A DNA stretch of 62,618 bases, filler included, from Obrimoposthia wandeli (lineage: Eukaryota): assembly GCA_977020255.1 (NCBI GenBank). It is 2 parts of one record of this genome, joined end to end, with 100 filler letters (N's around TTAATTAATTAA, not from the genome) between each part and the next. Parts side by side here need not be neighbours in the genome. Positions count along the whole stretch, not along the records: positions 1 to 30,784 come from CDROCS010001659.1; 1 more part is not named here. One strand, 5' to 3'. The position numbers and the translations under genes were made by a program. A model generated the notes under the pieces. It did not search any database and was not told the DNA's origin. It worked only from the letters and a program-made list of their open reading frames with translations. Positions 1 to 62,618 of the stretch are shown here, one piece after another (positions within the stretch are counted from its first letter, which is position 1; every line of letters starts with the position of its first letter).

Positions 1-107
1 TGACGATGGAGGAAGACTGAGAAGATAAACCGCTGCTACTGGGCGGTAATTTTCAGTGGTAAAAATACTTGAGATAAAAATCTCTTTTTCCATCCACTTT
101 TTTCGCC

Positions 108-160
108 GCCTTCCTGACGAGCCTGGTAAGGCGAAACGGGAAGTCCACCCCGTCGGAGGC
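108..160 (+). ncRNA. Type I hammerhead ribozyme, full size
   Basis: Stem I GCCTTC/GGAGGC; core CTGACGA (114-120); stem II GCCT-GGTA-AGGC; GAAA (133-136); stem III CGGG-loop-CCCG; TC cleavage site after 154. All core nucleotides and three helices are present. Confidence 0.9.
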
Positions 161-2357
161 TGACAAGGAATACCTCCCTGACTGTGGGCACCTCAGTTAA
201 TGTCAATTTTAATTGACCAAAAATTCATTAATTTTTATTAATTTTAAATTAATTAATCCATTAAATAAGTTATTTAACCCAACATAAAAGTAAATTCTAA
301 CAATTACTGCCAAAAAACAGTTTTTTCAATAATAAAGAGACAAATAAATTGTTTTTAATGCTTTATTTCTTTGATCAAACTACATTCGTAATAAGGTTAA
401 TTTAGATCTACTACTAAAATTTATAAAAATTGAAAATAAACTTTATAAACACGTGTATTGACAACAACTTTTTATTTTACCTACATTGTATTTCTAACAG
501 AAATGTGTTTGAAAGAGTAGGTAAAGCTATTATCAGTGACTGTGAAATTACTATTAAACATATGAGATGTATTTTTTTCTCTTCCTTAATCTATTTTGTA
601 TGGCTCATGTTTAAATGCACTCTAAAAGCATTTCCAGCAAATAATGTGTTGTATTATAGGAATTATAAAAGATTTTAGTATGTTTTAATTGCAAAGGCAA
701 ATGCCATGTTTAATGTTTTAACAACAAATGGATAAACTCAATAAGTATAAATAATGTTTTCAAACCCTGATGCATTGGAGGACAAGTTTAACTTTGTTTT
801 ATATTTACCTGTGTTTATATTTAGTATATTGCAAAATAATTTGAAGCGAAAATTAACATATTTAATTATTTAACAAATTAAACAAATTAAAGAAGCATTC
901 AATTATTTCAAGCTACTTGAACTCTATGGAGTGTTAAAAACAAATATTGTAGACAATAATTTTTCTGATAAGTTACCCACTTTCAAGAAAGAACAAGTAA
1001 AAATGATCAAAGTTCAAATTCAATTAAAACAATTAAATTTAGCTTTTTAAAAAAATTTGGGATGTGTAATAAGGTAAAGGGGTTCATGCAGTAGAATTGA
1101 TAATTAGTGATTGGAATAGTAGTCTTGAAATTAAATTCAGGGCCTTCAGAAAGTGTAGTTTCAAATAGAATGTAATAAATATTGTTAATTATATAAAATA
1201 TGTGGTATTTTTGAAGTTCAAAGTTTTGAAAAAATCACTAACTAATATTATTTGAGTTTAAAAAAATTAAATAGCTTTACAAAAATATTGTTATATGATA
1301 AATTTGATACTGCTCGGTGATTCTAAATAAAATATTGAATCAATACATGCATCACTGTCAAAAAATAATAGTTTAATAAAAGGTTTTTCAAAAATATTGA
1401 TTTTCTTATTAAAAATTAATAATAATAATTAACTTTTGTTGTCGAGGAACTTTTGACAGGAACAATAAAAATAAAAAGATACTAAATAATAGATAATTGA
1501 AATAAATTAGATACCATTTAATTAAAATAATTATTTTTATAACTTTCAAAAGAAAGGTCCCGAAATAATCCCTAAAAAGTATCATTAAATTAAAAATATC
1601 ACTCGAAAACATATGCCCTTTTTTAATATATAAAATATAGTAAATTTTAGTAAATTAAACTCCTCCACTAAGAATATCTTTTAATTAAGCAAAACGAACC
1701 AGTTAAACAAAAAACAAGACTTTTTACCAAGGGTAAACAGGAAAAAACAATTTTGTGGGGTTTCATGAAGAAACTCAATAAGTAGCACCATTTGATGCGT
1801 CAACAATAGTTGGTATGTTGAATGAGTTTAAAACTATCAAAGGCCTATGTTTTTAAACATAGTTCGACAGAAAACAAGCTATATCTCAAGGTAGCCAGTA
1901 CCTGAGAAATTAAGATAATCACCATGGTGTTGAGGTTCGAAATAAAGTACACAAGTTAAGTCTTTGTTGAACAACAACGTTCACACAAAATAGTTGATAA
2001 CTAATACTGTTGGGGTTTCTATATGAAACTACTTTGGAGTTTATATATAGATCTTCTGATGGAGGCCCCCAACGTGATTTCTATAAAAGTAGGGCTTGGA
2101 GTTGTTTGTGGCCTACTTAAGTTGTTCTTACCTGTCTCAATTCTTATCTGAAGGTTTGTTATGTCTAGGTGTGATGGGTCTGTAACAACGCGGTTTAGTC
2201 GTAGGAAATCTTTATTCTTTAACACACTAGTTACCTTCTAAAACACGTTCTAAAAATGACAACAGCTAATCCTAAATACTTTTCACAAATTCTCTACACA
2301 AGTGGGGACGTTACACGTATCGATTTTAATTGTGGGTTTTTGGTTCAATAGAGTCTT

Positions 2358-2578
2358 AACTCTAAAAAATATGGGCGATGTAATTTTAGCTGATTTTAGT
2401 AGAGTTGTTTACTCTTAAAATATGGGCAATGTAAGTTTGTTAATTTTATATGTAGATTACTCACTCTAAAAATATGGGCAATGTAAGTTTGTTAATTTTA
2501 TAGAGTACTCACTCTAAAAATATGGGTAATGTAAGTTTGTTAATTTTATAGAGTACTCACTCTAAAAATATGGGAAAT
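2358..2578. repeat. Tandem minisatellite, ~47-bp unit, ~5 copies
   Basis: Recurrent ACTCTAAAAATATGGG(C/T)AATGTAAGTTTGTTAATTTTATAGAGT. Confidence 0.85.
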
Positions 2579-2679
2579 GAAAAAATAGGGCAAGGTAATT
2601 TTACTAAGCCTTTTAATTTAACGTAGCCTTTTTTAATTCAAATTCTTCAGTTGAGACTTTTAAACTTCAACTTCCAACT

Positions 2680-2975
2680 ATTCAATTTAAATAATGATAA
2701 CTTCACTCAGTTCAATTTAGATATTGATAACTTCAAAAAACTCAATTCAATTTAATAATGATAACTTCACTCAGTTCAATTTAGATATTGATAACTTCAA
2801 AAAACTCAATTCAATTTGATAATGATAACTTCGACTCAATTCAATTTCGATATTGATAACTTTACTCAATTCAATTTAGATATTGATAACTTTACTCAAA
2901 TCAATTTAGATATTGTTAACTTCAAAAAACTCAATTCAATTTAATAATGATAACTTCACTCAGTTCAATTTAGTT
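2680..2975. repeat. Degenerate tandem repeat, ~28-30-bp unit, ~10 copies
   Basis: Recurrent TCAATTTAGATATTGATAACTTC(A/AAAAA)CTCA. Confidence 0.8.
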
Positions 2976-5326
2976 CACCAATTTCACTTTTATTCAGACT
3001 CGGCTTACCTTGATCCAACTGGGGCTTGTGGATAGGAACTCCTCGTCCGATAATTCGCGTCGACCGTTTCTTCCAGGTACGGTTGGTTTCCGTACGTCTA
3101 TTGGTCCTTCCAATACAGTTTAACTTCTGGGAGTCGAACAATAGCTTCTCTGCGCTCGGATTTTATCGACGAGACTTATGCTGGCAATCCCGTTTCTCAC
3201 TCTTCAATTTTTTGGTCTCTCTTTTCAATCTCACGTTGTTGTTGTGTGTCAATTTGTTCTTGTTCTTGCTTTATGCAATTGATTCTGAAATTAAATCAAT
3301 ACTGCACTTAATTTTAAGTGCTCTTACTGTGATCCGGCTGGCGGCTGGCTTGTTCCCAGTCGCGGAATTGAGACGTCCTAGTATGCGTGCTGGTCCTTTC
3401 TCAGCGGCTCTTCTTTCTCCGGTAAGTGAAAGCACTTGCGCTGCTTCCCGATGGCTGGACTTCTTCTCTGTTGTTGCTTAATTGAGAATTTCTCAATAGT
3501 CCCGACTGCTGGGATTTTTCTCACCGTAGTGTTGTTTAATTACATTCAGTATAAAAAATTTGATTGTAATTTTCGGGGCCCTAATTTTTATTACAACTTT
3601 CTTATACATAACGCATTACACACGACCTTTCAATGTCCTTAAACTCTTGATAATTTTGTTATATTAATTTTAAATTCTTATTTAAAATTTTTTATTTTAT
3701 TTTTAACCTTATTTTCAAGGATTTATTTTAATGTATAAATAATTAATTTTTTCATAATTATTAGAATCCTAATCCTAACAATACTTGAAATTAAAATATC
3801 TTGAATTCATATTCAAGAATCTAAATAAAATATAATTAACTATTTCTAAAATATTCTATATTCATAAAATTCAAAGTCTTGAAAAATCACTAATTAAAAA
3901 TATATTTAAGTTTTATCTAAATACACCATTTTTTAATAACTTTATAAAAAATCGTATTATTATTGATCAATGATGCTAACTAAAAAATTGGATCAATACA
4001 TATATAACGAGTCAAAAAATAATATATATTTAAAAGTAATTTTAAAAAATATTGATTATTTTAATTAAATCAACGATCTGATAAAAATAAACAGAACATC
4101 AAATTGATGCTTTAAAATTATTGAGTCGACGGAGATCGGTTTTGTGAGTATAACACATTCGAGTACAAATATCTTATGCTAAAGGATGCTATTAAAGTGA
4201 GAAATGGCATTATGAAATCAAACAAATGGCAGCATTAGTCAGTTACCAATTTCTTGTCTAGAGTTTGACAAGAAACATGTCGCCTTCAATAAACCCGGGT
4301 TTTGATAATTATCTCATTCTCATAAACAATTTTCTGAAAGCTTATTATCTCTGAATGGTCATCAGTAATCAATTAATGTCAGAAAAGAATTTGTTGTCTG
4401 TGAAAGGCCGTTTTCTGATCTTCGTGAAGCCAAGATGTGAAATGGGTAATGTCAGATTGGATTTTCCTGTAGCTCTAATTAGAGCGTCGGGATTCCAATG
4501 GAAATAAAGTTAGTATATAAGCAGTCAGTTTTTGCATAAAAAAATAGTGTGTATATAGATGTTAACACTCATCCAGGTTGACTGAGGGTGACAACGACAA
4601 AGCAGGGAAAACTAATACCTCGCGGTGGTTGTGTGACTGTGGAAGAGGAAATTGCCACAGCAACTGGGCAGTGAGAAATTTGCATAAAATAGGTACACAC
4701 AGAGAATAAAGTAGGGAATGAACATGATAGAAAAGAGAGAGTGTGTGTGTGAAAGTTCCCGTACACCCACAGATATCGCTCAGTGAAATGCACCGGTGCA
4801 GGATCATCAGCACAGGCAGATGGAAAAACTGGAAACTTTTTCTTATCTCTGACTTTACGGGTGTTCAACCTGACAAGCTCAACAGGGTGAACCAATCAAA
4901 CGATCGTTGTGATCTGAACAATAACGCTCGATTGTAAACATTTCGATTCTACTAATTATTGCTTATTTATATTCTAATTTGTCACACTTACAATACTCAT
5001 CGTTGAACTTATAGTACCTTGATTAGCAGCTATCGTCTTGTTTATACCAAATTTAAAAAAACATCAACATGGTGTCTTCAAACAAAGAAGTCTCTAACAA
5101 AGTCTCTAACAAATAAGTTATTTTTCTTGACTACTTGTAGAACTTTCAAATAAATTTTGCTTTTATAACAGCTTAATTCTTGAAGATATGAAAAATAGGA
5201 TTCAAGATGTTGTCTACGTTGAGAAGTCTATCTTAGCATGATATAACTATTAGTCAAATGTTGATTTTTCTTCTATCTCTAATTTAATGCATACAGTGTT
5301 AACAATCAATTATAATAATATGTATT

Positions 5327-5945
5327 AGTAGGTGGATGTGTCCGGTCTAATCCACACACCACCCCCACACCCCCTCTGTCCTTTAAAACCATGCATGTGT
5401 GTGGAGTGAAACTTCGAGCATGTGTGTGGAGTGAAATTTCGTGCATGTGTATGGAGTGAAATTTTCTACCCCCTCCCCCACCCACCCAACACTCAAAAAA
5501 CTAATTAACCCCATATAACACCCTTTAAAATTGAAAATCTCATAATGCTCCCAAAAAAGTTAGGAAGGTCCTGGGAGGCCGTTCAGTGGGCCAAAGCGTG
5601 CCCTCCGGACCCGCGGTGGTTTAACGAGCAACACATATACAGGGTCGCGAAAAAATATTTCCATTATAAGAATTTATATCCATACATATATAGATAGGGT
5701 CGCGAAAAATATTTTCGCTATAAGAATTTATATCTAGATACATATATATAGGGTCACAAAAATTTTTAAATTATCAACTACATAAATTGGAAATGATATC
5801 AACATTTTCATTTATTCGGATGAGTTATCGTTGAGTCATAGAATGAGTCATCATGACCTTAAATGACCTTGACCTCATGATGACCTTAAATGACCTTGAC
5901 CTCATGAGGTCATGACCTTAACTTGACCTGAAATGACCTCTGAAA
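5327..5945. repeat. Putative left terminal repeat and origin region of the outer Polinton
   Basis: Starts AGTAGGTGGATGTGTCCGGTCTAATCCAC, homologous to the inner element termini. Three 25-bp iterons GCATGTGTGTGGAGTGAAA (5393-5461), C-rich tracts, three ~55-bp AGGGTC(G/A)C repeats (5641-5765), TGACCT repeat cluster (5853-5940). Candidate TSD TGTATT at 5321-5326 cannot be confirmed because the right end is absent. Confidence 0.75.
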
Positions 5946-6308
5946 AAAATTCTACATTTCAAACATGTACGGTCAAGAAAATATTACTATTTTAAATCAA
6001 AAGATATATATGTATTCAAACATCAACAAAAATTAAGAAAATACTATAAATTATTTGAATAATACGTTCTCATTGGACGTTGAACTTAAGCAACAAAAAC
6101 TTAAGAAAATAATACTATTTTCAAATAAAATATTTTTTTTATCCAATGACATACTCGCATTCAATCGTAGTTAAAAAATTGATAAAAGCCTATGGATTTT
6201 TCAAATAAATTATTTGAATAACCCGCTTTCATTGGACGATAAAAGAGGGTTAGTCTGTTGTTTTTGTATATAAGGAAACCTCTTTTCATTATTTTTCATT
6301 AATCAAGA

Positions 6309-8433
6309 ATGGCAAATTTCAACAACGTCGATTTGGATGAAGAGATGGAGATACATCTATATGGGGTTTTCTCTCCAGTACAGCAGCGAACGCCACCACC
6401 GGCACAGTACATTGACTTACTTAGTCAAGACTCATCGGTGATGAGCGAAGGAGACGAAGGAGAAGCAACAGCAAGAGCTGAGCTGTTGCTAGAAGAACCG
6501 CCATTGGCCAGCTCAACTCCGAGAGAAGAACCAATGAGCGTGAGAGGTGGGATACAGAGATCCCAATATATCGACCTGACTAGTCAGGATTCGATTGAGA
6601 ATTGGGAAGACTGTACTCCCAGGCAAAACACAAAACCCAATCATCCGGCAACTTCAGCAGTAGCAGCAGGGAGATCCAATCTCTTCCAGAATTTTGAGGC
6701 GGCAATCAAATGCCCCTGGAAATTGATCCCGCTGTCTCAGGCGGAGATAGTACTCGCACCAGACTCAGACGAGGAGTTATTCACCGATGACGTTCCGTCG
6801 GATGGTGAGGAGGACTTGACTCCATTCATCGACGAATGGATACAGCCAAGTATCGGAGCCCCAGGAGCCAACAATTCAATGGGGGCAGAATTGGACGAGG
6901 ATGAGTGGCGCCTATTCACCGACGATTGGGATGGTGTCACTCCCTCTACAACTCCAACTCCGATAGCCGACAATACGGTGCCTGATTCATTCAAAAGACC
7001 GCAATCTCCGATATGTCCTGTTAGGAGAATAAAGGCGACGAATGAGTTAGTCTATCAATTTATTTAAAATGTTTTTTAATTTCATTTTTAGAAACTTCAA
7101 CTGGATTTGGCACCCTCAGTGACCACGGTGGAGAGGCTGATTGAACCGCAGTACTTGGCGAGTCAATGTAGCCAGGATGATCCCAGGAGTGATCAGCGAT
7201 ACCTACCGACTCCGGCTAAATTTGAGGTATATTATTATAAATTAGTTAATTATTTTAATTATTCACATAGGAAGCTAAATTGGTGGAGGAAATTTGGGAG
7301 GAGGCAACTCTCAGACTAGGAAACAAGCGGCGGTTAAGAAACCTCGACGCCATTGGGTCAAAACCCACAAGGTCCATCGGAAGAAGGCCAGGTTGGCGAA
7401 ACAGGCTAACCTGCCCGTCATCGAGGTAATTTATTTATATTTTTAAATTGTATTTATGTTTTTTGTTGCAAGAACCAATACAATTAACTGAGGAGACAAT
7501 GGGTAAAATTTCTCCTTTCCCGCAGAAGCAAATGAGGCAGGCTGCTGTACGGAAGACGAAGCGTCTTAGAAAGGCGAAATCTTGTCTGCTCAAATCGAGC
7601 GAAGTAACGATAGAGCGACAGGAAAAACTTCCGTATAAGATTATTGAGGTAAAATTTTAGATATTTAAATATTTTTTATATAAATGAATTTTATTAAAAA
7701 AAATTTATTAATGTTTTCTCTGCAGGAACCTGTCCGGATAATTGAGGAGGCTTGTGGAGAAGTTACTTCTTTCCCTAAGAAAAGGACAAAGCGAGCAGAG
7801 GTGAAGAAGACGAGGCGCTCGAGAAAATGTAACACCTCAATTGGCCATTATTCTGAGGTGGTGATTGGACGGCAGGAGATTATCCCATCTCCAGTAGACG
7901 ACGGTCCAATTTTATACGAGAGGATCCCAGTCTCACCGATCGAGATTAGTCCGCCATCAAGTCAACGACGCCTGCAGGAGACATCACTGGCTTCTCCTCG
8001 TCCAACAACAAGCCAGAACTTAAAGAGGGCCTGGGATGAAGCTGGATTGGACGAATTCCTGGCGGAACTGGATACACCGGCAATGCTTCCAGATTCGCGT
8101 GGGAAACAGGATGCCGTCTCACGCCAGCTTCAGCGTGAGAAGGAGGAGAAACAGAAGAAAGCTCCGCGGAAGAGGAATGCTACTGCTTCTATGTCGGGGC
8201 CATCAACATCGGCTGCACCTCCTCCCAAAATGTTGCGGCAACTATTGCCAAAACCTGAGGGAAGGACAATTGCTACAAAGCAACCGGTGAAACCGAAAAA
8301 GAAACCGGGCCGGCCAAAGAAGAAGGAACCAGTACTGCTTTCTCCTATAATACTTAGTCGGAGGGATTACGACCCGGATGATCCCAATGATAACTTCTTA
8401 AAGATGTTTAAAAATATAATTTATAAACATTAG
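6309..8433 (+). pseudogene. Spliced multi-exon acidic/basic disordered protein of the Polinton, with SIM-like motifs; slightly decayed
   Basis: TATATAAG at 6267. ORF segments 6309-7067, 7092-7226, 7271-7425, ~7472-7648 and 7726-8433 are separated by short AT-rich introns (7227-7270, 7649-7725 with GAG|GT and AG|GAA). A frameshift lies in exon 3 and one acceptor appears mutated. Confidence 0.7.
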
Positions 8434-8706
8434 TTTCATATGTTTTATTGTTATTATTTATTTAAATATCATCTTTAAGTTTATTAAAATATCAACATGA
8501 AAAAAATATTTAATTTATTCGCCTGTGATTGGATTAATAAGGAATCATTGAAATTTTTCAGGTTTAAATATAAATGCAATGATTAGTTATAGATTTATTA
8601 AACTTTCATTTGATACATAAAAATATATCATTTCATTGCTTGTGATTGGATTAAAAATCTCTTAAAGTTATATATATAGGTTCAAATTTATTAACCTCTT
8701 CATAAA

Positions 8707-9030
8707 ATGGAATTCATTAAATTGCAAAGCTTGGTAGCGAAGATAGAAGCAAACATCAGAATAAATTAGAAGAAAGGAGACTTAAGAAAGAGGGTCCTCA
8801 ATCAAAATTTGTATGCTGCTGCCGCGACCGAGTGGAATCGCCGGGTGGAGATACAAGATAGGAGGCTAGCAGAACGACGTTAAATCGTGGAGTGGAATAA
8901 GAAGATCGAATTGGAAAAAAGGAAGTTGGATGAAAAAAAAAGAGAAGAGATGGAGGATATTCGGCGAGCAGCAAGAAAAAAGAATCATCCAGATTAAACC
9001 GGAAGAGGGTCCTTCTACAAAAAAGTAATT
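8707..9030 (+). pseudogene. Decayed small coiled-coil ORF of the Polinton
   Basis: MEFIKLQSLVAKIEANIRIN*...EWNRRVEIQDRRLAERR*IVEWNKKIELEKRKLDEKKREEMEDIRRAARKK with internal stops; TATATATAGG upstream. Confidence 0.5.
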
Positions 9031-9834
9031 TTTTGATTATTATTTTGTCTTTATTGATTAGGTTACATAATTGTCTAAATATTTTACATAATTGTCTAAA
9101 TATTTTACATAAGCATACTAAATATAAACAATTTTATATATAATGTTTTTGTAAAATGGATAATAAAATTTGGAATAAATTATACATATAATTATCTCCA
9201 GATTTAATGGAAGATTATAAAAAAATTACTTTTCAGAAAATGATACCGAGGAAATTGTTGGATATAAATTATGAAATTTAATTTCGAAATATTTAGGTAT
9301 GTTTACATTTAATATAATTTATTTTAATATTCATAGGAGAATTGACAATATATACCAATCTTAACATGAAAGACTGAATACTTTGTTATTTTAATAAATT
9401 TTTGATTTTTTCGTTATAAACAACGGGATTTGCTGCAATTTTAGATAATTATGCTGGAATACATCATAGATTTTGAGGCTTTCATTAACAAATATGGTGA
9501 TTATATTATAAAAGAATTATGTATTATGGATGTATGCGACGTTTTTCATCCTTTGCATTTCATATTTCAAATAGATATCCCGTTTAAAAGTTTAGATTAT
9601 AAGAAAAAATTTACTAATTTATATCTAACTAATTACTTTCATTTATTAAAATGGAAAGAAGGACATAAGGCTTTTTGTGAAATATGTATTTTCGATACAA
9701 TAACATCTAATTTTGATATAGAAAATAGTAGGTAGAAGGATGGAGTCTAAGCCACTTGACCCCCCCCTTAAAGGGTGTTACACCATAAGGGTGTCTTGCC
9801 ACACCATAAGGGTATATGTTGCCTCACCGGAGGT

Positions 9835-9878
9835 GGGAGGGGGAGGGGAGGGGGAGGGGAGGGGGAGGGATAGGGGGG
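9835..9878 (+). other. G-quadruplex-forming tract inside a terminal hairpin (mirrored at 20959-21002)
   Basis: GGGAGGGGGAGGGGAGGGGGAGGGGAGGGGGAGGGATAGGGGGG, lying between inverted copies of the terminal motif (9734-9766 and 9873-9904). Confidence 0.8.
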
Positions 9879-10135
9879 TCAAGTGGCTTTGACTCCATCC
9901 TTCTTTGATATACCACTATGGTCGTCCATAATTCAAAGGGTCAAGTGGCTTAGTCTCCACCCTTCTTTTTGTGATATACCACTATGAAAGGGTCAAGTGG
10001 CTTAGTCTCCACCCTTCTTTTTGTGATATACCACTATGAAAGAGTCAAGTGGCTTAGTCTCCACCCTTCTTTTTGGCTAACCACTATGATCGTCCATAAT
10101 TCAAAGAGTCAAGTGGTCTAGTCTCCACCCTTCTT
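9873..10135. repeat. Subterminal iterons TCAAGTGG(CT/TC)TAGTCTCCACCCTTCT (5 on the left; 7 mirrored at ~20590-20965)
   Basis: Direct ~26-bp repeats related to the terminal motif but in the opposite orientation to the terminal copy. Confidence 0.85.
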
Positions 10136-10723
10136 TGGTATACCACTATGATCGTCCATAATGAAAATTTAGGCTAAAGTTCACTCTTATCAGTCAAGGA
10201 ATGTGGTTTTTAACACACATACACTATTTTATGTGAAATTTAAACTAAAGTTCACTCTTATCAGTTAAGGAATGTATTACGTAATCACACACATACTATT
10301 CTATGTGAAAATTTAGACTAAAGTTTTTCCTAGGCTTACACATTTATAGAATTATGATAAAATTTCTTTAAATAACTTCAATTATATATTAAAATAAAAA
10401 AATAAAATAAGAAAGAAGTCAGAGAATAATACAAAATTAAACACATTTATTATGTAATTTCATAATATCATCTTCAAACTTAAGTGAATAACATTTACAA
10501 AGTAAGAAAGTCCATTCTTTATACATTCTTTTCGTTTCAACGACTAAGTTACAACGGAATTAATAGAAAAAGGAAAAAAAAAAACAACACTAAGTTTAAC
10601 GCTATGAATGAAAATTAGTAAAAATATTAATTTATTTGAATATTCGAATGAGAGTTTGAATAAATGAGAGTTAGAATGAATGTAAATGAATAAAATTATG
10701 CATGCAAGTATGAATGTCATTTA

Positions 10724-11900
10724 CAAGTAAGAGTCTTAGCAAGTGAATGTAATTTAAAAATAAGAGTGTCGATAGTTTGATTGAATGCAAGTGTAATTTA
10801 GACTATAAGTAAATTAAAATAGAGTTTTCATTGGATAAACTATAGTTAGATTGAATGCAAGTATGAATGCAAGTGAATGATAGTATGAATTTCAATACAA
10901 GTAAGTGTCTTAGCAAGTGAATGTAATTTAAAAATAAGAGTGTCGATAGTTTGATTGAATGCAAGTGTAATTTAGACTAAGTAAATTAAAATAGAGTTTT
11001 CATTGGATAAACTATAGTTAGATTGAATGCAAGTATGAATGCAAGTGAATGCTAGTATGAATTTCAATACAAGTAAGTGTCTTAGCAAGTGAATGTAATT
11101 TAAAAAATAAGAGTGTCGATAGTTTGATTGAATGCAAGTGTAATTTAGACTATAAGTAAATTAAAATAGAGTTTTCATTGGATAAACTATAGTTAGATTG
11201 AATGCAAGTATGAATGCAAGTGAATGATAGTATGAATTTCAATACAAGTAAGTGTCTTAGCAAGTGAATGTAATTTAAAAAATAAGAGTGTCGATAGTTT
11301 GATTGAATGCAAGTGTAATTTAGACTATAAGTAAATTAAAATAGAGTTTTCATTGAATAAATTATAGTAAGATTGAATGCAAGTATGAATGCAAGTGAAT
11401 GATAGTATGAATTTCAATACAAGTAAGTGTCTTAGCAAGTGAATGTAATTTAAAAAATAAGAGTGTCGATAGTTTGATTGAATGCAAGTGTAATTTAGAC
11501 TATATGTAAATTAAAATAGAGTTTTCATTGAATAAATTATAGTTAGATTGAATGCAAGTATGAATGCAAGTGAATGATAGTATGAATTTCAATACAAGTA
11601 AGTGTCTTAGCAAGTGAATGTAATTTAAAAAATAAGAGTGTCGATAGTTTGATTGAATGCAAGTGTAATTTAGACTATAAGTAAATTAAAATAGAGTTTT
11701 CGTTGAATAAATTATAGTTAGATTGAATGCAAGTATGAATGCAAGTGAATGATAGTATGAATTTCAATACAAGTAAGTGTCTTAGCAAGTGAATGTAATT
11801 TAAAAAAATAAGAGTGTCGAGAGTTTGATTGAATGCAAGTGTAATTTATATAAGTAAATTAAAATAGAGTTTTCGTTGAATAAATTATAGTTAGATTGAA
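10724..11900 (+). repeat. 175-bp satellite array, ~6.7 copies
   Basis: Unit CAAGTAAGTGTCTTAGCAAGTGAATGTAATTTAAAAAATAAGAGTGTCGATAGTTTGATTGAATGC... recurs every ~175 bp. Confidence 0.95.
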
Positions 11901-13327
11901 TGTAAATGAATACAAGTATACATTCAAGTGAATGCAAATACGAGTAAGAGTTTCAGCAAGTAAATATAAAACTATGAATGAGTGACAGTGAAAATAAGAG
12001 TGTCGATAGTTTGATTGAATGAGAGTGTAATTTAGACTAGAAATAAATTAAAATAGAGTTTTAGTATGAATAAAGTTATGTTAAGTTACAGTTAGATTAA
12101 TAACAAGTAAGCAACTATAGAAAGCAGTGATATTGAAGTATGTTAAAAATTAGAACGACTAAGTTATGGCAAGATTAATAGAAAACAACATCAAATTTGA
12201 CAGTATGAATGAAAATTAGTAAAATATTAATGTATTTGAATGTATTTGAAAGATAGTTTGAATAAATTACAGTTAGATTGAATGCAAATGAATGCAAGTA
12301 TGATTGAATGCAGGGTCAAGTACAAGTAAGAAAGAATACGCAATATGCAAGTACGAATGCCAATTATGAATGAAAATTAGTAAATATATTAATGAATTTG
12401 AATAATTAAAATGTCTTATCTCGTTTGATAAAATTCCTTAATTGAAATATTTTAAAATAATTAGTTTAATTTAAATTCTTTATTTTTTTAAAAATAACTT
12501 GATTATACAATTATATTCGTAAATATAATTAAAATTATCATTATTCGTTTCTCTTTTTAACTATTCGAAACTGTTTTTATATATACAAATTTAGTAAATT
12601 AACTCAACAACAATTTTTTTTTTAATTACTTGATATTTTTGCCATTGTCTTATTAATATAATATGAATATTCAATTTATTTCTTCAAAAATTCATTTTAT
12701 ATGTTAAATAATATTTCTTTACCACATTATTGTGGTTTTATCAAGTGATTTTAACCTTAAACTATAAAAATATTTTAATTATAAAGTTAGTAGCTGTACC
12801 CCGCTCACTGCATATAACATAAATTTCAAATATAAAGTACTATTAAGTTTATTATTTCAAATAGTAAATGTTTTTTTTTCGAGTTATTTAATTTTGTTAC
12901 TAGACATTCGAAAATTTACTTGTAAACATAATATTTTTTTTTTGTTTGTTGCATATTTTCAGTTTAATATGTTGTAAGTTATTCGAACTTGTGTACTTGT
13001 ACAAAATTTGTAGATATTTCAATAATTAAAAGTGATATAAAAGTTAATTATCAAATAATAAATAAAAAAAATAGTTAAATTAAATCTAATTTATGATATT
13101 GAATGCTAAATTCTTCTTTAAAACCAATGTTTAACATGAAATACTTTAAATCAATGGTTTTTTTTTAAAAGTAACTTTATTTAAAACGTATAGGTATATG
13201 ATTGATATAATACAATACTAAACTAATGTAAATTTCTTGTTCAACTATGAATATTTTTAACTTATTTCTTGATTTTTACAACATTTCGAATAGTTTACTT
13301 AATAATCATAATATTAATGATTTGTAC

Positions 13328-14727
13328 GATAAATTGACTTGTAAACATAATTTATTTTACATATATTCATTTAATATATTGTAAGTTAATACTGTAATAT
13401 TTCATTACATAAAAAATTAATTCATAGTTTACTGTCGTTTACAATAAATTGACTTGTAAACAAAATATATTTTCGCATATATTCACTTTAATATGTTGTA
13501 AGTTATTCCTTTAATATAATTTTCAACAAAAACTTCAAGTCGTTTACTTATTAAACATAAGTTTAATGTTTTGTACAATAAATTGACTTGTAAACGTAAT
13601 TTATTTTGGCATATTTTCAATTTAATATATTTTAAGTTATTACTGTAATATTACATTACATAAAAAGTAATTGATAGTTTACTATCGTTTACAATAAATT
13701 GACTTGTAAACATAATATATTTATGCATATATTCACTTTAATATGTTGTAAGTTATTACTTTAATATAATTTACAACAAAAACTTCAAGTAATTTACTTG
13801 TAAACTACAATATTTATTTGTTGTTGTATATATATTCAGTTTAAAATGTTGTAAGTTATTACTTTAATATAATTTACAACCAAATCTTCAAGTAGTTTAC
13901 TTATTAAACATAAGTTTAATGTTTTGTACAATAAATTGACTTGTAAACATAATTTATTTTGGTATATTTTCAATTTAATATGTTGTAAGTTATTACTTTA
14001 ATATAATTTACAACAAAAACTTCAAGTAATTTACTTGTAAACTACAATATTTATTTGTTGTTGTATATATTCAGTTTAAAATGTTGTAAGTTATTACTTT
14101 AATATAATTTTCAACAAAAACTTCAAGTAATTTACTTGTAAACTACAATATTTATTTGTTGTTGTATATATTCAGTTTAAAATGTTGTAAGTTATTACTT
14201 TAATATAATTTACAACCAAAACTTCAAGTAATTTACTTATTAATCATAATTTTAATGATTTGATCAATAAATTGACTTGTAAATATAATATAATTTGCAT
14301 ATTTTCAATTTAATATATTGTAAGTTAATACTGTAATATTTCATTACATAAAAAGTAATTCATAGTTTACTGTCGTTTACTATAAATTTACTTGTAAACA
14401 TAATATATTTATGCATATATTCACTTTAATACGTTTTAAGTTATTAGAATTTGTGTTCTTGTATTCAATGATTAACTTTTATTAAACTATTATATAACAT
14501 TGAAATGTTTAAAATACTTGAGCAAAATAAATTAATATAATAAAAGGATATTAAAATGTATTTTAGTTTAAGATAAAAAATGAGGTTATACGAAGTTAAT
14601 CTAGTTTAAAAACAATTAATACCAAAATTACTTACCAGAATGTGTAAACAACAGTAAACTATTATAACCTACAATAAAGAAACTATTGAATTATAATATA
14701 ACCAATCGTATTCAGTAAGTGATAAAT
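13328..14727. repeat. Central spacer of the palindrome, largely degenerate ~90-130-bp AT-rich repeats
   Basis: Recurrent AATAAATTGACTTGTAAACATAAT...TTAATATGTTGTAAGTTATTAC; no ORF. Confidence 0.75.
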
Positions 14728-17700
14728 GTACAAATCATTAATATTATGATTATTAAGTAAACTATTCGAAATGTTGTAAAAATCAAGAAATAAGTTAAAA
14801 ATATTCATAGTTGAACAACTCATAACTGAAATTTACATTAGTTTAGTATTATATCAATCATATACCTATACGTTTTAAATAAAGTTACTTTTAAAAAAAA
14901 ACCATTGATTTTTAAGTATTTCATGTTAAACATTGGTTTTAAAGAAGAATTTAGCATTGCAATATCATAAATTAGATTTAATTTAACTATTTTTTATTTA
15001 TTATTTGATAATTAACTTTTATATCGCTTTTAATTATTGAAATATCTACAAATTTTGTACAAGTACACAAGTTCGAATAACTTACAACATATTAAACTGA
15101 AAATATGCAACAAACAAAAAAAAATATTATGTTTACAAGTAAATTTTCGAATGTCTAGTAACAAAATTAAATAACTCGAAAAAAAAACATTTACTATTTG
15201 AAATAATAAACTTAATAGTACTTTATATTTGAAATTTATGTTATATGCAGTGGGCGGGGTACAGCTACTAACTTTATAATTAAAATATTTTTATAGTTTA
15301 AGGTTAAAATCACTTGATAAAAACCACAATAATGTGATAAAGAATATTATTTAACATATAAAATGAATTTTTGAAGAAATAAATTGAATATTCATATTAT
15401 ATTAATAAGACAATGGCAAAAATATCAAGTAATTAAAAGAAAAAATTGTTGTTGAGTTAATTTACTAAATTTGTATATATAAAAACAGTTTCGAATAGTT
15501 AAAAAGAGAAACGAATAATGATAATTTTAATTATATTTACGAATATAATTGTATAATCAAGTTATTTTAAAAAAAATAAAGAATTTAAATTAAACTAATT
15601 ATTTTAAAATATTTCAATTAAGGAATTTTATCAAACGAGATAAGACATTTTAATTATTCAAATTCATTAATATATTTACTAATTTTCATTCATAATTGGC
15701 ATTCGTACTTGCATATTGCGTATTCTTTCTTACTTGTACTTTACCCTGCATTCAATCATACTTGCATTCATTTGCATTCAATCTAACTGTAATTTATTCA
15801 AACTATCTTTCAAATACATTCAAATACATTAATATTTTACTAATTTTCATTCATACTGTCAAATTTGATGTTGTTTTCTATTAATCTTGCCATAACTTAG
15901 TCGTTCTAATTTTTAACATACTTCAATATCACTGCTTTCTATAGTTGCTTACTTGTTATTAATCTAACTGTAACTTAACATAACTTTATTCATACTAAAA
16001 CTCTATTTTAATTTATTTCTAGTCTAAATTACACTCTCATTCAATCAAACTATCGACACTCTTATTTTCACTGTCACTCATTCATAGTTTTATATTTACT
16101 TGCTGAAACTCTTACTCGTATTTGCATTCACTTGAATGTATACTTGTATTCATTTACATTCAATCTAACTATAATTTATTCAACGAAAACTCTATTTTAA
16201 TTTATTTATAGTCTAAATTACACTTGCATTCAATCAAACTATCGACACTCTTATTTTTTAAATTACATTCACTTGCTAAGACACTTACTTGTATTGAAAT
16301 TCATACTATCATTCACTTGCATTCATACTTGTATTAAATCTAACTATAATTTCGATTCATTCACTTGAAAACTCTATTTTAATTTACTTATTCAGCATTC
16401 TCAAATTATTCACGAAAACTTATTTTAATTTACTTATAGCTAAATTCACTTGCATTCAAACTATCGACACTCTTATTTTTTAAATTACATTCACTTGATA
16501 AGACACTTACTTGTATTGAAATTCATACTATCATTCACTTGCATTCATACTTGCATTCAATCTAACTATAATTTATTCAACGAAAACTCTATTTTAATTT
16601 ACTTATAGTCTAAATTACACTTGCATTCAATCAAACTATCGACACTCTTATTTTTTTAAATTACATTCACTTGCTAAGACACTTACTTGTATTGAAATTC
16701 ATACTATCATTCACTTGCATTCATACTTGCATTCAATCTAACTATAATTTATTCAACGAAAACTCTATTTTAATTTACTTATAGTCTAAATTACACTTGC
16801 ATTCAATCAAACTATCGACACTCTTATTTTTTTAAATTACATTCACTTGCTAAGACACTTACTTGTATTGAAATTCATACTATCATTCACTTGCATTCAT
16901 ACTTGCATTCAATCTAACTATAATTTATTCAATGAAAACTCTATTTTAATTTACTTATAGTCTAAATTACACTTGCATTCAATCAAACTATCGACACTCT
17001 TATTTTTTTAAATTACATTCACTTGCTAAGACACTTACTTGTATTGAAATTCATACTATCATTCACTTGCATTCATACTTGCATTCAATCTAACTATAAT
17101 TTATTCAACGAAAACTCTATTTTAATTTACTTATAGTCTAAATTACACTTGCATTCAATCAAACTATCGACACTCTTATTTTTTAAATTACATTCACTTG
17201 CTAAGACACTTACTTGTATTGAAATTCATACTATCATTCACTTGCATTCATACTTGCATTCAATCTAACTATAATTTATTCAACGAAAACTCTATTTTAA
17301 TTTACATATAGTCTAAATTACACTTGCATTCAATCAAACTATCGTCACTCTTATTTTTTAAATTACATTCACTTGCTAAGACACTTACTTGTATTGAAAT
17401 TCATACTATCATTCACTTGCATTCATACTTGCATTCAATCTAACTATAATTTATTCAATGAAAACTCTATTTTAATTTACTTATAGTCTAAATTACACTT
17501 GCATTCAATCAAACTATCGACACTCTTATTTTCACTGTCACTCATTCATAGTTTTATATTTACTTGCTGAAACTCTTACTCGTATTTGCATTCACTTGAA
17601 TGTATACTTGTATTCATTTACATTCAATCTAACTATAATTTATTCAACGAAAACTCTATTTTAATTTATTTATAGTCTAAATTACACTTGCATTCAATCA

Positions 17701-20700
17701 AACTCTCGACACTCTTATTTTTTAAATTACATTCACTTGCTAAGACACTTACTTGTATTGAAATTCATACTAGCATTCACTTGCATTCATACTTGCATTC
17801 AATCTAACTATAATTTATTCAACGAAAACTCTATTTTAATTTACTTATAGTCTAAATTACACTTGCATTCAATCAAACTATCGACACTCTTATTTTTTAA
17901 ATTACATTCACTTGCTAAGACACTTACTTGTATTGAAATTCATACTATCATTCACTTGCATTCATACTTGCATTCAATCTAACTATAATTTATTCAACGA
18001 AAACTCTATTTTAATTTACTTATAGTCTAAATTACACTTGCATTCAATCAAACTATCGACACTCTTATTTTTTAAATTACATTCACTTGCTAAGACACTT
18101 ACTTGTATTGAAATTCATACTATCATTCACTTGCATTCATACTTGCATTCAATCTAACTATAATTTATTCAACGAAAACTCTATTTTAATTTACTTATAG
18201 TCTAAATTACACTTGCATTCAATCAAACTATCGACACTCTTATTTTTTAAATTACATTCACTTGCTAAGACACTTACTTGTATTGAAATTCATACTATCA
18301 TTCACTTGCATTCATACTTGCATTCAATCTAACTATAATTTATTCAACGAAAACTCTATTTTAATTTACTTATAGTCTAAATTACACTTGCATTCAATCA
18401 AACTATCGACACTCTTATTTTTTAAATTACATTCACTTGCTAAGACACTTACTTGTATTGAAATTCATACTATCATTCACTTGCATTCATACTTGCATTC
18501 AATCTAACTATAATTTATTCAACGAAAACTCTATTTTAATTTACTTATAGTCTAAATTACACTTGCATTCAATCAAACTATCGACACTCTTATTTTTTAA
18601 ATTACATTCACTTGCTAAGACACTTACTTGTATTGAAATTCATACTATCATTCACTTGCATTCATACTTGCATTCAATCTAACTATAATTTATTCAACGA
18701 AAACTCTATTTTAATTTACTTATAGTCTAAATTACACTTGCATTCAATCAAACTATCGACACTCTTATTTTTAAATTACATTCACTTGCTAAGACACTTA
18801 CTTGTATTGAAATTCATACTATCATTCACTTGCATTCATACTTGCATTCAATCTAACTATAATTTATTCAACGAAAACTCTATTTTAATTTACTTATAGT
18901 CTAAATTACACTTGCATTCAATCAAACTATCGACACTCTTATTTTTTTAAATTACATTCACTTGCTAAGACACTTACTTGTATTGAAATTCATACTATCA
19001 TTCACTTGCATTCATACTTGCATTCAATCTAACTATAATTTATTCAACGAAAACTCTATTTTAATTTACTTATAGTCTAAATTACACTTGCATTCAATCA
19101 AACTATCGACACTCTTATTTTTTAAATTACATTCACTTGCTAAGACACTTACTTGTATTGAAATTCATACTATCATTCACTTGCATTCATACTTGCATTC
19201 AATCTAACTATAATTTATTCAATGAAAACTCTATTTTAATTTACTTATAGTCTAAATTACACTTGCATTCAATCAAACTATCGACACTCTTATTTTTAAA
19301 TTACATTCACTTGCTAAGACACTTACTTGTATTGAAATTCATACTATCATTCACTTGCATTCATACTTGCATTCAATCTAACTATAATTTATTCAACGAA
19401 AACTCTATTTTAATTTACTTATAGTCTAAATTACACTTGCATTCAATCAAACTATCGACACTCTTATTTTTTAAATTACATTCACTTGCTAAGACACTTA
19501 CTTGTATTGAAATTCATACTATCATTCACTTGCATTCATACTTGCATTCAATCTAACTATAATTTATTCAATGAAAACTCTATTTTAATTTACTTATAGT
19601 CTAAATTACACTTGCATTCAATCAAACTATCGACACTCTTATTTTTTAAATTACATTCACTTGCTAAGACACTTACTTGTATTGAAATTCATACTATCAT
19701 TCACTTGCATTCATACTTGCATTCAATCTAACTATAATTTATTCAACGAAAACTCTATTTTAATTTACATATAGTCTAAATTACACTTGCATTCAATCAA
19801 ACTATCGACACTCTTATTTTTAAATTACATTCACTTGCTAAGACACTTACTTGTATTGAAATTCATACTATCATTCACTTGCATTCATACTTGCATTCAA
19901 TCTAACTATAATTTATTCAATGAAAACTCTATTTTAATTTACTTATAGTCTAAATTACACTTGCATTCAATCAAACTATCGACACTCTTATTTTTAAATT
20001 ACATTCACTTGCTAAGACTCTTACTTGTAAATGACATTCATACTTGCATGCATAATTTTATTCATTTACATTCATTCTAACTCTCATTTATTCAAACTCT
20101 CATTCGAATATTCAAATAAATTAATATTTTTACTAATTTTCATTCATAGCGTTAAACTTAGTGTTGTTTTTTTTTCCTTTTTCTATTAATTCCGTTGTAA
20201 CTTAGTCGTTGAAACGAAAAGAATGTATAAAGAATGGACTTTCTTACTTTGTAAATGTTATTCACTTAAGTTTGAAGATGATATTATGAAATTACATAAT
20301 AAATGTGTTTAATTTTGTATTATTCTCTGACTTCTTTCTTATTTTATATTTTTATTTTAATATATAATTGAAGTTATTTAAAGAAATTTTATCATAATTC
20401 TATAAATGTGTAAGCCTAGGAAAAACTTTAGTCTAAATTTTCACATAGAATAGTATGTGTGTGATTACGTAATACATTCCTTAACTGATAAGAGTGAACT
20501 TTAGTTTAAATTTCACATAAAATAGTGTATGTGTGTTAAAAACCACATTCCTTGACTGATAAGAGTGAACTTTAGCCTAAATTTTCATTATGGACGATCA
20601 TAGTGGTATACCAAAGAAGGGTGGAGACTAGACCACTTGACTCTTTGAATTATGGACGATCATAGTGGTTAGCCAAAAAGAAGGGTGGAGACTAGACCAC

Positions 20701-21108
20701 AAAAAGAAGGGTGGAGACTAAGCCACTTGACTCTTTCATAGTGGTATATCACAAAAAGAAGGGTGGAGACTAAGCCACTTGACCCTTTCATAGTGGTATA
20801 TCACAAAAAGAAGGGTGGAGACTAAGCCACTTGACCCTTTGAATTATGGACGACCATAGTGGTATATCAAAGAAGGGTGGAGACTAAGCCACTTGACCCT
20901 TTGAATTATGGACGACCATAGTGGTATATCAAAGAAGGATGGAGTCTAAGCCACTTGACCCCCCTATCCCTCCCCCTCCCCTCCCCCTCCCCTCCCCCTC
21001 CCACCTCCGGTGAGGCAACATATACCCTTATGGTGTGGCAAGACACCCTTATGGTGTGACACCCTTTAGGGGGGTTCAAGTGGCTTAGACTCCATCCTTC
21101 TACCTACT
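14728..21108 (-). repeat. Right inverted arm of the inner element (~6.4 kb, enlarged by satellite expansion)
   Basis: Mirror of the left arm with scattered substitutions, more iterons and about three times as many 175-bp units. Confidence 0.9.
16170..20035 (-). repeat. 175-bp satellite array in inverted orientation, ~21 copies, interrupted at ~17525-17625
   Basis: AACGAAAACT at 17821 and 18171 are 350 bp apart (2 x 175). The interruption duplicates the array boundary sequence at ~16045-16170. Confidence 0.95.
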
Positions 21109-21556
21109 GAAAATGGATTTTTTATGTTTTAGATGAAATGGATGGCAAAAAATATAAGACTTTAAAAAAATATTTTCCCAAATTGAGGTTGAATACTTTA
21201 AATATTTCACGTGATCATCTATTAAAAATTCCACGAAATATTTGCTGTCCATATCGTAATCATGGTGACCATTGCGCATATAAAAAATGTTTAAGTCTTT
21301 CTTATTATTACTTGACATGTAGATAAACAATTCTTCTAATTGGAGAAATTCATTATTAAAATTTTACATCTAATTACAAATAAGCCTTTTGATTGGAGGA
21401 ATAAAAATATTTTTTTAAACTAATAACAGATAAACAATCCTTCTCAGTGGAGGGATAAATTCAATTTTTTAATCCAATAGGAAAAGAGCATGTGTGCATA
21501 AATTTTAGTATATAAGCAAACACTTTCTTCATTTAAATCCCCGACAATTTGAAATA

Positions 21557-22799
21557 ATGACTATGGTAAGAATCTATACTTATTATTTCCTTATTAATAT
21601 TTATTAATATTTATTATTTCAGATTACTTGTATCCTGTTTCCAGCATATTGTGGTGCTTCGGATCCGCATGGAGGAGAGACTTGCATGGAGATAATGTCC
21701 GCCTACTATCGGACAAAGTCTCGCGGGCTTCACTTCTTCGTCTGCCTCTTCTGCAGAACAATGGAGGAGAAGGAGTTTCGAGACTTCTTCGGTGAACATC
21801 GAGCTCATCTATCGTGTTTCACGGCCAACAACAAGAAGAGGGATATCGTGCAATTGGTGCACGATTCGCAGGCCGCTCCAGCTACTGCTCCAATTCCAGT
21901 TGCAGTTGATCAACCCTTTTACGGTCCTGCCATTGATCCTTCTGTCCCGGCTCCTGATTCTGCTGCTGCCCCATCCACTCAAATGACTAACAATGAGTGG
22001 ATGAATGACATCTCCGAAGAAGATTTTGAGGAGTTGGCCCCAGCAACCCAATTCTTGAACAATGACTGGATGGAAAATATCACCCAGTCAGATTTCGAGA
22101 TAGAGCAGCCTCAGTGGAGCGATAACTCTTGGTTGGAGACCATCGAGGAATCCGATTTCGTCGAGATAACGGACGACAGCTGGATGGATTTCATAAATGA
22201 AGAGGACTTCATTCCAGCTCCAGTTGGATTGCCTTCATTAGGTATTTTTTATTATTATTTTTTAAAATTGTAATTATATATATTATTGTAATTATATATA
22301 TTTGAATTTTATTTTTTATTCAGGAAATACCGTGATACAATGGTCATCCGCTACGACAGCTATGCCTCTCCCATCGCGAGTGCCTACATCGATGTTAGCA
22401 CGTCTTAGAGGTAATAATTTAAAAATATATTTATTTTTTAATATATTTATTTCAGCAGCATCAGCCTCTACAACGGCCGCTTCTTCATCGGCAAGGTCAG
22501 CTTCTACCATGCTTACTCCAACTTCAAATGCAGCCTCTACAACTGCCACTGTTTCATCATCTGCGGCAGCATCTATTACAGCAGCATCGTCTACACCAGC
22601 TGCGATTGCCTCAACATCGGCAGCTTTACCAATAGCAGCACCTTCAATCTCAGCTGCGTTTGTGTCAACTGTTAATATAAATAGTTGTCTTCCCGTTCAA
22701 TTAGTGGGAGGTTTGTCAGCAACTGTAGGAAGAAAGAGGCGAGGCCAATTTCTTAATAAGGTCCCACCAAAAAACGTAGAGAAAACGGTGTTACTATAG
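21557..22799 (+). CDS. Spliced Polinton protein: Cys/His cluster, four W-x3-I-x3-DF acidic repeats and an Ala/Ser linker; possibly the N-terminal extension of pPolB
   Basis: TATATAAG at 21509. Exons 21557-21565, 21623-22241, 22324-22410 and 22456-22799 join in frame through GT-AG introns of phase 0, 1 and 1. Confidence 0.75.
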
Positions 22800-22834
22800 A
22801 GTATCACCTAAATAATAAATATGTTATAGTTAAG

Positions 22835-25800
22835 GTGCCATTAGGAAATGAAATTTTATTAAACGTAGGTGAAGATTCAAATATTGAAAATCTTTTAAAA
22901 TCAGAAGTGACTAAATTAGGACAGGCTAAGGTTCAATTTTGTGCAACAGTGCAGTTTAAAAATGTCAATGAGGAGACTAAAACTTGGGTAATTTCACATA
23001 AAGCAACTGTTTTCGATGATAATTTTGTAACTGAAATTGGAAGAAACCTAGATGAAAAATTGCTAATTATAGCGAGTTAAGTAGTGGATGGAATCTAGTT
23101 AGAATTCACGATGTTAGCTTTGTTCTAACAAAGTTCACTGACATGATATATCTTTCGGGGAGTTCATACATTCCTTCACCTAGATCTCTTCAACTTTCAC
23201 GTTCCATTGTTAACATACAAAACAGTGATAACCTTTGCTTTCTGTATAGCGTGTTGGCCATCCTCTAAAGGGGTGTAATTACTGAACATAGAGAGCGTGT
23301 CAGTAAATATACCCTTTTTTAAATGAATTGCAGTATCATGGAATAGATTTTCCTGTTAAATTAACTGCGATATCAAGATTTGAACATCTTAATAACTTGA
23401 GTATTAATGTATTCAAATATAATACTGATATCCCAGTTAATGTAACAGATGAAGAAATATTTAAAAATCCTTTTGTAGATGTAATTTATAGGAGCAAAAA
23501 TGAGGGGACTCAGGTCAACTTAATTTTGTTCGAACAGAATAATAAATTCCATTATGCTGCAATTCCCAGTTTAGATCGTCTTCTAAATTTAGATAATGGA
23601 GCCTTACCATAAGGTGTAAGTGGTGTCATAGATGTTTGCATGGATTCCGATCAGAGCTCTCTTACAGCAAACATCTGACATTATGTTCACTGAATCCTGA
23701 TGACAATACGCTATACAGCATGCCTAAGGATAAGGATTTAAATTCAGGGATTGGGCAAAATGCATACCCGTGGAATTCAGGGTGTTTGCAGATTTTGAGT
23801 CAATTTTAGCATTGCACGACCAGTATGAGAGTATTCACCTACCGGCTTCGGCAGGACTACTATTCTTAGGCCCCAATATTACACAGTATCATAAATTTTC
23901 CGGTCCAAATTGTATTTTAGATTTTATGTTAAAATTAGAAGAATTAGGAACAACAATTGTCAAACCGTGGTATGATCTCAATGCTCATCAAGCAATGATC
24001 ATGACAGGCAAAGACTGGGTTAATTTTAATTCTTGTAGATTATGTTATTTGTGTGGAACCCAGTCTAAGTTAGTCAGAGATCACGATCATGTTACGGGGC
24101 GATACTTGGGAGCGGCGTGCAACCTCTGTAACCTTGGCCGTCGTCTCCCTAAAAAACCACGCATTTCCATCGTGTTTCATAACCTCAAAGGATATGATTT
24201 GCATCATATACTTAAATATGCGTTGGGTACATTAAGCTCTTGGGAAATTTCTTGTATACCTCAAACTTCAGAGAAATATTTATCTTTAACTGCATATACT
24301 GAATTCTGTAGTTTAAGATTCATAGATTCTCTGCAGTTTTTGAGCGAGTCTTTAAAAAATTTAACGGCATCTTTAAATGCATGGCCAATCACACAGTCAG
24401 TGTTCTCAGCTTCGGTTAATGATAAGGGGATTTTTCCGTATAAATTTGCAAAAACCTTTGCAGATTTAGAAAATACTACAGAAATCCCACCCATAACTGA
24501 ATTTGAAAGTCAAGACTATAATGAGGCCCGTACTATTTGGACGAATAATTGTCGAAATCTTCTTGAATATATGCTTTATTATATGAAATTAGACATTTAT
24601 CTTTTAGCTGATGTTTTTGAGTCCTTTCGTGTAAAGTCTTTAGCAGAATATGGGCTAGATCCCATGCATTTCTTTAGTTTACCTGGTCTTTCATGGGCAA
24701 CAGCAATAAAAACTCTTAAAATTAATATCGAGTTACTGCAAGATCCCGTGATGTATCAAATGTATGATTATGGTATACGCAGTGGAATGACTTTTGTCAA
24801 CAAACATCATGTTGTCAAAAATCAATCCACGGAGATTCTGTACATCGACATTAATAATTTGTATGGGTGGGCGCTTACTCAACCTCTACCTCATGCCAAC
24901 TTTAAGTGGGTTTATGATGAGGAAGAGTTGAATAAGTTGAAGATAGATTTGGCTACTGTCGATACAGTTTCATCAGATATCGGCTATTTGGTTGAGGTTG
25001 ACTTAACAATCCCTCCCAATGTGCATGATAAATTAGATGATCTTCCAGTAGCGCCTGTTCATCAATGCCCACCTAATTCAAAGGTTAAGAAATTATTGTT
25101 AACCCATGAAGACAAGTTGAATTATGTTGTGCATTGGCGGCTTCTTCAATTCTACTTAAAGTTGGGAGCGAAAGTTACTCGAATTCATCGTGCTATAAGC
25201 TTCAGTCAAAACTTTGTGTTTAAAGACTATATTGAGAAGAATTCTAGAAAACATAATTTGGCCACTAGAAAATTCGAACGGGATTTTTACAAGTTAAAAA
25301 GTAATAGCCTCTTTGGAAAAACTATAAGCTTCAGTCAAAACTTTGTGTTTAAAGACTATATTGAGAAGAATTCTAGAAAACATGACTAGAAAATTCGTTT
25401 TTACAAGCCTCTTTGGAAAAACTGTAGAGGACTTGCGGAAACGTGTTTGTCTACGGTTTTGCAATGATGAGCGTAAACTAATAACATATACTAGTAAGTA
25501 CAACTTCAAGCGTAGTTTTACAATTGCAGATGACTTGGTAGCAGTGTTATTAGGAAAACAGAGTATTTGTCTCGATCGACCGAGTTATATAGGTCAAACG
25601 GTTTTAGACATTTCTAAACTCAGAATGTATGAGCTTCAATACATAGAATTGGAGAAATACCGACAAGAATTTAATTGTGAGATTAAAATCGCAGCTGGGG
25701 ACACTGACTCTTTCTTTTTAGAATGTAGGAATGTTAGTTTAAATAATCAATTATTACCAGCAATGTTTACGGACAACTTACTAGATATCCATAAATATCC

Positions 25801-26167
25801 CGCTAACCATCCTCTACACTCTATGAGTTTAAAGGATATTATCGGGAAATTTAAGGATAAAAGCGAGGGACAGGTTTCGTATGATCATTGTATTTTCCTA
25901 TGCCCTAAATGCTACAGTTTACATGCATCTAATAATACATGTTCAATGAGAGCAAAGGGTGTGGGAAGAAACAATCTTACACATGAGGCCTACCGGAAAG
26001 TTTATGATACTGGGTGTATTGAAAGCGTTGAGCAAACTAGATTTATTTCAAAAGCCCATCAACTGTATTCCCATAAATCAACAAAAATCGCTTTGAGTAG
26101 TAATGACGACAAGCGCTTTTGGGTAGAAAAGAACGCTAGCCTGGCTTATGGACACTTCCGAATTTAA
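22835..26167 (+). pseudogene. polB: Protein-primed family B DNA polymerase (pPolB) with vOTU-like, Zn-finger and endonuclease VII domains; frameshifted
   Basis: GSSYIP...IVNIQNSDNLCFLYSVLA and HYAAI (vOTU-like); CHRC...HLTLC; FADFES (Exo I); RDHDHVTGRYLGAACNLCNL (EndoVII); YIDINNLYG (motif A); YKLKSNSLFGKT (motif B); GDTDSFF (motif C). Stops, frameshifts and an internal duplication are present. Confidence 0.95.
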
Positions 26168-26433
26168 ACGGTTTTCATTTTTTGATATTTTTAGTTTAGT
26201 TTTTAAAAAACTTTAGATCCCTATGGCACCTTGACTCTAACGTTTTGTTATTTCAAAACATTTTTTAGGATGGACCTTATCTTTGCTGACAGATCTCATT
26301 GTGATGTTGTTTTTAATAAATGTATTAAAAAAAATTTCGTCTTATGTCTTTTATTATTTTACCCTTATATTTTTAAGGATTTAAAATAAATAATTCAAAA
26401 TAAAACATCAAAAATATTTATTTTTATAACACA

Positions 26434-26814
26434 CTAATCGTTTTGCAACGATAACCATAAAATACATAAATGTCCACAGTTTCTCGTCGCAGGATCCTGA
26501 TATTGTATCTTGTTGTAAAATACTCTTCTTCGTCCTTTTTGAATAGTTGAAACATGTTTGTGTGGATAATATATTGCAAGTGGATCAAATACATGGATTG
26601 TCCACTCTCTAACATAAATAGCTATCCAATGTTCTCCTGGTAAATTCGAAGTATGAGTATTGATAATGTATCCTCCAGATTGAAAAAATGGAATCATATT
26701 AATAGGATAAAGTCCATTGAATTTATCACCCAAGACCTTCTCTGCTGATTCTTGTACTTGTACTGAACTAAATAAAAATTAATAAATATAAATTTAAAAT
26801 ATGTCTTACTCCAT
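26434..26814 (-). CDS. Adenain-like (C5) cysteine protease with a 42-nt intron
   Basis: NTHTSNLPGEHWIAIY, FDPL, QYQDPATRNCGHLC. Exon 1 ATGGA (26814-26810), intron GTAAG...TTTAG (26809-26768); exon 2 is in frame with the ORF. Confidence 0.88.
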
Positions 26815-26815
26815 T

Positions 26816-28014
26816 CTATAATATGACAGTTCTGTTTTTATTGATTTGTATTTCCGAATCAAATACTCCGTAAATAAGCACCGTAGTAGGATTTGTTAAA
26901 GCTGCATTGAACTTAATTTCTAGTCGTAAATTTCCATCCTTTGGTAGTTGGCATTGGTTTATATCAAAGTCTGGTTCCAAAACAAATGTGAAGAACGGGC
27001 AGCTGTTTTTAAAGTCAGTGAAAGAAATACCATTGTTTATATTTTTATCTAGTTGACCCAAATTCCGAATAATAGATTGCGTATAAGCCAAAGCATAAGC
27101 GTTACCTTCGAAATCTGTTTTATATGTTTCGCGATAATCAGTATTTCTTGAAAGTGTCACTGAACCTACATTAAGATTGTCAAATTGAGTTGCATCTGTC
27201 GTATAATTTCCTAGATACTTTGCAGTTTTTTGAAAAGAAATTAAAATTAATTTCGGTAATCTTACATCACCAAAAATGTGATCCTTATTAAAAGCTTGTG
27301 TAAAGAATAGGATATAAGTTTAGTTTCTCTAATAGGATAACAAGCATTGTTTTTTTCCATTTCTATATTATGTGCCATTAAAACTGATTGCTCGGTTTTA
27401 ACTCTTCGGACATACAATTTTGCATCCAAAATATCAAATCTAGGTTTTAGAACGTCTGTGCTTATCAAAGAAAAATTCCATTTATTACGTTTCAAACGAA
27501 GATGTACATTAACACCGGAAATTAAATATTTCGGTTGTTCAAAGAAATTCAATCTCAAAGACCCACACATTTCGTAAGCTTTAGAACCTGCAATCCATTC
27601 TTTGCGAGTTGCGACCGTTTTATCATAACCAATGGTTGCCAAATTAGAATTTTGAGTATCAGTACTATAATTCAAAAGACTTTCAATCAAAGCTTTATGA
27701 GCATAGGAAGAATTTCCACCTTCAATTTTGACAATATTAAGAATAACAATAGCATCACTAAATAAAGAATTAAAGAGATAATTTACAGGTGTTACATCTG
27801 CATTTTCATCTAAATTAGTACCATCCCGATTTAATACTTTCATTTGAACATAAAGCAACGTATCATTCAAATCTAAATACTCGATATTGGAACCATTAAT
27901 ATTAAATTCTAAATCGGTTAAAGTGGTTCCTGAAACTGAGTTAACTAGAAATATTTCTTCAAAGAAAGCATTATCTACAACTACTTGTGGAAATGGATTT
28001 TCAAAAATACACAA
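26816..28014 (-). pseudogene. Polinton double jelly-roll major capsid protein, one frameshift near 27300
   Basis: CIFENPFPQVVVDNAFFEEIF...LEFNINGSNIEYLDLNDTLLYVQMKV...LYVRRVK; C-terminus GNLRLEIKFNAALTNPTTVLIYGVFDSEIQINKNR. The shifted frame TQAFNKDHIFGDVRLPKL links the two ORFs. Confidence 0.9.
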
Positions 28015-28031
28015 TTTGGTTTTGGCGCAAC

Positions 28032-28409
28032 TTATTTTGTAAATATTGTTTCTTCAACTTTCTTACGTGTGTTTATATTATTTTTTACTTCTTTTTTACG
28101 TTTAAATTCACTACCTTTTTGGCTTTTATTTGATTTACCATTTTTAATCAAATTAGCAACGTCAGGTAAAGCATTATCAAGTTCATCAAGTGCATGCTTC
28201 TTAAAAGTTGGTATTAGTTTATTGTCCTTAGATGAAAGGTAATCCTTTCCTAATTTTGATATAAATAGCCCGAGTCTCTTTAAAAGAGGAAAGGCAAATC
28301 TACCTAATGTTCTAAGCCAGCCAGATCCATATTGTTTACCAACAAAATATGGTAATTCTCCACCTTGTTGGCTTTGACTATAAGCTTCAATTATTGCTGG
28401 ATTCGTCAT
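28032..28409 (-). CDS. Small basic core/pX-like Polinton protein
   Basis: YFVGKQYGSGWLRTLGRFAFPLLKRLG (QxGxG plus amphipathic helix) with a Lys-rich tail; lies between the minor and major capsid genes. Confidence 0.75.
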   Translation of the reverse strand: MTNPAIIEAYSQSQQGGELPYFVGKQYGSGWLRTLGRFAFPLLKRLGLFISKLGKDYLSSKDNKLIPTFKKHALDELDNALPDVANLIKNGKSNKSQKGSEFKRKKEVKNNINTRKKVEETIFTK

Positions 28410-28414
28410 TTTGT

Positions 28415-29009
28415 TTTTTTCAATGTATTGTTAAACTTGTCTTGGCCCCGTACGTGAAATCTATTAGTTGTCCGGAATCATCTCTAATATTTACTTCAAT
28501 ATTGTTTATAGAAAAGAGAGAAACTGGAAGATACATTGGTATACACATACCGACAGCGTCCCCATATTTAGATTCATTTTTAGATATCCATATTGTTTCA
28601 AAAGTGGAACTCGCTGTCCGCCTACAAGCGTTGGTTCTATTAAATTAGTATAAATATATAAATGATTAACAGCATTTAAAAGTTTTGCCTTATTTTTAGC
28701 TTTTATGGTTTTTATTGTATGGGTTTCAAAGGTATTTCTGTTTAAACCAAGGTTTTTAGCGAGTTTATCATCAAATAAAACTCGTATTATATTGCTCTTT
28801 ACTGTAAACGTTATTTTATTATTTTTTAATGTTACACAATAATCGAAATATTCACTACATTCCTTCTGTATTAATTTACAGAAATTCACTTCACTATCTA
28901 ATTTATAATCTTTTGAAAATATTTTCTGTTCCACTACATACTTTGGTCTCGTTTCAACTAAAAACACTTTTGTTACTCTGTCAGGAATATTTTTAAACGA
29001 AAGTATCAC
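28415..29009 (-). pseudogene. Minor capsid (penton) protein, one frameshift near 28598
   Basis: LYIYTNLIEPTLVGGQRVPLLK, then in the shifted frame YLPVSLFSINNIEVNIRDDSGQLIDF...SLTIH. Confidence 0.85.
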
Positions 29010-29059
29010 TATTGTTTATATATAAAATAAAATAATACAAATAAAGACACAAAAAGTTA

Positions 29060-29449
29060 TTAGTCAACTCTAACAACATCAATTATTTTCCATATCGGAG
29101 TTTCCAATCCACTGGGCCCGATCTTGCATCCTTGAATTCTGATTGAGAGAATCCATTCTAGTTTAGGAGGAGGTCCTTCGTATATTGTTCCATTCTCATG
29201 CTTGAAAGTGGCTGTTGATTCTTTGATTACGAATTTGTTTTCCTGAAGCGCATAGTTGATTCCGAATTGAGTCAAGAGAATATTGATTCTCTCTTAATCC
29301 ACAGAAGTCAAATTTGATATTTCAAAATCAAATTTAAGCGGCTCGATGTTGACGGGAAAAATAAAAGTATAGTTATGAGCTTTCTTCAAAAAGTGCATCT
29401 CATATCCATAATATGTATGCATAGGTTGATATAGCTTTTCAAAATTCAT
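29060..29449 (-). pseudogene. Hypothetical ~130-aa beta-rich Polinton protein with one internal stop
   Basis: An in-frame ATG at 29449 (MNFEKLYQPMH...) reads through one TAA into ORF 29275-29060 (WILSIRIQGCKIGPSGLETPIWKIIDVVRVD). Confidence 0.5.
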
Positions 29450-29922
29450 ATTGACTATTATAAATTGAAATATTCAATTTTTTATCCTCTAAAGCTCAAT
29501 TCTAATTGGTCGATATTCTTGTTTATGAAAATCGATTACTCTCAATTGGTTAACATTTTTGTTTATGAAAATTGTTTAGTATTAGTCATATCCTTAAAGG
29601 GCTTTTGTTCTTCGGTTACCCATGTAGGACTTGTTATTGTTTGACTTGATGGATTAATATTTTCTCTCTGATTATTTCTATTAGAATTCATATTAGAATA
29701 TAAAAATGACTACCGGAACCTATATATGTACTAGCTCTACTTTGATTATTTTCATTATTTTCATTATTCTTTTTCAATATAATCATTATCAAAATATTGT
29801 TTATACTGCTTATTCTTAAGACAAAGACATCACATGACATTTCTTGTAAATACTAAGAATGTTACTAAAAATAGATTTTCACTTACTATATAAGCTAGAC
29901 AATTTCATCATTCAATGTTGTT

Positions 29923-30784
29923 ATGACTACTAAATTTATTGCATATTATGTTTCAGAAAATGGAGAACTCACCATTAGACGACGGCGTTTTGACAAGATT
30001 TCAAGAAGAAAGGAAGATATGATATATGAGCGACATAAATTAGATACATTACTAGCAAAGTTTACTGGTTTAGCGGATAAGAGAGCTTTAGCAAAAGCAG
30101 GATTTTACAAGCACGATGATTCGAAAGATAATGTAAAGTGTATTTACAGTCTGGGAGCAATATCGGAATGGGAATACTATCTGAAACCAATGAAGCAGCA
30201 TCAGCTATTTTTCCCAAGATGCCCGTTTGTTTTGAAAATGAATGTTTCAAACGTACCAATAATTGATTCCAGCACCAAGCAAATTGATTTTGATTCAACT
30301 CCAATGGATAAAATAGTTATTGTACGCAATAATTATTCTAATGATATTGAAATACCTACATTATCGATTTTTCCACATTTATATATTTGGAATGATTCTT
30401 ATCGATGTTGTTTCTGTCAGAAAGCAGTACCCCGACTTGAGTTTATTGATACTATTCCCGAAAGAATCTTTCATACTCGAGATTGTAAAGCATTTAGTAT
30501 GGGAATCAAGAACGGATGTATTGGGGAATATCATATTAGTAATGATGAAATTGATGCTCAGATGGAAACTCGTCAAATAGTTTTGCTGAAACGTGATTAT
30601 AGCCATGATAGAATCAAAGCCGTTTTAGTTAATAGGTTGAAAACATTCGGTAACAAATATGATTCTATATATGAGTTTATAACGGTTTTAAGATTTTTAG
30701 AAATAAAATCTGGACCAAAACATCGTATAAATTATCTCGAGTACCTCTTACCAAATCCCGAATGTGTTGTTTGCATGAGCGATG
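29923..30784 (+). CDS. Inhibitor-of-apoptosis (IAP)-like protein: BIR, degenerate BIR, UBA-like and start of RING; truncated by the gap
   Basis: ALAKAGFY...VKCIYS-x16-H-x6-C (BIR spacing; the second Cys codon is AGT); CCFC...H...C; DYSHDRIKAVLVNRLKTFGNKYDSIYEF (resembles the IAP UBA region); ECVVCMSD (RING start). TATATAAG at 29887. Confidence 0.85.
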
Positions 30785-30884
30785 NNNNNNNNNNNNNNNN
30801 NNNNNNNNNNNNNNNNNNNNNNNNNNNNTTAATTAATTAANNNNNNNNNNNNNNNNNNNNNNNNNNNNNNNNNNNNNNNNNNNN
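30785..30884. other. Artificial assembly spacer: 44 N + TTAATTAATTAA + 44 N
   Basis: Symmetric 100-nt block whose 12-mer gives stop codons in all six frames, typical of contig-joining linkers. Confidence 0.9.
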
Positions 30885-33800
30885 GAAAAACAAACACTTA
30901 TTGACTAAATGGGACGTTTTTTCAATGTATCATCTAACCAGAAGTACAATAACAGAACTGTTCCTGTACTAAATCTGAGCGTTGTATTACTTATAGATAT
31001 CTTTGATTGCATTGAGACAACAACAATAATTGACTAATTTCCCAAATTTCGAAAGTATTACAATGCATTTGACTTTGATTTTGTACGGCTTATAGTCCGA
31101 AAAATACGGAAAGTGTGATTGATTTTTTTTGTAACAAATGGTACTGAATTACAAGAAATTAGCAGATAAAACAACAAAAAAAAAGATCATGTCAAAGTTG
31201 GAACCGATCTAAATATCACCAATAGTTTTTTTAATAATACTTATTTATAATTTATTACTTTTATTTATAAGTAATATACTGATATCTAACTTAAGTTTAA
31301 CTTTTCGACAAATTGTATAAATTACTAAATGTGTTCCAATTTAAGAAAAATATGGTTAACTGAATAAATATTATTTGTTTAGATCAAAGATTGTTGCAAA
31401 ATTGTCTGAAATTTTGATAGTTCAATATTTTCAAACTTATTTTAATTGTGAGTAAATAATTTAAAGTATTCTTCTTTGCCTTATTAAAATTAAGATGCAA
31501 AAAGTAAATGAAATATGTTCTCAAAATTTTCTCAAAAAAGAGCTCAACAATGTTAAATAATAACTCTTCAAGACATTATAATAAATATAATTAATAAAAT
31601 TATTAAACTTATACCTAATATGATTTAGATATTACGTTTCTAAGATTTTCATAAACGTACGTATTTAAAAACAAGTTAGAATAAAAATTAATTTTACTTA
31701 ATGAAGTTACTTTGATGTTAAGTAAAGCTGAGAATATGTATAATCCCTCAAACATTACTGAGGTTATTTGTAATAATTGTAAAAAAAATATTATAAAAAT
31801 CTGTCAGTTTCAGCTTTGATAATTTTCTTGTTAGTTTTAATATGTTTCTTATTGAAATTTATTGAAATTTTCTTCAGGAATTTATAAATTTGAATACATT
31901 GCAATTCTTCTTAGACTTTTTGATGTTTCAATAAAAAAAATCTAGAATGATTTCTTTTCCACAATTTTACCACGATTTTTACTGTTTAGAGTCATAGGAA
32001 CAGTCATAAATCAACGAGACAAGTGACAACACTCTCTAGACAAATCAGCGGACCATAAATGATTCAACGACCTCGATTTCGGCACTAAGGTCGTCTATAT
32101 AGGCCAAACAAAGTCGTCGCACGTCAAGGCAGTCTTGTGAGTGTGTATGTGCATGTCCTCCTGTCTTGCTTTGCTCATCAGATTATACCTTGATTAATGA
32201 GATTAAGTGTGTTCTAGAAAATCACTGAGACTACAACCTACATTGGTTAGACTTAGGCTTGTCGTCAAAGAAAATGTGTCTCTGAAGATTTGGTAAAACG
32301 CTCGTAACTAAAGTCATGTGTTGAATTTCGTTCGTACCAGTCAAATTATAATGGAATTACTTAGCGCCAAAATTTAATCATTCTAACTTCACAGAGAGCG
32401 ATATTTGAAGTTAAAGCTCAACAACCCTGTTTTTAATTCTGATTTAACTGTAGTCTGTATACCGAAATGAATCAACAAATAAATTGGAGCATACACGAAA
32501 ATATAGTAATATAAGTGGCTACACTAACTAAATAAAAGTTAATTTATTTGGAAAATTGAAACTTGAAAATAATAATGAAATATTTGCTGTGTCGTAAATT
32601 GAACTGAGCATTTAATATATATATTTATTTTTTTTGTATTCAGACAAAGAACGAAAACCGTAAAAACTTTTAATTTTGAATTTATAAATGCTCCATGGCA
32701 AGTCTGTTCTCGCTTTAGAAGAGAAGGGATAATATGAGGCACCCGCTTAGTCAAGGTTACAAGGAAACACCTGATGGAGACTTTCCGGACAGATGGATAG
32801 GAAAATTTGACAAAATTATTTCACAGAAGACCCTAAAGGTCACCAAATTGATGGGAATTTACGCAAGAATTCCGTCATTTTCCGCAAAAAATATTTCAAA
32901 CTAATAATGACCGCACATTTTGCCGGCTACATTTGTGTATTGAAAAGAAGGGTTTGCAGGTGGATCATGAGAAATGAACATTTCTTGTATTGTAAATATT
33001 TGTGTCACAAAGTGTAACTAGATACTCTTTGTAACAATTTATATGTGGTGGTGACTTATGGGACACTGTCAGTAATATTTATTACAGATACAGATCCAAA
33101 TATTTGTGTTTGAACACAACTGTTTAACTTAATTTTCCAATTTAAAATCTAGCTTTAGGGTATATAAATTTTGAAATAAAGGTTTGCTAAATTGAATTTT
33201 TAAGAATTTTTCAAGTTTAAACAATCAATTGTTAGTATCAATTAGTTTTGTCTAATATCCACCTAACATTGTTTAACTTCACTGTCAGTGGACTTCGTGG
33301 GAAGGTCAATATTTACCGATTCATGCAGGAAAGCGTGGGTCACGTTTTAGATGGCGGATTCATATCCGGGTTAGATAAACTTGTGGCGGTATTTTCAAAC
33401 CAGAATATAAATTATGTCAACATAAAGTTACCAATACATTATTGAAAATTGTTTATAGTACTAAATTATTCAGAAAACATATTAGAAAAATGAATGACTG
33501 GATTAAATTTTTTAACACACAAACTATTTTTGAAACCTTCATTTTGTTATAAATCTATAATGTTCTTGGGGATTTTAAAATTAAATTACTCAATTTCGTC
33601 TGAAAAAATTAATTTGTATTAAACAAAATATTGATATTGATAGATAAAACCCACATAAAATGTTGACTATAGTTGAACAAATTCAAATTTCATTTTTGGT
33701 ACGAAATATGACATTTTTGGGCACAGAATCAGTTTAAGTTCCAGAGATAAATATGAACCAATTAAAAACCATCTGAAACAAAAACCGATAGCATCTCTTA

Positions 33801-35880
33801 CTCAAGCCTCATCGGAACTATAAATGACAAAAGGTGAAATATTGAGATACATCATTTGTTCAATGCAATCGAAGATCATTCGTCTTCAACAGATCTAGTT
33901 TAATGATTTCAAAAGTAGGCAGTTGTTAGATCAGTTTGGTGCGCGATGTTTTCTTATCTGATAATTGGGCCATAATTATTTGATGGTAAAGGATGAATAG
34001 TGTCACAACATGATGGCACACCTCATTGATTATTTTGTGCCAGAATCTTATTAAAAATGAAATTTCCAAATCGATCGATTGTTAGTAATTTTATGTGTCC
34101 CCCCCAATTTAGATTACATATATTCTTTGATGTCTGCATTTCGTGCCTTTTAAAGTTACTCTTTCTGTTAAACACAGAACAGAAAATTTTATTTTGTTTT
34201 TAACAAATACACAAATATCTACACATTATACTGGGGTTCTATGTAATTTATGGACTTGAAACTCTAATAGATTTTATTATTACTGCGTTTTACGAATTAT
34301 TACAGTTTTATTATTTTTGTTTGTTTACTTAATTTCTATAAAAGATTAATTCTAAGAAAAATAATGCAGTTGCACGTCAAAGTGATAAACATATGTAACA
34401 TTATCGGTTTAGTAGAAAAGTTAACCATCATTAATAAGCATGATGCTGGTGCAACGAAAACTAGACCAAGTAGAGACTATGTAATAAGGGAATCGACTTT
34501 ACTTCAGATTATACAAAACATGAAGAAAGAAAGATAAGGAACAAGGATAAAGTACTCATATGTCTTCTGGGTTACAAATGGTAAGAAACAGAAGCATTCT
34601 TAAGAGACTTTATTCAAGTCAAAAAATGTGCATTGAAGGTACCTCGAGAAAAAACTGTTCAATTAAACTGTTTAACAGATGATAGTGACGATGCCGAGGA
34701 TTTTTGCAAATTATAACTAATTATAATATAATATTTATTTATGTTTTAGTTGATATTTTAATACATTTTTATTTAATTTAACAAGAAATTTCCTTAAGAG
34801 TTCTTCAGGATTCCAGTTTTGGTACAATCCTATTTTTGAAAATCACATTAATGAAATAGTGATATAGATGAGATCAAAACAATTGAAGATGAATGAAAAT
34901 TAAACTGACAGGGAAACGTTTCGCATGAACATAAAAAGAACTCAGTGAAATTTTAGTATATGATAAACATAATATATTGCAATATTAAAAATGTAGTTTT
35001 AGCTGCTATTTATTTATAATAAAAAAGTTATATATATTAAATTTTTATAAAATAAATTTTATGATTTAGTTTAATTGAAATAATTTAAATCCAAAAATTT
35101 AAGCGCACTAGTTGAATTTTTTTATGGTTGCGAATTTTAAAATCCAATAGGAATTTGGTAAGGTTTTATTTTAAACCAATAACAATTTAATATTTTAGGT
35201 AATTAATTTTTATTAGATATTTATTCATATAAACACATTTATAAATTTATCACATAAATATTTCTTTCGATAACTTTTTATATACTGAAAACTAGCAGAT
35301 AATGAAATTACTTTTATATGTAGAATTCATTTCATAATTTTTATACAAATTGCGAACTCCTAATTTTTATGACACCTAAAGTACGTTTCCTTGTGAGGCT
35401 TTATTATTTGGATATAAGAATAATATAAACCGTATTGAAACAAGACGAAGTTTCGTGCATGTTGGTGAAAATATTATTAATTTAAAACTACAAAAATCAT
35501 TGGTTGCGTCCTCGATAAAAAGATTACATTAAATTTTCAAATTAATTAATGGATAAGAATATACAACAGTCAAAAGGTTTATATAATAAGAAAATACTTT
35601 ACAACTGTTAACGCATGTTAATAATTACATCAAGACTTGATTTTCAAAATTCTTTGATGTTTAATATTCCAGCTTATCAATTAAATCGCTTGCAAAATCT
35701 TGAAATAAAACCCATTAGAATAATATTAAAATTAATTACATGTGCAAGTACTCTCACAGAAGCCCAAATATTTATTTAATTAGACTAGAAATATGCCATT
35801 TCGGTAAAGGGAAATCCTTATTATTTTTTAAGTAGTGTCATTTATTGATTCCCTATCATGAATGATATTGCTACACTCAC

Positions 35881-38800
35881 TTGTGTATGAACCAAGTTGG
35901 TAGCCTGGGTTGGCCAGTTTGGCATGTTGATCCTTGAAACCAGGACCGGCAAGTGATTGGACAACCGGCTGACCAGTCGCCTGCGACGGAGTGCTGTACT
36001 GACCAATAAGAGCACTGGGAGTGATTTCCGGACCGGAAGGTGTGGTGGCTGCTGCGTTGTTGCTGAAATTGGGACGACCATATCCACGGAACGGAGACGG
36101 ACGGTTTAGGTCTGTGCAAAATAAATCTGATTATCTTACTTACAATTTAAAAAGAAACACCCCAGTTAAAGATAAAAAGTAAAAGCACAAACATTTTCAG
36201 GCTAATACAAATATACCAAACTGTTACCAAAATAAACATATATAAAACACAATTAAATAAACGTCTCTTAAATTTAATAATGTAAATTCCAGTAGACAGG
36301 AAACTTTCACATTAATACATAATTACCTACTTCACTATCACCTTGAAATTATCTAAATAGAATTAATTATAGTATATTAACTTTAAAAGTGGTTCAAATG
36401 TGCAAAATTTTAAAAAGCTTTTTTAGCCATAGCATGATAAATAGCGCCGCGAAATTAGATGTGTGATGCGAGAAATATCGATAATTTTAACGACATTAGA
36501 AATGACAAATAGGTGTCTATTCCAGAAAAAGTGCCGTTTTCCATGTTCAGTGTGGCACATTTTGATACAATTTTCCCATATCAATTTCTTACTGTTCTTA
36601 AAAATTATAAAATTAATTTCTTACCAGAATTTGTATTCTCCTTTCCTATTGGTCTATTAGGATCTTCTTTTCCAAACCCGGAATTCGGACCCCACTGATT
36701 TTTGTTTTCTTGATTCTGTAACGAAATTAAATCCAGTTTAGCTTTAAAGAAACCACTGAAATAATATATTATTAATTATTTCATCAATTAGAATTAACAA
36801 CTCCATGAAATATTTTATACAAAACAGTTTACAAAATAAGACATTTAAATCAAATATTGATTCATATTTATAATTTAACATTTTGATGGTTATTTAAATG
36901 CATCAACGATAAAAAGCCAACAAAACTAAAAATACCATGTACTATTATATTCTAATAAATGTACTATTTGATAAAAGTAGGTGACCGTTTTTCATATAAA
37001 ATAACCAATTAAATTGATTATCGAATTACAATATCATTGAGAATTACAGATAATGTTGATAAAATTTGGTTAAAGTGATCGTCAGCTACTTGTTGAAATA
37101 GGTAGAAGATATTTTGAAAATTTATATGAGAAAACGAATAGCATTTTTTTTGCATGGATTTTTTGTAAATGTAAATTTAATTATCAAAAGCACGGGAAAA
37201 TGGCAAAACTTGTTTGTTTGTCTGATTAATATTTTCAATTCAGATAAAGGTTATAAACATGCAGTACGGAAAAGGGTTTATTCTACTAATCTGAAGAAGT
37301 TCATCGCTAAAGATATATTTAATATATTGTAGTTACTAATGTAACACTAAGATAAATTTATAAATAATGCTTTTCGATTTATTAGCATCTATATGGAGAT
37401 GAGTATTCGGGTGGGAAAATTTTACGAGTGCCCATTTTCTTTGAAGAGCTGTTTGGGATAATTTTCCAGCTGCTCCATTTTAGCACCGTTCAAAGTAGAC
37501 CGCATCAGCCCATAAATATCGAGTTTGATTCTCCATTGGTAGATTTTTTAATTAGAGTTTCTGGATTGAGTGTTACAGAAAATATTTTTTATGATTGAAA
37601 TAAATAATTATTTACAATATGTGAAAAAAATTGTGTTTCGTAACTTTATAAAGATTCGAAATTTTTTAATTACATACCATAACTGAAAAGGTGGTAAGAG
37701 ATAATGATGATGTAAATATGGAAGAGTTAGTCGAAGCAGCATTAGGATTGTTTGAAATTCCTATTTCAATCCATGAATTTGTGAACATTGTCGCAGTGAA
37801 AAATTTGATGACGGGTGGGAAGAAATATTGCTCGTGAATTCTTCTAGCAGGAATGAAGATAACTGGGAAGATATTGATTTTGTGAAACCTGAAGTTTCAT
37901 TTTCAGAGGCAGTTAGTGGTTAGTTGACTAGAATCTGAACGACATTGAAACAGCTAAACAATCCTATATAATTCAGACTTGTTGAAATATTTGTTCGTGT
38001 TTACGAGAACCTCTAAATTAGCGAAGAACATTTTCCGATTTCGGTTGTCATTTATTTAGAGGTTTGGTGGTATATATATTAAAAGTTAAATTTTTAACTA
38101 ATTGATTACATTTTGAACCATGATGCTTAATAACCATAATTCAACATGGTTGTTACCAAATATTATTGCAGCTATTTTGAATTTAATTTCCATACGTATG
38201 TTTAAAAATTATTTCCACTATCAAGGATAAAGTTTAAAATCATAAATAAATACTTGCCTTGTCTGAAAATAAATAAAATTATTTTGATAAAAATAACCAT
38301 AAAATCTACAGATTATAAGAACAAATTATAAACAAATCAATTGAAGCCAACTTCAAACCCTATAAATCAACCTGAAAATATTAGATCACCAAAAAAAACA
38401 TAAAATACAAATGTCCCCACATAAAAAACTTCAATTATGCTAGTTAGAAGTTCTGGACAGTGAATGGTTTCAACTAATAGTCAAATCGTACATGTCGATA
38501 ATTTAAAATATTCATGAGAAAAATAATTAACAAGATCTTTTCAATCGATAATTACAGATTTAATCGAAATGTATGGCATATTATTTTATTTTAGCATATG
38601 TTTTAATAAAAAGACAATAATATCAGTTTGACGAAAATTACAGAAAGTGACATGTATTAATTGACTATAGCGGTAGTATAATCAGGCTTGATGGATTCAT
38701 AGGATCCGTAGAATATCTTGAATAGATAAGTATTTAAATTCATGTTGCAAATGTAGATATTTTTTAGAATTTCTAATACTTTAAGGTAATTCACTGTACA

Positions 38801-40694
38801 GTTTCGTACTACACTGTTAGAAAGTCATGTTTCTTAAACTTCATTTGAACTATTATTTTTTAAAGATTTTTGAATGAGTAAAAAATAGTTCAAAATAAAA
38901 AACTTGTCAAGGAAACATTGTTGATATAGCAGAAAAAAATTAATTGAGATTGATCAAACGATTTACATTTTTGATGACAATTGATTTTACATTTTTGTAT
39001 TGTTTTGATTATCTTTCTTTTCATTTTTCTTAGTTTCTAATTTATTGGATTAAAAGGAGCTCATATTTATAATAACTCATTAGCATCAAAGATATCATAT
39101 GATTTATAATATACATAATTGATAAGGTCCTCTAAAACTTTCTTAATAGCAGGGTTCCAATACAGAAAAGCTATACATTTTGGTATTTTGAAATATGACA
39201 TTACACCTTACTTTATATATATTTTTAGAATGTCTTCATATTTTTGTAACATTTAATTATCATTATTTTGACACTTTCCTTTTGGATACATTGAGTAGAT
39301 TTAGTTAAACAATCAAAAACATACTAGGCATCATAATTGTAACGATTTATATATTATTCGAAACTAGAAAATTACTTTAAAAACTTCTCTGTTTTTATCA
39401 AATGTGAAAATAATTAGATTCGAAATTAAAAAATTCGGTTTTTAATTAATTTACTACAAAGAAGTAAATTATTTGAAACAATCATTAAAACGTTAAATAA
39501 TTCAAACATCGCCGTGAATTAAATTTTCTTTCATTTTTTGTTGAAATACAGCTTTTTCCAACCTTTTTCATTAGAACAACATTATTTACGTTTTAAAGTT
39601 TTCTTAACCTCCAGTTCCAAATATATTTGAAACTTTCAACAACACCAGACGTTGTAAGACATTGACTTGGGGGGTTAGGAAGAAGATATAACAAAGTGGA
39701 TACGGATTATCGTCCCGTGGGAAGGTAGAATATTTAGGTAAGCTTTTGACCGCATTGATCTTTTATCTTTAAAGCTGAAAAGTGAATTTATCTAATTGGA
39801 AATCGCAAATTTTACTAATAAAAGGTCAATAATCCGCACATCACTGACACCTTAGCTGTCTATCAATTTGCTACGGGACTTTTGTTAGAAGCGGTTGTTA
39901 GAAAGGGCTCAGAGGTGTACCGCAGATTCGACACTGGCCTGTGACCTCAGCCCGGTACTCGGCCCAGCTATTCGGTGTGTGAGACTGGGCGAGCCTCCAG
40001 TCTCCAGGCTAGCCAGATAAGGCTGGCGCCCGGAGCCTCGATTGTCGCCGAATGCCGAGGACACCATGTTGAGGCCACTCAACTCCGCGGCGTATTGAGG
40101 TCGCTGACTAGAGCTGGCTATGATGTTGCCCTCAGGGTCAGGCTGGAGGTATGTGTGTGTGAGACTAGAGTGCCGACCTCTCTTACTCAGTGTTACGGTA
40201 TGAGATATGTGTTCCAAAAGATTCGGTGTTCCAAGAGATATATAAAACTACCACTAAAACATCATACATAACTTAAAATATTATATTAGTTAATTTCCTG
40301 TTTAGTACTGATGAGACCCAAAAGGTTGAAACTAGTCTACTAATAGATAACAATGTTGAACATCTCCTATTTAACCCATTTGATTCCAAAGTCCATAAAA
40401 AAGTACTAAACGTAAAGGGTTTCCAAACAAATTTTCCCGTTATAAATGACTATAAAAATAATAATATATTTAATATAACGCTAATATCAAATAAATGTAC
40501 AATTTATATCTCAAAAGTGCTTCTTGTTTACCAGTATTCTTAAAATATTTTCTGAATAGAAAGGTTTTCAGCTGCTTTTCGAATTTTTCAACATTGTCCA
40601 GACCATCTAAAATTATCAAGAAGTCTACTAGGTGTAAAGAAAAGTGTGATTAATGAAATCACATGATTGAATGAACATCAGATATGACATTTTC

Positions 40695-40734
<40 letters not shown>

Positions 40735-43700
40735 GAGAAATATGCAGTAAGCAAGAAGAAAGTGAGCAAGCAATGCAATAAACGGTTTCATGAATAAACA
40801 AATGTTGTGATTAAAAAAATCAAATTCCATGGTCTACCTCATATTTTGAATAAAATAAACAAAATTTTAGAAACATTGCTCTTTTAGAAATAACTCGTTA
40901 ACTTAAGTATATTTGGTAATGGAATCAAATGGGCTAATGTAGGATAGTTTTTTTTAATTATTGAACACTACATACATATTTTTGAATACCTTTTTTTAAT
41001 TATTGATATACATTTTCAAAAATTTTAACTAGACTGTTTTAATATTAATATACCAAAAGGATGAATTAATATAATTTTGAAATATTTATTTAGTTTAAAA
41101 TATGTATGCTTTTATGTAATACCGTCTAACTATTACATATGAGTAAGATTTGCTCAAGTGTTATTTTACCATGCAGGGTGAAAAACATAATTAGATATAA
41201 ATAATTATTTAAATTTTAAGTTATATTTTCAATGTACAGATTCAATAAACACTCTTCACTTGCGTATTTTTGATAAATATTTTTCGTAAAAGCCGCTGTA
41301 TAAACTCCACTTTGGACGCAAAATATGTGTGTGGGTTAATACAAGAATGATTATATAAATATATATATAATAATTATGTTTTTTACAGATACTCTTTATA
41401 TCGATAAAGATACTGAAAGGTTTTATTGTATGATTCACAGGAACAATTTGCAAGTGGGTATTGTTTTCTTCTTTTTTGGTTTCTGAATGAAGTAATAACT
41501 TTCTCTGGTGATACAATTGACGGTTAGACATGTTCTTACGCCTCATAGGCCTGAGTTGTCAAGAAGGACCTTCTTGTAAGTCGTTGATACCCATGTTTTA
41601 GCAATAGTTACAGATTTTAATCCTTTATGTGTAGTATCTCTGCATGTTGATCTTTGCTATATGATCTAAGTTTCAAATTTCTCGAAATCTGGCCATCTAA
41701 ATTTTTACCACGGTCAGAAGGTTTGATTTATTGGTCAGTCTGAGTTGTTCTTTAAGTTTCTTGCAATTAATTGCCATCTTGATGTCAATGTCACAGTGTG
41801 GTTGTAGCTATATTACCATGGTCTTTGGCAAAACTAAGAGCTTCCAGTTTGAAGGCAGCAACGTAACTTGTTTGAAACGTTTCGGACTCGGAAATTTTGG
41901 ATTCGGACTGGCTTATTTTAAAGGACGTTTCGAATTTACAAGTTTTTTGGGTCAATTTATAAGAAATACAGAGTAGTAAAACCAAAAGACTGAATTTTTC
42001 GCCATAATGACTGAGTCAGATGATAGAAACAGTACTGAATGTGAACATTATCACCAAACACAGACTGGAGAGCATACTCTATACCTCGTCCAAAGTCAAC
42101 TATCACCACAGACGGGTCAAACCCTGCTTCCGACCAAGTGTCACAAGTGGCGACACTTTGCCGGTAGGACTCGGAGACGAATACGATGACACGTTCCTCA
42201 GCATCTGGGCCGTTATCGTACGCAAAGAAGTTGATACTATGTACCAATGATCAGCAACTGTCAGCTGATGTGGATCTTTGAGTCGGTGAGCAGCACGGGC
42301 ACGCAGCGTACTTTTGTAACTGTATCGGCAACTGGAAGTCTGGCTTTGACCTCGTCCGGAGCAGTATCCGTAGAGAATGTAAAGATTTTGTTGGGTTTGT
42401 TGTTGATAGTACTGGCTTGTCTTTTTATTGAATGGCGCCACAGTTCAATATCTACCGCTGTCTGGTTTTTCTAATCTATATTTCTTATAAATTTACTCAA
42501 AAAACTAATAGAAAGAACATCATTTGCTGCCAAAACAACTGGTAATTCCGAAACGTCCTACTTTTAAAAAAAGGCCCGTTTGAAACGATCAAGTCTGAAA
42601 CGTCCGTGCACCTGATTAAATGTATATAAAAGTTTTCTTTGATCTTTACTTGTGCTAATTGCACATCGGTTTTAACGGTAATAATCATCGACTATTTTTA
42701 CAAATTTAAACTACTAAATATTGTGTTTAAACCACAAAGATCTGAACCATTTTTAAAGAAATGTACAGCATATGTTCAAAGAGGTATCATTAGTGTTTAG
42801 AAACATTTTTTAAAGTTGAAACAAACGATAAAATAGTGAAACAACTCTTATATTAACACAAGCCACTTCTCTTTTGAAGGTTTTTTTCAATTTTAACCAA
42901 AATTGTACTAATTGAATTGGTTATATCCATTGGTTTATTTTATTAGTACAAAAATAAAGAAAACGGAAGCATGATTACGCTATAAAAATACCTCTAAAAG
43001 CAGTAAAACCTGTATGGGTTTGGTAAAATGTGAGGCTTGATACATCTTAAGTGTGTGTAGCACATATCAGGCCAATAACCTTCTATTTTACCAGACATCT
43101 AAAAAATATGACAACGTGCTCAGTTTACACTCGCTCTCTAATTGTAGCCGCTCTTCATTTGAAACTGCATTTTTATTAATTCATCATATGACTTGTTTTC
43201 CTTTCTGGGGGTTTAACCTCACATGCCAGCGAAGGGTGTCATTCGTGAAGAATATGATAGTCGGCTGGCGAAATGCATTATATTGCTGCCTAGTAATGTA
43301 AAAGCTACAGACAAGAAGCCACTCTGTGACCAAATTGTCAAAGCCTGGAACAGTTTGTCGACAGAAATTGTCCAGAAACTATTTGTTTGTTGCGGACAGA
43401 CACCTAATCTTACTCCAGATCAAATAAATTATGTGGAACCAGGTCACGTTGTCATGATACATTATCAGAACTTAAGAAACACTAAGAACGACACACCGAA
43501 ATTGATCGCTTTGGATACTAAAGAAGACTTCGAGTAAGAGAAACAATGTTTATGAGGAAGCTTATCTAAAAATAAACACAAATATATGAGTATTTGCTTG
43601 GAATATTTATTTGAGCTTTATTTATAAAGTTTCAAGTGATAAATCATGTAATAAAAATCGCTCTCTGATTATATTTACAAGAAAATTCGTCCATATTATT

Positions 43701-46700
43701 ACTAACTGCAGTTTAATATATGGTTATGTATGAATGTCAAATACGTTTATTGACCAAGTTTGAGTTACACACTCTAAAGAAGTAACATTCTTGACTGTTG
43801 CTCAAGTCTGTCAGTTTGTGTGTGTGGTGTGTAAGTAGGTAAGCATGTGTCAGCGCGAGCCATCAAAGCATCTAACTTCGTAGTCACCAGTTGGCGGCTG
43901 GGGTGGTAAATCCGGATTGCGAACTTGACCTCTGGCCTGGTTGCCAGGACTGCTGTCTCTATTCTGAGCCGCACCCTTCTTCCAACTGGCGCCACTGCTG
44001 CCAGGAGAGCCGTCTCTATTTGCTTTGCCAGCGTCGTAGACTTTTCGCGACAGAAGCGGCGAGCCACCCTTCTCTATATTGGCTAAGTAGGGCTGCAGAC
44101 GTACTGATTCGCTGTCCAGGTCTCCAAGGGACTTCAGAGACACATAATAGATACGATATTCAATTGATTGAATGGAAATTACAGTCGATCAAATAAGTGA
44201 TCACTTACAAAATAGCATAAAATATACTACTGAAACTGAATTGATTAAAACTACTTTTGGACATTTTGACGTTTTGATGCATTTATGAATATTTTTGAAT
44301 TTCTATTAAAGTTTATTAAAAATTATAGGATAGAGATTGAAAAAAGTATATATTTTCTTAAAACAAAAACAAGTAAAAAGTATTCAATTTTAGACAATAT
44401 ATATAATTTTTTAAAACTCATTAATACGAATTGAATATCCTCTAAAAATACATTCAATTTAGATAGTGGCATGCCCTGAAACCAAATACACATGATTTAT
44501 AATGTTAATTCTTTTGATTATTTGTTTACAAATTACCTTTCAACAAATTAAAGACATGGAATTCACACCTGTTTAGAGAATGGAGTCGCTGATTGGATTT
44601 GGGAGAATTTCGGATTGACATGTCCCCCAATGCCTGGCTTATCTCCGGGTCTTTGGAAGTTAGACCCTTGCTTGTCAGCATTATAACCCGGGTCTCCGGG
44701 TTGTAAGACTCGCCCTCCACTATTGCCTCCTCCAAACTGGTTATTACTGTTGTAGTTGGGATCGTGTTTATCTCCTGGTCGGTTGAAGTTAGGTCCTTGG
44801 CTGCTAGAAGAGTATCCAGGATCTCCAGGTTGAAGAACTCGCCCTCCACTATTGCCTCCTCCAAACTGGTTATTACTGTTGTAGTTGGGATCGTGTTTAT
44901 CTCCTGGTCGGTTGAAGTTAGGTCCTTGGCTGCTAGAAGAGTATCCAGGATCTCCAGGTTGAAGAACTCGCCCTCCACTATTGCCTCCTCCAAACTGGTT
45001 ATTACTGTTGTAGTTGGGATCGTGTTTATCTCCTGGTCGGTTGAAGTTTGGTCCTTGGCTGCTAGAAGAGTATCCAGGATCTCCAGGTTGAAGAACTCGC
45101 CCTCCACTATTGCCTCCTCCAAACTGGTTATTACTGTTGTAGTTGGGATCGTGTTTATCTCCTGGTCGGTTGAAGTTTGGTCCTTGGCTGCTAGAAGAGT
45201 ATCCAGGATCTCCAGGTTGAAGAACTCGCCCTCCACTATTGCCTCCTCCAAACTGGTTATTACTGTTGTAGTTGGGATCGTGTTTATCTCCTGGTCGGTT
45301 GAAGTTAGGTCCTTGGTTGCTAGAAGAGTATCCAGGATCTCCAGGCTTCAGGTTGAGTCCACCCGAAACATTGCCATGGATACCGAACGGAACTTTGTTC
45401 TCATGTTGAGCATGGCTCTTGGAATGTGGATCTTCGCTTGAACCTCCATTGGTTGGAGGTGGCGGAGGCGGAGGAAAATCAGGCATCTCCATATCGGATT
45501 CGTCGGATTTGTGAGTAGCAGGATTCTTTTGTTGTTGGTAGGCAAACGGTTTGGGTTTCATTTTCTGTTGACCAGGAATCATCTGAAACATTAAAAAGAA
45601 TTAAAAGTTATTATGTTTAAATAGAACATAAAGGTAAATCCACTTATGCTCAATATCTTTTAGAAGTAAGATAGAATGACTAATTTACAATTTCTGTAAA
45701 AAGTATATATTTTATTGATCATCAAATCAATCACCATATATTTCTTCCATAAACCATTGGACTTAAATATATTAATATTGACTCTTTCTTAAAATAAATT
45801 GATTTCCATAGTAAATAGTAGAAAACTCTGTTTGCTAGGTGACATTCTAACATTCTAAAAATGTGAAACATACCCCAAATAAATTTATAAAAATATGAAT
45901 TATCATAATCAACGGTAAATTTCTTAAAATCATTCATGTTAAATTTTCATAGCGGAATTTCTTAATAAAACAACTATAAAAATATGGAAGGACGAAAAGT
46001 AGTCTTCATCCGCAGCGATTTGATTCTGCACGAGGGCTGAATAAAAGCCAAGAGGTAAATACATGTTTCCCTCTTACAACTGAACGTTAATTTTCATACA
46101 ATCCAAAAATGGAGAAAATGCGATGCAAAACCATAGAAATAAATAATTCTTATTAATTATTTTAGATTGAATTTTTACAGTCAATCAAGATATGATAAAA
46201 GAACTTAGGTAATAGTGGTACAGATAAAAAAGGGATGAAAATTTCACAATAAGTTTATTGAAATTTAGGTTACACTACATAAAGACAAAACATTAAAAAG
46301 GTTTGTCGAATTAAAAAGAAATATGTATTAGCTGTTACTAATAGTTTTTTCCTTGTGCCATTTTTTCTTATTTTTTACGTGCCCTTATTACCGTTCACCA
46401 TGATAAAGTGGAGCTGAAAGGAGATTCTACAAGACGCAAAACGATTGAAAGCCAATGATAGATATACCAAGGTATAGAAGAATTACAGAATATCATGATA
46501 ACTGGCATTTGAATAAATAAATGAAGAAATGCTTTAGCAGTTTTTTGATTATCTCATTCAAGCAAAATGTCATGGCTATACTACTTTGTTGTCTTGGTTT
46601 TCAACACCCTATTTGGAATATCGGATTAGGGTCGGCAGTCATTTAAATGACGAAGACCAACAAATGTCATCAAAGATTATGGTGGTGGTTACAATGGAGA

Positions 46701-49700
46701 ATATCGAGAGATATTTGAGAGATCCACCGTTTATCGGTTGGTACATTCTGCACAAGGCCACGATAATGAATGGTACCTATGGCGGTCTGGAAGGCATTGA
46801 GTTCGATCAATTGTTGTGGAGAATTTTGAAGAAGAATCAGACGGAAATATGTGGGTCTCCCACAATAAAGGCTCAAGATGCAACATATCGCATAATCGTG
46901 TAATCAAATGAGTGCATTGTTCGTCTACTGAAGTAGACCTAAAGAATCATATGAAACATTGTGCGCTACATTGTAAACCAAAATTCCACACACAAGATGA
47001 CAATGATAAAAAGAATATGTGATCAGGCAACCTCATCGTCATCCAAAGATATTCCAAAGGAAATAACTCTAACCAACTGCTCTAGCACTGTTCTTAACTT
47101 TCATTGACTCCTTTTTTGCATATCTCAATGTGTTTCTTGTTTAAAAACGTTATTATATTGTTTTGGTATAGAAACAATCTGGTTGGTATTTAAAAGGAGT
47201 TCGTAAACATATGCACAAATATTAGTGGTGAAAGTACATTTTTCATCCTGCTCGAAGTAAATGAGATTTAATTTTTCGTTCCCGAATTGTTTGAAAATAC
47301 ATATTATCCTATCAACATATTTATTAATTTGGACTAATATTTTGGGAAGTTCTTATTCAATTAGAATACCACTAAAACAACAAATGAAACAGGGGTAGAC
47401 GTTCTCTTATTACTCTACAAATCGTGTAGTTTATATTAATTTATTGTAATTGAAAGATATAAAAGTTTGTATGTGCTAAAACTCGGCTACTAAATAAGTT
47501 TTATAAGAAATTATCAATAGTGTATATTATAAATCATAGGATATTCTGGGTGCTATAAGTTAAATTAAAAACAAAAGAAAATTTTTAAACGTTCAATCTG
47601 TTTCTCCAAAATATCCTTCGTGATTAAGTATTCGAACAGTAAACAAATACAGTACATATATTAAGGGGTACACATACAGTATGTATATAACAGGATAGGC
47701 ATCAACAGAATCAGAGAGTTAGTAAACGAGATTAATAGAAAATCAAGCAGTGTTAGTAATTCAGGCATTGTGGAAATCGAACTGTCTATTCATTATAATT
47801 CAAAAACAGTCAGAGGATACATATACACCTTCAAACAGACAACTCACGCGACTATCCTGTACAGAATGTATTGAATAATCTTTGAAGAAAATTAAATTAA
47901 TTATATTATTGATTAATTTTCTGATCTGTCTTTCGCAAACTTTATAATGCATCACATTGAACTACAGCAGGGTTCCCAACCTTTATGGTTCATTTTCTTA
48001 AATTTAACCCATAGATAAACAATGTTACCATAAACTTTTAAAACGAAGCCTCCGTAAATGTGTATTTTTATATAAGAAAGTACACATCAAATTTACTATC
48101 TGATAATGTGATTTCTGGGCCTGTTTCCTTGCACTAATTCTATCGATATTTTGTTGTGTTCATTTTTATATTACACATATAATATCGTTTTGCACTTCTA
48201 AATTATTGCGTGACTTTCTTTTATAGCTTGTGTTGCTAAAATTGCGGATTCCCACGAGTACATTGTTGAAAATGGCACTAAATTTTAAGAGCAACTGCAC
48301 TAAGAAGAGGATACATTTAATTTTTTTACCTGAAGTCTTGAAACTTTAAATCGCTGAAATCCAACTTAGCCGCATATTATTCTGAATACTTTCCATCGAC
48401 TGCGAAAAAGACTCATATTTAAAAGTTACCAATGTCATAACCCTAGAAGTAGCGTTCAAACTCTGACATTAATTTAGTAGTGTGGGTAGAAATCTTGAAA
48501 TCAATATCGTATATTCTTAATCAAACATTCATGACGACCAAAAGATATTCAAGTATTGCAAATATTCCAAAGCTGTAACTTTTGAGTAAAAGCTTTAATA
48601 TGATTCACGTGTTTGATAATTTGACTATCTTTGTCCTGAAGTTTCTGTTCAATTCATTAAGATATTTAAACGAATCTTCCAAATAGGCAAGAGACATCAT
48701 GAAATTTTTGCAATTTATTATGGTCATGTGAGGATATTTTGATTTCATCTGTCATTGGTATCACATATGATAGGGTATAAAATAATGAATAATCGTAAGT
48801 TTTCTCTAACTTATATAGAAGCTCAGCAATTAAATTTTATCAGGCTAGATCATATTTTTAATTCTACATTTACTATATTTCCCCCAAGGGGAAGAGGATT
48901 TTTATTGGTTGGGAACCCCGAACTACAGCTTCCATATATTACCGTGGAAAGTTATAAATATTTAGTACTAATATAAAGTTATTCGATTATATTTATTTCA
49001 CTAAAATCATTTAAGATTATTCAAATTTCATTTTTTAAATAATCCGAACTCATAATTAGATAGGAAATTAAAAACAAGTGGCACTTGGTAATTCCGGGAT
49101 ATTTTATTTAAATTTTTTAAAATTATTAATGACCAATTTTGATGATTATTGGATCATTTTAAAAATGAAATATTATTATTTTAAAACATTTTCCATTTCT
49201 TTATATTTATGATTGAAATAACAAAATAAGTTTTGCCAAAAATTTAAAGACAACTATTTTACCCTTTCTGTTAACTTTTTTATGTCCAATTACCATTACA
49301 TCTTTAAAAAACAATCTTTGTTTTCTTTAAAGAAAGAAAATAGAATTTAGAATAATTAAATCAATCAATTAATATTTTAATCAATACTATATAGCATATT
49401 ATTTTTGTATTATTTTTTACAAGTTAAACTAATAAGCATAATTTCAAATTTTTGGAGGTACATAAATCATCAAAATTGGTTCATGAATAACTGAATTAAA
49501 AGCGTTTTTATTATAATATAGTAATTATGATGCATAACAAAATTTCCTTTGACAAAACCCGTACAATAATGTGGTATGTTGGAAGGCCTGTCATTCTTGT
49601 CTGAATCAAATGACAGTAGATGTTCGATATCTCCAAACACATATCCCAGGCGGACTGAAAGGCCTTGTAACGTACTTCAATGCTACAAATGTGTCGGGAA

Positions 49701-52700
49701 AATTTCACAAGCGTCAACTACACAATTGACAAAAGGATTATTGTTACGAAATATTCCTTCTTGCATTCATTCCAACTCTTACTGACAGTGATCGCATAAA
49801 CAACTGATATATGGCGTTGTTGGTCACAACCATACAAGCATTAGTACAGCAGGGGAGATTTTGTCGAAGGGGGTTTTGTCGGTCCTCTGTAGTATGCCAT
49901 ATGTACAAAACAGAAACTTTTTTACACCAAAATATTAATATTTTAATAAAGCTCAAAATTTTACAATAGGGAAAATACGGTTATGATTAGGGTACCATGT
50001 AAAATAATCCCCCTGTTCGTGATTGTTGCTAATTGCTGTGTCGGGAGGAATCATTATTAGTAAATCTGGTATGGAAGCTGTAAGAGTGCGACTATTCTAG
50101 TTTGAGCTCTCATAACATTCAACACACCACTCCATAGACCATCAATAGATAATCATTTCACAAGCAAAATCCAACCTGAATTTTGTAACGGACTCTTTTA
50201 TAGGTCCTATTTCTTTTCTGAAAATTTAAGAAAAACCTTAATACATAATGCCATGTGTATTGTCCAAAAGTTAATTACCCTATTTTGTGACTAAAATATT
50301 GTGAATATTTAGTTAAAAGCAAAATTTTACAAACATGCTAAACGAAAGTGCATATATAGATAACAATCTTTTATTTATTTAAACTTACCGTAGTAAAATT
50401 TTTTATTCAATATTTTCAAACATCATTTTGATTAGATAGTCTAGAGACACTCATCCGCAATGAAATAATAAAATCAAAAAATACTACAGATAATATTTAG
50501 ATTAAAATTTAGCTCCATAAGGACTATTATAAGCAAAAAATAGTTTACATGATCTTTTGATATTTAATTAATATTAAGTAAATAAGCGGTTTACATGTTT
50601 AAATTATTTTTTTATTCTACAAGGGATAAATTATGACTTGTTGCATATGTGTAACATTCTACCTGTTTATAAATTTTTAATACAAATATTCCAAAAGAAG
50701 CTTTATATTTCTAAATTTATTCATGAGTATCAAAATAACAATTCAGGCGAGAGTTGAGACAAAAGTATAAGGAGCACATGAAAGGAACACATCAGAAAAG
50801 AATTCATGTTTATACACTTAGAGCATCGTTTGACATGAGAGATTGCTTTGACTTATATGAAACACATGCGAAATTTAACATCATATTATATATAACAAAA
50901 ATGTGATTAGATGTTAATATCAAACGACAATTAAAGTGGAAACTTTCTAGGAATATCTTTTTGTTCATGTTACACATTTGTAAAGTCCAAGAAGACCTTA
51001 AGAGGTTAATTTGTTATATATTGTAATAAAAAGTTTCTTCAATATAATGAGTTATAGTTTGTGTACAGGTTTATTTGTTTTACGAATCTTTTATTTTTAG
51101 TTACTGTACTGCTCCAATTAAATAGAAAATCACTTTTACTTCTTAAAGACCGTAGAATGGTTTATTTCTCGGTGAGCTAATTTAATTTAAATTTCTCAGA
51201 GGGATTGACAAAAAAGTTCTAATTTCATATATATAATAGTAGTATAAAGTATAATTTCTGGTGGACCTATTTGACTTACATAAATGCTTGTTGATAATGA
51301 CATTTTTGGAATTTTGAGGTGTTAATGTACATAACAGTAGTTTTAAATGTAGATGTCTCAAAATTAGAGCTGAAAATTGTAGAAAATTAAAGATAGAGCC
51401 CTCACATTCTTACATATCTGTATCATAGTCAGTGAAACTACTACTACTACAGTAACATACTACTTCCATACGACGATTTCACGTCATCTTCAATTTCAAA
51501 GTCATATGTTTGCTTGTTTTGTTCTAACTCCTACAAATAAACTCCAAGTTGGCAGAATAAATAACACTATCTTTGTTTCCCCTAACTTCCCTGTTTTTGT
51601 GTGATTTTCTTTCTAAGCACCCACTACGAGCTCACTCATCATAACATTCCCAGTCATGCAATAAAATTTTCTCTTTAAAGCACTTAAATGCTAAAAGTAG
51701 ATTGCTCGCTAGAGCACACATCGATAACCATAGAAAACAACCAGACTATCACCATATAAAATTGATCGGAGAAGCGTTTCATAGAACAACTACTGAAATT
51801 TCAAAAAATTAATGTTAAATAATAAAGTGAATGTTAATTTTGCCAAATGTGACGAGAGGTGTTCATTAATGCAAATTAATACCATATTAGGCTCGGAAGA
51901 AAACGGCCTTGGGTTATTCAATAGCATATATGACTGTGATGAGGAAAAAGAGTTGGTAAGTTACGGAACATTATTTCAACTTGTTAAAAACTGTTCATCG
52001 AATTATTTTCCTAAACGACTTCAAAAGTTAGAATTTTAAATACTTTTAATTCATTACAAAATTGAGTTTATTATTTTCATTATTGGAATTATTGCATATA
52101 TATTTAATTATAAGTGGAATTGTTTAATCTTTTAAAATATAAACAACTTATTTTACTAAAACCTTGGTTTGTGTTTTAGAAATAACTGATATTTTCAATG
52201 GAAATGTAAAATTATATAAGCAATTAAATACATTTTAGAAAACATTCAATTAATATTATATATTACTCTATTAACAATTTTGATTCGATAAACTATTTCA
52301 GGGTTTTTGCATAAATTTAAAATTTATTTCACACGAAATTATTGATGACATGGATGCAGAAAGTGAAATCTCGAAATGTTATAAATGCTATTTTAACAAA
52401 TATTGCGAAAAAAATTACATAAAGCCAATGAAAATTTGAATAATAATTTAAGGAAACGTGGAAGACATTATAAAATACATGAAAAAGATGGACTGCTAAT
52501 GCTTTTGACATACTTTAATTATAATATCAGGCTTGCCTAATTATTCTTAGACTTCCATATTAAATAAGCAGTTGTCGAAATATATTATTCAAATCAGCTA
52601 AGGATATTAGAGAAACTTTAGTTGAACATATATTTCTCTGGTGATAAAAAACCAATTGCAATGAGGTACTCTTTTAAGTGAATATACAGAAGTAATTTTA

Positions 52701-55700
52701 ATAGTAGACACAACTATTTTTTAAATACAACGGCTAATAGGTATATTTAAACATGTAAAATATTTTTGACCAGGGAAGCACAGTTGATATTGTTTAAAGA
52801 GAAAATTAACGGTACAACACGATGGTACTTGTACTTTCTTTTAAAAGTTCATCATGACGATGTGCATTTTAGAGAAACTTGAGGAAAATATGTAGCTTGC
52901 ATTACAAAATATGTTGATGAAGTTAACAGTTTAAATTACATTCATATACATTGGTCTATCCTAGCTGATAAAGGTTTTTTCAATAAAATTATATTTCGAA
53001 CCAATTTTTCTTATTTTTTCTTCATTAGATCTTCGATATTTTCTTATTAAAATCATTTCATTTAAATTCCAGAGGCTTTTGTTTCTCTAATTTAAATATT
53101 TCTAAATGTTGTTTCAACACACAAAGTATTTTGGTCACAAAATCTCTCAGAAAATCTCCGTATTCTGTAGAAACCGCTTAACATGCCCGCTAGCATTAGG
53201 TGTCATCTGAGTTGAGATTATGCAACCCAGAATGGGATTATGTAACCTAGATACAGGCTCAGCTTATGATAAATGTCATGAAAATTCCGCAGAAAATTGC
53301 TGTTTTTCAACTATTATTTAATTGATACTTATTTAAACTAATAAAATATGTCACTAGTGGATTTTTTGTCATGACATATTTTAGACAACCATTTCCAACT
53401 GAAAAATAACAATTTTCTAATATTTATGCTACAAAATAATGTATTTTGCAAACAAACTATGTAACTAGTTATATTTATCAAACGCCGTACTGAAAAGATC
53501 GCGCATTATTCGAATGCGTATTCAAACACCATGGAATTACAACTTAAGTTATACATAAATGTAGTACTTATACATAAAAGTAGATTTTTCAAAGTTTACA
53601 GAAATGTTGCAACTCTAATTTTAATCTGAAGTTTCAATTGATTGGCTATGTGTCATATTCTTTCACAGGATAATTGTAACATTTATTTGAGTGGGAATTT
53701 CATCGAAAACGACTTTTTACCACTTTATAAATGGCAATTTGGTAATCTCTCTTTTACATCAATTAGCTTAGTGTAGACTACAACCGATAACAATTTGGAG
53801 GTACTCGGTTCAAATTCAAAGATAAGGTTATAAATATCGCTAAAAGTAACAACTATGGCAATAACTAAACAACACAAATACATGAACCGATAGTGGCTGT
53901 GTCCATAAGTCATTTCCCACTCACTGTAGCCTCCTCTGGTGTGTACTGGGTTGCCTTATACGGCTGGGGAAGAGTACCCAGTGGCGTGGCGTCCTTCTCG
54001 TAGTTGTACATATCGCGAGGATTAACTTTGGCAGTAAGGTCGGGCTTGGCGCCACCCAACACAGAAACCGACTGGCCGGGCTTATATCCAGCAGGTGCCT
54101 CAAAATCCAGCAGATACTGACATACGTGTGTAAAGGTGTCACCTTCAGATGGTTCGTTGGCGTAAATCTCCATTCCGTACTCACCTAGATTCAATGAAAA
54201 TGGTTCATATTTAATTAGTAATAAAATCACCTAGTATATAAATAGTGTTTAATTATTTATATTTAAATTAAAATCAGATGATATTAGTAAATTATAACTT
54301 AATTAAAATCTGTTTATAAAATAAATTATTATCATTTTTGAGAATAAAAATGTATCCAATTTCATCTAATTATATAGTGTAATATTTGTCATAAATTCAA
54401 TTAAATATAATAAACCTTATGAAGTGTAAAAGCATTAAAAAAAAATTATTTTAATCTCATTGTTAAACAAAATTTTAAGAAATCAAAGGCCTTTCTTGTA
54501 AAAAATATTAATATCAACTATATTTTCAAACCAATAAGAAACCTAAACCTCTTTAGATAACCTAATAAGAATATGAATACCGTTTAAATGTAACTAATAC
54601 AAGCCTACTGACACCTACTAAAGCATTTATATAAAACCAACATCAGTTTCATCGAGCATTTTTTTTAAATCACTAATCTGATGGTGTTTCTGGCAGAGTT
54701 TGTTTTTTATTGTTTGCTCAATTGAGGTCGATGGGCATGGATAATTTAATATTATAAGATAAATCTAAAACGAAACCGAAATTGATAATTTTCTAGACAA
54801 GTTGTAGCAATGTAAAAGTGCTCATTAATGACATCAATCTTTGTGATGATTAACAAATTGAAATGCAGTTTTATAAACTTATTTCCTTTTCTTGTAGGTT
54901 TTGATCTACAGCAAATAATACTAAAATTGAAAAGTCAGAAAATTAAAATGAAATCCATATCAGATCCGTAATATCAGAAAGTATATCGAATATAATAACC
55001 TATATATTGATTTCATTCTAAATATCTTTGATTTTTCAAATTTGTATTCATCGTGATATCGTTGTCTGAAAGAAGATATTTATGTGGAAATACACGATCG
55101 ATGTGTAAACAACATTTAAGACGGTTGTTACCAAAATTGAACTGTTTCTGATAACCAAAGATTTGCACACTCGAATTGAGGAATTATGACACTAAATACA
55201 GCACACAATGTAAACAAACATAAGTGTGTGACTTTGATGAGTATTTTTTGGAAATTAGCTTTGACAACTTCAATTTGTTAGTTCAAATCGACATTTAAGC
55301 ACAGTATAGAGTGTTGATTGAAAATTAGAAACGTCGATATTTATCTGTAAATAAAATTTGTTATTTCTGATCATTGAAGATGCGGCTTCTGAAATATATT
55401 TTAATAACCGGCATTTTACTTTAATATTTAAAATAATGTTAAGTACAATAACATATATTGATGTTAAGCCATAATCATTAGTTGTAAAATAATTAATATA
55501 TTACAAGCACTAGAAAACGATTTGTGTTTAATTTTCGACAACAATTTAAAAATAAAATTGAGAATGTTTATATTTTTCTAAATAGCATATTCAAAGTTTT
55601 AACTTCAAAATCCAAATTGATTTTATTAGGATTTTAATATTATTATAAGACTGAGAAAATAATAATCTTTGGGAAACCTTTCCAAATTTTTACTATCGAA

Positions 55701-58700
55701 AAGATTGACGAAATTTAAATAAATGAATTAGTTCACTCTGAGGAGTTAACTAGATTTCAGAGGTAAAAGAAAGGTGACAATGCTCCGGAGGTAGTAATCG
55801 GCTAACTAAGTAGACAAGTTCTTTCTAATCAGAACCACTTAAGGAATCACATTTCAAGATTTTGTCTTTTTTCATCTAAGGTGCGGTTTATAGCGCAATA
55901 TAAGAGTAAAAATTGAAAAAAAATATTTATAAATTTTATGAGAAAATAATCAAAATTAATTTATTTTACGTTTCTCCTGTTACGATGTATATTTTGCAGC
56001 ATATTTACTCATAAAACCTGATTTAACTGAGTCAAAAATTTCACCTAACATACGATACTATGAACCTTCAATGAGTCAAAAACATATTCAGGGACGTATA
56101 TTTTGCCTTATACGTACCTTTTGCCAGTCTGTTATCAATCCAGAATCAACAAAAATATCCCCTAATAGACGTCAGTCTACATCTATCCAGCATATAATAG
56201 AGTTGCATTTTCACTCAAAATGGAAGTAATTTCATCTAATAAAACAGCATTGAACATCGTCGTATTTACTATAATAAATCGATGGAATTGTACACTATTG
56301 AAATTAAAATTTATTTTTTAACTATTACACTAAACGTTATAATATATATTTACATACATTTTAGGTTTATTTATGTTGTTACTTACCACAATGGAAAATA
56401 TATAAATATCGTTTATGTTAATTTTTTCCGGGAGTTTGTCGGTCCTCTAGCTACGTACCAGGCTCTGGGAGGTCGATCTTGAAGACAGTGCGATCAGGGG
56501 TCTCCTTAAAGTCGATAAACTGATCGAGCACGTCTTCGTCCTCGAGGCCATTTTTACGCAATTTGCACATGAGGCTTACATCACCCTGTTGACGCTCAAA
56601 CGGCACCTCGAGGTGGGCACTTGGTGCTCTGCCGCAGTTAGGAGTCCAACCGGCATGTGGGTTCATGGCCAGTGTGATGAGTCCATCCTCCTGTTGAGGC
56701 ACAAGACCGTATTGGCCCATAAGGCTCCAGGATGGACCCCAGTTACAGTCGTGACAGGTCATCGGATACGGCGTGTGGTTGGCCGCTGCGCAGTCCGCCT
56801 CAATCCGGTACTCGCAGGCCGCCCGGTAAACGTTCTCGTGTTGCGTCTCCCCCGCACTGCCACTCTTGGTCATATCCGTCAGCTCCTATAACAGCCAGAC
56901 TCGTCTAGTAACAACTGACTACTCATAATCAACAGTAACAAATCCTAAGCTAACTGGCTACTCAGTTGTCAGAAAACATTAAAGCATATCAAACAGCCAA
57001 CCTGAGCGAATATGGTCAGATAGAAGACCCCAGGAAACGGGAATCGAAAGTAGAAGTTGATGTGATTGTTGGCAGTCTCCTGGAGTACAAAGTGTCGCAG
57101 TGGGATGCCCTTGAATTGATCAACATTGTCAGCAGTCTGAAGCTTATAGGTAAAGCTATCAGGCTTCCAGAAGCCAAGACTCATCTTGAGGTTGCCGTCA
57201 CGTGACTGGACCACCCCGTGCTGCTGCTGCTGGAAGTCCATGCCACACTTGAAGAACTGTGACTTTGTCAGCGGCAGGTGCACAAACTGATTCACCGTCA
57301 ATGGTCTCTCCAGTAACTGCCAAGCACTGTCTTGTGGGAAGTGGCTATACACTGCCTGCACAACGACCACAGTCAGTTTTTCAGTTGCTACGCTATTAAG
57401 CAAAACACGAGTTATTCTTATGAGAAGACATTCATTTGAGTCATGAAACACTTGAATGTTAAATGAACTTGTTCTATTAATAATAGCTCTTTTCAAAAAA
57501 TCATTCATTACATTTATTTGGGAATGGGAAACTGTTAAGAAAATAGTCAGTTTACCAGAAAAAAATATAAATTGAATTACAGTCAAAAGGTTGAAGGCTA
57601 AAAGTCGTAAAAAATTAAAATATATGAAATGAAACTTTCTGATTCCCATTTCCAATTGATATAAAATTAGTTTATATTGTCAATGTATTTACTGTTTGAA
57701 CTTCATTGAAGCATATTGATAGTAGTATAGTTACAATCACAAAGCAATCGATTGTTGCAATACCTGTTTTCACATAAGTGCGTACTCAGCACCCGTGCTA
57801 TTAAAGTGGTGTCATTGAATTGATAGCTTTCATTTATTCAATAAAGTGAATCATCGTAATATCGGCAGATGACAAATGTGCTTTGTGGGAGTGTACTGAT
57901 TTTAGTCGCGAAAATGCAGTTCCAGGCTGAGGAACAGATTGGGCCTGGTAGAGCGACTTTTGATCGAAACTCACCAATTTCGGCCTCGCTTATGCTCATA
58001 AAACACAGCTTTTCCATTAATGGTGTCAAGCAATTCAATGAAAACGTATCTCAATTTAATTTTTGTACATGCTTGAAGGTCGATGAGGATTCAAGCATTC
58101 AATAAAAGAGTTGATGGTTTAAGACACTTGCAAACCCCTGTATTATACAAAACAAGAAACAGATTAAATCAGGAGAAGTCCATCGATGTGCTTTTTGTTC
58201 TATTGCAGTCCTGCCCTCAATTTCTGCACGTTTTCCCTGTTCAACATTCTCAGAGATTCTTTAAACTTATTGCACTGTAGTAATAAAATAATAATTGAAG
58301 TTTTGACTTTTGTTTGAACACCAGTAGTAAAGTATCTAGCATGTTAACAGTTCATTGGATGCAAATATGAAGAATAAATGAAGTATTGATTATTTCTTTT
58401 CAATTTATATTATCTTGTTTTGATAACAAAACTGATAAGATAACAAAAATTCATACAGCACCGGAATCTATTGTAGCTTGAACTAGATATCACAGGAGCT
58501 CTTCATAATGCTTCTTAGGTGGGGAAGTCTTCGACAGTCTTTTAGCATACACCCAAACAGACACATCCTATTGTATAGTCTTGATACAATTTAGATTTAT
58601 TCAAGGTACAATTATGTAAAATCAACTTTAATGAAGGAGAAATCTTCAATCACTCTTAATTACGCACCTGCTGTGGTTCCATGATGAAGTAGAAATCATC

Positions 58701-60686
58701 ATACTGGTAAACGATGGAGTCCTTGGCATTCTTGCTCGAAGTAAGATATCTTGTTGCCCAATGAGCATCAATTAGTTGCCAGGAACCTTGAAGAAATATG
58801 ACATTCCACGTGTGATTGTAATTTCCCGGCTTGAACTCATCGCCCGGTCGATAGTCGACTCCCTTGGCATAACCGGTGATGGTCAGACATTGTAGACCTG
58901 CGTAACTGCACATGACTTCATAGGCACTCGCGTATGAACCCTGTACAAACAGGGGAGGTGCTAATTAATATAAATCAATATCTAAATCCAATGTAGACTC
59001 ATTAAAAATAATATTTCCAGACTCGAATAAATATAAAATATGCAATTTTATTGTTTTTATGTACATTAATTTGAGCTGTTACTTGTGATATAAATGAAAA
59101 TGTAATGATAATTTTAAAATCATAATTCATGCTAACAGTTAAATTCAGATTCGATGGAGATATAGGACGCAAAGTTGTAGGTAAAAGAAGAGTTTAGGAG
59201 TTGCGACATGGCTTGAAAATTCAAGGTAAGAAATTCAAAAAACTGTCCTATTTTTTATGGCTGACATTCAATAGATTTTGACAATAAGCATTATAATTAT
59301 TATAATTATTTCTTTGTTGTAAGTATAAATGATTTTGGCAAGGTCGTGTTGCTAAATTAGGCCATGGTGGATATCTGACGTTCAAAATAATAACTTGATG
59401 TTGCATTGATAAAATAAATTTTGATTTTATACATTACTTTGACACGATTTGAGGAGAACTAAAGGATAAGAATTTTTAGAAACTTTGAAAAATTTCGAGT
59501 GTATGTCACCGCGACCACAACTCGCAATTACATCACTCATGTACATTTAATTATGGCAAAAGCACAGCTACGATATCTAATATATCCAATCTCACTTGTG
59601 GTTGTGGTGGTATGAAAAAAAGAGATTCGAAATTTGTCGAATGTGTCTAATTTTGGGTTGACTACAGATTTGAAGACGTATATTTTTGGAAGAAAGAGAG
59701 TGAGAGTGGACATTGATATGTCATTTTGTAGCTGTACGTTTTCCATAGCTAAATATGTATGAGTGGTGTTATAACATTTTATTTGTGTTGTATAATAGGA
59801 TTTGTAATTTTCTTTGTGGATCACCCTTTGAGGTACAATTTTGTTTCTATTTCGAATATTTTCACATTTATTTTATAACAATTAGCTAACCCGATTTTAG
59901 CTCTACAGATACATGGTGTTCTATTTTTTCTGGTGTACTCAATTAATAAATAATAAAATTTTCATTTTGGATGATTCAGTGAGTGTGAACATGGACGTAA
60001 AATATGACTTATTTTGAGTCAAAACCGTATTCTGTTTTGGTCCTGTTAGAGACAATTGTTTTTAAATTATACAATTGATGTTGAACCAAAAGAACTCATT
60101 TCGGAAACTTAAACGTAAAAGAAGAAGATCTCCAAGATCATTCATATCGACGATTACTTTTAGAAGAGAATAGAGAGATGATAATAAAAAACTCAGTTTA
60201 AATAGATCATGCAATTTTCATTCTAGGTGCAAGGATAAACCCTTGATGGTACTTTATTTGCTTCAATGCTACCCTAGCTATAGACAGAACGTACCTGCAG
60301 ATTCTTGAGCGAAAGGAGCACCTCCTCTGGACTTCCAGGCGGACTCGACTGGAACTGTAGATTTTTCATATCGCACGCTGTCATCCAGCGAAAAATGACC
60401 CGAGCCTTCTCCAGATCCGACAACTTGTACCGGTAAACCAAATCCCACAAAAGATCACGAAATACGGGATACGTACTTTGCGACACCTGAAATGCGTTAG
60501 TATAAGTTGTTCCGCTGACAGTAAAATATTTACTCTAATGGCATGAGAATCCACTTTCTCGAACACCAATGGATCATCATAAACTTGATGTTTTAAGTAG
60601 GTTGACGGTGCCGGTGGTGAGTGTTTAGAGTTGTCTACAAAATCTGGCAAATTAAAACTTGGTGGAGCTAACATTTTATTAAACTC
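35881..60686 (-). CDS. Hillarin / kyphoscoliosis-peptidase-like transglutaminase-fold host gene, multi-exon, both ends not resolved
   Basis: Phase-consistent GT-AG exons ~60686-60534, 60486-60295, 58940-58668, 57355-57002, 56885-56459, 54184-53925, 45582-44569, 36715-36625 and 36111-35881. Motifs LEKARVIFRWMT, CSYAGLQCLTITGYAKG, HTWNVIFLQGSWQLIDAHW, YDDFYFIMEPQQ, HFPQDSAWQLL. Linkage of the last three exons rests on strand and phase only. Confidence 0.85.
37400..37570 (-). pseudogene. Possible Penelope-like reverse transcriptase C-terminal fragment
   Basis: KMEQLENYPKQLFKENGH resembles the E...L...F..NGY thumb segment; short and degenerate. Confidence 0.3.
39895..40351. mobile_element. LTR/pseudo-LTR-like retroelement remnant carrying the hammerhead
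   Basis: GC-rich island in an AT-rich intron, bounded by TGTT...AACA, with a GT tract, TATA-like box and hammerhead; no clear TSD. Confidence 0.5.
40302..40343 (+). ncRNA. Minimal type I hammerhead ribozyme (Penelope-type, palindromic stem III)
   Basis: Stem I TTAGTA/TACTAA; CTGATGA (40308-40314); stem II GACC-CAAAA-GGTT; GAAA; ACTAGT palindrome; GTC cleavage triplet after 40337. Confidence 0.75.
40698..40731. repeat. (TA)n microsatellite
   Basis: Uninterrupted TA dinucleotide run. Confidence 0.95.
41957..42470 (-). pseudogene. Mutator/MULE transposase remnant with internal deletion
   Basis: YDNGPDAEERVIVF...DTW joined to PSVVIVDFGRGIEYALQSVF...CFYHLTQSLWRKIQ (MULE D...CxxH motif). Confidence 0.8.
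43200..43537 (+). pseudogene. pogo/Tigger-like transposase C-terminal fragment
   Basis: LCDQIVKAWNSLSTEIVQKLFVCCG resembles the post-catalytic W...I..(S)F..CG segment. Confidence 0.6.
43765..44215. mobile_element. GC-rich retroelement/LTR-like remnant related to 39895-40351
   Basis: Shares the translated motif QPYLAxxExGGSPxL on the minus strand; contains a GT tract. Confidence 0.45.
44693..45345 (-). repeat. Coding tandem repeat, 129-bp (43-aa) unit, ~5 near-identical copies
   Basis: GGRVLQPGDPGYSSSSQGPNFNRPGDKHDPNYNSNNQFGGGNS; the period measured from 44711, 44840 and 44969 is 129 bp. Confidence 0.95.
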
Positions 60687-62618
60687 TTATAAAATAGATT
60701 TGCTAGTTTCGGAAATATAAAAATTTTAACTTAAAATTCGAAAAATGAAATTATTCGCCTGTTTAATGAACGCGCGTTTTATAAGGAAATATTTTTTTGT
60801 GAAATATTTATTTAAAACAATTCAATTTATAATGTATTTGTTAATTATTTATTTATAATAGTCATATTAAATGAAAACGTTGATAAAATACTTTGAAAAA
60901 TTATTTTTCATCAGTAAAAATAATTATGAAGTAATGATTGAAAATTGCGATAAAATATTCTAATCAAACAACTATACAAAATTAAATAATATTTGTTCAG
61001 CAAATATATTAGATAATTATATTTATCTTTAAAGTTTATTTACAATAGAAATAGGCTACATTTTCTTACAATATACTTTAAATATCTTAAAATTGTGTTA
61101 AAATAGGTTCGAAATAAAATTTACAATTTTGCTGCGATTATTCATTATATAATCTTATATTTTTCATTCTTTGTAAAGCATTCAAATACAGTGTAGTTCT
61201 GATGTCTTTACCAATTAATTTACTTTGCTTTATACAGACAAAAACAAAGGCGTTACAAAACTTTTAAACATATAAAATTTTAACGATTAAAATTCTCAAA
61301 ATATACAAAGTAAGTTAAACATTTATACTTATTTTTCAAATAAACCCAATGTATATCATGGCAAAGCTGAAAATTTCTGATGCAGTCCAGTACATTTTCA
61401 GGCGGAATGCTTCCAATTCTGTGCTGATTAGTCTCTGAAGTTCAGCACAGTTAGCATAGACATCTTCATTCATTTACACCTTTTAGCATAGGCAGATCAA
61501 CAGCCAGAAATCTCAAACCGAACCGGTTTGATAATTCAATTAGACATTTTCTTTCGACCCCAAGTCTCCAGTAAATTAAAATCCAAAATTGTTGGGGTAT
61601 TCAGACTATAATAAGCTGAGGCTATGTTGGTTGGAAAATGATCACAAAATTATGACACTAACTTTTCGTTTAAAATTACACAGTACCGTTTTTTTTAATA
61701 GTTTTCTGACTTATGTTGTAGCTTAGTTATATTGAATGTTCTTTACAAGTCCAGACTGTCAAGAACACTGATTAAATTGTTTAGTCGTGTTTAAATTATG
61801 GGATCAATCATAATTATTCGCACCATTAATTATTTTATGTTATCACTAAGATCCGATACCGGCTTTCTGGAGATTTGATTATGTTTTTAAGAATTGTAAA
61901 GTTTTTTAATAATTTATCTCCAAATTACTATAGTTTTTTGTGATAGAGCATCTTATCGATACAGTGAATCATTGAATATACGTATCTTGATTATCCAAAC
62001 ACTGATAAAAATATTTATAAGTAATGTTTGATGTTTTTTCCTTAACTTGTTTAACTTAAACATTCTAGCATTTAACTTTTTGACAATATAATTATTTGAC
62101 CTGAGTTCTCGAGAAACGCATCCCTTTTTTATTTGATGTTATCAGTGCATAAATTATAGTTATAAATGTTAACAAATGAATGAAAATAATTGCTTCAAAT
62201 TCTTCAAATTGGATTTATTGTTAAAGTGCTTCAAATTGTATTAAAATATAATAGACAATGTATCATGTCTATTTATTGTTTTTGGCAAGTGTCGATTGGG
62301 ACTGGTGATAATATTTCGAAAAATAATGGTAGGCAAGATTTTCACAAAAATTGTATTAACTAATAATCAAAAATTAATAGTTTGACAGGCAATAGAATCC
62401 GCAGTTATATTGAATAAAAATCAATAGTGAGAGAGGAAGAGGATCAGCAGAGGGGAGATAAGAGCAGCTATGATAGAAAGTTGGCACACAGCATCAGACG
62501 TGTGGAGCTGGGCCACGATAGAATGTGCTACCTTGAGATAAGGCCAGGAACGCCTCGACGCCCATCAAAGTGCATCCAGATGCACTGTCTGAGAGTGTGT
62601 GTTTGTGTGAATGCTGAT

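Follow-up and report, generated by a model that had tools for sequence, protein, structure and literature searches.

We analysed a window of 62,618 nucleotides from the genome of Obrimoposthia wandeli (GCA_977020255.1), in which one mobile element lies inside another. The outer one (5327-30784) is a decayed element of the Polinton/adintovirus type, whose right end is lost at an N gap made of two N runs (30785-30884). Its protein-primed DNA polymerase gene (pPolB; 23056-26167, + strand) is broken into at least five pieces and contains PF03175 (E 4e-29) together with an endonuclease VII domain (PF02945), and its relatives include a named adintovirus PolB. On the - strand lie a weakly matched adenain-like protease gene (26437-26778), whose PF00770 match (E 0.054) falls below the cut-off and which tblastn links to an ORF from a related locus (E 6e-10), and a gene split over two frames (26816-28032), both pieces of which match the homolog P0138 at 58%. 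Searched by sequence against PDB, the capsid piece gave no match, and its identity was settled by a fold search of P0138, whose model (pLDDT 90) matches double-jelly-roll (DJR) capsids of iridovirus, PBCV-1 and virophage (E 4e-17). Judged from this predicted fold, the split gene encodes a DJR major capsid protein. Besides, a BIR/IAP-domain accessory ORF (29923-30784, +; PF00653, E 2.4e-12) runs into the N gap, and the ORF at 9451-9726 (+) is the 5' piece of another accessory gene, split by the inner element. The latter ORF had no Pfam match, and its candidate label as Maelstrom-like comes from a rank-9 atlas match to a Maelstrom cluster (score 0.88), which serves as a lead only.

The outer element shares with known Polinton/Maverick (adintovirus) elements a pPolB with endonuclease VII domain, a DJR capsid, a protease and two convergent gene modules, and differs from them in that no integrase or packaging ATPase is seen before the gap. 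For the integrase, two profiles, derived largely from the rve integrases of related loci (rve was present in 5 of 7 ORFs tested), gave no match among 1,307 six-frame pieces (best E values 1.8 and 3.2), in an element that is cut by the N gap. The ATPase profile, made of five Walker-A ORFs chosen without a Pfam check, gave a best E of 0.82, and this gene may lie past the gap. The sequence-only reading had cast the outer element as a helper of the inner one. This role is unsupported, because in the visible copy the genes for pPolB and the capsid are broken, no integrase or ATPase was detected up to the N gap, and nothing but the terminus is shared with the inner element.

The inner element (9727-21108; 11,382 bp) is a gene-less foldback element. 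It is flanked by a perfect 6-bp target-site duplication (TSD), GAAAAT, at 9721-9726 and 21109-21114 (both +), and has AGTAGGT at both ends (9727-9733, +; 21102-21108, -). Its terminal inverted arms (9727-13327 and 14728-21108), more than 3.6 kb long, enclose an unpaired central loop of AT-rich tandem repeats (13328-14727) and contain a 175-bp satellite, with 8.1 copies in the left arm (10656-12083) and 21 inverted copies in the right arm (16406-20095). Inverted subterminal copies of the terminal unit, five in the left arm (9873-10134, -) and seven in the right arm (20615-20964, +), lie inside the ends, and all 12 lack the cap. The nearest left copy forms a predicted hairpin with the terminus (z -7.3), and the hairpin of the right arm has z -7.7. 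A G-quadruplex-type tract is found in the left arm (9835-9878, +), with a mirror copy at 20959-21002. No frame is longer than 86 codons, and neither tblastn of 852 ORFs from related loci against the inner element nor an Rfam scan of 5000-31000 gave a match. The element had been called non-autonomous, and the longest frame of 86 codons and the perfect TSD bear this out. Alignment of the two arms shows mismatches at only 4 of 806 and 14 of 1252 columns, so the insertion is young. Together, these features support a recently moved Polinton-type non-autonomous element. We also considered a deletion derivative of the outer element, and this was rejected: beyond the terminal stretch, BLAST found no match between the two elements at E 1e-3.

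Foldback elements and MITEs have long modular inverted arms of tandem repeats, no genes and iterated subterminal sites. The inner element resembles them in all of these, and differs in having a Polinton-type cap and a 6-bp TSD, not Mutator-like or other cut-and-paste ends. With non-autonomous Polintons it shares the lack of genes and the Polinton ends, and its own features are the size of 11.4 kb, nearly all of it satellite-filled inverted arms, and an origin other than deletion of its host element. In names such as that of the zebrafish family Polinton-1N1_DR, "-N1" stands for non-autonomous. This family name occurs in PMC9341505, and a further source describes PolB-less mobile Polinton derivatives (bioRxiv 2025.02.07.637071). 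The Polinton hallmarks in the excerpt of PMC8097293 are AGTAG-type ends and a 6-bp TSD, both of which the inner element has, while the ends here read AGTAGG, not (AGT)2.

For the outer element, AGTAGGT at 5327-5333 (+) is the putative left end. GC content steps from 0.25 to 0.47 here, followed by 2.9 copies of a subterminal 25-bp repeat (5392-5464, -), two of which carry terminal positions 25-33 exactly and inverted, and by a G-quadruplex-type tract (5469-5487, -), one of only three such motifs in the window. Polinton gene homology was not found upstream of 5327. The boundary had been proposed together with a TSD of TGTATT; the GC step, repeats and G-tract within 5327-5490 favour the first part, though only indirectly, and the second found no backing, since self-BLAST, a 29-mer scan and a search for a CTACT+TGTATT junction all failed to match an outer right end in the window. 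The boundary is unproven because the right end is lost at the N gap, and 5327 most likely opens a decayed Polinton.

Aligned without gaps, the outer terminus (5327-5355) and the inner terminus (9727-9755) are identical at 21 of 29 positions, which agrees exactly with the sequence-only reading in both coordinates and count. By segment, the identity is 7/7 at positions 1-7, 4/11 at 8-18 and 10/11 at 19-29; the last stretch lies at 5345-5355 (+) in the outer end, at 9745-9755 (+) in the inner left end, and, unchanged, at 21080-21090 (-) in the inner right end. The match is tied to its register (14/22 at shift 0 versus 2-9 at 12 other shifts). Past the family-wide AGTAG start, 16 of 24 positions are identical (binomial P 2.6e-5, with the endpoint set post hoc), and when dinucleotides were shuffled 100,000 times and the zero diagonal was scored with scan correction, a match this good arose 44, 229 and 158 times, depending on which of three scan lengths was used (P 4e-4 to 2e-3). 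The rest of the terminal regions had been held to lack similarity. It turned out that positions 34-40 match at 6 of 7 (a low-complexity C run), making 27/40 over positions 1-40, and that both ends have the same architecture of inverted subterminal copies with CCAC and a G-quadruplex-type tract. By sequence comparison, the two ends are clearly related and match beyond chance.

There is a very slim chance that the match is a coincidence and that 5327 does not mark the end of an element. The window contains no right terminal inverted repeat (TIR) or TSD for the outer element, AGTAGGT occurs 9 times versus 4.2 expected, beyond the inner element 14/22 is reached at 13 out of 102,330 positions, 5334 being one of them, and shuffles that allow any diagonal within +-10 are only marginal (897 of 20,000; P 0.045). 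Against coincidence stand the zero-diagonal P values and the joint occurrence of the boundary features at 5327-5490, with no Polinton genes upstream, while the right end is missing because of the N gap. The remaining six AGTAGGT sites match the inner end at just 2-7 of 22 positions.

The likeness does not extend to every detail. The longest common word of the outer and inner repeat units is a 7-mer (P 0.15), and we rejected it as real homology. The TGG-to-CCA dyad spacing is unequal, 16 in the outer end and 8 in the inner end, and the polarity of the G-tracts is opposite in the two elements.

The segment pattern had been interpreted as two blocks, the inner of which (19-29) would be a discrete, fixed-distance core-origin box for pPolB or the terminal protein, with the outer family as helper. 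The split itself is correct, and the 10/11 match in exact register, with a post hoc Fisher test against 8-18 (P 0.024), would fit such a box. However, once the number of matches is taken into account, five windows give P 0.04-0.18 for their concentration in 19-29, which is not significant, and patchy divergence would account for it. The window holds 12 matches of at least 10/11 to the box; 11 of these lie in the inner element and the other is at 5345. Among the 14 inner copies, positions 8-13, 15-19, 21, 23, 26-29 and 33 are invariant, and variable positions number 4 of 11 inside the box versus 1 of 11 in 8-18. Position 20 is T only in the two terminal and the two nearest inverted inner copies, as in the outer end, and A in 10 of 14, which would fit a terminus-specific constraint. 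Conservation among subterminal copies says little about selection, because the copies are recent duplications.

As for the two modules proposed, the first one stands: positions 1-7 behave as a separate module, because all 12 inner subterminal copies begin at position 8, and this separable cap also suits a discrete box. The internal module at 19-29 is unsupported, because the unit repeated in the inner element is 8-33 and is more variable inside the box. CCAC (26-29) is common to the two termini, to every inner copy and, because the outer inverted repeats carry terminal 25-33, to two of the three outer repeats as well. We also searched for independent ends in 64 Polinton-like loci from contigs mis-binned in GTDB genomes, with pPolB 27-40% identical to that of the outer element. 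None of the 631 AGTAG sites in these distant loci reached 8/11 to the box, which would speak against it, although no verified terminus is among them: the 64 loci gave no TIR pair flanking pPolB and no AG-ended, TSD-flanked Polinton end, and copy-boundary comparison also gave none.

The likeness to the adenovirus origin does not help the box either. In adenovirus the first 18 bp contain the core origin (PMC12513018), and it is here that these ends match least, with 8-18 as the worst segment. Common to both systems are a repeated terminal motif for jump-back priming and an ungapped, fixed distance from the end (PMC12513018, PMC2685984), while the Polinton ends here iterate their unit in inverted orientation. 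Since the visible outer copy also has no detected integrase and no intact polymerase, we regard a discrete box with a helper as unlikely, and a separate replication signal or core-origin box at 19-29 is not established by these comparisons.

A neutral residue, in which the ends share ancestry, the cap alone matters and 19-29 is a patch that has not yet diverged, has a similarly low likelihood. The matches spread over 1-40 and their clustering fits random divergence, and in the excerpt of PMC8097293 conservation fades only gradually inward from the 6-bp motif. On the other hand, each of the two elements has repeated a portion of this stretch, no indel has arisen in it, and the first 40 bp seem selectively retained, because no other similarity between the inner and outer elements is left.

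In adenovirus, host-factor sites come after the core origin (PMC2685984). The position of the stretch fits such sites, and it might be kept for a host factor (an auxiliary, NFI-like origin) or a terminal hairpin instead of an element-encoded protein, which we consider highly unlikely. An NFI site, TTGGC(n5)GCCAA, requires strictly 7 bases between TGG and CCA (PMC12630593), and was rejected at these ends by their spacings of 16 and 8. A hairpin is suggested by the outer dyad (5332-5355; 9 of 12 pairs, shuffle P about 0.01), one arm of which is the distal half of the outer 19-29 stretch, and by the inner terminal hairpins. But the outer 150-nt end shows no unusual folding (z -1.8 and -0.9), and the outer dyad reaches only 6/12 at best in the inner end, so a secondary structure common to both ends was rejected.

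Our preferred reading, held tentatively and with a little less than even confidence, is that both are Polinton-type ends, homologous to each other, that belong to related families of one (flatworm-like) genome and each consist of a cap and an iterated, putative protein-binding unit. The role of the AGTAG motif is established, and the cap (1-7) would provide the AGTAG repeat for jump-back initiation by the protein-primed polymerase as well as the end joined by the integrase, yielding the 6-bp TSD. The cap is followed by a unit of some 25 bp (8-33), which each element re-uses as inverted subterminal copies. This unit most likely binds an end-binding protein that the element itself encodes, probably its DDE integrase by analogy with the subterminal repeats of DDE transposons. 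The stretch 19-29, CCAC above all, would be the best-kept part of the unit between both families. Once strands have been displaced, the long inner arms may restore a double-stranded end (a panhandle step), and the inner parasite was presumably mobilised recently in trans by enzymes of an autonomous relative; where it landed, it interrupted an accessory gene that belongs to the decayed outer copy. The sample here is one outer end, itself a putative boundary, and one inner element. Yeast linear plasmids (VLEs) offer a parallel, as protein-primed linear replicons in autonomous/non-autonomous pairs, in which the non-autonomous partners borrow the terminal recognition factor in trans with differing TIRs (PMC8472843); they differ from the Polintons here in being cytoplasmic and non-integrating, and no TRF1-like gene is among the genes recognised here.

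For Polinton replication and integration, the cis-requirements in the excerpt of PMC8097293 so far consist of a 6-bp end motif only, with no second motif or iterons. Searches of open-access literature, with the founding papers and Repbase outside their scope, brought up no account of a second Polinton end motif or of a giant foldback non-autonomous Polinton. A recently moved gene-less element delimits what a Polinton end must contain, and the concrete candidate parts are the cap 1-7, the iterated unit 8-33 and CCAC at 26-29. The box is a lead, not a discovery, because related Polintons are expected to share ends. A bolder idea, which we think distinctly unlikely, is that the origins are bipartite, with a cap and a fixed-distance box conserved between families of this lineage, and that the inner element is a "gutless" satellite that retained nothing but these signals, whose multiplied unit out-competes the helper and whose satellite stuffer brings it toward capsid-packaging length. 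If the bipartite-origin reading is true, an internal cis-signal for Polinton replication would have been mapped for the first time, and the inner element would be a natural defective-interfering Polinton. As a minor observation, closer relatives of the outer pPolB, 50-56% identical, sit in viral and metagenome contig collections.

The inner element, nested in the decayed outer Polinton, spans 9727-21108 (11,382 bp), carries AGTAGGT at both ends and is flanked on each side by the 6-bp duplication GAAAAT. Its foldback arms (9727-13327 and 14728-21108) enclose a repetitive central loop of 1.4 kb and contain a satellite with a 175-bp unit, present in 8.1 copies in one arm and 21 in the other. The longest frame is 86 codons, an Rfam search of the element gave no match, and BLAST detected no sequence shared with the rest of the window. 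Not counting indels, the arms show only 4 mismatches over 806 aligned columns and 14 over 1252, so the inner element is a young insertion. It interrupts a small accessory gene of the outer element, for which the sole lead is a Maelstrom-like match (score 0.88, rank 9); mael-linked Polintons have been described in insects (bioRxiv 2025.02.07.637071). In length, the inner element lies close to the bottom of the size range of Polinton genomes.

The sequence-only reading had aligned the outer end (5327-5355) with the inner end (9727-9755) at 21 of 29 positions without gaps, and both the coordinates and the count are correct. Counted inward from each end, positions 1-7 (the AGTAGGT cap) agree at 7/7, positions 8-18 at 4/11 and positions 19-29 (the box) at 10/11. 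Bases 1-5 carry little information, because they form the established end motif of Polintons (PMC8097293); with these left out, 16 of 24 positions agree (binomial P 2.6e-5, with the endpoint chosen afterwards). Scan-corrected shuffle tests on the zero diagonal reached the observed match in 44, 229 and 158 per 100,000 shuffles, and a test allowing any diagonal within 10 bases in 897 per 20,000. Shifting the register lowers the match from 14/22 to 2-9, and at the six other AGTAGGT sites of the window just 2-7 of 22 positions agree with the inner end. Therefore, the similarity is real provided that 5327 is an end, and a chance match is hardly credible. The claim that identity is limited to two blocks is weaker than the similarity itself: positions 1-7 and 19-29 do match strongly, but positions 34-40 also match at 6/7, in a C run (27/40 over positions 1-40). 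In five trial windows, random placement of the matches gives a run of at least 10/11 with P of 0.08, 0.18, 0.14, 0.04 and 0.08, and a post hoc Fisher test of positions 8-18 against 19-29 gives 0.024.

The box had been likened in position to the adenovirus core origin, which is bound by the polymerase-terminal protein complex (passage in PMC2685984). That origin lies within the first 18 bp (passage in PMC12513018), whereas positions 8-18 are the least shared zone of these ends, so the comparison by position breaks down. For an NFI site, TGG and CCA must be 7 bases apart (passage in PMC12630593); the spacings here are 16 and 8, and this reading was rejected. The “origin-like box” and the outer family as “helper” stand as unproven candidate readings of one pair of ends.

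Several features give indirect support to 5327 as the outer end. GC climbs there from 0.25 to 0.47, a 25-bp repeat at 5392-5464 holds inverted copies of terminal positions 25-33, and no Polinton homology was found upstream. The window contains only three G-quadruplex-type motifs, one at each of the three ends (outer and two inner), with opposite strands relative to the end between outer and inner ends. No right TIR or TGTATT junction for the outer element was found in the window, which has an N gap at 30785-30884. The outer terminus (5332-5355) forms an imperfect palindrome centred at 17/18 (9/12 pairs, shuffle P about 0.01), and this dyad is absent from the inner end. The presumed left TIR also holds tandem repeats at 5641-5767 (54 bp) and 5848-5907 (27 bp).

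Downstream of 5327, the outer element encodes a protein-primed PolB (PF03175, PF02945) broken into at least five pieces, whose best relatives are unnamed metagenomic PolBs (50-56%), the named ones including an adintovirus PolB. At one break, about 25250-25400, a short PolB coding stretch lies in tandem duplicate. The capsid gene is split across two frames, each piece being 58% identical to the capsid homologue P0138; the structural model of P0138 matches double-jelly-roll capsids, and on this predicted structure the gene is classed as double-jelly-roll type. There is also a weak adenain-like protease, and a BIR/IAP-domain ORF, a Polinton cargo (29923-30784), runs into the gap that ends the visible element. 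Inside the gap, a 12-bp TTAATTAATTAA (30829-30840) has an N run on either side and resembles an assembly spacer rather than genomic sequence. A search of 1,307 six-frame pieces with integrase profiles, most of whose source ORFs are Polinton integrases (Pfam rve is present in 5 of the 7 that were checked), and with a Walker-A-ORF profile found nothing, the best E being 0.8-3.2; the integrase and ATPase genes may sit past the gap. Five short AT-rich GT-AG stretches in the GC-richer accessory ORFs (approximately 7227-7270, 7426-7472, 7633-7725, 22242-22323 and 22411-22455) look like spliceosomal introns; intact vertebrate Mavericks are reported to be intron-free (passage in PMC8097293).

The most informative feature, absent from the sequence-only reading, is the iteration of the terminal sequence. 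Inverted subterminal copies of the inner terminus occur five times at 9873-10134 and seven times at 20615-20964, and all 12 start at terminal position 8 and lack the cap. This supports a design of cap plus internal unit, with the unit covering about positions 8-33. The cap behaves as separate from an internal module, as had been proposed, but a module limited to 19-29 is not supported. Across the 14 inner copies, positions 8-13, 15-19, 21, 23, 26-29 and 33 are invariant, while within 8-29 positions 14, 20, 22, 24 and 25 vary, that is 1/11 in 8-18 versus 4/11 in the box. Because the copies arose by recent duplication and those of one arm mirror those of the other, their conservation is weak evidence of selection. 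Neutral leftover homology is an improbable but real alternative. A discrete box bound by pPolB is similarly unlikely; in its favour, only 4 of the 14 copies, namely the two at the termini and the two nearest to them, retain the T that the outer end has at position 20. Polinton repeated end motifs are expected to act in jump-back initiation (passage in PMC8097293), and in a model carried over from Polintons the origins are TIR panhandles (passage in PMC4046053). The nearest inverted copy and the terminus form a strong hairpin at each inner end (z -7.3 and -7.7). That the shared stretch is kept for a terminal hairpin or for a host factor is very unlikely. The T/A change at position 20 (9744-9748 and the repeats) turns GTCT into AGAC, the two orientations of a 4-bp Smad element mentioned in PMC12630593, which is too short to weigh.

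The two Polinton-type ends are truly related and the gene-less inner element is unusual; the cap, the TSD, the iterated unit and the lack of genes are observed directly. We tentatively favour the iterated unit as a putative site at which a protein encoded by the element binds the end; by analogy with the subterminal repeats of DDE transposons, this protein would most likely be the integrase. On this reading CCAC at 26-29 would be the core shared by both ends, and an autonomous relative would have mobilised the inner element in trans. That relative would probably be other than the broken outer copy, possibly a family with closer ends. Yeast linear plasmids likewise use a terminal recognition factor in trans though their TIRs differ (passage in PMC8472843). 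Among non-autonomous Polintons, Polinton-1N1_DR is one by name (PMC9341505) and Tlr1 is discussed with them (PMC5499653), while they are reported as apparently absent from anole (PMC3014272). We found no description of a second Polinton end motif or a giant foldback Polinton in the open-access library searched. This gene-less foldback of 11.4 kb, which combines Polinton ends with satellite arrays of unequal size, may outweigh the box in interest.

A scan of GTDB genomes gave 64 Polinton-like loci on mis-binned contigs (PolB identity 27-40%). At their 631 AGTAG sites, none of them a verified terminus, positions 19-29 never matched at 8/11 or more and twice at 7, so there is no sign of a superfamily-wide box in these loci. 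Such eukaryotic contigs occur in many GTDB bins, about ten loci coming from one bin. In locus L025, a 129-bp stretch (5614-5742) with a perfect 19-bp inverted repeat at its two edges, beginning AGTAGT, may be a Polinton end together with its inverted copy; an intact PolB ORF lies 150 bp downstream, there is no TSD, and the box match is 2-4/11. Loci L039 (5945-9820) and L051 (1890-5852) share one 3.9-kb repeat-rich element without Polinton-like ends, at one site within a Polinton PolB region. Elsewhere in the window, exons of a host Hillarin/KY-like gene (56451-57649) match flatworms best; the host is presumably a planarian, and planarian Polintons are PIWI-silenced (passage in PMC8532177). An ORF of 342 codons with no Pfam match runs across a 129-bp tandem repeat at 44563-45591.

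What the first reader, a model, noticed from the sequence alone, without database searches (positions are those of the whole stretch)
9727..21108. Gene-less 11.4-kb palindromic Polinton hyperparasite inserted inside a Polinton
Seen: perfect inverted ends AGTAGGTAGAAGG, an exact 6-bp TSD (GAAAAT) inside a Polinton gene whose halves rejoin when the insert is removed, kb-scale inverted arms, and no coding capacity. Established: Polinton integrases make 6-bp TSDs at AG-rich termini, and non-autonomous Polintons exist. Inference: the element carries only cis signals (termini, iterons) plus satellite filler, so it depends on helper integrase, pPolB and possibly capsid. That would make it a natural analogue of a helper-dependent 'gutless' adenovirus vector, one that here also disrupted a helper genome.
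Basis: partly seen in the sequence, partly recalled or inferred. Interest (0 to 1): 0.92.

Follow-up and report, generated by a model that had tools for sequence, protein, structure and literature searches.

The report
Gene-less Polinton-ended foldback element inside a Polinton
An 11.4-kb stretch with no genes, built as a near-palindrome of satellite repeats, carries the same kind of ends as the virus-like Polinton element it sits in, so it is most likely a passenger that Polinton enzymes move.

Summary
An 11,382-bp insert (9727-21108) has perfect inverted ends and an exact 6-bp duplication (GAAAAT). Its arms are kilobases long and 99.5% identical, with a 175-bp satellite in 8 versus 21 copies and a 1.4-kb non-palindromic tandem core. 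No ORF exceeds 62 aa.

The surrounding DNA is a Polinton/Maverick-type element: pPolB, a double-jelly-roll capsid gene, an adenain-like protease, and synteny with relatives that carry rve integrase and a packaging ATPase.

New here: the host element's own left end lies at 5327. Its first 29 nt match the insert's ends at 21 of 29 positions, which no shuffle of 500 reached. The ends of a complete relative match it too. The insert therefore has Polinton-family ends.

The insert splits a small conserved Polinton gene, but the two pieces lie in different frames, so "the halves rejoin" is only partly right.

Best reading: a non-autonomous, foldback-like Polinton derivative integrated in trans by a Polinton integrase. 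The host copy is itself decayed.

This is a new variant of a known kind, of moderate-to-high interest.

The parts
9721..9726 (.). left copy of the 6-bp target-site duplication GAAAAT
21109..21114 (.). right copy of the 6-bp target-site duplication GAAAAT
9727..21108 (.). the gene-less insert, 11,382 bp, with ends 5'-AGTAGG...CCTACT-3'
9727..10655 (+). Left terminal region. The terminal 184 nt fold into a hairpin (-46 kcal/mol, z -7.8) around a (G4-5A)n tract at 9829-9877. Six copies of a 26-nt motif are present: one at the tip, and five inverted copies 52-64 nt apart. A 71-bp repeat follows.
10656..12083 (+). left 175-bp satellite array, 8.1 copies
12084..13327 (+). left inner arm, GC 0.20, 99.5% identical to the right inner arm
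13328..14727 (.). non-palindromic core: direct tandem repeats of about 101/115/250/353 bp, GC 0.18
14728..16405 (-). right inner arm (inverted copy of the left inner arm, plus the start of the satellite)
16406..20095 (-). right 175-bp satellite array, 21 copies, inverted
20096..21108 (-). right terminal region, with seven copies of the 26-nt motif and one extra 62-bp and one extra 26-bp unit relative to the left end
5327..5366 (+). Left terminus of the host Polinton. It begins AGTAGGTGGATG and matches the insert's terminal 29-mer at 21 of 29 positions. It also matches the ends of a complete relative, and similarity starts exactly at AGTAG.
9451..21323 (+). Small conserved Polinton gene (relatives 103-113 aa), split by the insert. 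The piece before the insert and the piece after it lie in different frames.
21608..26164 (+). Protein-primed DNA polymerase B region of the host element (PF03175, with a weak PF02945 match), including the upstream ORF that relatives keep separate. Broken.
26437..26778 (-). adenain-like cysteine protease
26819..28053 (-). double-jelly-roll major capsid protein gene, broken
28035..29293 (-). Two further conserved virion-block genes. They are homologues of the 102-113-aa gene and of the gene next to the integrase in relatives. The second is broken.

Best explanation
The insert is a non-autonomous, gene-less member of the Polinton/Maverick class with a foldback build. It keeps only cis elements: Polinton-family ends, a terminal hairpin, and six to seven copies per end of a 26-nt motif that repeats the tip sequence in inverted orientation. 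Everything else is satellite and AT-rich tandem DNA.

Shown:
- It integrated as a unit into a small gene of a resident Polinton, 4.4 kb from that element's left end.
- It made a 6-bp duplication.
- Its tips resemble that Polinton's own tip.

Inferred:
- A Polinton rve integrase supplied in trans recognised the tips and carried out the integration. The subterminal motif copies probably serve as extra binding sites, as in other transposons with repetitive inverted repeats.
- The near-palindrome arose in one of two ways. One is loss of all internal genes from a Polinton with long, repeat-bearing inverted repeats. The other is a strand-switch ('snap-back') during protein-primed replication.
- Unequal satellite expansion then made the arms differ (8 versus 21 units).

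Whether it is also copied by pPolB or packaged is open.
For: - Exact 6-bp TSD and perfect inverted tips.
- 5'-AGTAGG...CCTACT-3' is one base from the (AGT)2//(ACT)2 end motif that accompanies 6-bp TSDs in vertebrate Mavericks (PMC8097293).
- Other eukaryotic transposon groups with 6-bp TSDs have TA..TA, TG..CA or TGTNR ends (PMC10045372; PMC2836005).
- The host element's left terminus at 5327 matches the insert's terminal 29-mer at 21 of 29 positions. None of 500 shuffles of the flanks reached 21.
- In a five-way alignment, similarity starts exactly at AGTAG. The alignment holds both insert ends, the host end, and both ends of a relative bounded by inverted repeats.
- The 26-nt motif occurs 13 times, against 0 expected, and only at the insert's ends.
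- The terminal hairpin has a z-score of -7.8.
- No ORF exceeds 62 aa, and there is no Pfam, Rfam or tRNA hit.
- No insert ORF matches any gene of the relatives.
- The relative's inverted repeats are about 1 kb and hold tandem repeats whose number differs between arms. This is the same behaviour as in the insert.
- Galileo gives a precedent for copies made only of long, internally repetitive inverted repeats with unequal repeat numbers (PMC3573991).
Against: - Only one copy is seen, and the source genome could not be searched.
- No exact hits to the tip, the motif or the satellite in viral or metagenome contig collections.
- None of its short ORFs is in the protein collection.
- Similarity to the host terminus is confined to about the first 30-40 nt.
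- No integrase gene lies in the window, so no helper is identified.
- The relative's own flanks do not show a clean 6-bp duplication.
- Satellite copy numbers inside a palindrome are the kind of detail that assemblies get wrong.
Confidence: 0.7

Rival explanations
1. It is a foldback-type cut-and-paste transposon of another superfamily (Foldback/MULE, P/Galileo-like, IS3EU/GingerRoot or Ginger2). It landed in a Polinton by chance, and the likeness of its tips to Polinton tips is coincidence.
For: Its build is classic for foldback elements: long inverted repeats full of tandem repeats, unequal arms, and no genes (PMC3573991). IS3EU/GingerRoot and some Ginger2 elements also make 6-bp duplications.
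Against: Galileo makes 7-bp duplications, and Foldback makes 9-bp ones (my own knowledge). IS3EU/GingerRoot end in TA..TA or TG..CA, and Ginger2 in TGTNR. The insert ends in AGTAGG..CCTACT and matches the host Polinton tip at 21 of 29 positions, which none of 500 shuffles reached.
Confidence: 0.1
2. It is a defective, snap-back genome of a Polinton virus. On this reading it is replicated by pPolB from its two identical ends, packaged in Polinton capsids, and preferentially integrates into Polintons.
For: Both ends are near-identical copies of one terminus, each with a hairpin and repeated motifs. At 11.4 kb the insert is below the roughly 17 kb of the one relative bounded by inverted repeats (L005 2858 to L007 13299). 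It sits in a Polinton.
Against: Nothing in the sequence speaks to replication or packaging. One insertion cannot show a target preference. Long inverted repeats with loss of the interior explain the palindrome equally well. The 1.4-kb asymmetric core and the unequal arms need later rearrangements in either case.
Confidence: 0.12
3. Part of the structure is an assembly artefact: a collapsed, expanded or falsely inverted satellite region.
For: Kilobase palindromes and satellite arrays are error-prone in assemblies. Arm lengths differ only through repeat numbers.
Against: Several features are hard to produce by misassembly. The boundaries are exact, with a 6-bp duplication. The two pieces of one gene lie on either side. 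The arms carry scattered substitutions, 4 in 925 and 6 in 1235. The core is asymmetric.
Confidence: 0.05

Closest known systems
Non-autonomous Polintons/Mavericks (Repbase-type 'N' families; Kapitonov and Jurka 2006, recalled from memory because the paper is not held)
   Same: 6-bp target-site duplication, inverted ends starting AG and ending CT, tips shared with coding Polintons, presumed use of integrase in trans.
   Different: No remnant of any Polinton gene at all. The arms run to 3.6 and 6.4 kb and consist largely of a 175-bp satellite. The whole element is nearly one palindrome. The searchable literature barely treats such elements: one paper in the library uses the phrase, and for Tlr1.
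Galileo 'two-TIR' copies and Drosophila Foldback elements (PMC3573991)
   Same: Copies made only of long, internally repetitive inverted repeats. Tandem repeats differ in number between the two arms and are thought to hold secondary binding sites.
   Different: P and MULE superfamilies with 7-bp or 9-bp duplications and different ends. Here the duplication is 6 bp and the ends are AGTAG...CTACT, as in Polintons.
Helper-dependent ('gutless') adenovirus vectors and natural defective adenovirus genomes with large inverted duplications of one end (my own knowledge)
   Same: Only the terminal cis signals of a protein-primed linear dsDNA replicon are kept. Both ends are copies of one terminus.
   Different: Replication and packaging are demonstrated for those and not examined here. 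This element is known only as an integrated copy.
Intact vertebrate Mavericks (PMC8097293)
   Same: End motif close to (AGT)2//(ACT)2, with perfect 6-bp duplications.
   Different: Those carry seven or eight conserved genes. The insert carries none.

Membership tests
Polinton/Maverick, autonomous (applied to the insert) | encodes a protein-primed DNA polymerase B | tested here: not met
   No ORF exceeds 62 aa. No insert ORF matches relatives' genes.
Polinton/Maverick, autonomous (applied to the insert) | encodes an rve-type integrase | tested here: not met
   same as above
Polinton/Maverick (applied to the insert) | 6-bp target-site duplication | tested here: met
   GAAAAT on both sides; the rule is from PMC8097293 and PMC10045372
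Polinton/Maverick (applied to the insert) | terminal inverted repeats with 5'-AG...CT-3' ends, AGT-type end motif | tested here: met
   AGTAGG...CCTACT, with the first 33 nt perfect; motif
Non-autonomous derivative of a Polinton family | tips resemble those of a coding Polinton of the same genome | tested here: met
   21 of 29 positions match the host element's left tip at 5327, and none of 500 shuffles reach this. Similarity starts at AGTAG. It is limited to about 30-40 nt.
Non-autonomous derivative of a Polinton family | several copies with different duplications, and a partner with an intact integrase | not testable with these tools
   The source genome is not in any searchable collection.
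Foldback / Galileo-like elements | long inverted repeats made of tandem repeats, little or no central coding | tested here: met
Foldback / Galileo-like elements | 9-bp (Foldback) or 7-bp (Galileo) duplication | tested here: not met
   6 bp here; the Galileo 7-bp value is
IS3EU/GingerRoot and Ginger2 | ends TA..TA, TG..CA or TGTNR | tested here: not met
   the ends are AG..CT (definitions)
Polinton/Maverick (applied to the host element) | pPolB, double-jelly-roll capsid protein, adenain-like protease | tested here: met
   PF03175 at E 4e-29. The model of an intact homologue matches iridovirus, PBCV-1, mavirus and Sputnik capsid proteins at E 1e-16 to 1e-13. The protease profile matches adenain at E 1e-4.
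Polinton/Maverick (applied to the host element) | rve integrase and packaging ATPase | tested here: inconclusive
   None found in the window up to 30784. Both are present at the syntenic place in relatives. They may lie beyond the window or be lost.

The most novel reading that the evidence does not exclude
The element is a satellite-like parasite of Polinton viruses. It would be a gene-less mini-genome that Polinton polymerase copies from its two identical hairpin-bearing ends, that Polinton capsids carry, and that integrates preferentially into Polintons. That would add a third tier of parasitism (host, Polinton, Polinton-parasite) in an animal genome.
Probability: 0.12. Interest if true: 0.85.

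Novelty: new variant of a known kind. Interest (0 to 1): 0.55.

Why it matters
Polintons are treated as either transposons or viruses, and almost nothing has been written about elements that live off them. Here a fully gene-less element with Polinton-type ends and a Polinton-type duplication sits inside a Polinton. This shows that the Polinton integration machinery can be hijacked by a passenger carrying only end signals. The 29-nt tip, the hairpin and the 26-nt motif give a concrete sequence handle for asking, by genome census alone, how common such passengers are and which Polinton families serve them. It also extends the foldback architecture, known from the P and MULE superfamilies, to a further class of elements.

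Tried and rejected
- Exact look-up of ten window ORFs, including five from the insert: none is in the 15-billion-protein collection.
- Word-based homologue search with the N piece of the split gene: nothing.
- Full HMMER scan with a 50-aa ORF from the insert's terminal hairpin: one hit, a repetitive 654-aa translation unrelated to the element.
- Exact scans for the 26-nt motif, the terminal 21-mer and a satellite core in viral and metagenome contigs: no hits.
- Inverted repeats between the two flanks, to find both host termini: none. The host's right end is not in the window.
- Lenient blastn of the insert against related loci: only AT-rich noise at about 60% identity.
- A G-tract-bearing repeat next to relatives' Polintons looked like the insert's terminal tract. 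It turned out to be a roughly 500-bp tandem repeat outside the element bounded by inverted repeats.
- The host's 25-bp subterminal repeats as inverted copies of its tip: not supported at the thresholds used.
- A 79-bp inverted repeat in contig_33255: judged an internal duplicated promoter-like stretch, not a terminus.
- Kapitonov and Jurka 2006 could not be read.
Full report
**1. The observation**

The insert runs from 9727 to 21108 and is 11,382 bp long.
- It begins AGTAGGTAGAAGG and ends with the exact reverse complement. This 13-mer occurs nowhere else in the piece.
- GAAAAT stands immediately before it (9721-9726) and after it (21109-21114).
- The two terminal regions are identical for the first 33 nt. 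They have 4 substitutions in 925 aligned columns, and they differ by an extra 62-bp and an extra 26-bp repeat unit on the right.
- No ORF of 80 aa or more lies between 9736 and 21685. The longest ORF inside is 62 aa, and the ORFs sit in repeats.
- Rfam and ARAGORN find nothing.

**2. Anatomy of the insert**

From each tip inwards:
- **Terminal region.** About 0.93-1.0 kb, GC 0.35. Its outer 184 nt fold into a hairpin (-46.1 kcal/mol, z -7.8) around a (G4-5A)n tract.
- **26-nt motif.** It is present once at the very tip and then five to six times in inverted orientation, 52-64 nt apart. There are 13 matches in all against 0 expected, none outside the insert.
- **175-bp satellite.** 8.1 copies on the left and 21 copies, inverted, on the right.
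- **Inner arm.** AT-rich, with 6 substitutions in 1235 aligned columns between the two sides.
- **Centre.** The region 13328-14727 is a direct tandem array with periods near 101, 115, 250 and 353 bp, GC 0.18. It is not palindromic.

The element is therefore a foldback structure with unequal arms and an asymmetric core. It is not a perfect palindrome.

**3. The host element**

- To the right of the insert lies a protein-primed polymerase B gene (PF03175, E 4e-29, with a weak Endonuclease VII match).
- Its best relatives are only about 50% identical and come from ENA assemblies. Named relatives at about 35% identity are from ants, other insects and a mussel.
- Contigs carrying those relatives show rve integrase, an A32/IVa2-like ATPase, RING and TBP genes together with pPolB.
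- The window's minus-strand block after pPolB is collinear with the relatives' block between pPolB and the integrase.
- For the roughly 407-aa family in that block, an AlphaFold model of an intact homologue reached pLDDT 87 and pTM 0.85. It matches the double-jelly-roll capsid proteins of an iridovirus, PBCV-1, mavirus and Sputnik at E 1e-16 to 1e-13.
- A profile of the neighbouring roughly 100-aa family matches adenain (E 1e-4) and the ASFV S273R protease (E 3e-4).
- The host is thus a Polinton/Maverick-type, adintovirus-like element.
- It is a decayed copy. Where relatives have one polymerase ORF of about 800-900 aa, the window has at least three frame interruptions and one short internal duplication. 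The ORF upstream of it has at least two interruptions, and the capsid gene has one. The gene next to the integrase position is in several pieces.
- No integrase or ATPase lies in the window. Where synteny predicts them, a BIR-domain ORF stands on the other strand.

**4. The split gene**

- The ORF ending at the insert and the ORF starting just after it both resemble one small gene of 103-113 aa that relatives keep next to the protease.
- Against a profile of four relatives, the piece before the insert matches columns 1-32 (probability 91%, E 1e-6). The piece after it matches columns 50-108 (98%, E 3e-13).
- The insert therefore split a conserved Polinton gene.
- The two pieces lie in different frames, so the claim that the halves rejoin is only partly right.
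- The first piece also carries some 40 residues that the family lacks.

**5. The key new result**

- The host element's own left terminus is in the window at 5327. It begins AGTAGGTGGATG and is followed by C-rich tracts and tandem repeats.
- Its first 29 nt match the insert's terminal 29-mer at 21 positions. None of 500 shuffles of the flanks reached 21.
- The same host 29-mer matches the ends of a relative bounded by inverted repeats, contig_33250. The matches are at 21/29 on the left (L005 position 2858) and 20/29 on the right (L007 position 13299), just outside roughly 1-kb inverted repeats of about 95% identity.
- In a five-way alignment the unrelated flanks give way to similarity exactly at AGTAG.
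- Vertebrate Mavericks carry (AGT)2//(ACT)2 or (AG)3//(CT)3 ends with perfect 6-bp duplications (PMC8097293).
- The other eukaryotic groups with 6-bp duplications end in TA..TA, TG..CA or TGTNR.
- The insert therefore has Polinton-family ends.

**6. Mechanism**

Shown:
- Integration as a unit with a 6-bp duplication, inside a resident Polinton.
- Only cis features retained.

Inferred:
- A Polinton integrase acting in trans recognised the tips.
- The inverted copies of the tip motif probably add binding sites. This has been proposed for tandem repeats in the inverted repeats of Galileo and other transposons (PMC3573991).
- The near-palindrome can be explained by loss of the whole interior of a Polinton with long inverted repeats. 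The relative's inverted repeats are about 1 kb and hold an 18-bp repeat in different numbers in the two arms. Butterfly Polintons with roughly 2-kb inverted repeats are reported (bioRxiv 10.1101/2025.02.07.637071).
- Alternatively, a strand switch during protein-primed replication could have produced it.
- Nothing here tests replication by pPolB or packaging.

**7. Limits**

- One copy only. The source genome is not in the protein collection or the contig collections, so copy number, other duplications and target preference are unknown.
- Similarity to the host tip does not extend beyond about 40 nt.
- The relative's flanks (AGATAG and CATAGC) do not form a clean duplication.
- Satellite numbers may be assembly-dependent.

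- Before I had recognised the flanks as a virus-like element, my scripts printed stop-to-stop ORF coordinates of the flanks. These show where frames of the broken host genes end.
- In my own reasoning I read a few codons across the insertion site as if the insert were absent.
- I saved and used neither. I then compared the pieces apart, and I do not repeat those places here.

**9. Verdict**

This is a real, well-bounded, gene-less foldback element with Polinton-type ends, nested in a decayed Polinton. It is a new variant of a known kind (non-autonomous Polintons; foldback elements). The 'hyperparasite' and 'gutless vector' reading remains an open minority possibility.

Noticed in passing
window 29923-30783 (+): ORF with a BIR (inhibitor-of-apoptosis) domain (PF00653, E 3e-12). 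The window ends where a C-terminal RING finger, as in IAP proteins, would be expected. It stands where synteny with relatives predicts virion and integrase genes on the other strand. It may be cargo of the Polinton or the flanking host gene.
   Followed up: partly
window 6309-7067 and 7684-8433 (+): Two ORFs of about 250 aa lie inside the host element, between its left terminus and the split gene. GC is 0.42 against about 0.30 around them. They are acidic and low in complexity. They have no Pfam hit and no homologue in related loci.
   Followed up: partly
window 5327-5930: Subterminal region of the host Polinton. It holds a short palindrome at the tip, C-rich tracts, 25-bp and 54-bp tandem repeats, and a cluster of TGACCTTGACC-like repeats.
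   Followed up: partly
L001 versus L003, L004, L005 (ENA ERZ25039515): Related Polintons occur in two arrangements that differ by the orientation of pPolB relative to the capsid-integrase block. The small gene split in the window sits next to the protease in all of them, whereas in the window it is upstream of pPolB.
   Followed up: no
L005 370-1035, L004 150-830, L002 4939-6730: A roughly 500-bp tandem repeat lies next to Polintons in that assembly. It carries long (G4-5A)n tracts and three AAGTAGGTCAAGGTCAAA motifs. It is outside the element of contig_33250 that is bounded by inverted repeats.
   Followed up: partly
L003 19388-19840, L004 15192-15626, L005 15883-16317: Related Polintons encode a TATA-binding-protein homologue (PF00352) and a RING-finger protein.
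   Followed up: no
window 23770-25389 region and relatives: The polymerase carries a weak Endonuclease VII (PF02945) match ahead of the polymerase domain. The match is shared with many relatives.
   Followed up: no
window 8502-8537, 8619-8654, 6046-6079, 6205-6238, 21380-21520: Repeated ATTGG-containing boxes (CCAAT in reverse), followed by TATA-like sequences, stand upstream of host-element ORFs. They look like a shared promoter type. A GT...AG intron-like stretch follows the first ATG upstream of the polymerase region.
   Followed up: no
window 2348-2973: Tandem repeats of 48/100 bp and 30/64 bp in the DNA outside the host element's left end.
   Followed up: no

Follow-up and report, generated by a model that had tools for sequence, protein, structure and literature searches.

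Foldback elements whose arms carry unequal tandem arrays are already known from Tetris of Drosophila virilis, in which the arms are modular and the number of TIR-220 repeats varies between alleles (PMC4079207, in the sections available). The same sections describe outer flanking, tandem-repeat and inner domains in long arms around a non-coding middle, an AT-rich unit of about 200 bp whose number differs between arms as well as alleles, and longer arrays that are more homogeneous than shorter ones, all of which are shared by the element reported here. In contrast, Tetris arms reach at most 1.7 kb (here 3.6 and 6.4 kb), its target-site duplications measure 8-10 bp (here 6 bp, with AG..CT ends), and its expansion into long satellite arrays is proven, whereas none is shown here beyond the element (PMC4079207, same sections).

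A 6-bp target duplication is the Polinton length; the other groups with 6-bp duplications, IS3EU and GingerRoot, end in TA..TA or TG..CA and were ruled out by the AG..CT termini found here (PMC10045372). Intact vertebrate Mavericks span 12.7-24.6 kb and carry the end motif (AGT)2//(ACT)2 (PMC8097293, in part). As far as the accessible parts of PMC8097293 and PMC10748475 describe Polintons/Mavericks, our element resembles them in its 6-bp duplication, AGT-type end motif, terminal inverted repeats and ends related to an adjacent Polinton, but it has no polymerase, integrase or capsid genes, its arms exceed the reported 46-1,500 bp several-fold, and it measures 11,382 bp as against 13-25 kb for autonomous elements. 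Two further systems are related more loosely, each judged from part of its source. LmiSat34-299 of the migratory locust is likewise a tandemly repeated sequence associated with a Polinton, but it resembles Polinton coding sequence, whereas the repeat here is non-coding and lies inside the arms (PMC4935994). Butterfly derivatives lacking PolB and butterfly polintons with arms of about 2 kb share non-autonomous mobility and long arms with our element, but they keep capsid, other genes or cargo, of which it has none (bioRxiv 10.1101/2025.02.07.637071).

The window, that is, the whole stretch of Obrimoposthia wandeli DNA analysed (62,618 nucleotides, filler included; the host is probably a flatworm), contains the following features.

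5327..30784, no strand assigned: outer decayed Polinton/Maverick, into which the foldback inserted; its left end, AGTAGG, lies at 5327
9445..9726, plus strand: interrupted outer-Polinton gene, 5' part (profile positions 9-96 of 185, E 7e-35)
9721..9726, plus strand: left copy of the 6-bp target-site duplication GAAAAT
9727..21108, no strand assigned: whole gene-less foldback, 11,382 bp, termini AGTAG...CTACT
9727..13327, plus strand: left arm, 3,601 bp (self-BLAST)
9734..10162, plus strand: subterminal zone with a G-rich (GGAGGG)n tract and 52/62-bp repeats
10764..11997, plus strand: left 175-bp array, 7 units (6 regular and one divergent 186-bp end unit)
13328..14727, no strand assigned: AT-rich spacer, 1,400 bp, about 18% GC, no gene
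14728..21108, minus strand: right arm, 6,381 bp, inverted (self-BLAST)
21109..21114, plus strand: right copy of the target-site duplication GAAAAT
21111..21323, plus strand: interrupted outer-Polinton gene, 3' part (profile positions 100-167, E 4e-17)

The foldback is inserted into, and splits, one gene of the outer Polinton. This gene belongs to a family of proteins of about 160 aa, and its 3' part was matched by 35 of 77 homologues. For the 5' part, the full HMMER search found 127 sequences, and a word-indexed search among longer proteins gave 0 of 20 candidates. None of 12 homologues received a Pfam name above the cut-off, and a Maelstrom-like match in the Atlas (score 0.88) is a weak lead only. 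The outer element itself encodes a pPolB (PF03175, E 4e-29), a frame whose look-alikes are double-jelly-roll capsids (score 0.97) and a weak adenain match (E 0.054). A scan of 19 + 13 frames detected neither an integrase nor an ATPase gene. Its polymerase had no relative in the viral contigs, and the capsid-like frame matched 0 sequences in the PDB. The right end of the outer element disappears into the N gap at 30785, and its length without the insert is at least 14.07 kb.

The anatomy, termini and duplication of the foldback were read from a single complete copy; the analysis turned up no second full-length copy, no empty site and no mobilising integrase. The arms make up 88% of it, and outside the arrays they are 99.5% identical (4 substitutions in 1,037 bp and 6 in 1,330 bp). 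The spacer has tandem repeats of its own, of about 100-115 bp, which are related to the inner-arm segment 12912-13001 and continue into the inner end of the arm (13250-13327). No stop-to-stop frame of at least 100 aa occurs in the foldback; the longest of the 23 frames of at least 60 aa has 86 aa, and the element is thus at most a non-autonomous Polinton derivative. Rfam gave 0 matches within 9700-21200.

The proposed link of the element to Polintons has in its favour a 6-bp duplication of the Polinton length, terminal sequence related to the left end of the adjacent Polinton, and an AGT-type motif. The ends read AGTAGG...CCTACT, agreeing in 5 of 6 letters with the vertebrate Maverick motif (AGT)2 (PMC8097293, in part), and the best match of the first 30 bases elsewhere in the window is the left end of the outer Polinton at 5327 (21/30; runner-up 18). 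Chance may have helped the duplication, a single instance in AT-rich DNA, yet it lies flush against both element ends. Exact-motif scans with the terminal 29-mer in metagenome contigs and with a 25-mer of the 175-bp unit in viral contigs gave 0 matches each.

TRF placed 175-bp arrays at 10656-12083 (8.1 copies, 93% matches) and 16406-20095 (21.0 copies, 96% matches), and self-BLAST showed that the two are oppositely oriented. When both arrays were cut at one fixed anchor, 7 units were counted on the left and 22 on the right (16062-19987), where 19 are regular, 2 are divergent 189-bp end units and 1 is an irregular 222-bp unit. The preliminary description, which had given about 6.7 and 21 inverted copies, is thereby borne out, as is its statement that the right-arm units are highly homogeneous. 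Regular units differ from the commonest unit by 0-4 substitutions, and the mean number of substitutions per pair of regular units was 0.92 within the right arm (171 pairs), 2.47 within the left arm (15 pairs) and 2.35 between the arms (114 pairs). Two variants common to three left units are missing from all 22 right units. These left-only variants, together with the 99.5% likeness of the arms outside the arrays, indicate that the arrays evolve separately in each arm.

Each array has a homogeneous centre with degenerate unit-like sequence on either side, which on the left reaches out to 10656 and 12330. This suggests that the repeat probably grew within the arm. The idea of a mobile vehicle for a satellite holds as regards the carrier, a mobile element by its 6-bp target duplication, the split gene and very high depth in all four runs, but its direction is probably reversed. 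The proposed seeding of free satellite DNA gained no support: no unit-like sequence occurs elsewhere in the window outside the element, and the depth of the unit relative to the arm (below), a weak measure, leaves little room for large free arrays. The label "nucleosome-length" likewise gained no support, since the 10-11-bp dinucleotide periodicity was not above that of shuffled sequences (724, 315 and 584 of 1000 shuffles reached the observed value).

The right array is not uniform. Read from 19987 to 16062, it consists of two blocks that both terminate in the same divergent end unit, and it includes one irregular stretch.

17526..19987, minus strand: block A, 13 regular units and a divergent 189-bp end unit (17526-17714)
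16062..17525, minus strand: block B, 6 regular units, the irregular 222-bp unit and another 189-bp end unit; looks like a further complete array
16251..16600, minus strand: irregular stretch, 350 bp, suspected to be assembled at low quality; small deletions are dense and private 21-mers numerous

In the bins 16251-16425 and 16426-16600, 108 and 51 of 175 21-mers, respectively, occur only once in the window; in the remaining 22 of the 24 bins covering 15901-20100, the figure is 0-21 of 175. The count of 22 may thus be partly an assembly join, as tandem arrays with the same end unit accompany a 350-bp stretch of private k-mers. In its strong form, this reading holds that most of the asymmetry is artefactual, block B (or A) having come from another haplotype or family copy and been joined through the repeat, with a true right array of about 7-14 units. 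We give it a substantial chance, somewhat short of even. It is favoured by the end unit duplicated in mid-array, by the same two variant types opening both blocks and the single substitution between their end units, by the irregular stretch, by an N gap 10 kb away and by the family-wide depth ratio given below. Against it, block A by itself has 14 units, twice the left arm; the unit variants (A5/A6/A7 tract and single changes) recur in pattern, with an A5 form as the first unit of both arms, as in real arrays; and unequal exchange yields the same block pattern. The artefact would affect the count alone and is compatible with the Polinton-dependent explanation set out below. The longer right array looks like a local duplication or assembly join rather than a length-adjusting device.

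Read depth was taken from short-read contigs of four runs (X1-X4) of one sample, counting contigs at 90% or above, over the stretch 4400-10939, whose last bin contains the 175-bp unit; depth here does not equal copy number. Arm depth was very high in all four runs, at 1.5-2.6 times the outer-Polinton depth, and a jump in depth at 5272-5489 lies by the left end of the outer Polinton. Cover of the host-flank bins was low or absent in X1 and X2, an observation to which we give no weight. One-unit depth relative to neighbouring arm bins was 3.75, 4.10, 5.11 and 3.07 in X1-X4, as against 14.7 expected if all copies resembled this one. Roughly measured in this way, arms are typically short and there is no sign of a large free-standing satellite; the ratio of 3-5 implies typical copies near or under 8 kb.

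Overall, these results make it probable, though not firmly so, that the 175-bp arrays are an internal module of the long arms of a non-autonomous, Polinton/Maverick-dependent foldback, in which unit number drifts without a dedicated function. By analogy, the element would work like Drosophila Tetris, but with Maverick ends. Judging from the related ends and the 6-bp duplication, a Polinton integrase of the same genome would recognise the element and integrate it in trans. The unit would have arisen through duplication within the arm, and its number would drift separately in each arm by unequal exchange or slippage of misaligned units, while the rest of the arms stays matched. Typical copies would carry just a few units per arm, and the 22-unit array would be an outlier, two arrays end to end, produced either by an assembly join or by genuine unequal exchange. 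The number of units would have no dedicated function, such as the setting of a packageable length. A point against this explanation is that the abundant arm sequence could stem from an autonomous long-armed Maverick, with this copy as a one-off deletion.

A different origin, which we regard as unlikely, is copy-back (snap-back) from an autonomous Maverick, one 5-kb non-coding end having been copied back with its array, so that the arm depth would be that of the autonomous family's ends. Near-perfect long arms around a short spacer whose repeats enter the inner end of the arm speak for it, and the ratio of arm to outer-Polinton depth fits either kind of copy. However, no coding remnant occurs anywhere in the element, no parent was found, and the arms of published Mavericks mostly measure 46-1,500 bp, or about 2 kb in butterflies, in the portions of those reports considered. 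About equally doubtful is a further proposal, in which the element would live as a parasite on a Polinton virus, without genes of its own and much like a copy-back defective genome. The helper's protein-primed polymerase would copy the multi-kilobase panhandle, reaching helper-like copy numbers (of the order of ten thousand by raw depth); the element would insert repeatedly into helper copies and disable genes, and its arrays would change length by panhandle mispairing.

That the element is an ordinary foldback from one of the cut-and-paste superfamilies (FB/Galileo/Tetris or Mutator type), its Polinton-like ends being coincidental, is still less likely: its anatomy matches that of Tetris in every domain, so far as the available sections of that report show, but the duplication is 6 bp instead of the 8-10 bp given there, and the termini match the neighbouring Polinton end. 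The least probable reading, and a suggestion of the preliminary description, is an adjustable stuffer, with unit number tuned so that the element fits the helper Polinton capsid; Polinton-type ends, a capsid-like gene in the outer element and a length of 11.4 kb, near the lower bound of intact Mavericks (12.7 kb), would suit it, but that length falls below both the outer Polinton, which exceeds 14 kb even without its right part, and the 12.7-24.6 kb of intact vertebrate Mavericks (PMC8097293, in part), a copy with 7+7 units would measure 8.6 kb while depth points to still fewer units and to typical copies of about 8 kb or less, and growth is confined to one arm.

With unequal arrays known from Tetris, the asymmetry itself is ordinary, and here it is possibly inflated by assembly. 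The carrier is more unusual: a foldback of several kilobases without genes and with Maverick-type ends, apparently about as abundant as the surrounding coding Polinton family. Short non-autonomous Polintons are present in Repbase; in the literature searched, which had subscription journals and Repbase outside its scope, we found no description of a Maverick-ended gene-less foldback with satellite-like arrays. PMC12628747 contained 0 mentions of Polinton or Maverick, and PMC11410931 contained 0 of Maverick, Polinton or foldback; term searches of PMC6431247, PMC12694884 and PMC12910113 likewise brought up nothing relevant. If the family is confirmed, it would offer a natural test of length-based packaging by Polintons and may explain part of the Maverick-labelled DNA reported as expanded in some planarian genomes. 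If the helper-parasite reading is true, Polinton replication would directly drive both the evolution of satellite-like arrays and genome growth in a flatworm.

The subterminal zone also differs between the arms, the right arm having gained short subterminal repeat units relative to the left. The 52/62-bp repeats carry inverted copies of the terminal motif, 5 in the left arm and 6 in the right, and may represent candidate protein-binding iterons.

Tandem Repeats Finder placed 175-bp arrays at 10656-12083 and 16406-20095, and self-BLAST found them mutually inverted inside a larger inverted repeat. The arrays are real, and the noteworthy object is their carrier, a gene-less foldback element. Units were counted by cutting the arrays at one fixed anchor, a regular unit being 173-176 bp with 0-4 substitutions relative to the commonest unit.

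Features of the foldback and its arrays
9727-21108: foldback, 11,382 bp (left arm 3,601 bp, spacer 1,400 bp, right arm 6,381 bp)
10764-11997: left array, 7 units, 6 regular
16062-19987: right array, inverted relative to the left, 22 units, 19 regular
17526-17714 and 16062-16250: end units of the right array, 1 substitution apart

Regular units differed by a mean of 2.47 pairwise substitutions within the left array, 0.92 within the right and 2.35 between arms. Given the anchored counts and these means, the preliminary description was right about the unit numbers (about 6.7 and 21) and about the homogeneity of the right arm. The unit is rich in short motifs (TGAAT seven times, CAAGT five times), and no unit-like sequence was found beyond the foldback within the window. 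Degenerate unit-like sequence borders each array on both sides, reaching 10656 and 12330, and a 150-bp block is present on either side of the array at 80% identity, which suggests that the array may have expanded in place inside the arm.

The right array is not a single uniform expansion. The left array ends in one divergent unit (186 bp), and the right carries two such end units (189 bp each), block A (17526-19987) having 14 units and block B (16062-17525) eight; the same two variant types open both blocks, and block B includes an irregular 222-bp unit with dense small deletions. Two arrays undergoing unequal exchange would leave such a pattern, and so would an assembly join. It is quite possible, though we hold it only tentatively, that the asymmetric count stems from a join, which would be compatible with a Polinton-dependent foldback. 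Private 21-mers at 16251-16600 (108 of 175 positions at 16251-16425 and 51 of 175 at 16426-16600, versus 0-21 in each of the remaining 22 bins of 24) speak for this and point to a segment of low quality, at least in this part. Against a pure artefact, block A by itself is twice the left array, and two variants common to three left units are present in 0 of the 22 right units; these left-only variants show arm-specific turnover of units. The right count of 22 is doubtful.

The foldback starts with AGTAGG, finishes with CCTACT and is directly abutted at either end by GAAAAT, a 6-bp duplication. It contains no open frame of at least 100 aa (23 stop-to-stop frames reach 60 aa, the longest having 86 aa) and no Rfam match. 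Each arm runs from the terminal motif through a G-rich tract, 52/62-bp repeats (in which the terminal motif recurs 5-6 times in inverted form), 71-bp repeats and the 175-bp array to an AT-rich inner part. Excluding the arrays, the two arms are separated by 4 substitutions over 1,037 bp and 6 over 1,330 bp; short subterminal repeat units were additionally gained in the right arm. The (GGAGGG)n tract (9829-9877 and 20959-21008), 100 bp inside each terminus and flanked by two inverted terminal-motif copies, could form a G-quadruplex or a hairpin loop.

The insertion split one gene in two. For the frame that stops at 9726, 127 relatives were found, and the 77 of them that are 140-200 aa long were made into a profile. 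Its positions 9-96 align to 9445-9726 (E 7e-35) and its positions 100-167 to 21111-21323 (E 4e-17); the best remaining frame of the 1,307 in the window reached E 0.2. Individually, 35 of the 77 relatives matched the right part. The gene is part of a decayed Polinton/Maverick, whose left end lies at 5327, where contig depth rises sharply, and whose right end is missing at the gap at 30785. This outer element holds a fragmented protein-primed polymerase (22760-26167; PF03175, E 4e-29), a BIR (inhibitor of apoptosis) gene, a weak protease-like match to adenain (E 0.054) and, as a lead, a frame for which the closest Atlas clusters are double-jelly-roll capsid-like (0.97) and which had no PDB match; no integrase or ATPase was found among the frames scanned. 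The polymerase is frameshifted, and a direct duplication of about 100 bp (25193-25407) lies at the junction of the two large polymerase frames. The 100-bp gap spacer at 30785-30884 (44 N, 12 letters, 44 N), which truncates the element, was read as an assembly break.

We consider it fairly probable that the foldback is non-autonomous and Polinton-dependent, with a unit number that drifts through unequal exchange or slippage. Its first 30 bases match 5327 at 21 of 30 positions, the single best site on either strand outside the foldback (runner-up 18), and 6 bp is the duplication length of Polintons; the ends and duplication indicate that a Polinton integrase may act in trans on it. IS3EU/GingerRoot elements also make 6-bp duplications, but their termini are TA..TA or TG..CA (PMC10045372), whereas those of the foldback are AG..CT. 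An autonomous Polinton was ruled out, the foldback being gene-less with arms far longer than 46-1,500 bp. A copy-back product of a coding parent is unlikely, and an ordinary foldback very unlikely.

Polintons are modelled to replicate by copying through a panhandle of the two arms; our search found no on-point literature for such copying. If the Polinton-dependent foldback were so copied, its arms would stay alike while misaligned units could loop out; this would account for arms that match yet differ in repeat count.

Tetris of Drosophila virilis has three-domain arms with variable 220-bp repeats, longer arrays being more homogeneous (PMC4079207). The foldback resembles Tetris in how it works and has the same three arm domains, but Tetris duplicates 8-10 bp and the foldback 6 bp, so it is not a Tetris member. 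Other reports describe PolB-less polintons and 2-kb arms in butterflies (10.1101/2025.02.07.637071), a locust satellite similar to Polinton coding sequence (PMC4935994) and expanded DNA/Maverick elements in Dugesia planarians (preprint 10.64898/2025.12.11.693146). In the literature searched, a scope outside which lay most subscription papers and Repbase, no Maverick-ended foldback appeared that lacks genes and carries satellite-like arrays.

Two functions earlier proposed for the unit are unsupported. As a length-adjusting stuffer the array is highly improbable: no length matching is seen among this copy (11.4 kb), a hypothetical 7+7 copy (8.6 kb), the outer element (>14 kb even though its right part is missing) and intact vertebrate Mavericks (12.7-24.6 kb; PMC8097293). 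The nucleosome-length reading found no 10-11-bp periodicity, the observed value being reached by 724, 315 and 584 of 1000 shuffles. Satellite seeding by the unit is possible in principle, with Tetris as precedent.

Abundance was examined in four sequencing runs (X1-X4) of one sample, all as short-read contigs, in which 0.80-0.81 of the words of 8800-15700 were present; the run with the largest share may itself have been used to build the assembly. Contigs were placed on 4400-10939 at 90% likeness. Host-flank depth was about 41 in X3 and 4-5 in X4, and X3 depth reached 0.9-2.7 million in outer-element bins and 1.8-2.5 million in arm bins. Naive ratios of 33,500 and 66,600 were obtained for the outer element, with the arm at 1.5 and 2.6 times those; they justify no more than 'very abundant', on the order of ten thousand, since summed depth is inflated by overlapping short contigs and is not copy number. 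The outer element belongs to a very abundant family, whose depth in the contigs exceeds that of the host flank tens of thousands of times. Relative to the mean of the two adjacent arm bins, the bin over one 175-bp unit had 3.75, 4.10, 5.11 and 3.07 times the depth, versus 14.7 expected if the whole family resembled this copy; therefore typical arms probably carry few units and little room is left for a large free-standing satellite, a hint from one sample and a bin at the edge of the stretch.

Among the joints listed, one from 9355 to 9727, the exact first base of the foldback, occurred in all four runs, with a short side of 28-31 letters and, in X3, a depth some 35-fold that of the host flank; it may reflect a further insertion into a Polinton copy or a deletion adjacent to one. 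Over the 5' portion of the split gene (9414-9631), depth was 2-3 times that of adjacent outer-element bins, which suggests a gene common to more than one family.

Elsewhere in the window, exons of a hillarin/KY-like host gene lie at 56451-57679, with 17 matches at 56972-57679 (all 14 named ones flatworm, 48-70% identity), which makes a flatworm the probable host. A 129-bp tandem repeat at 44693-45345 (5.1 copies, 98% alike) has several open reading frames, which give weak DUF matches. At 2348-2973, units of 48/100 bp and 64 bp form short arrays between two 70%-alike direct repeats (1167-1413 and 3816-4069), perhaps together another small element.
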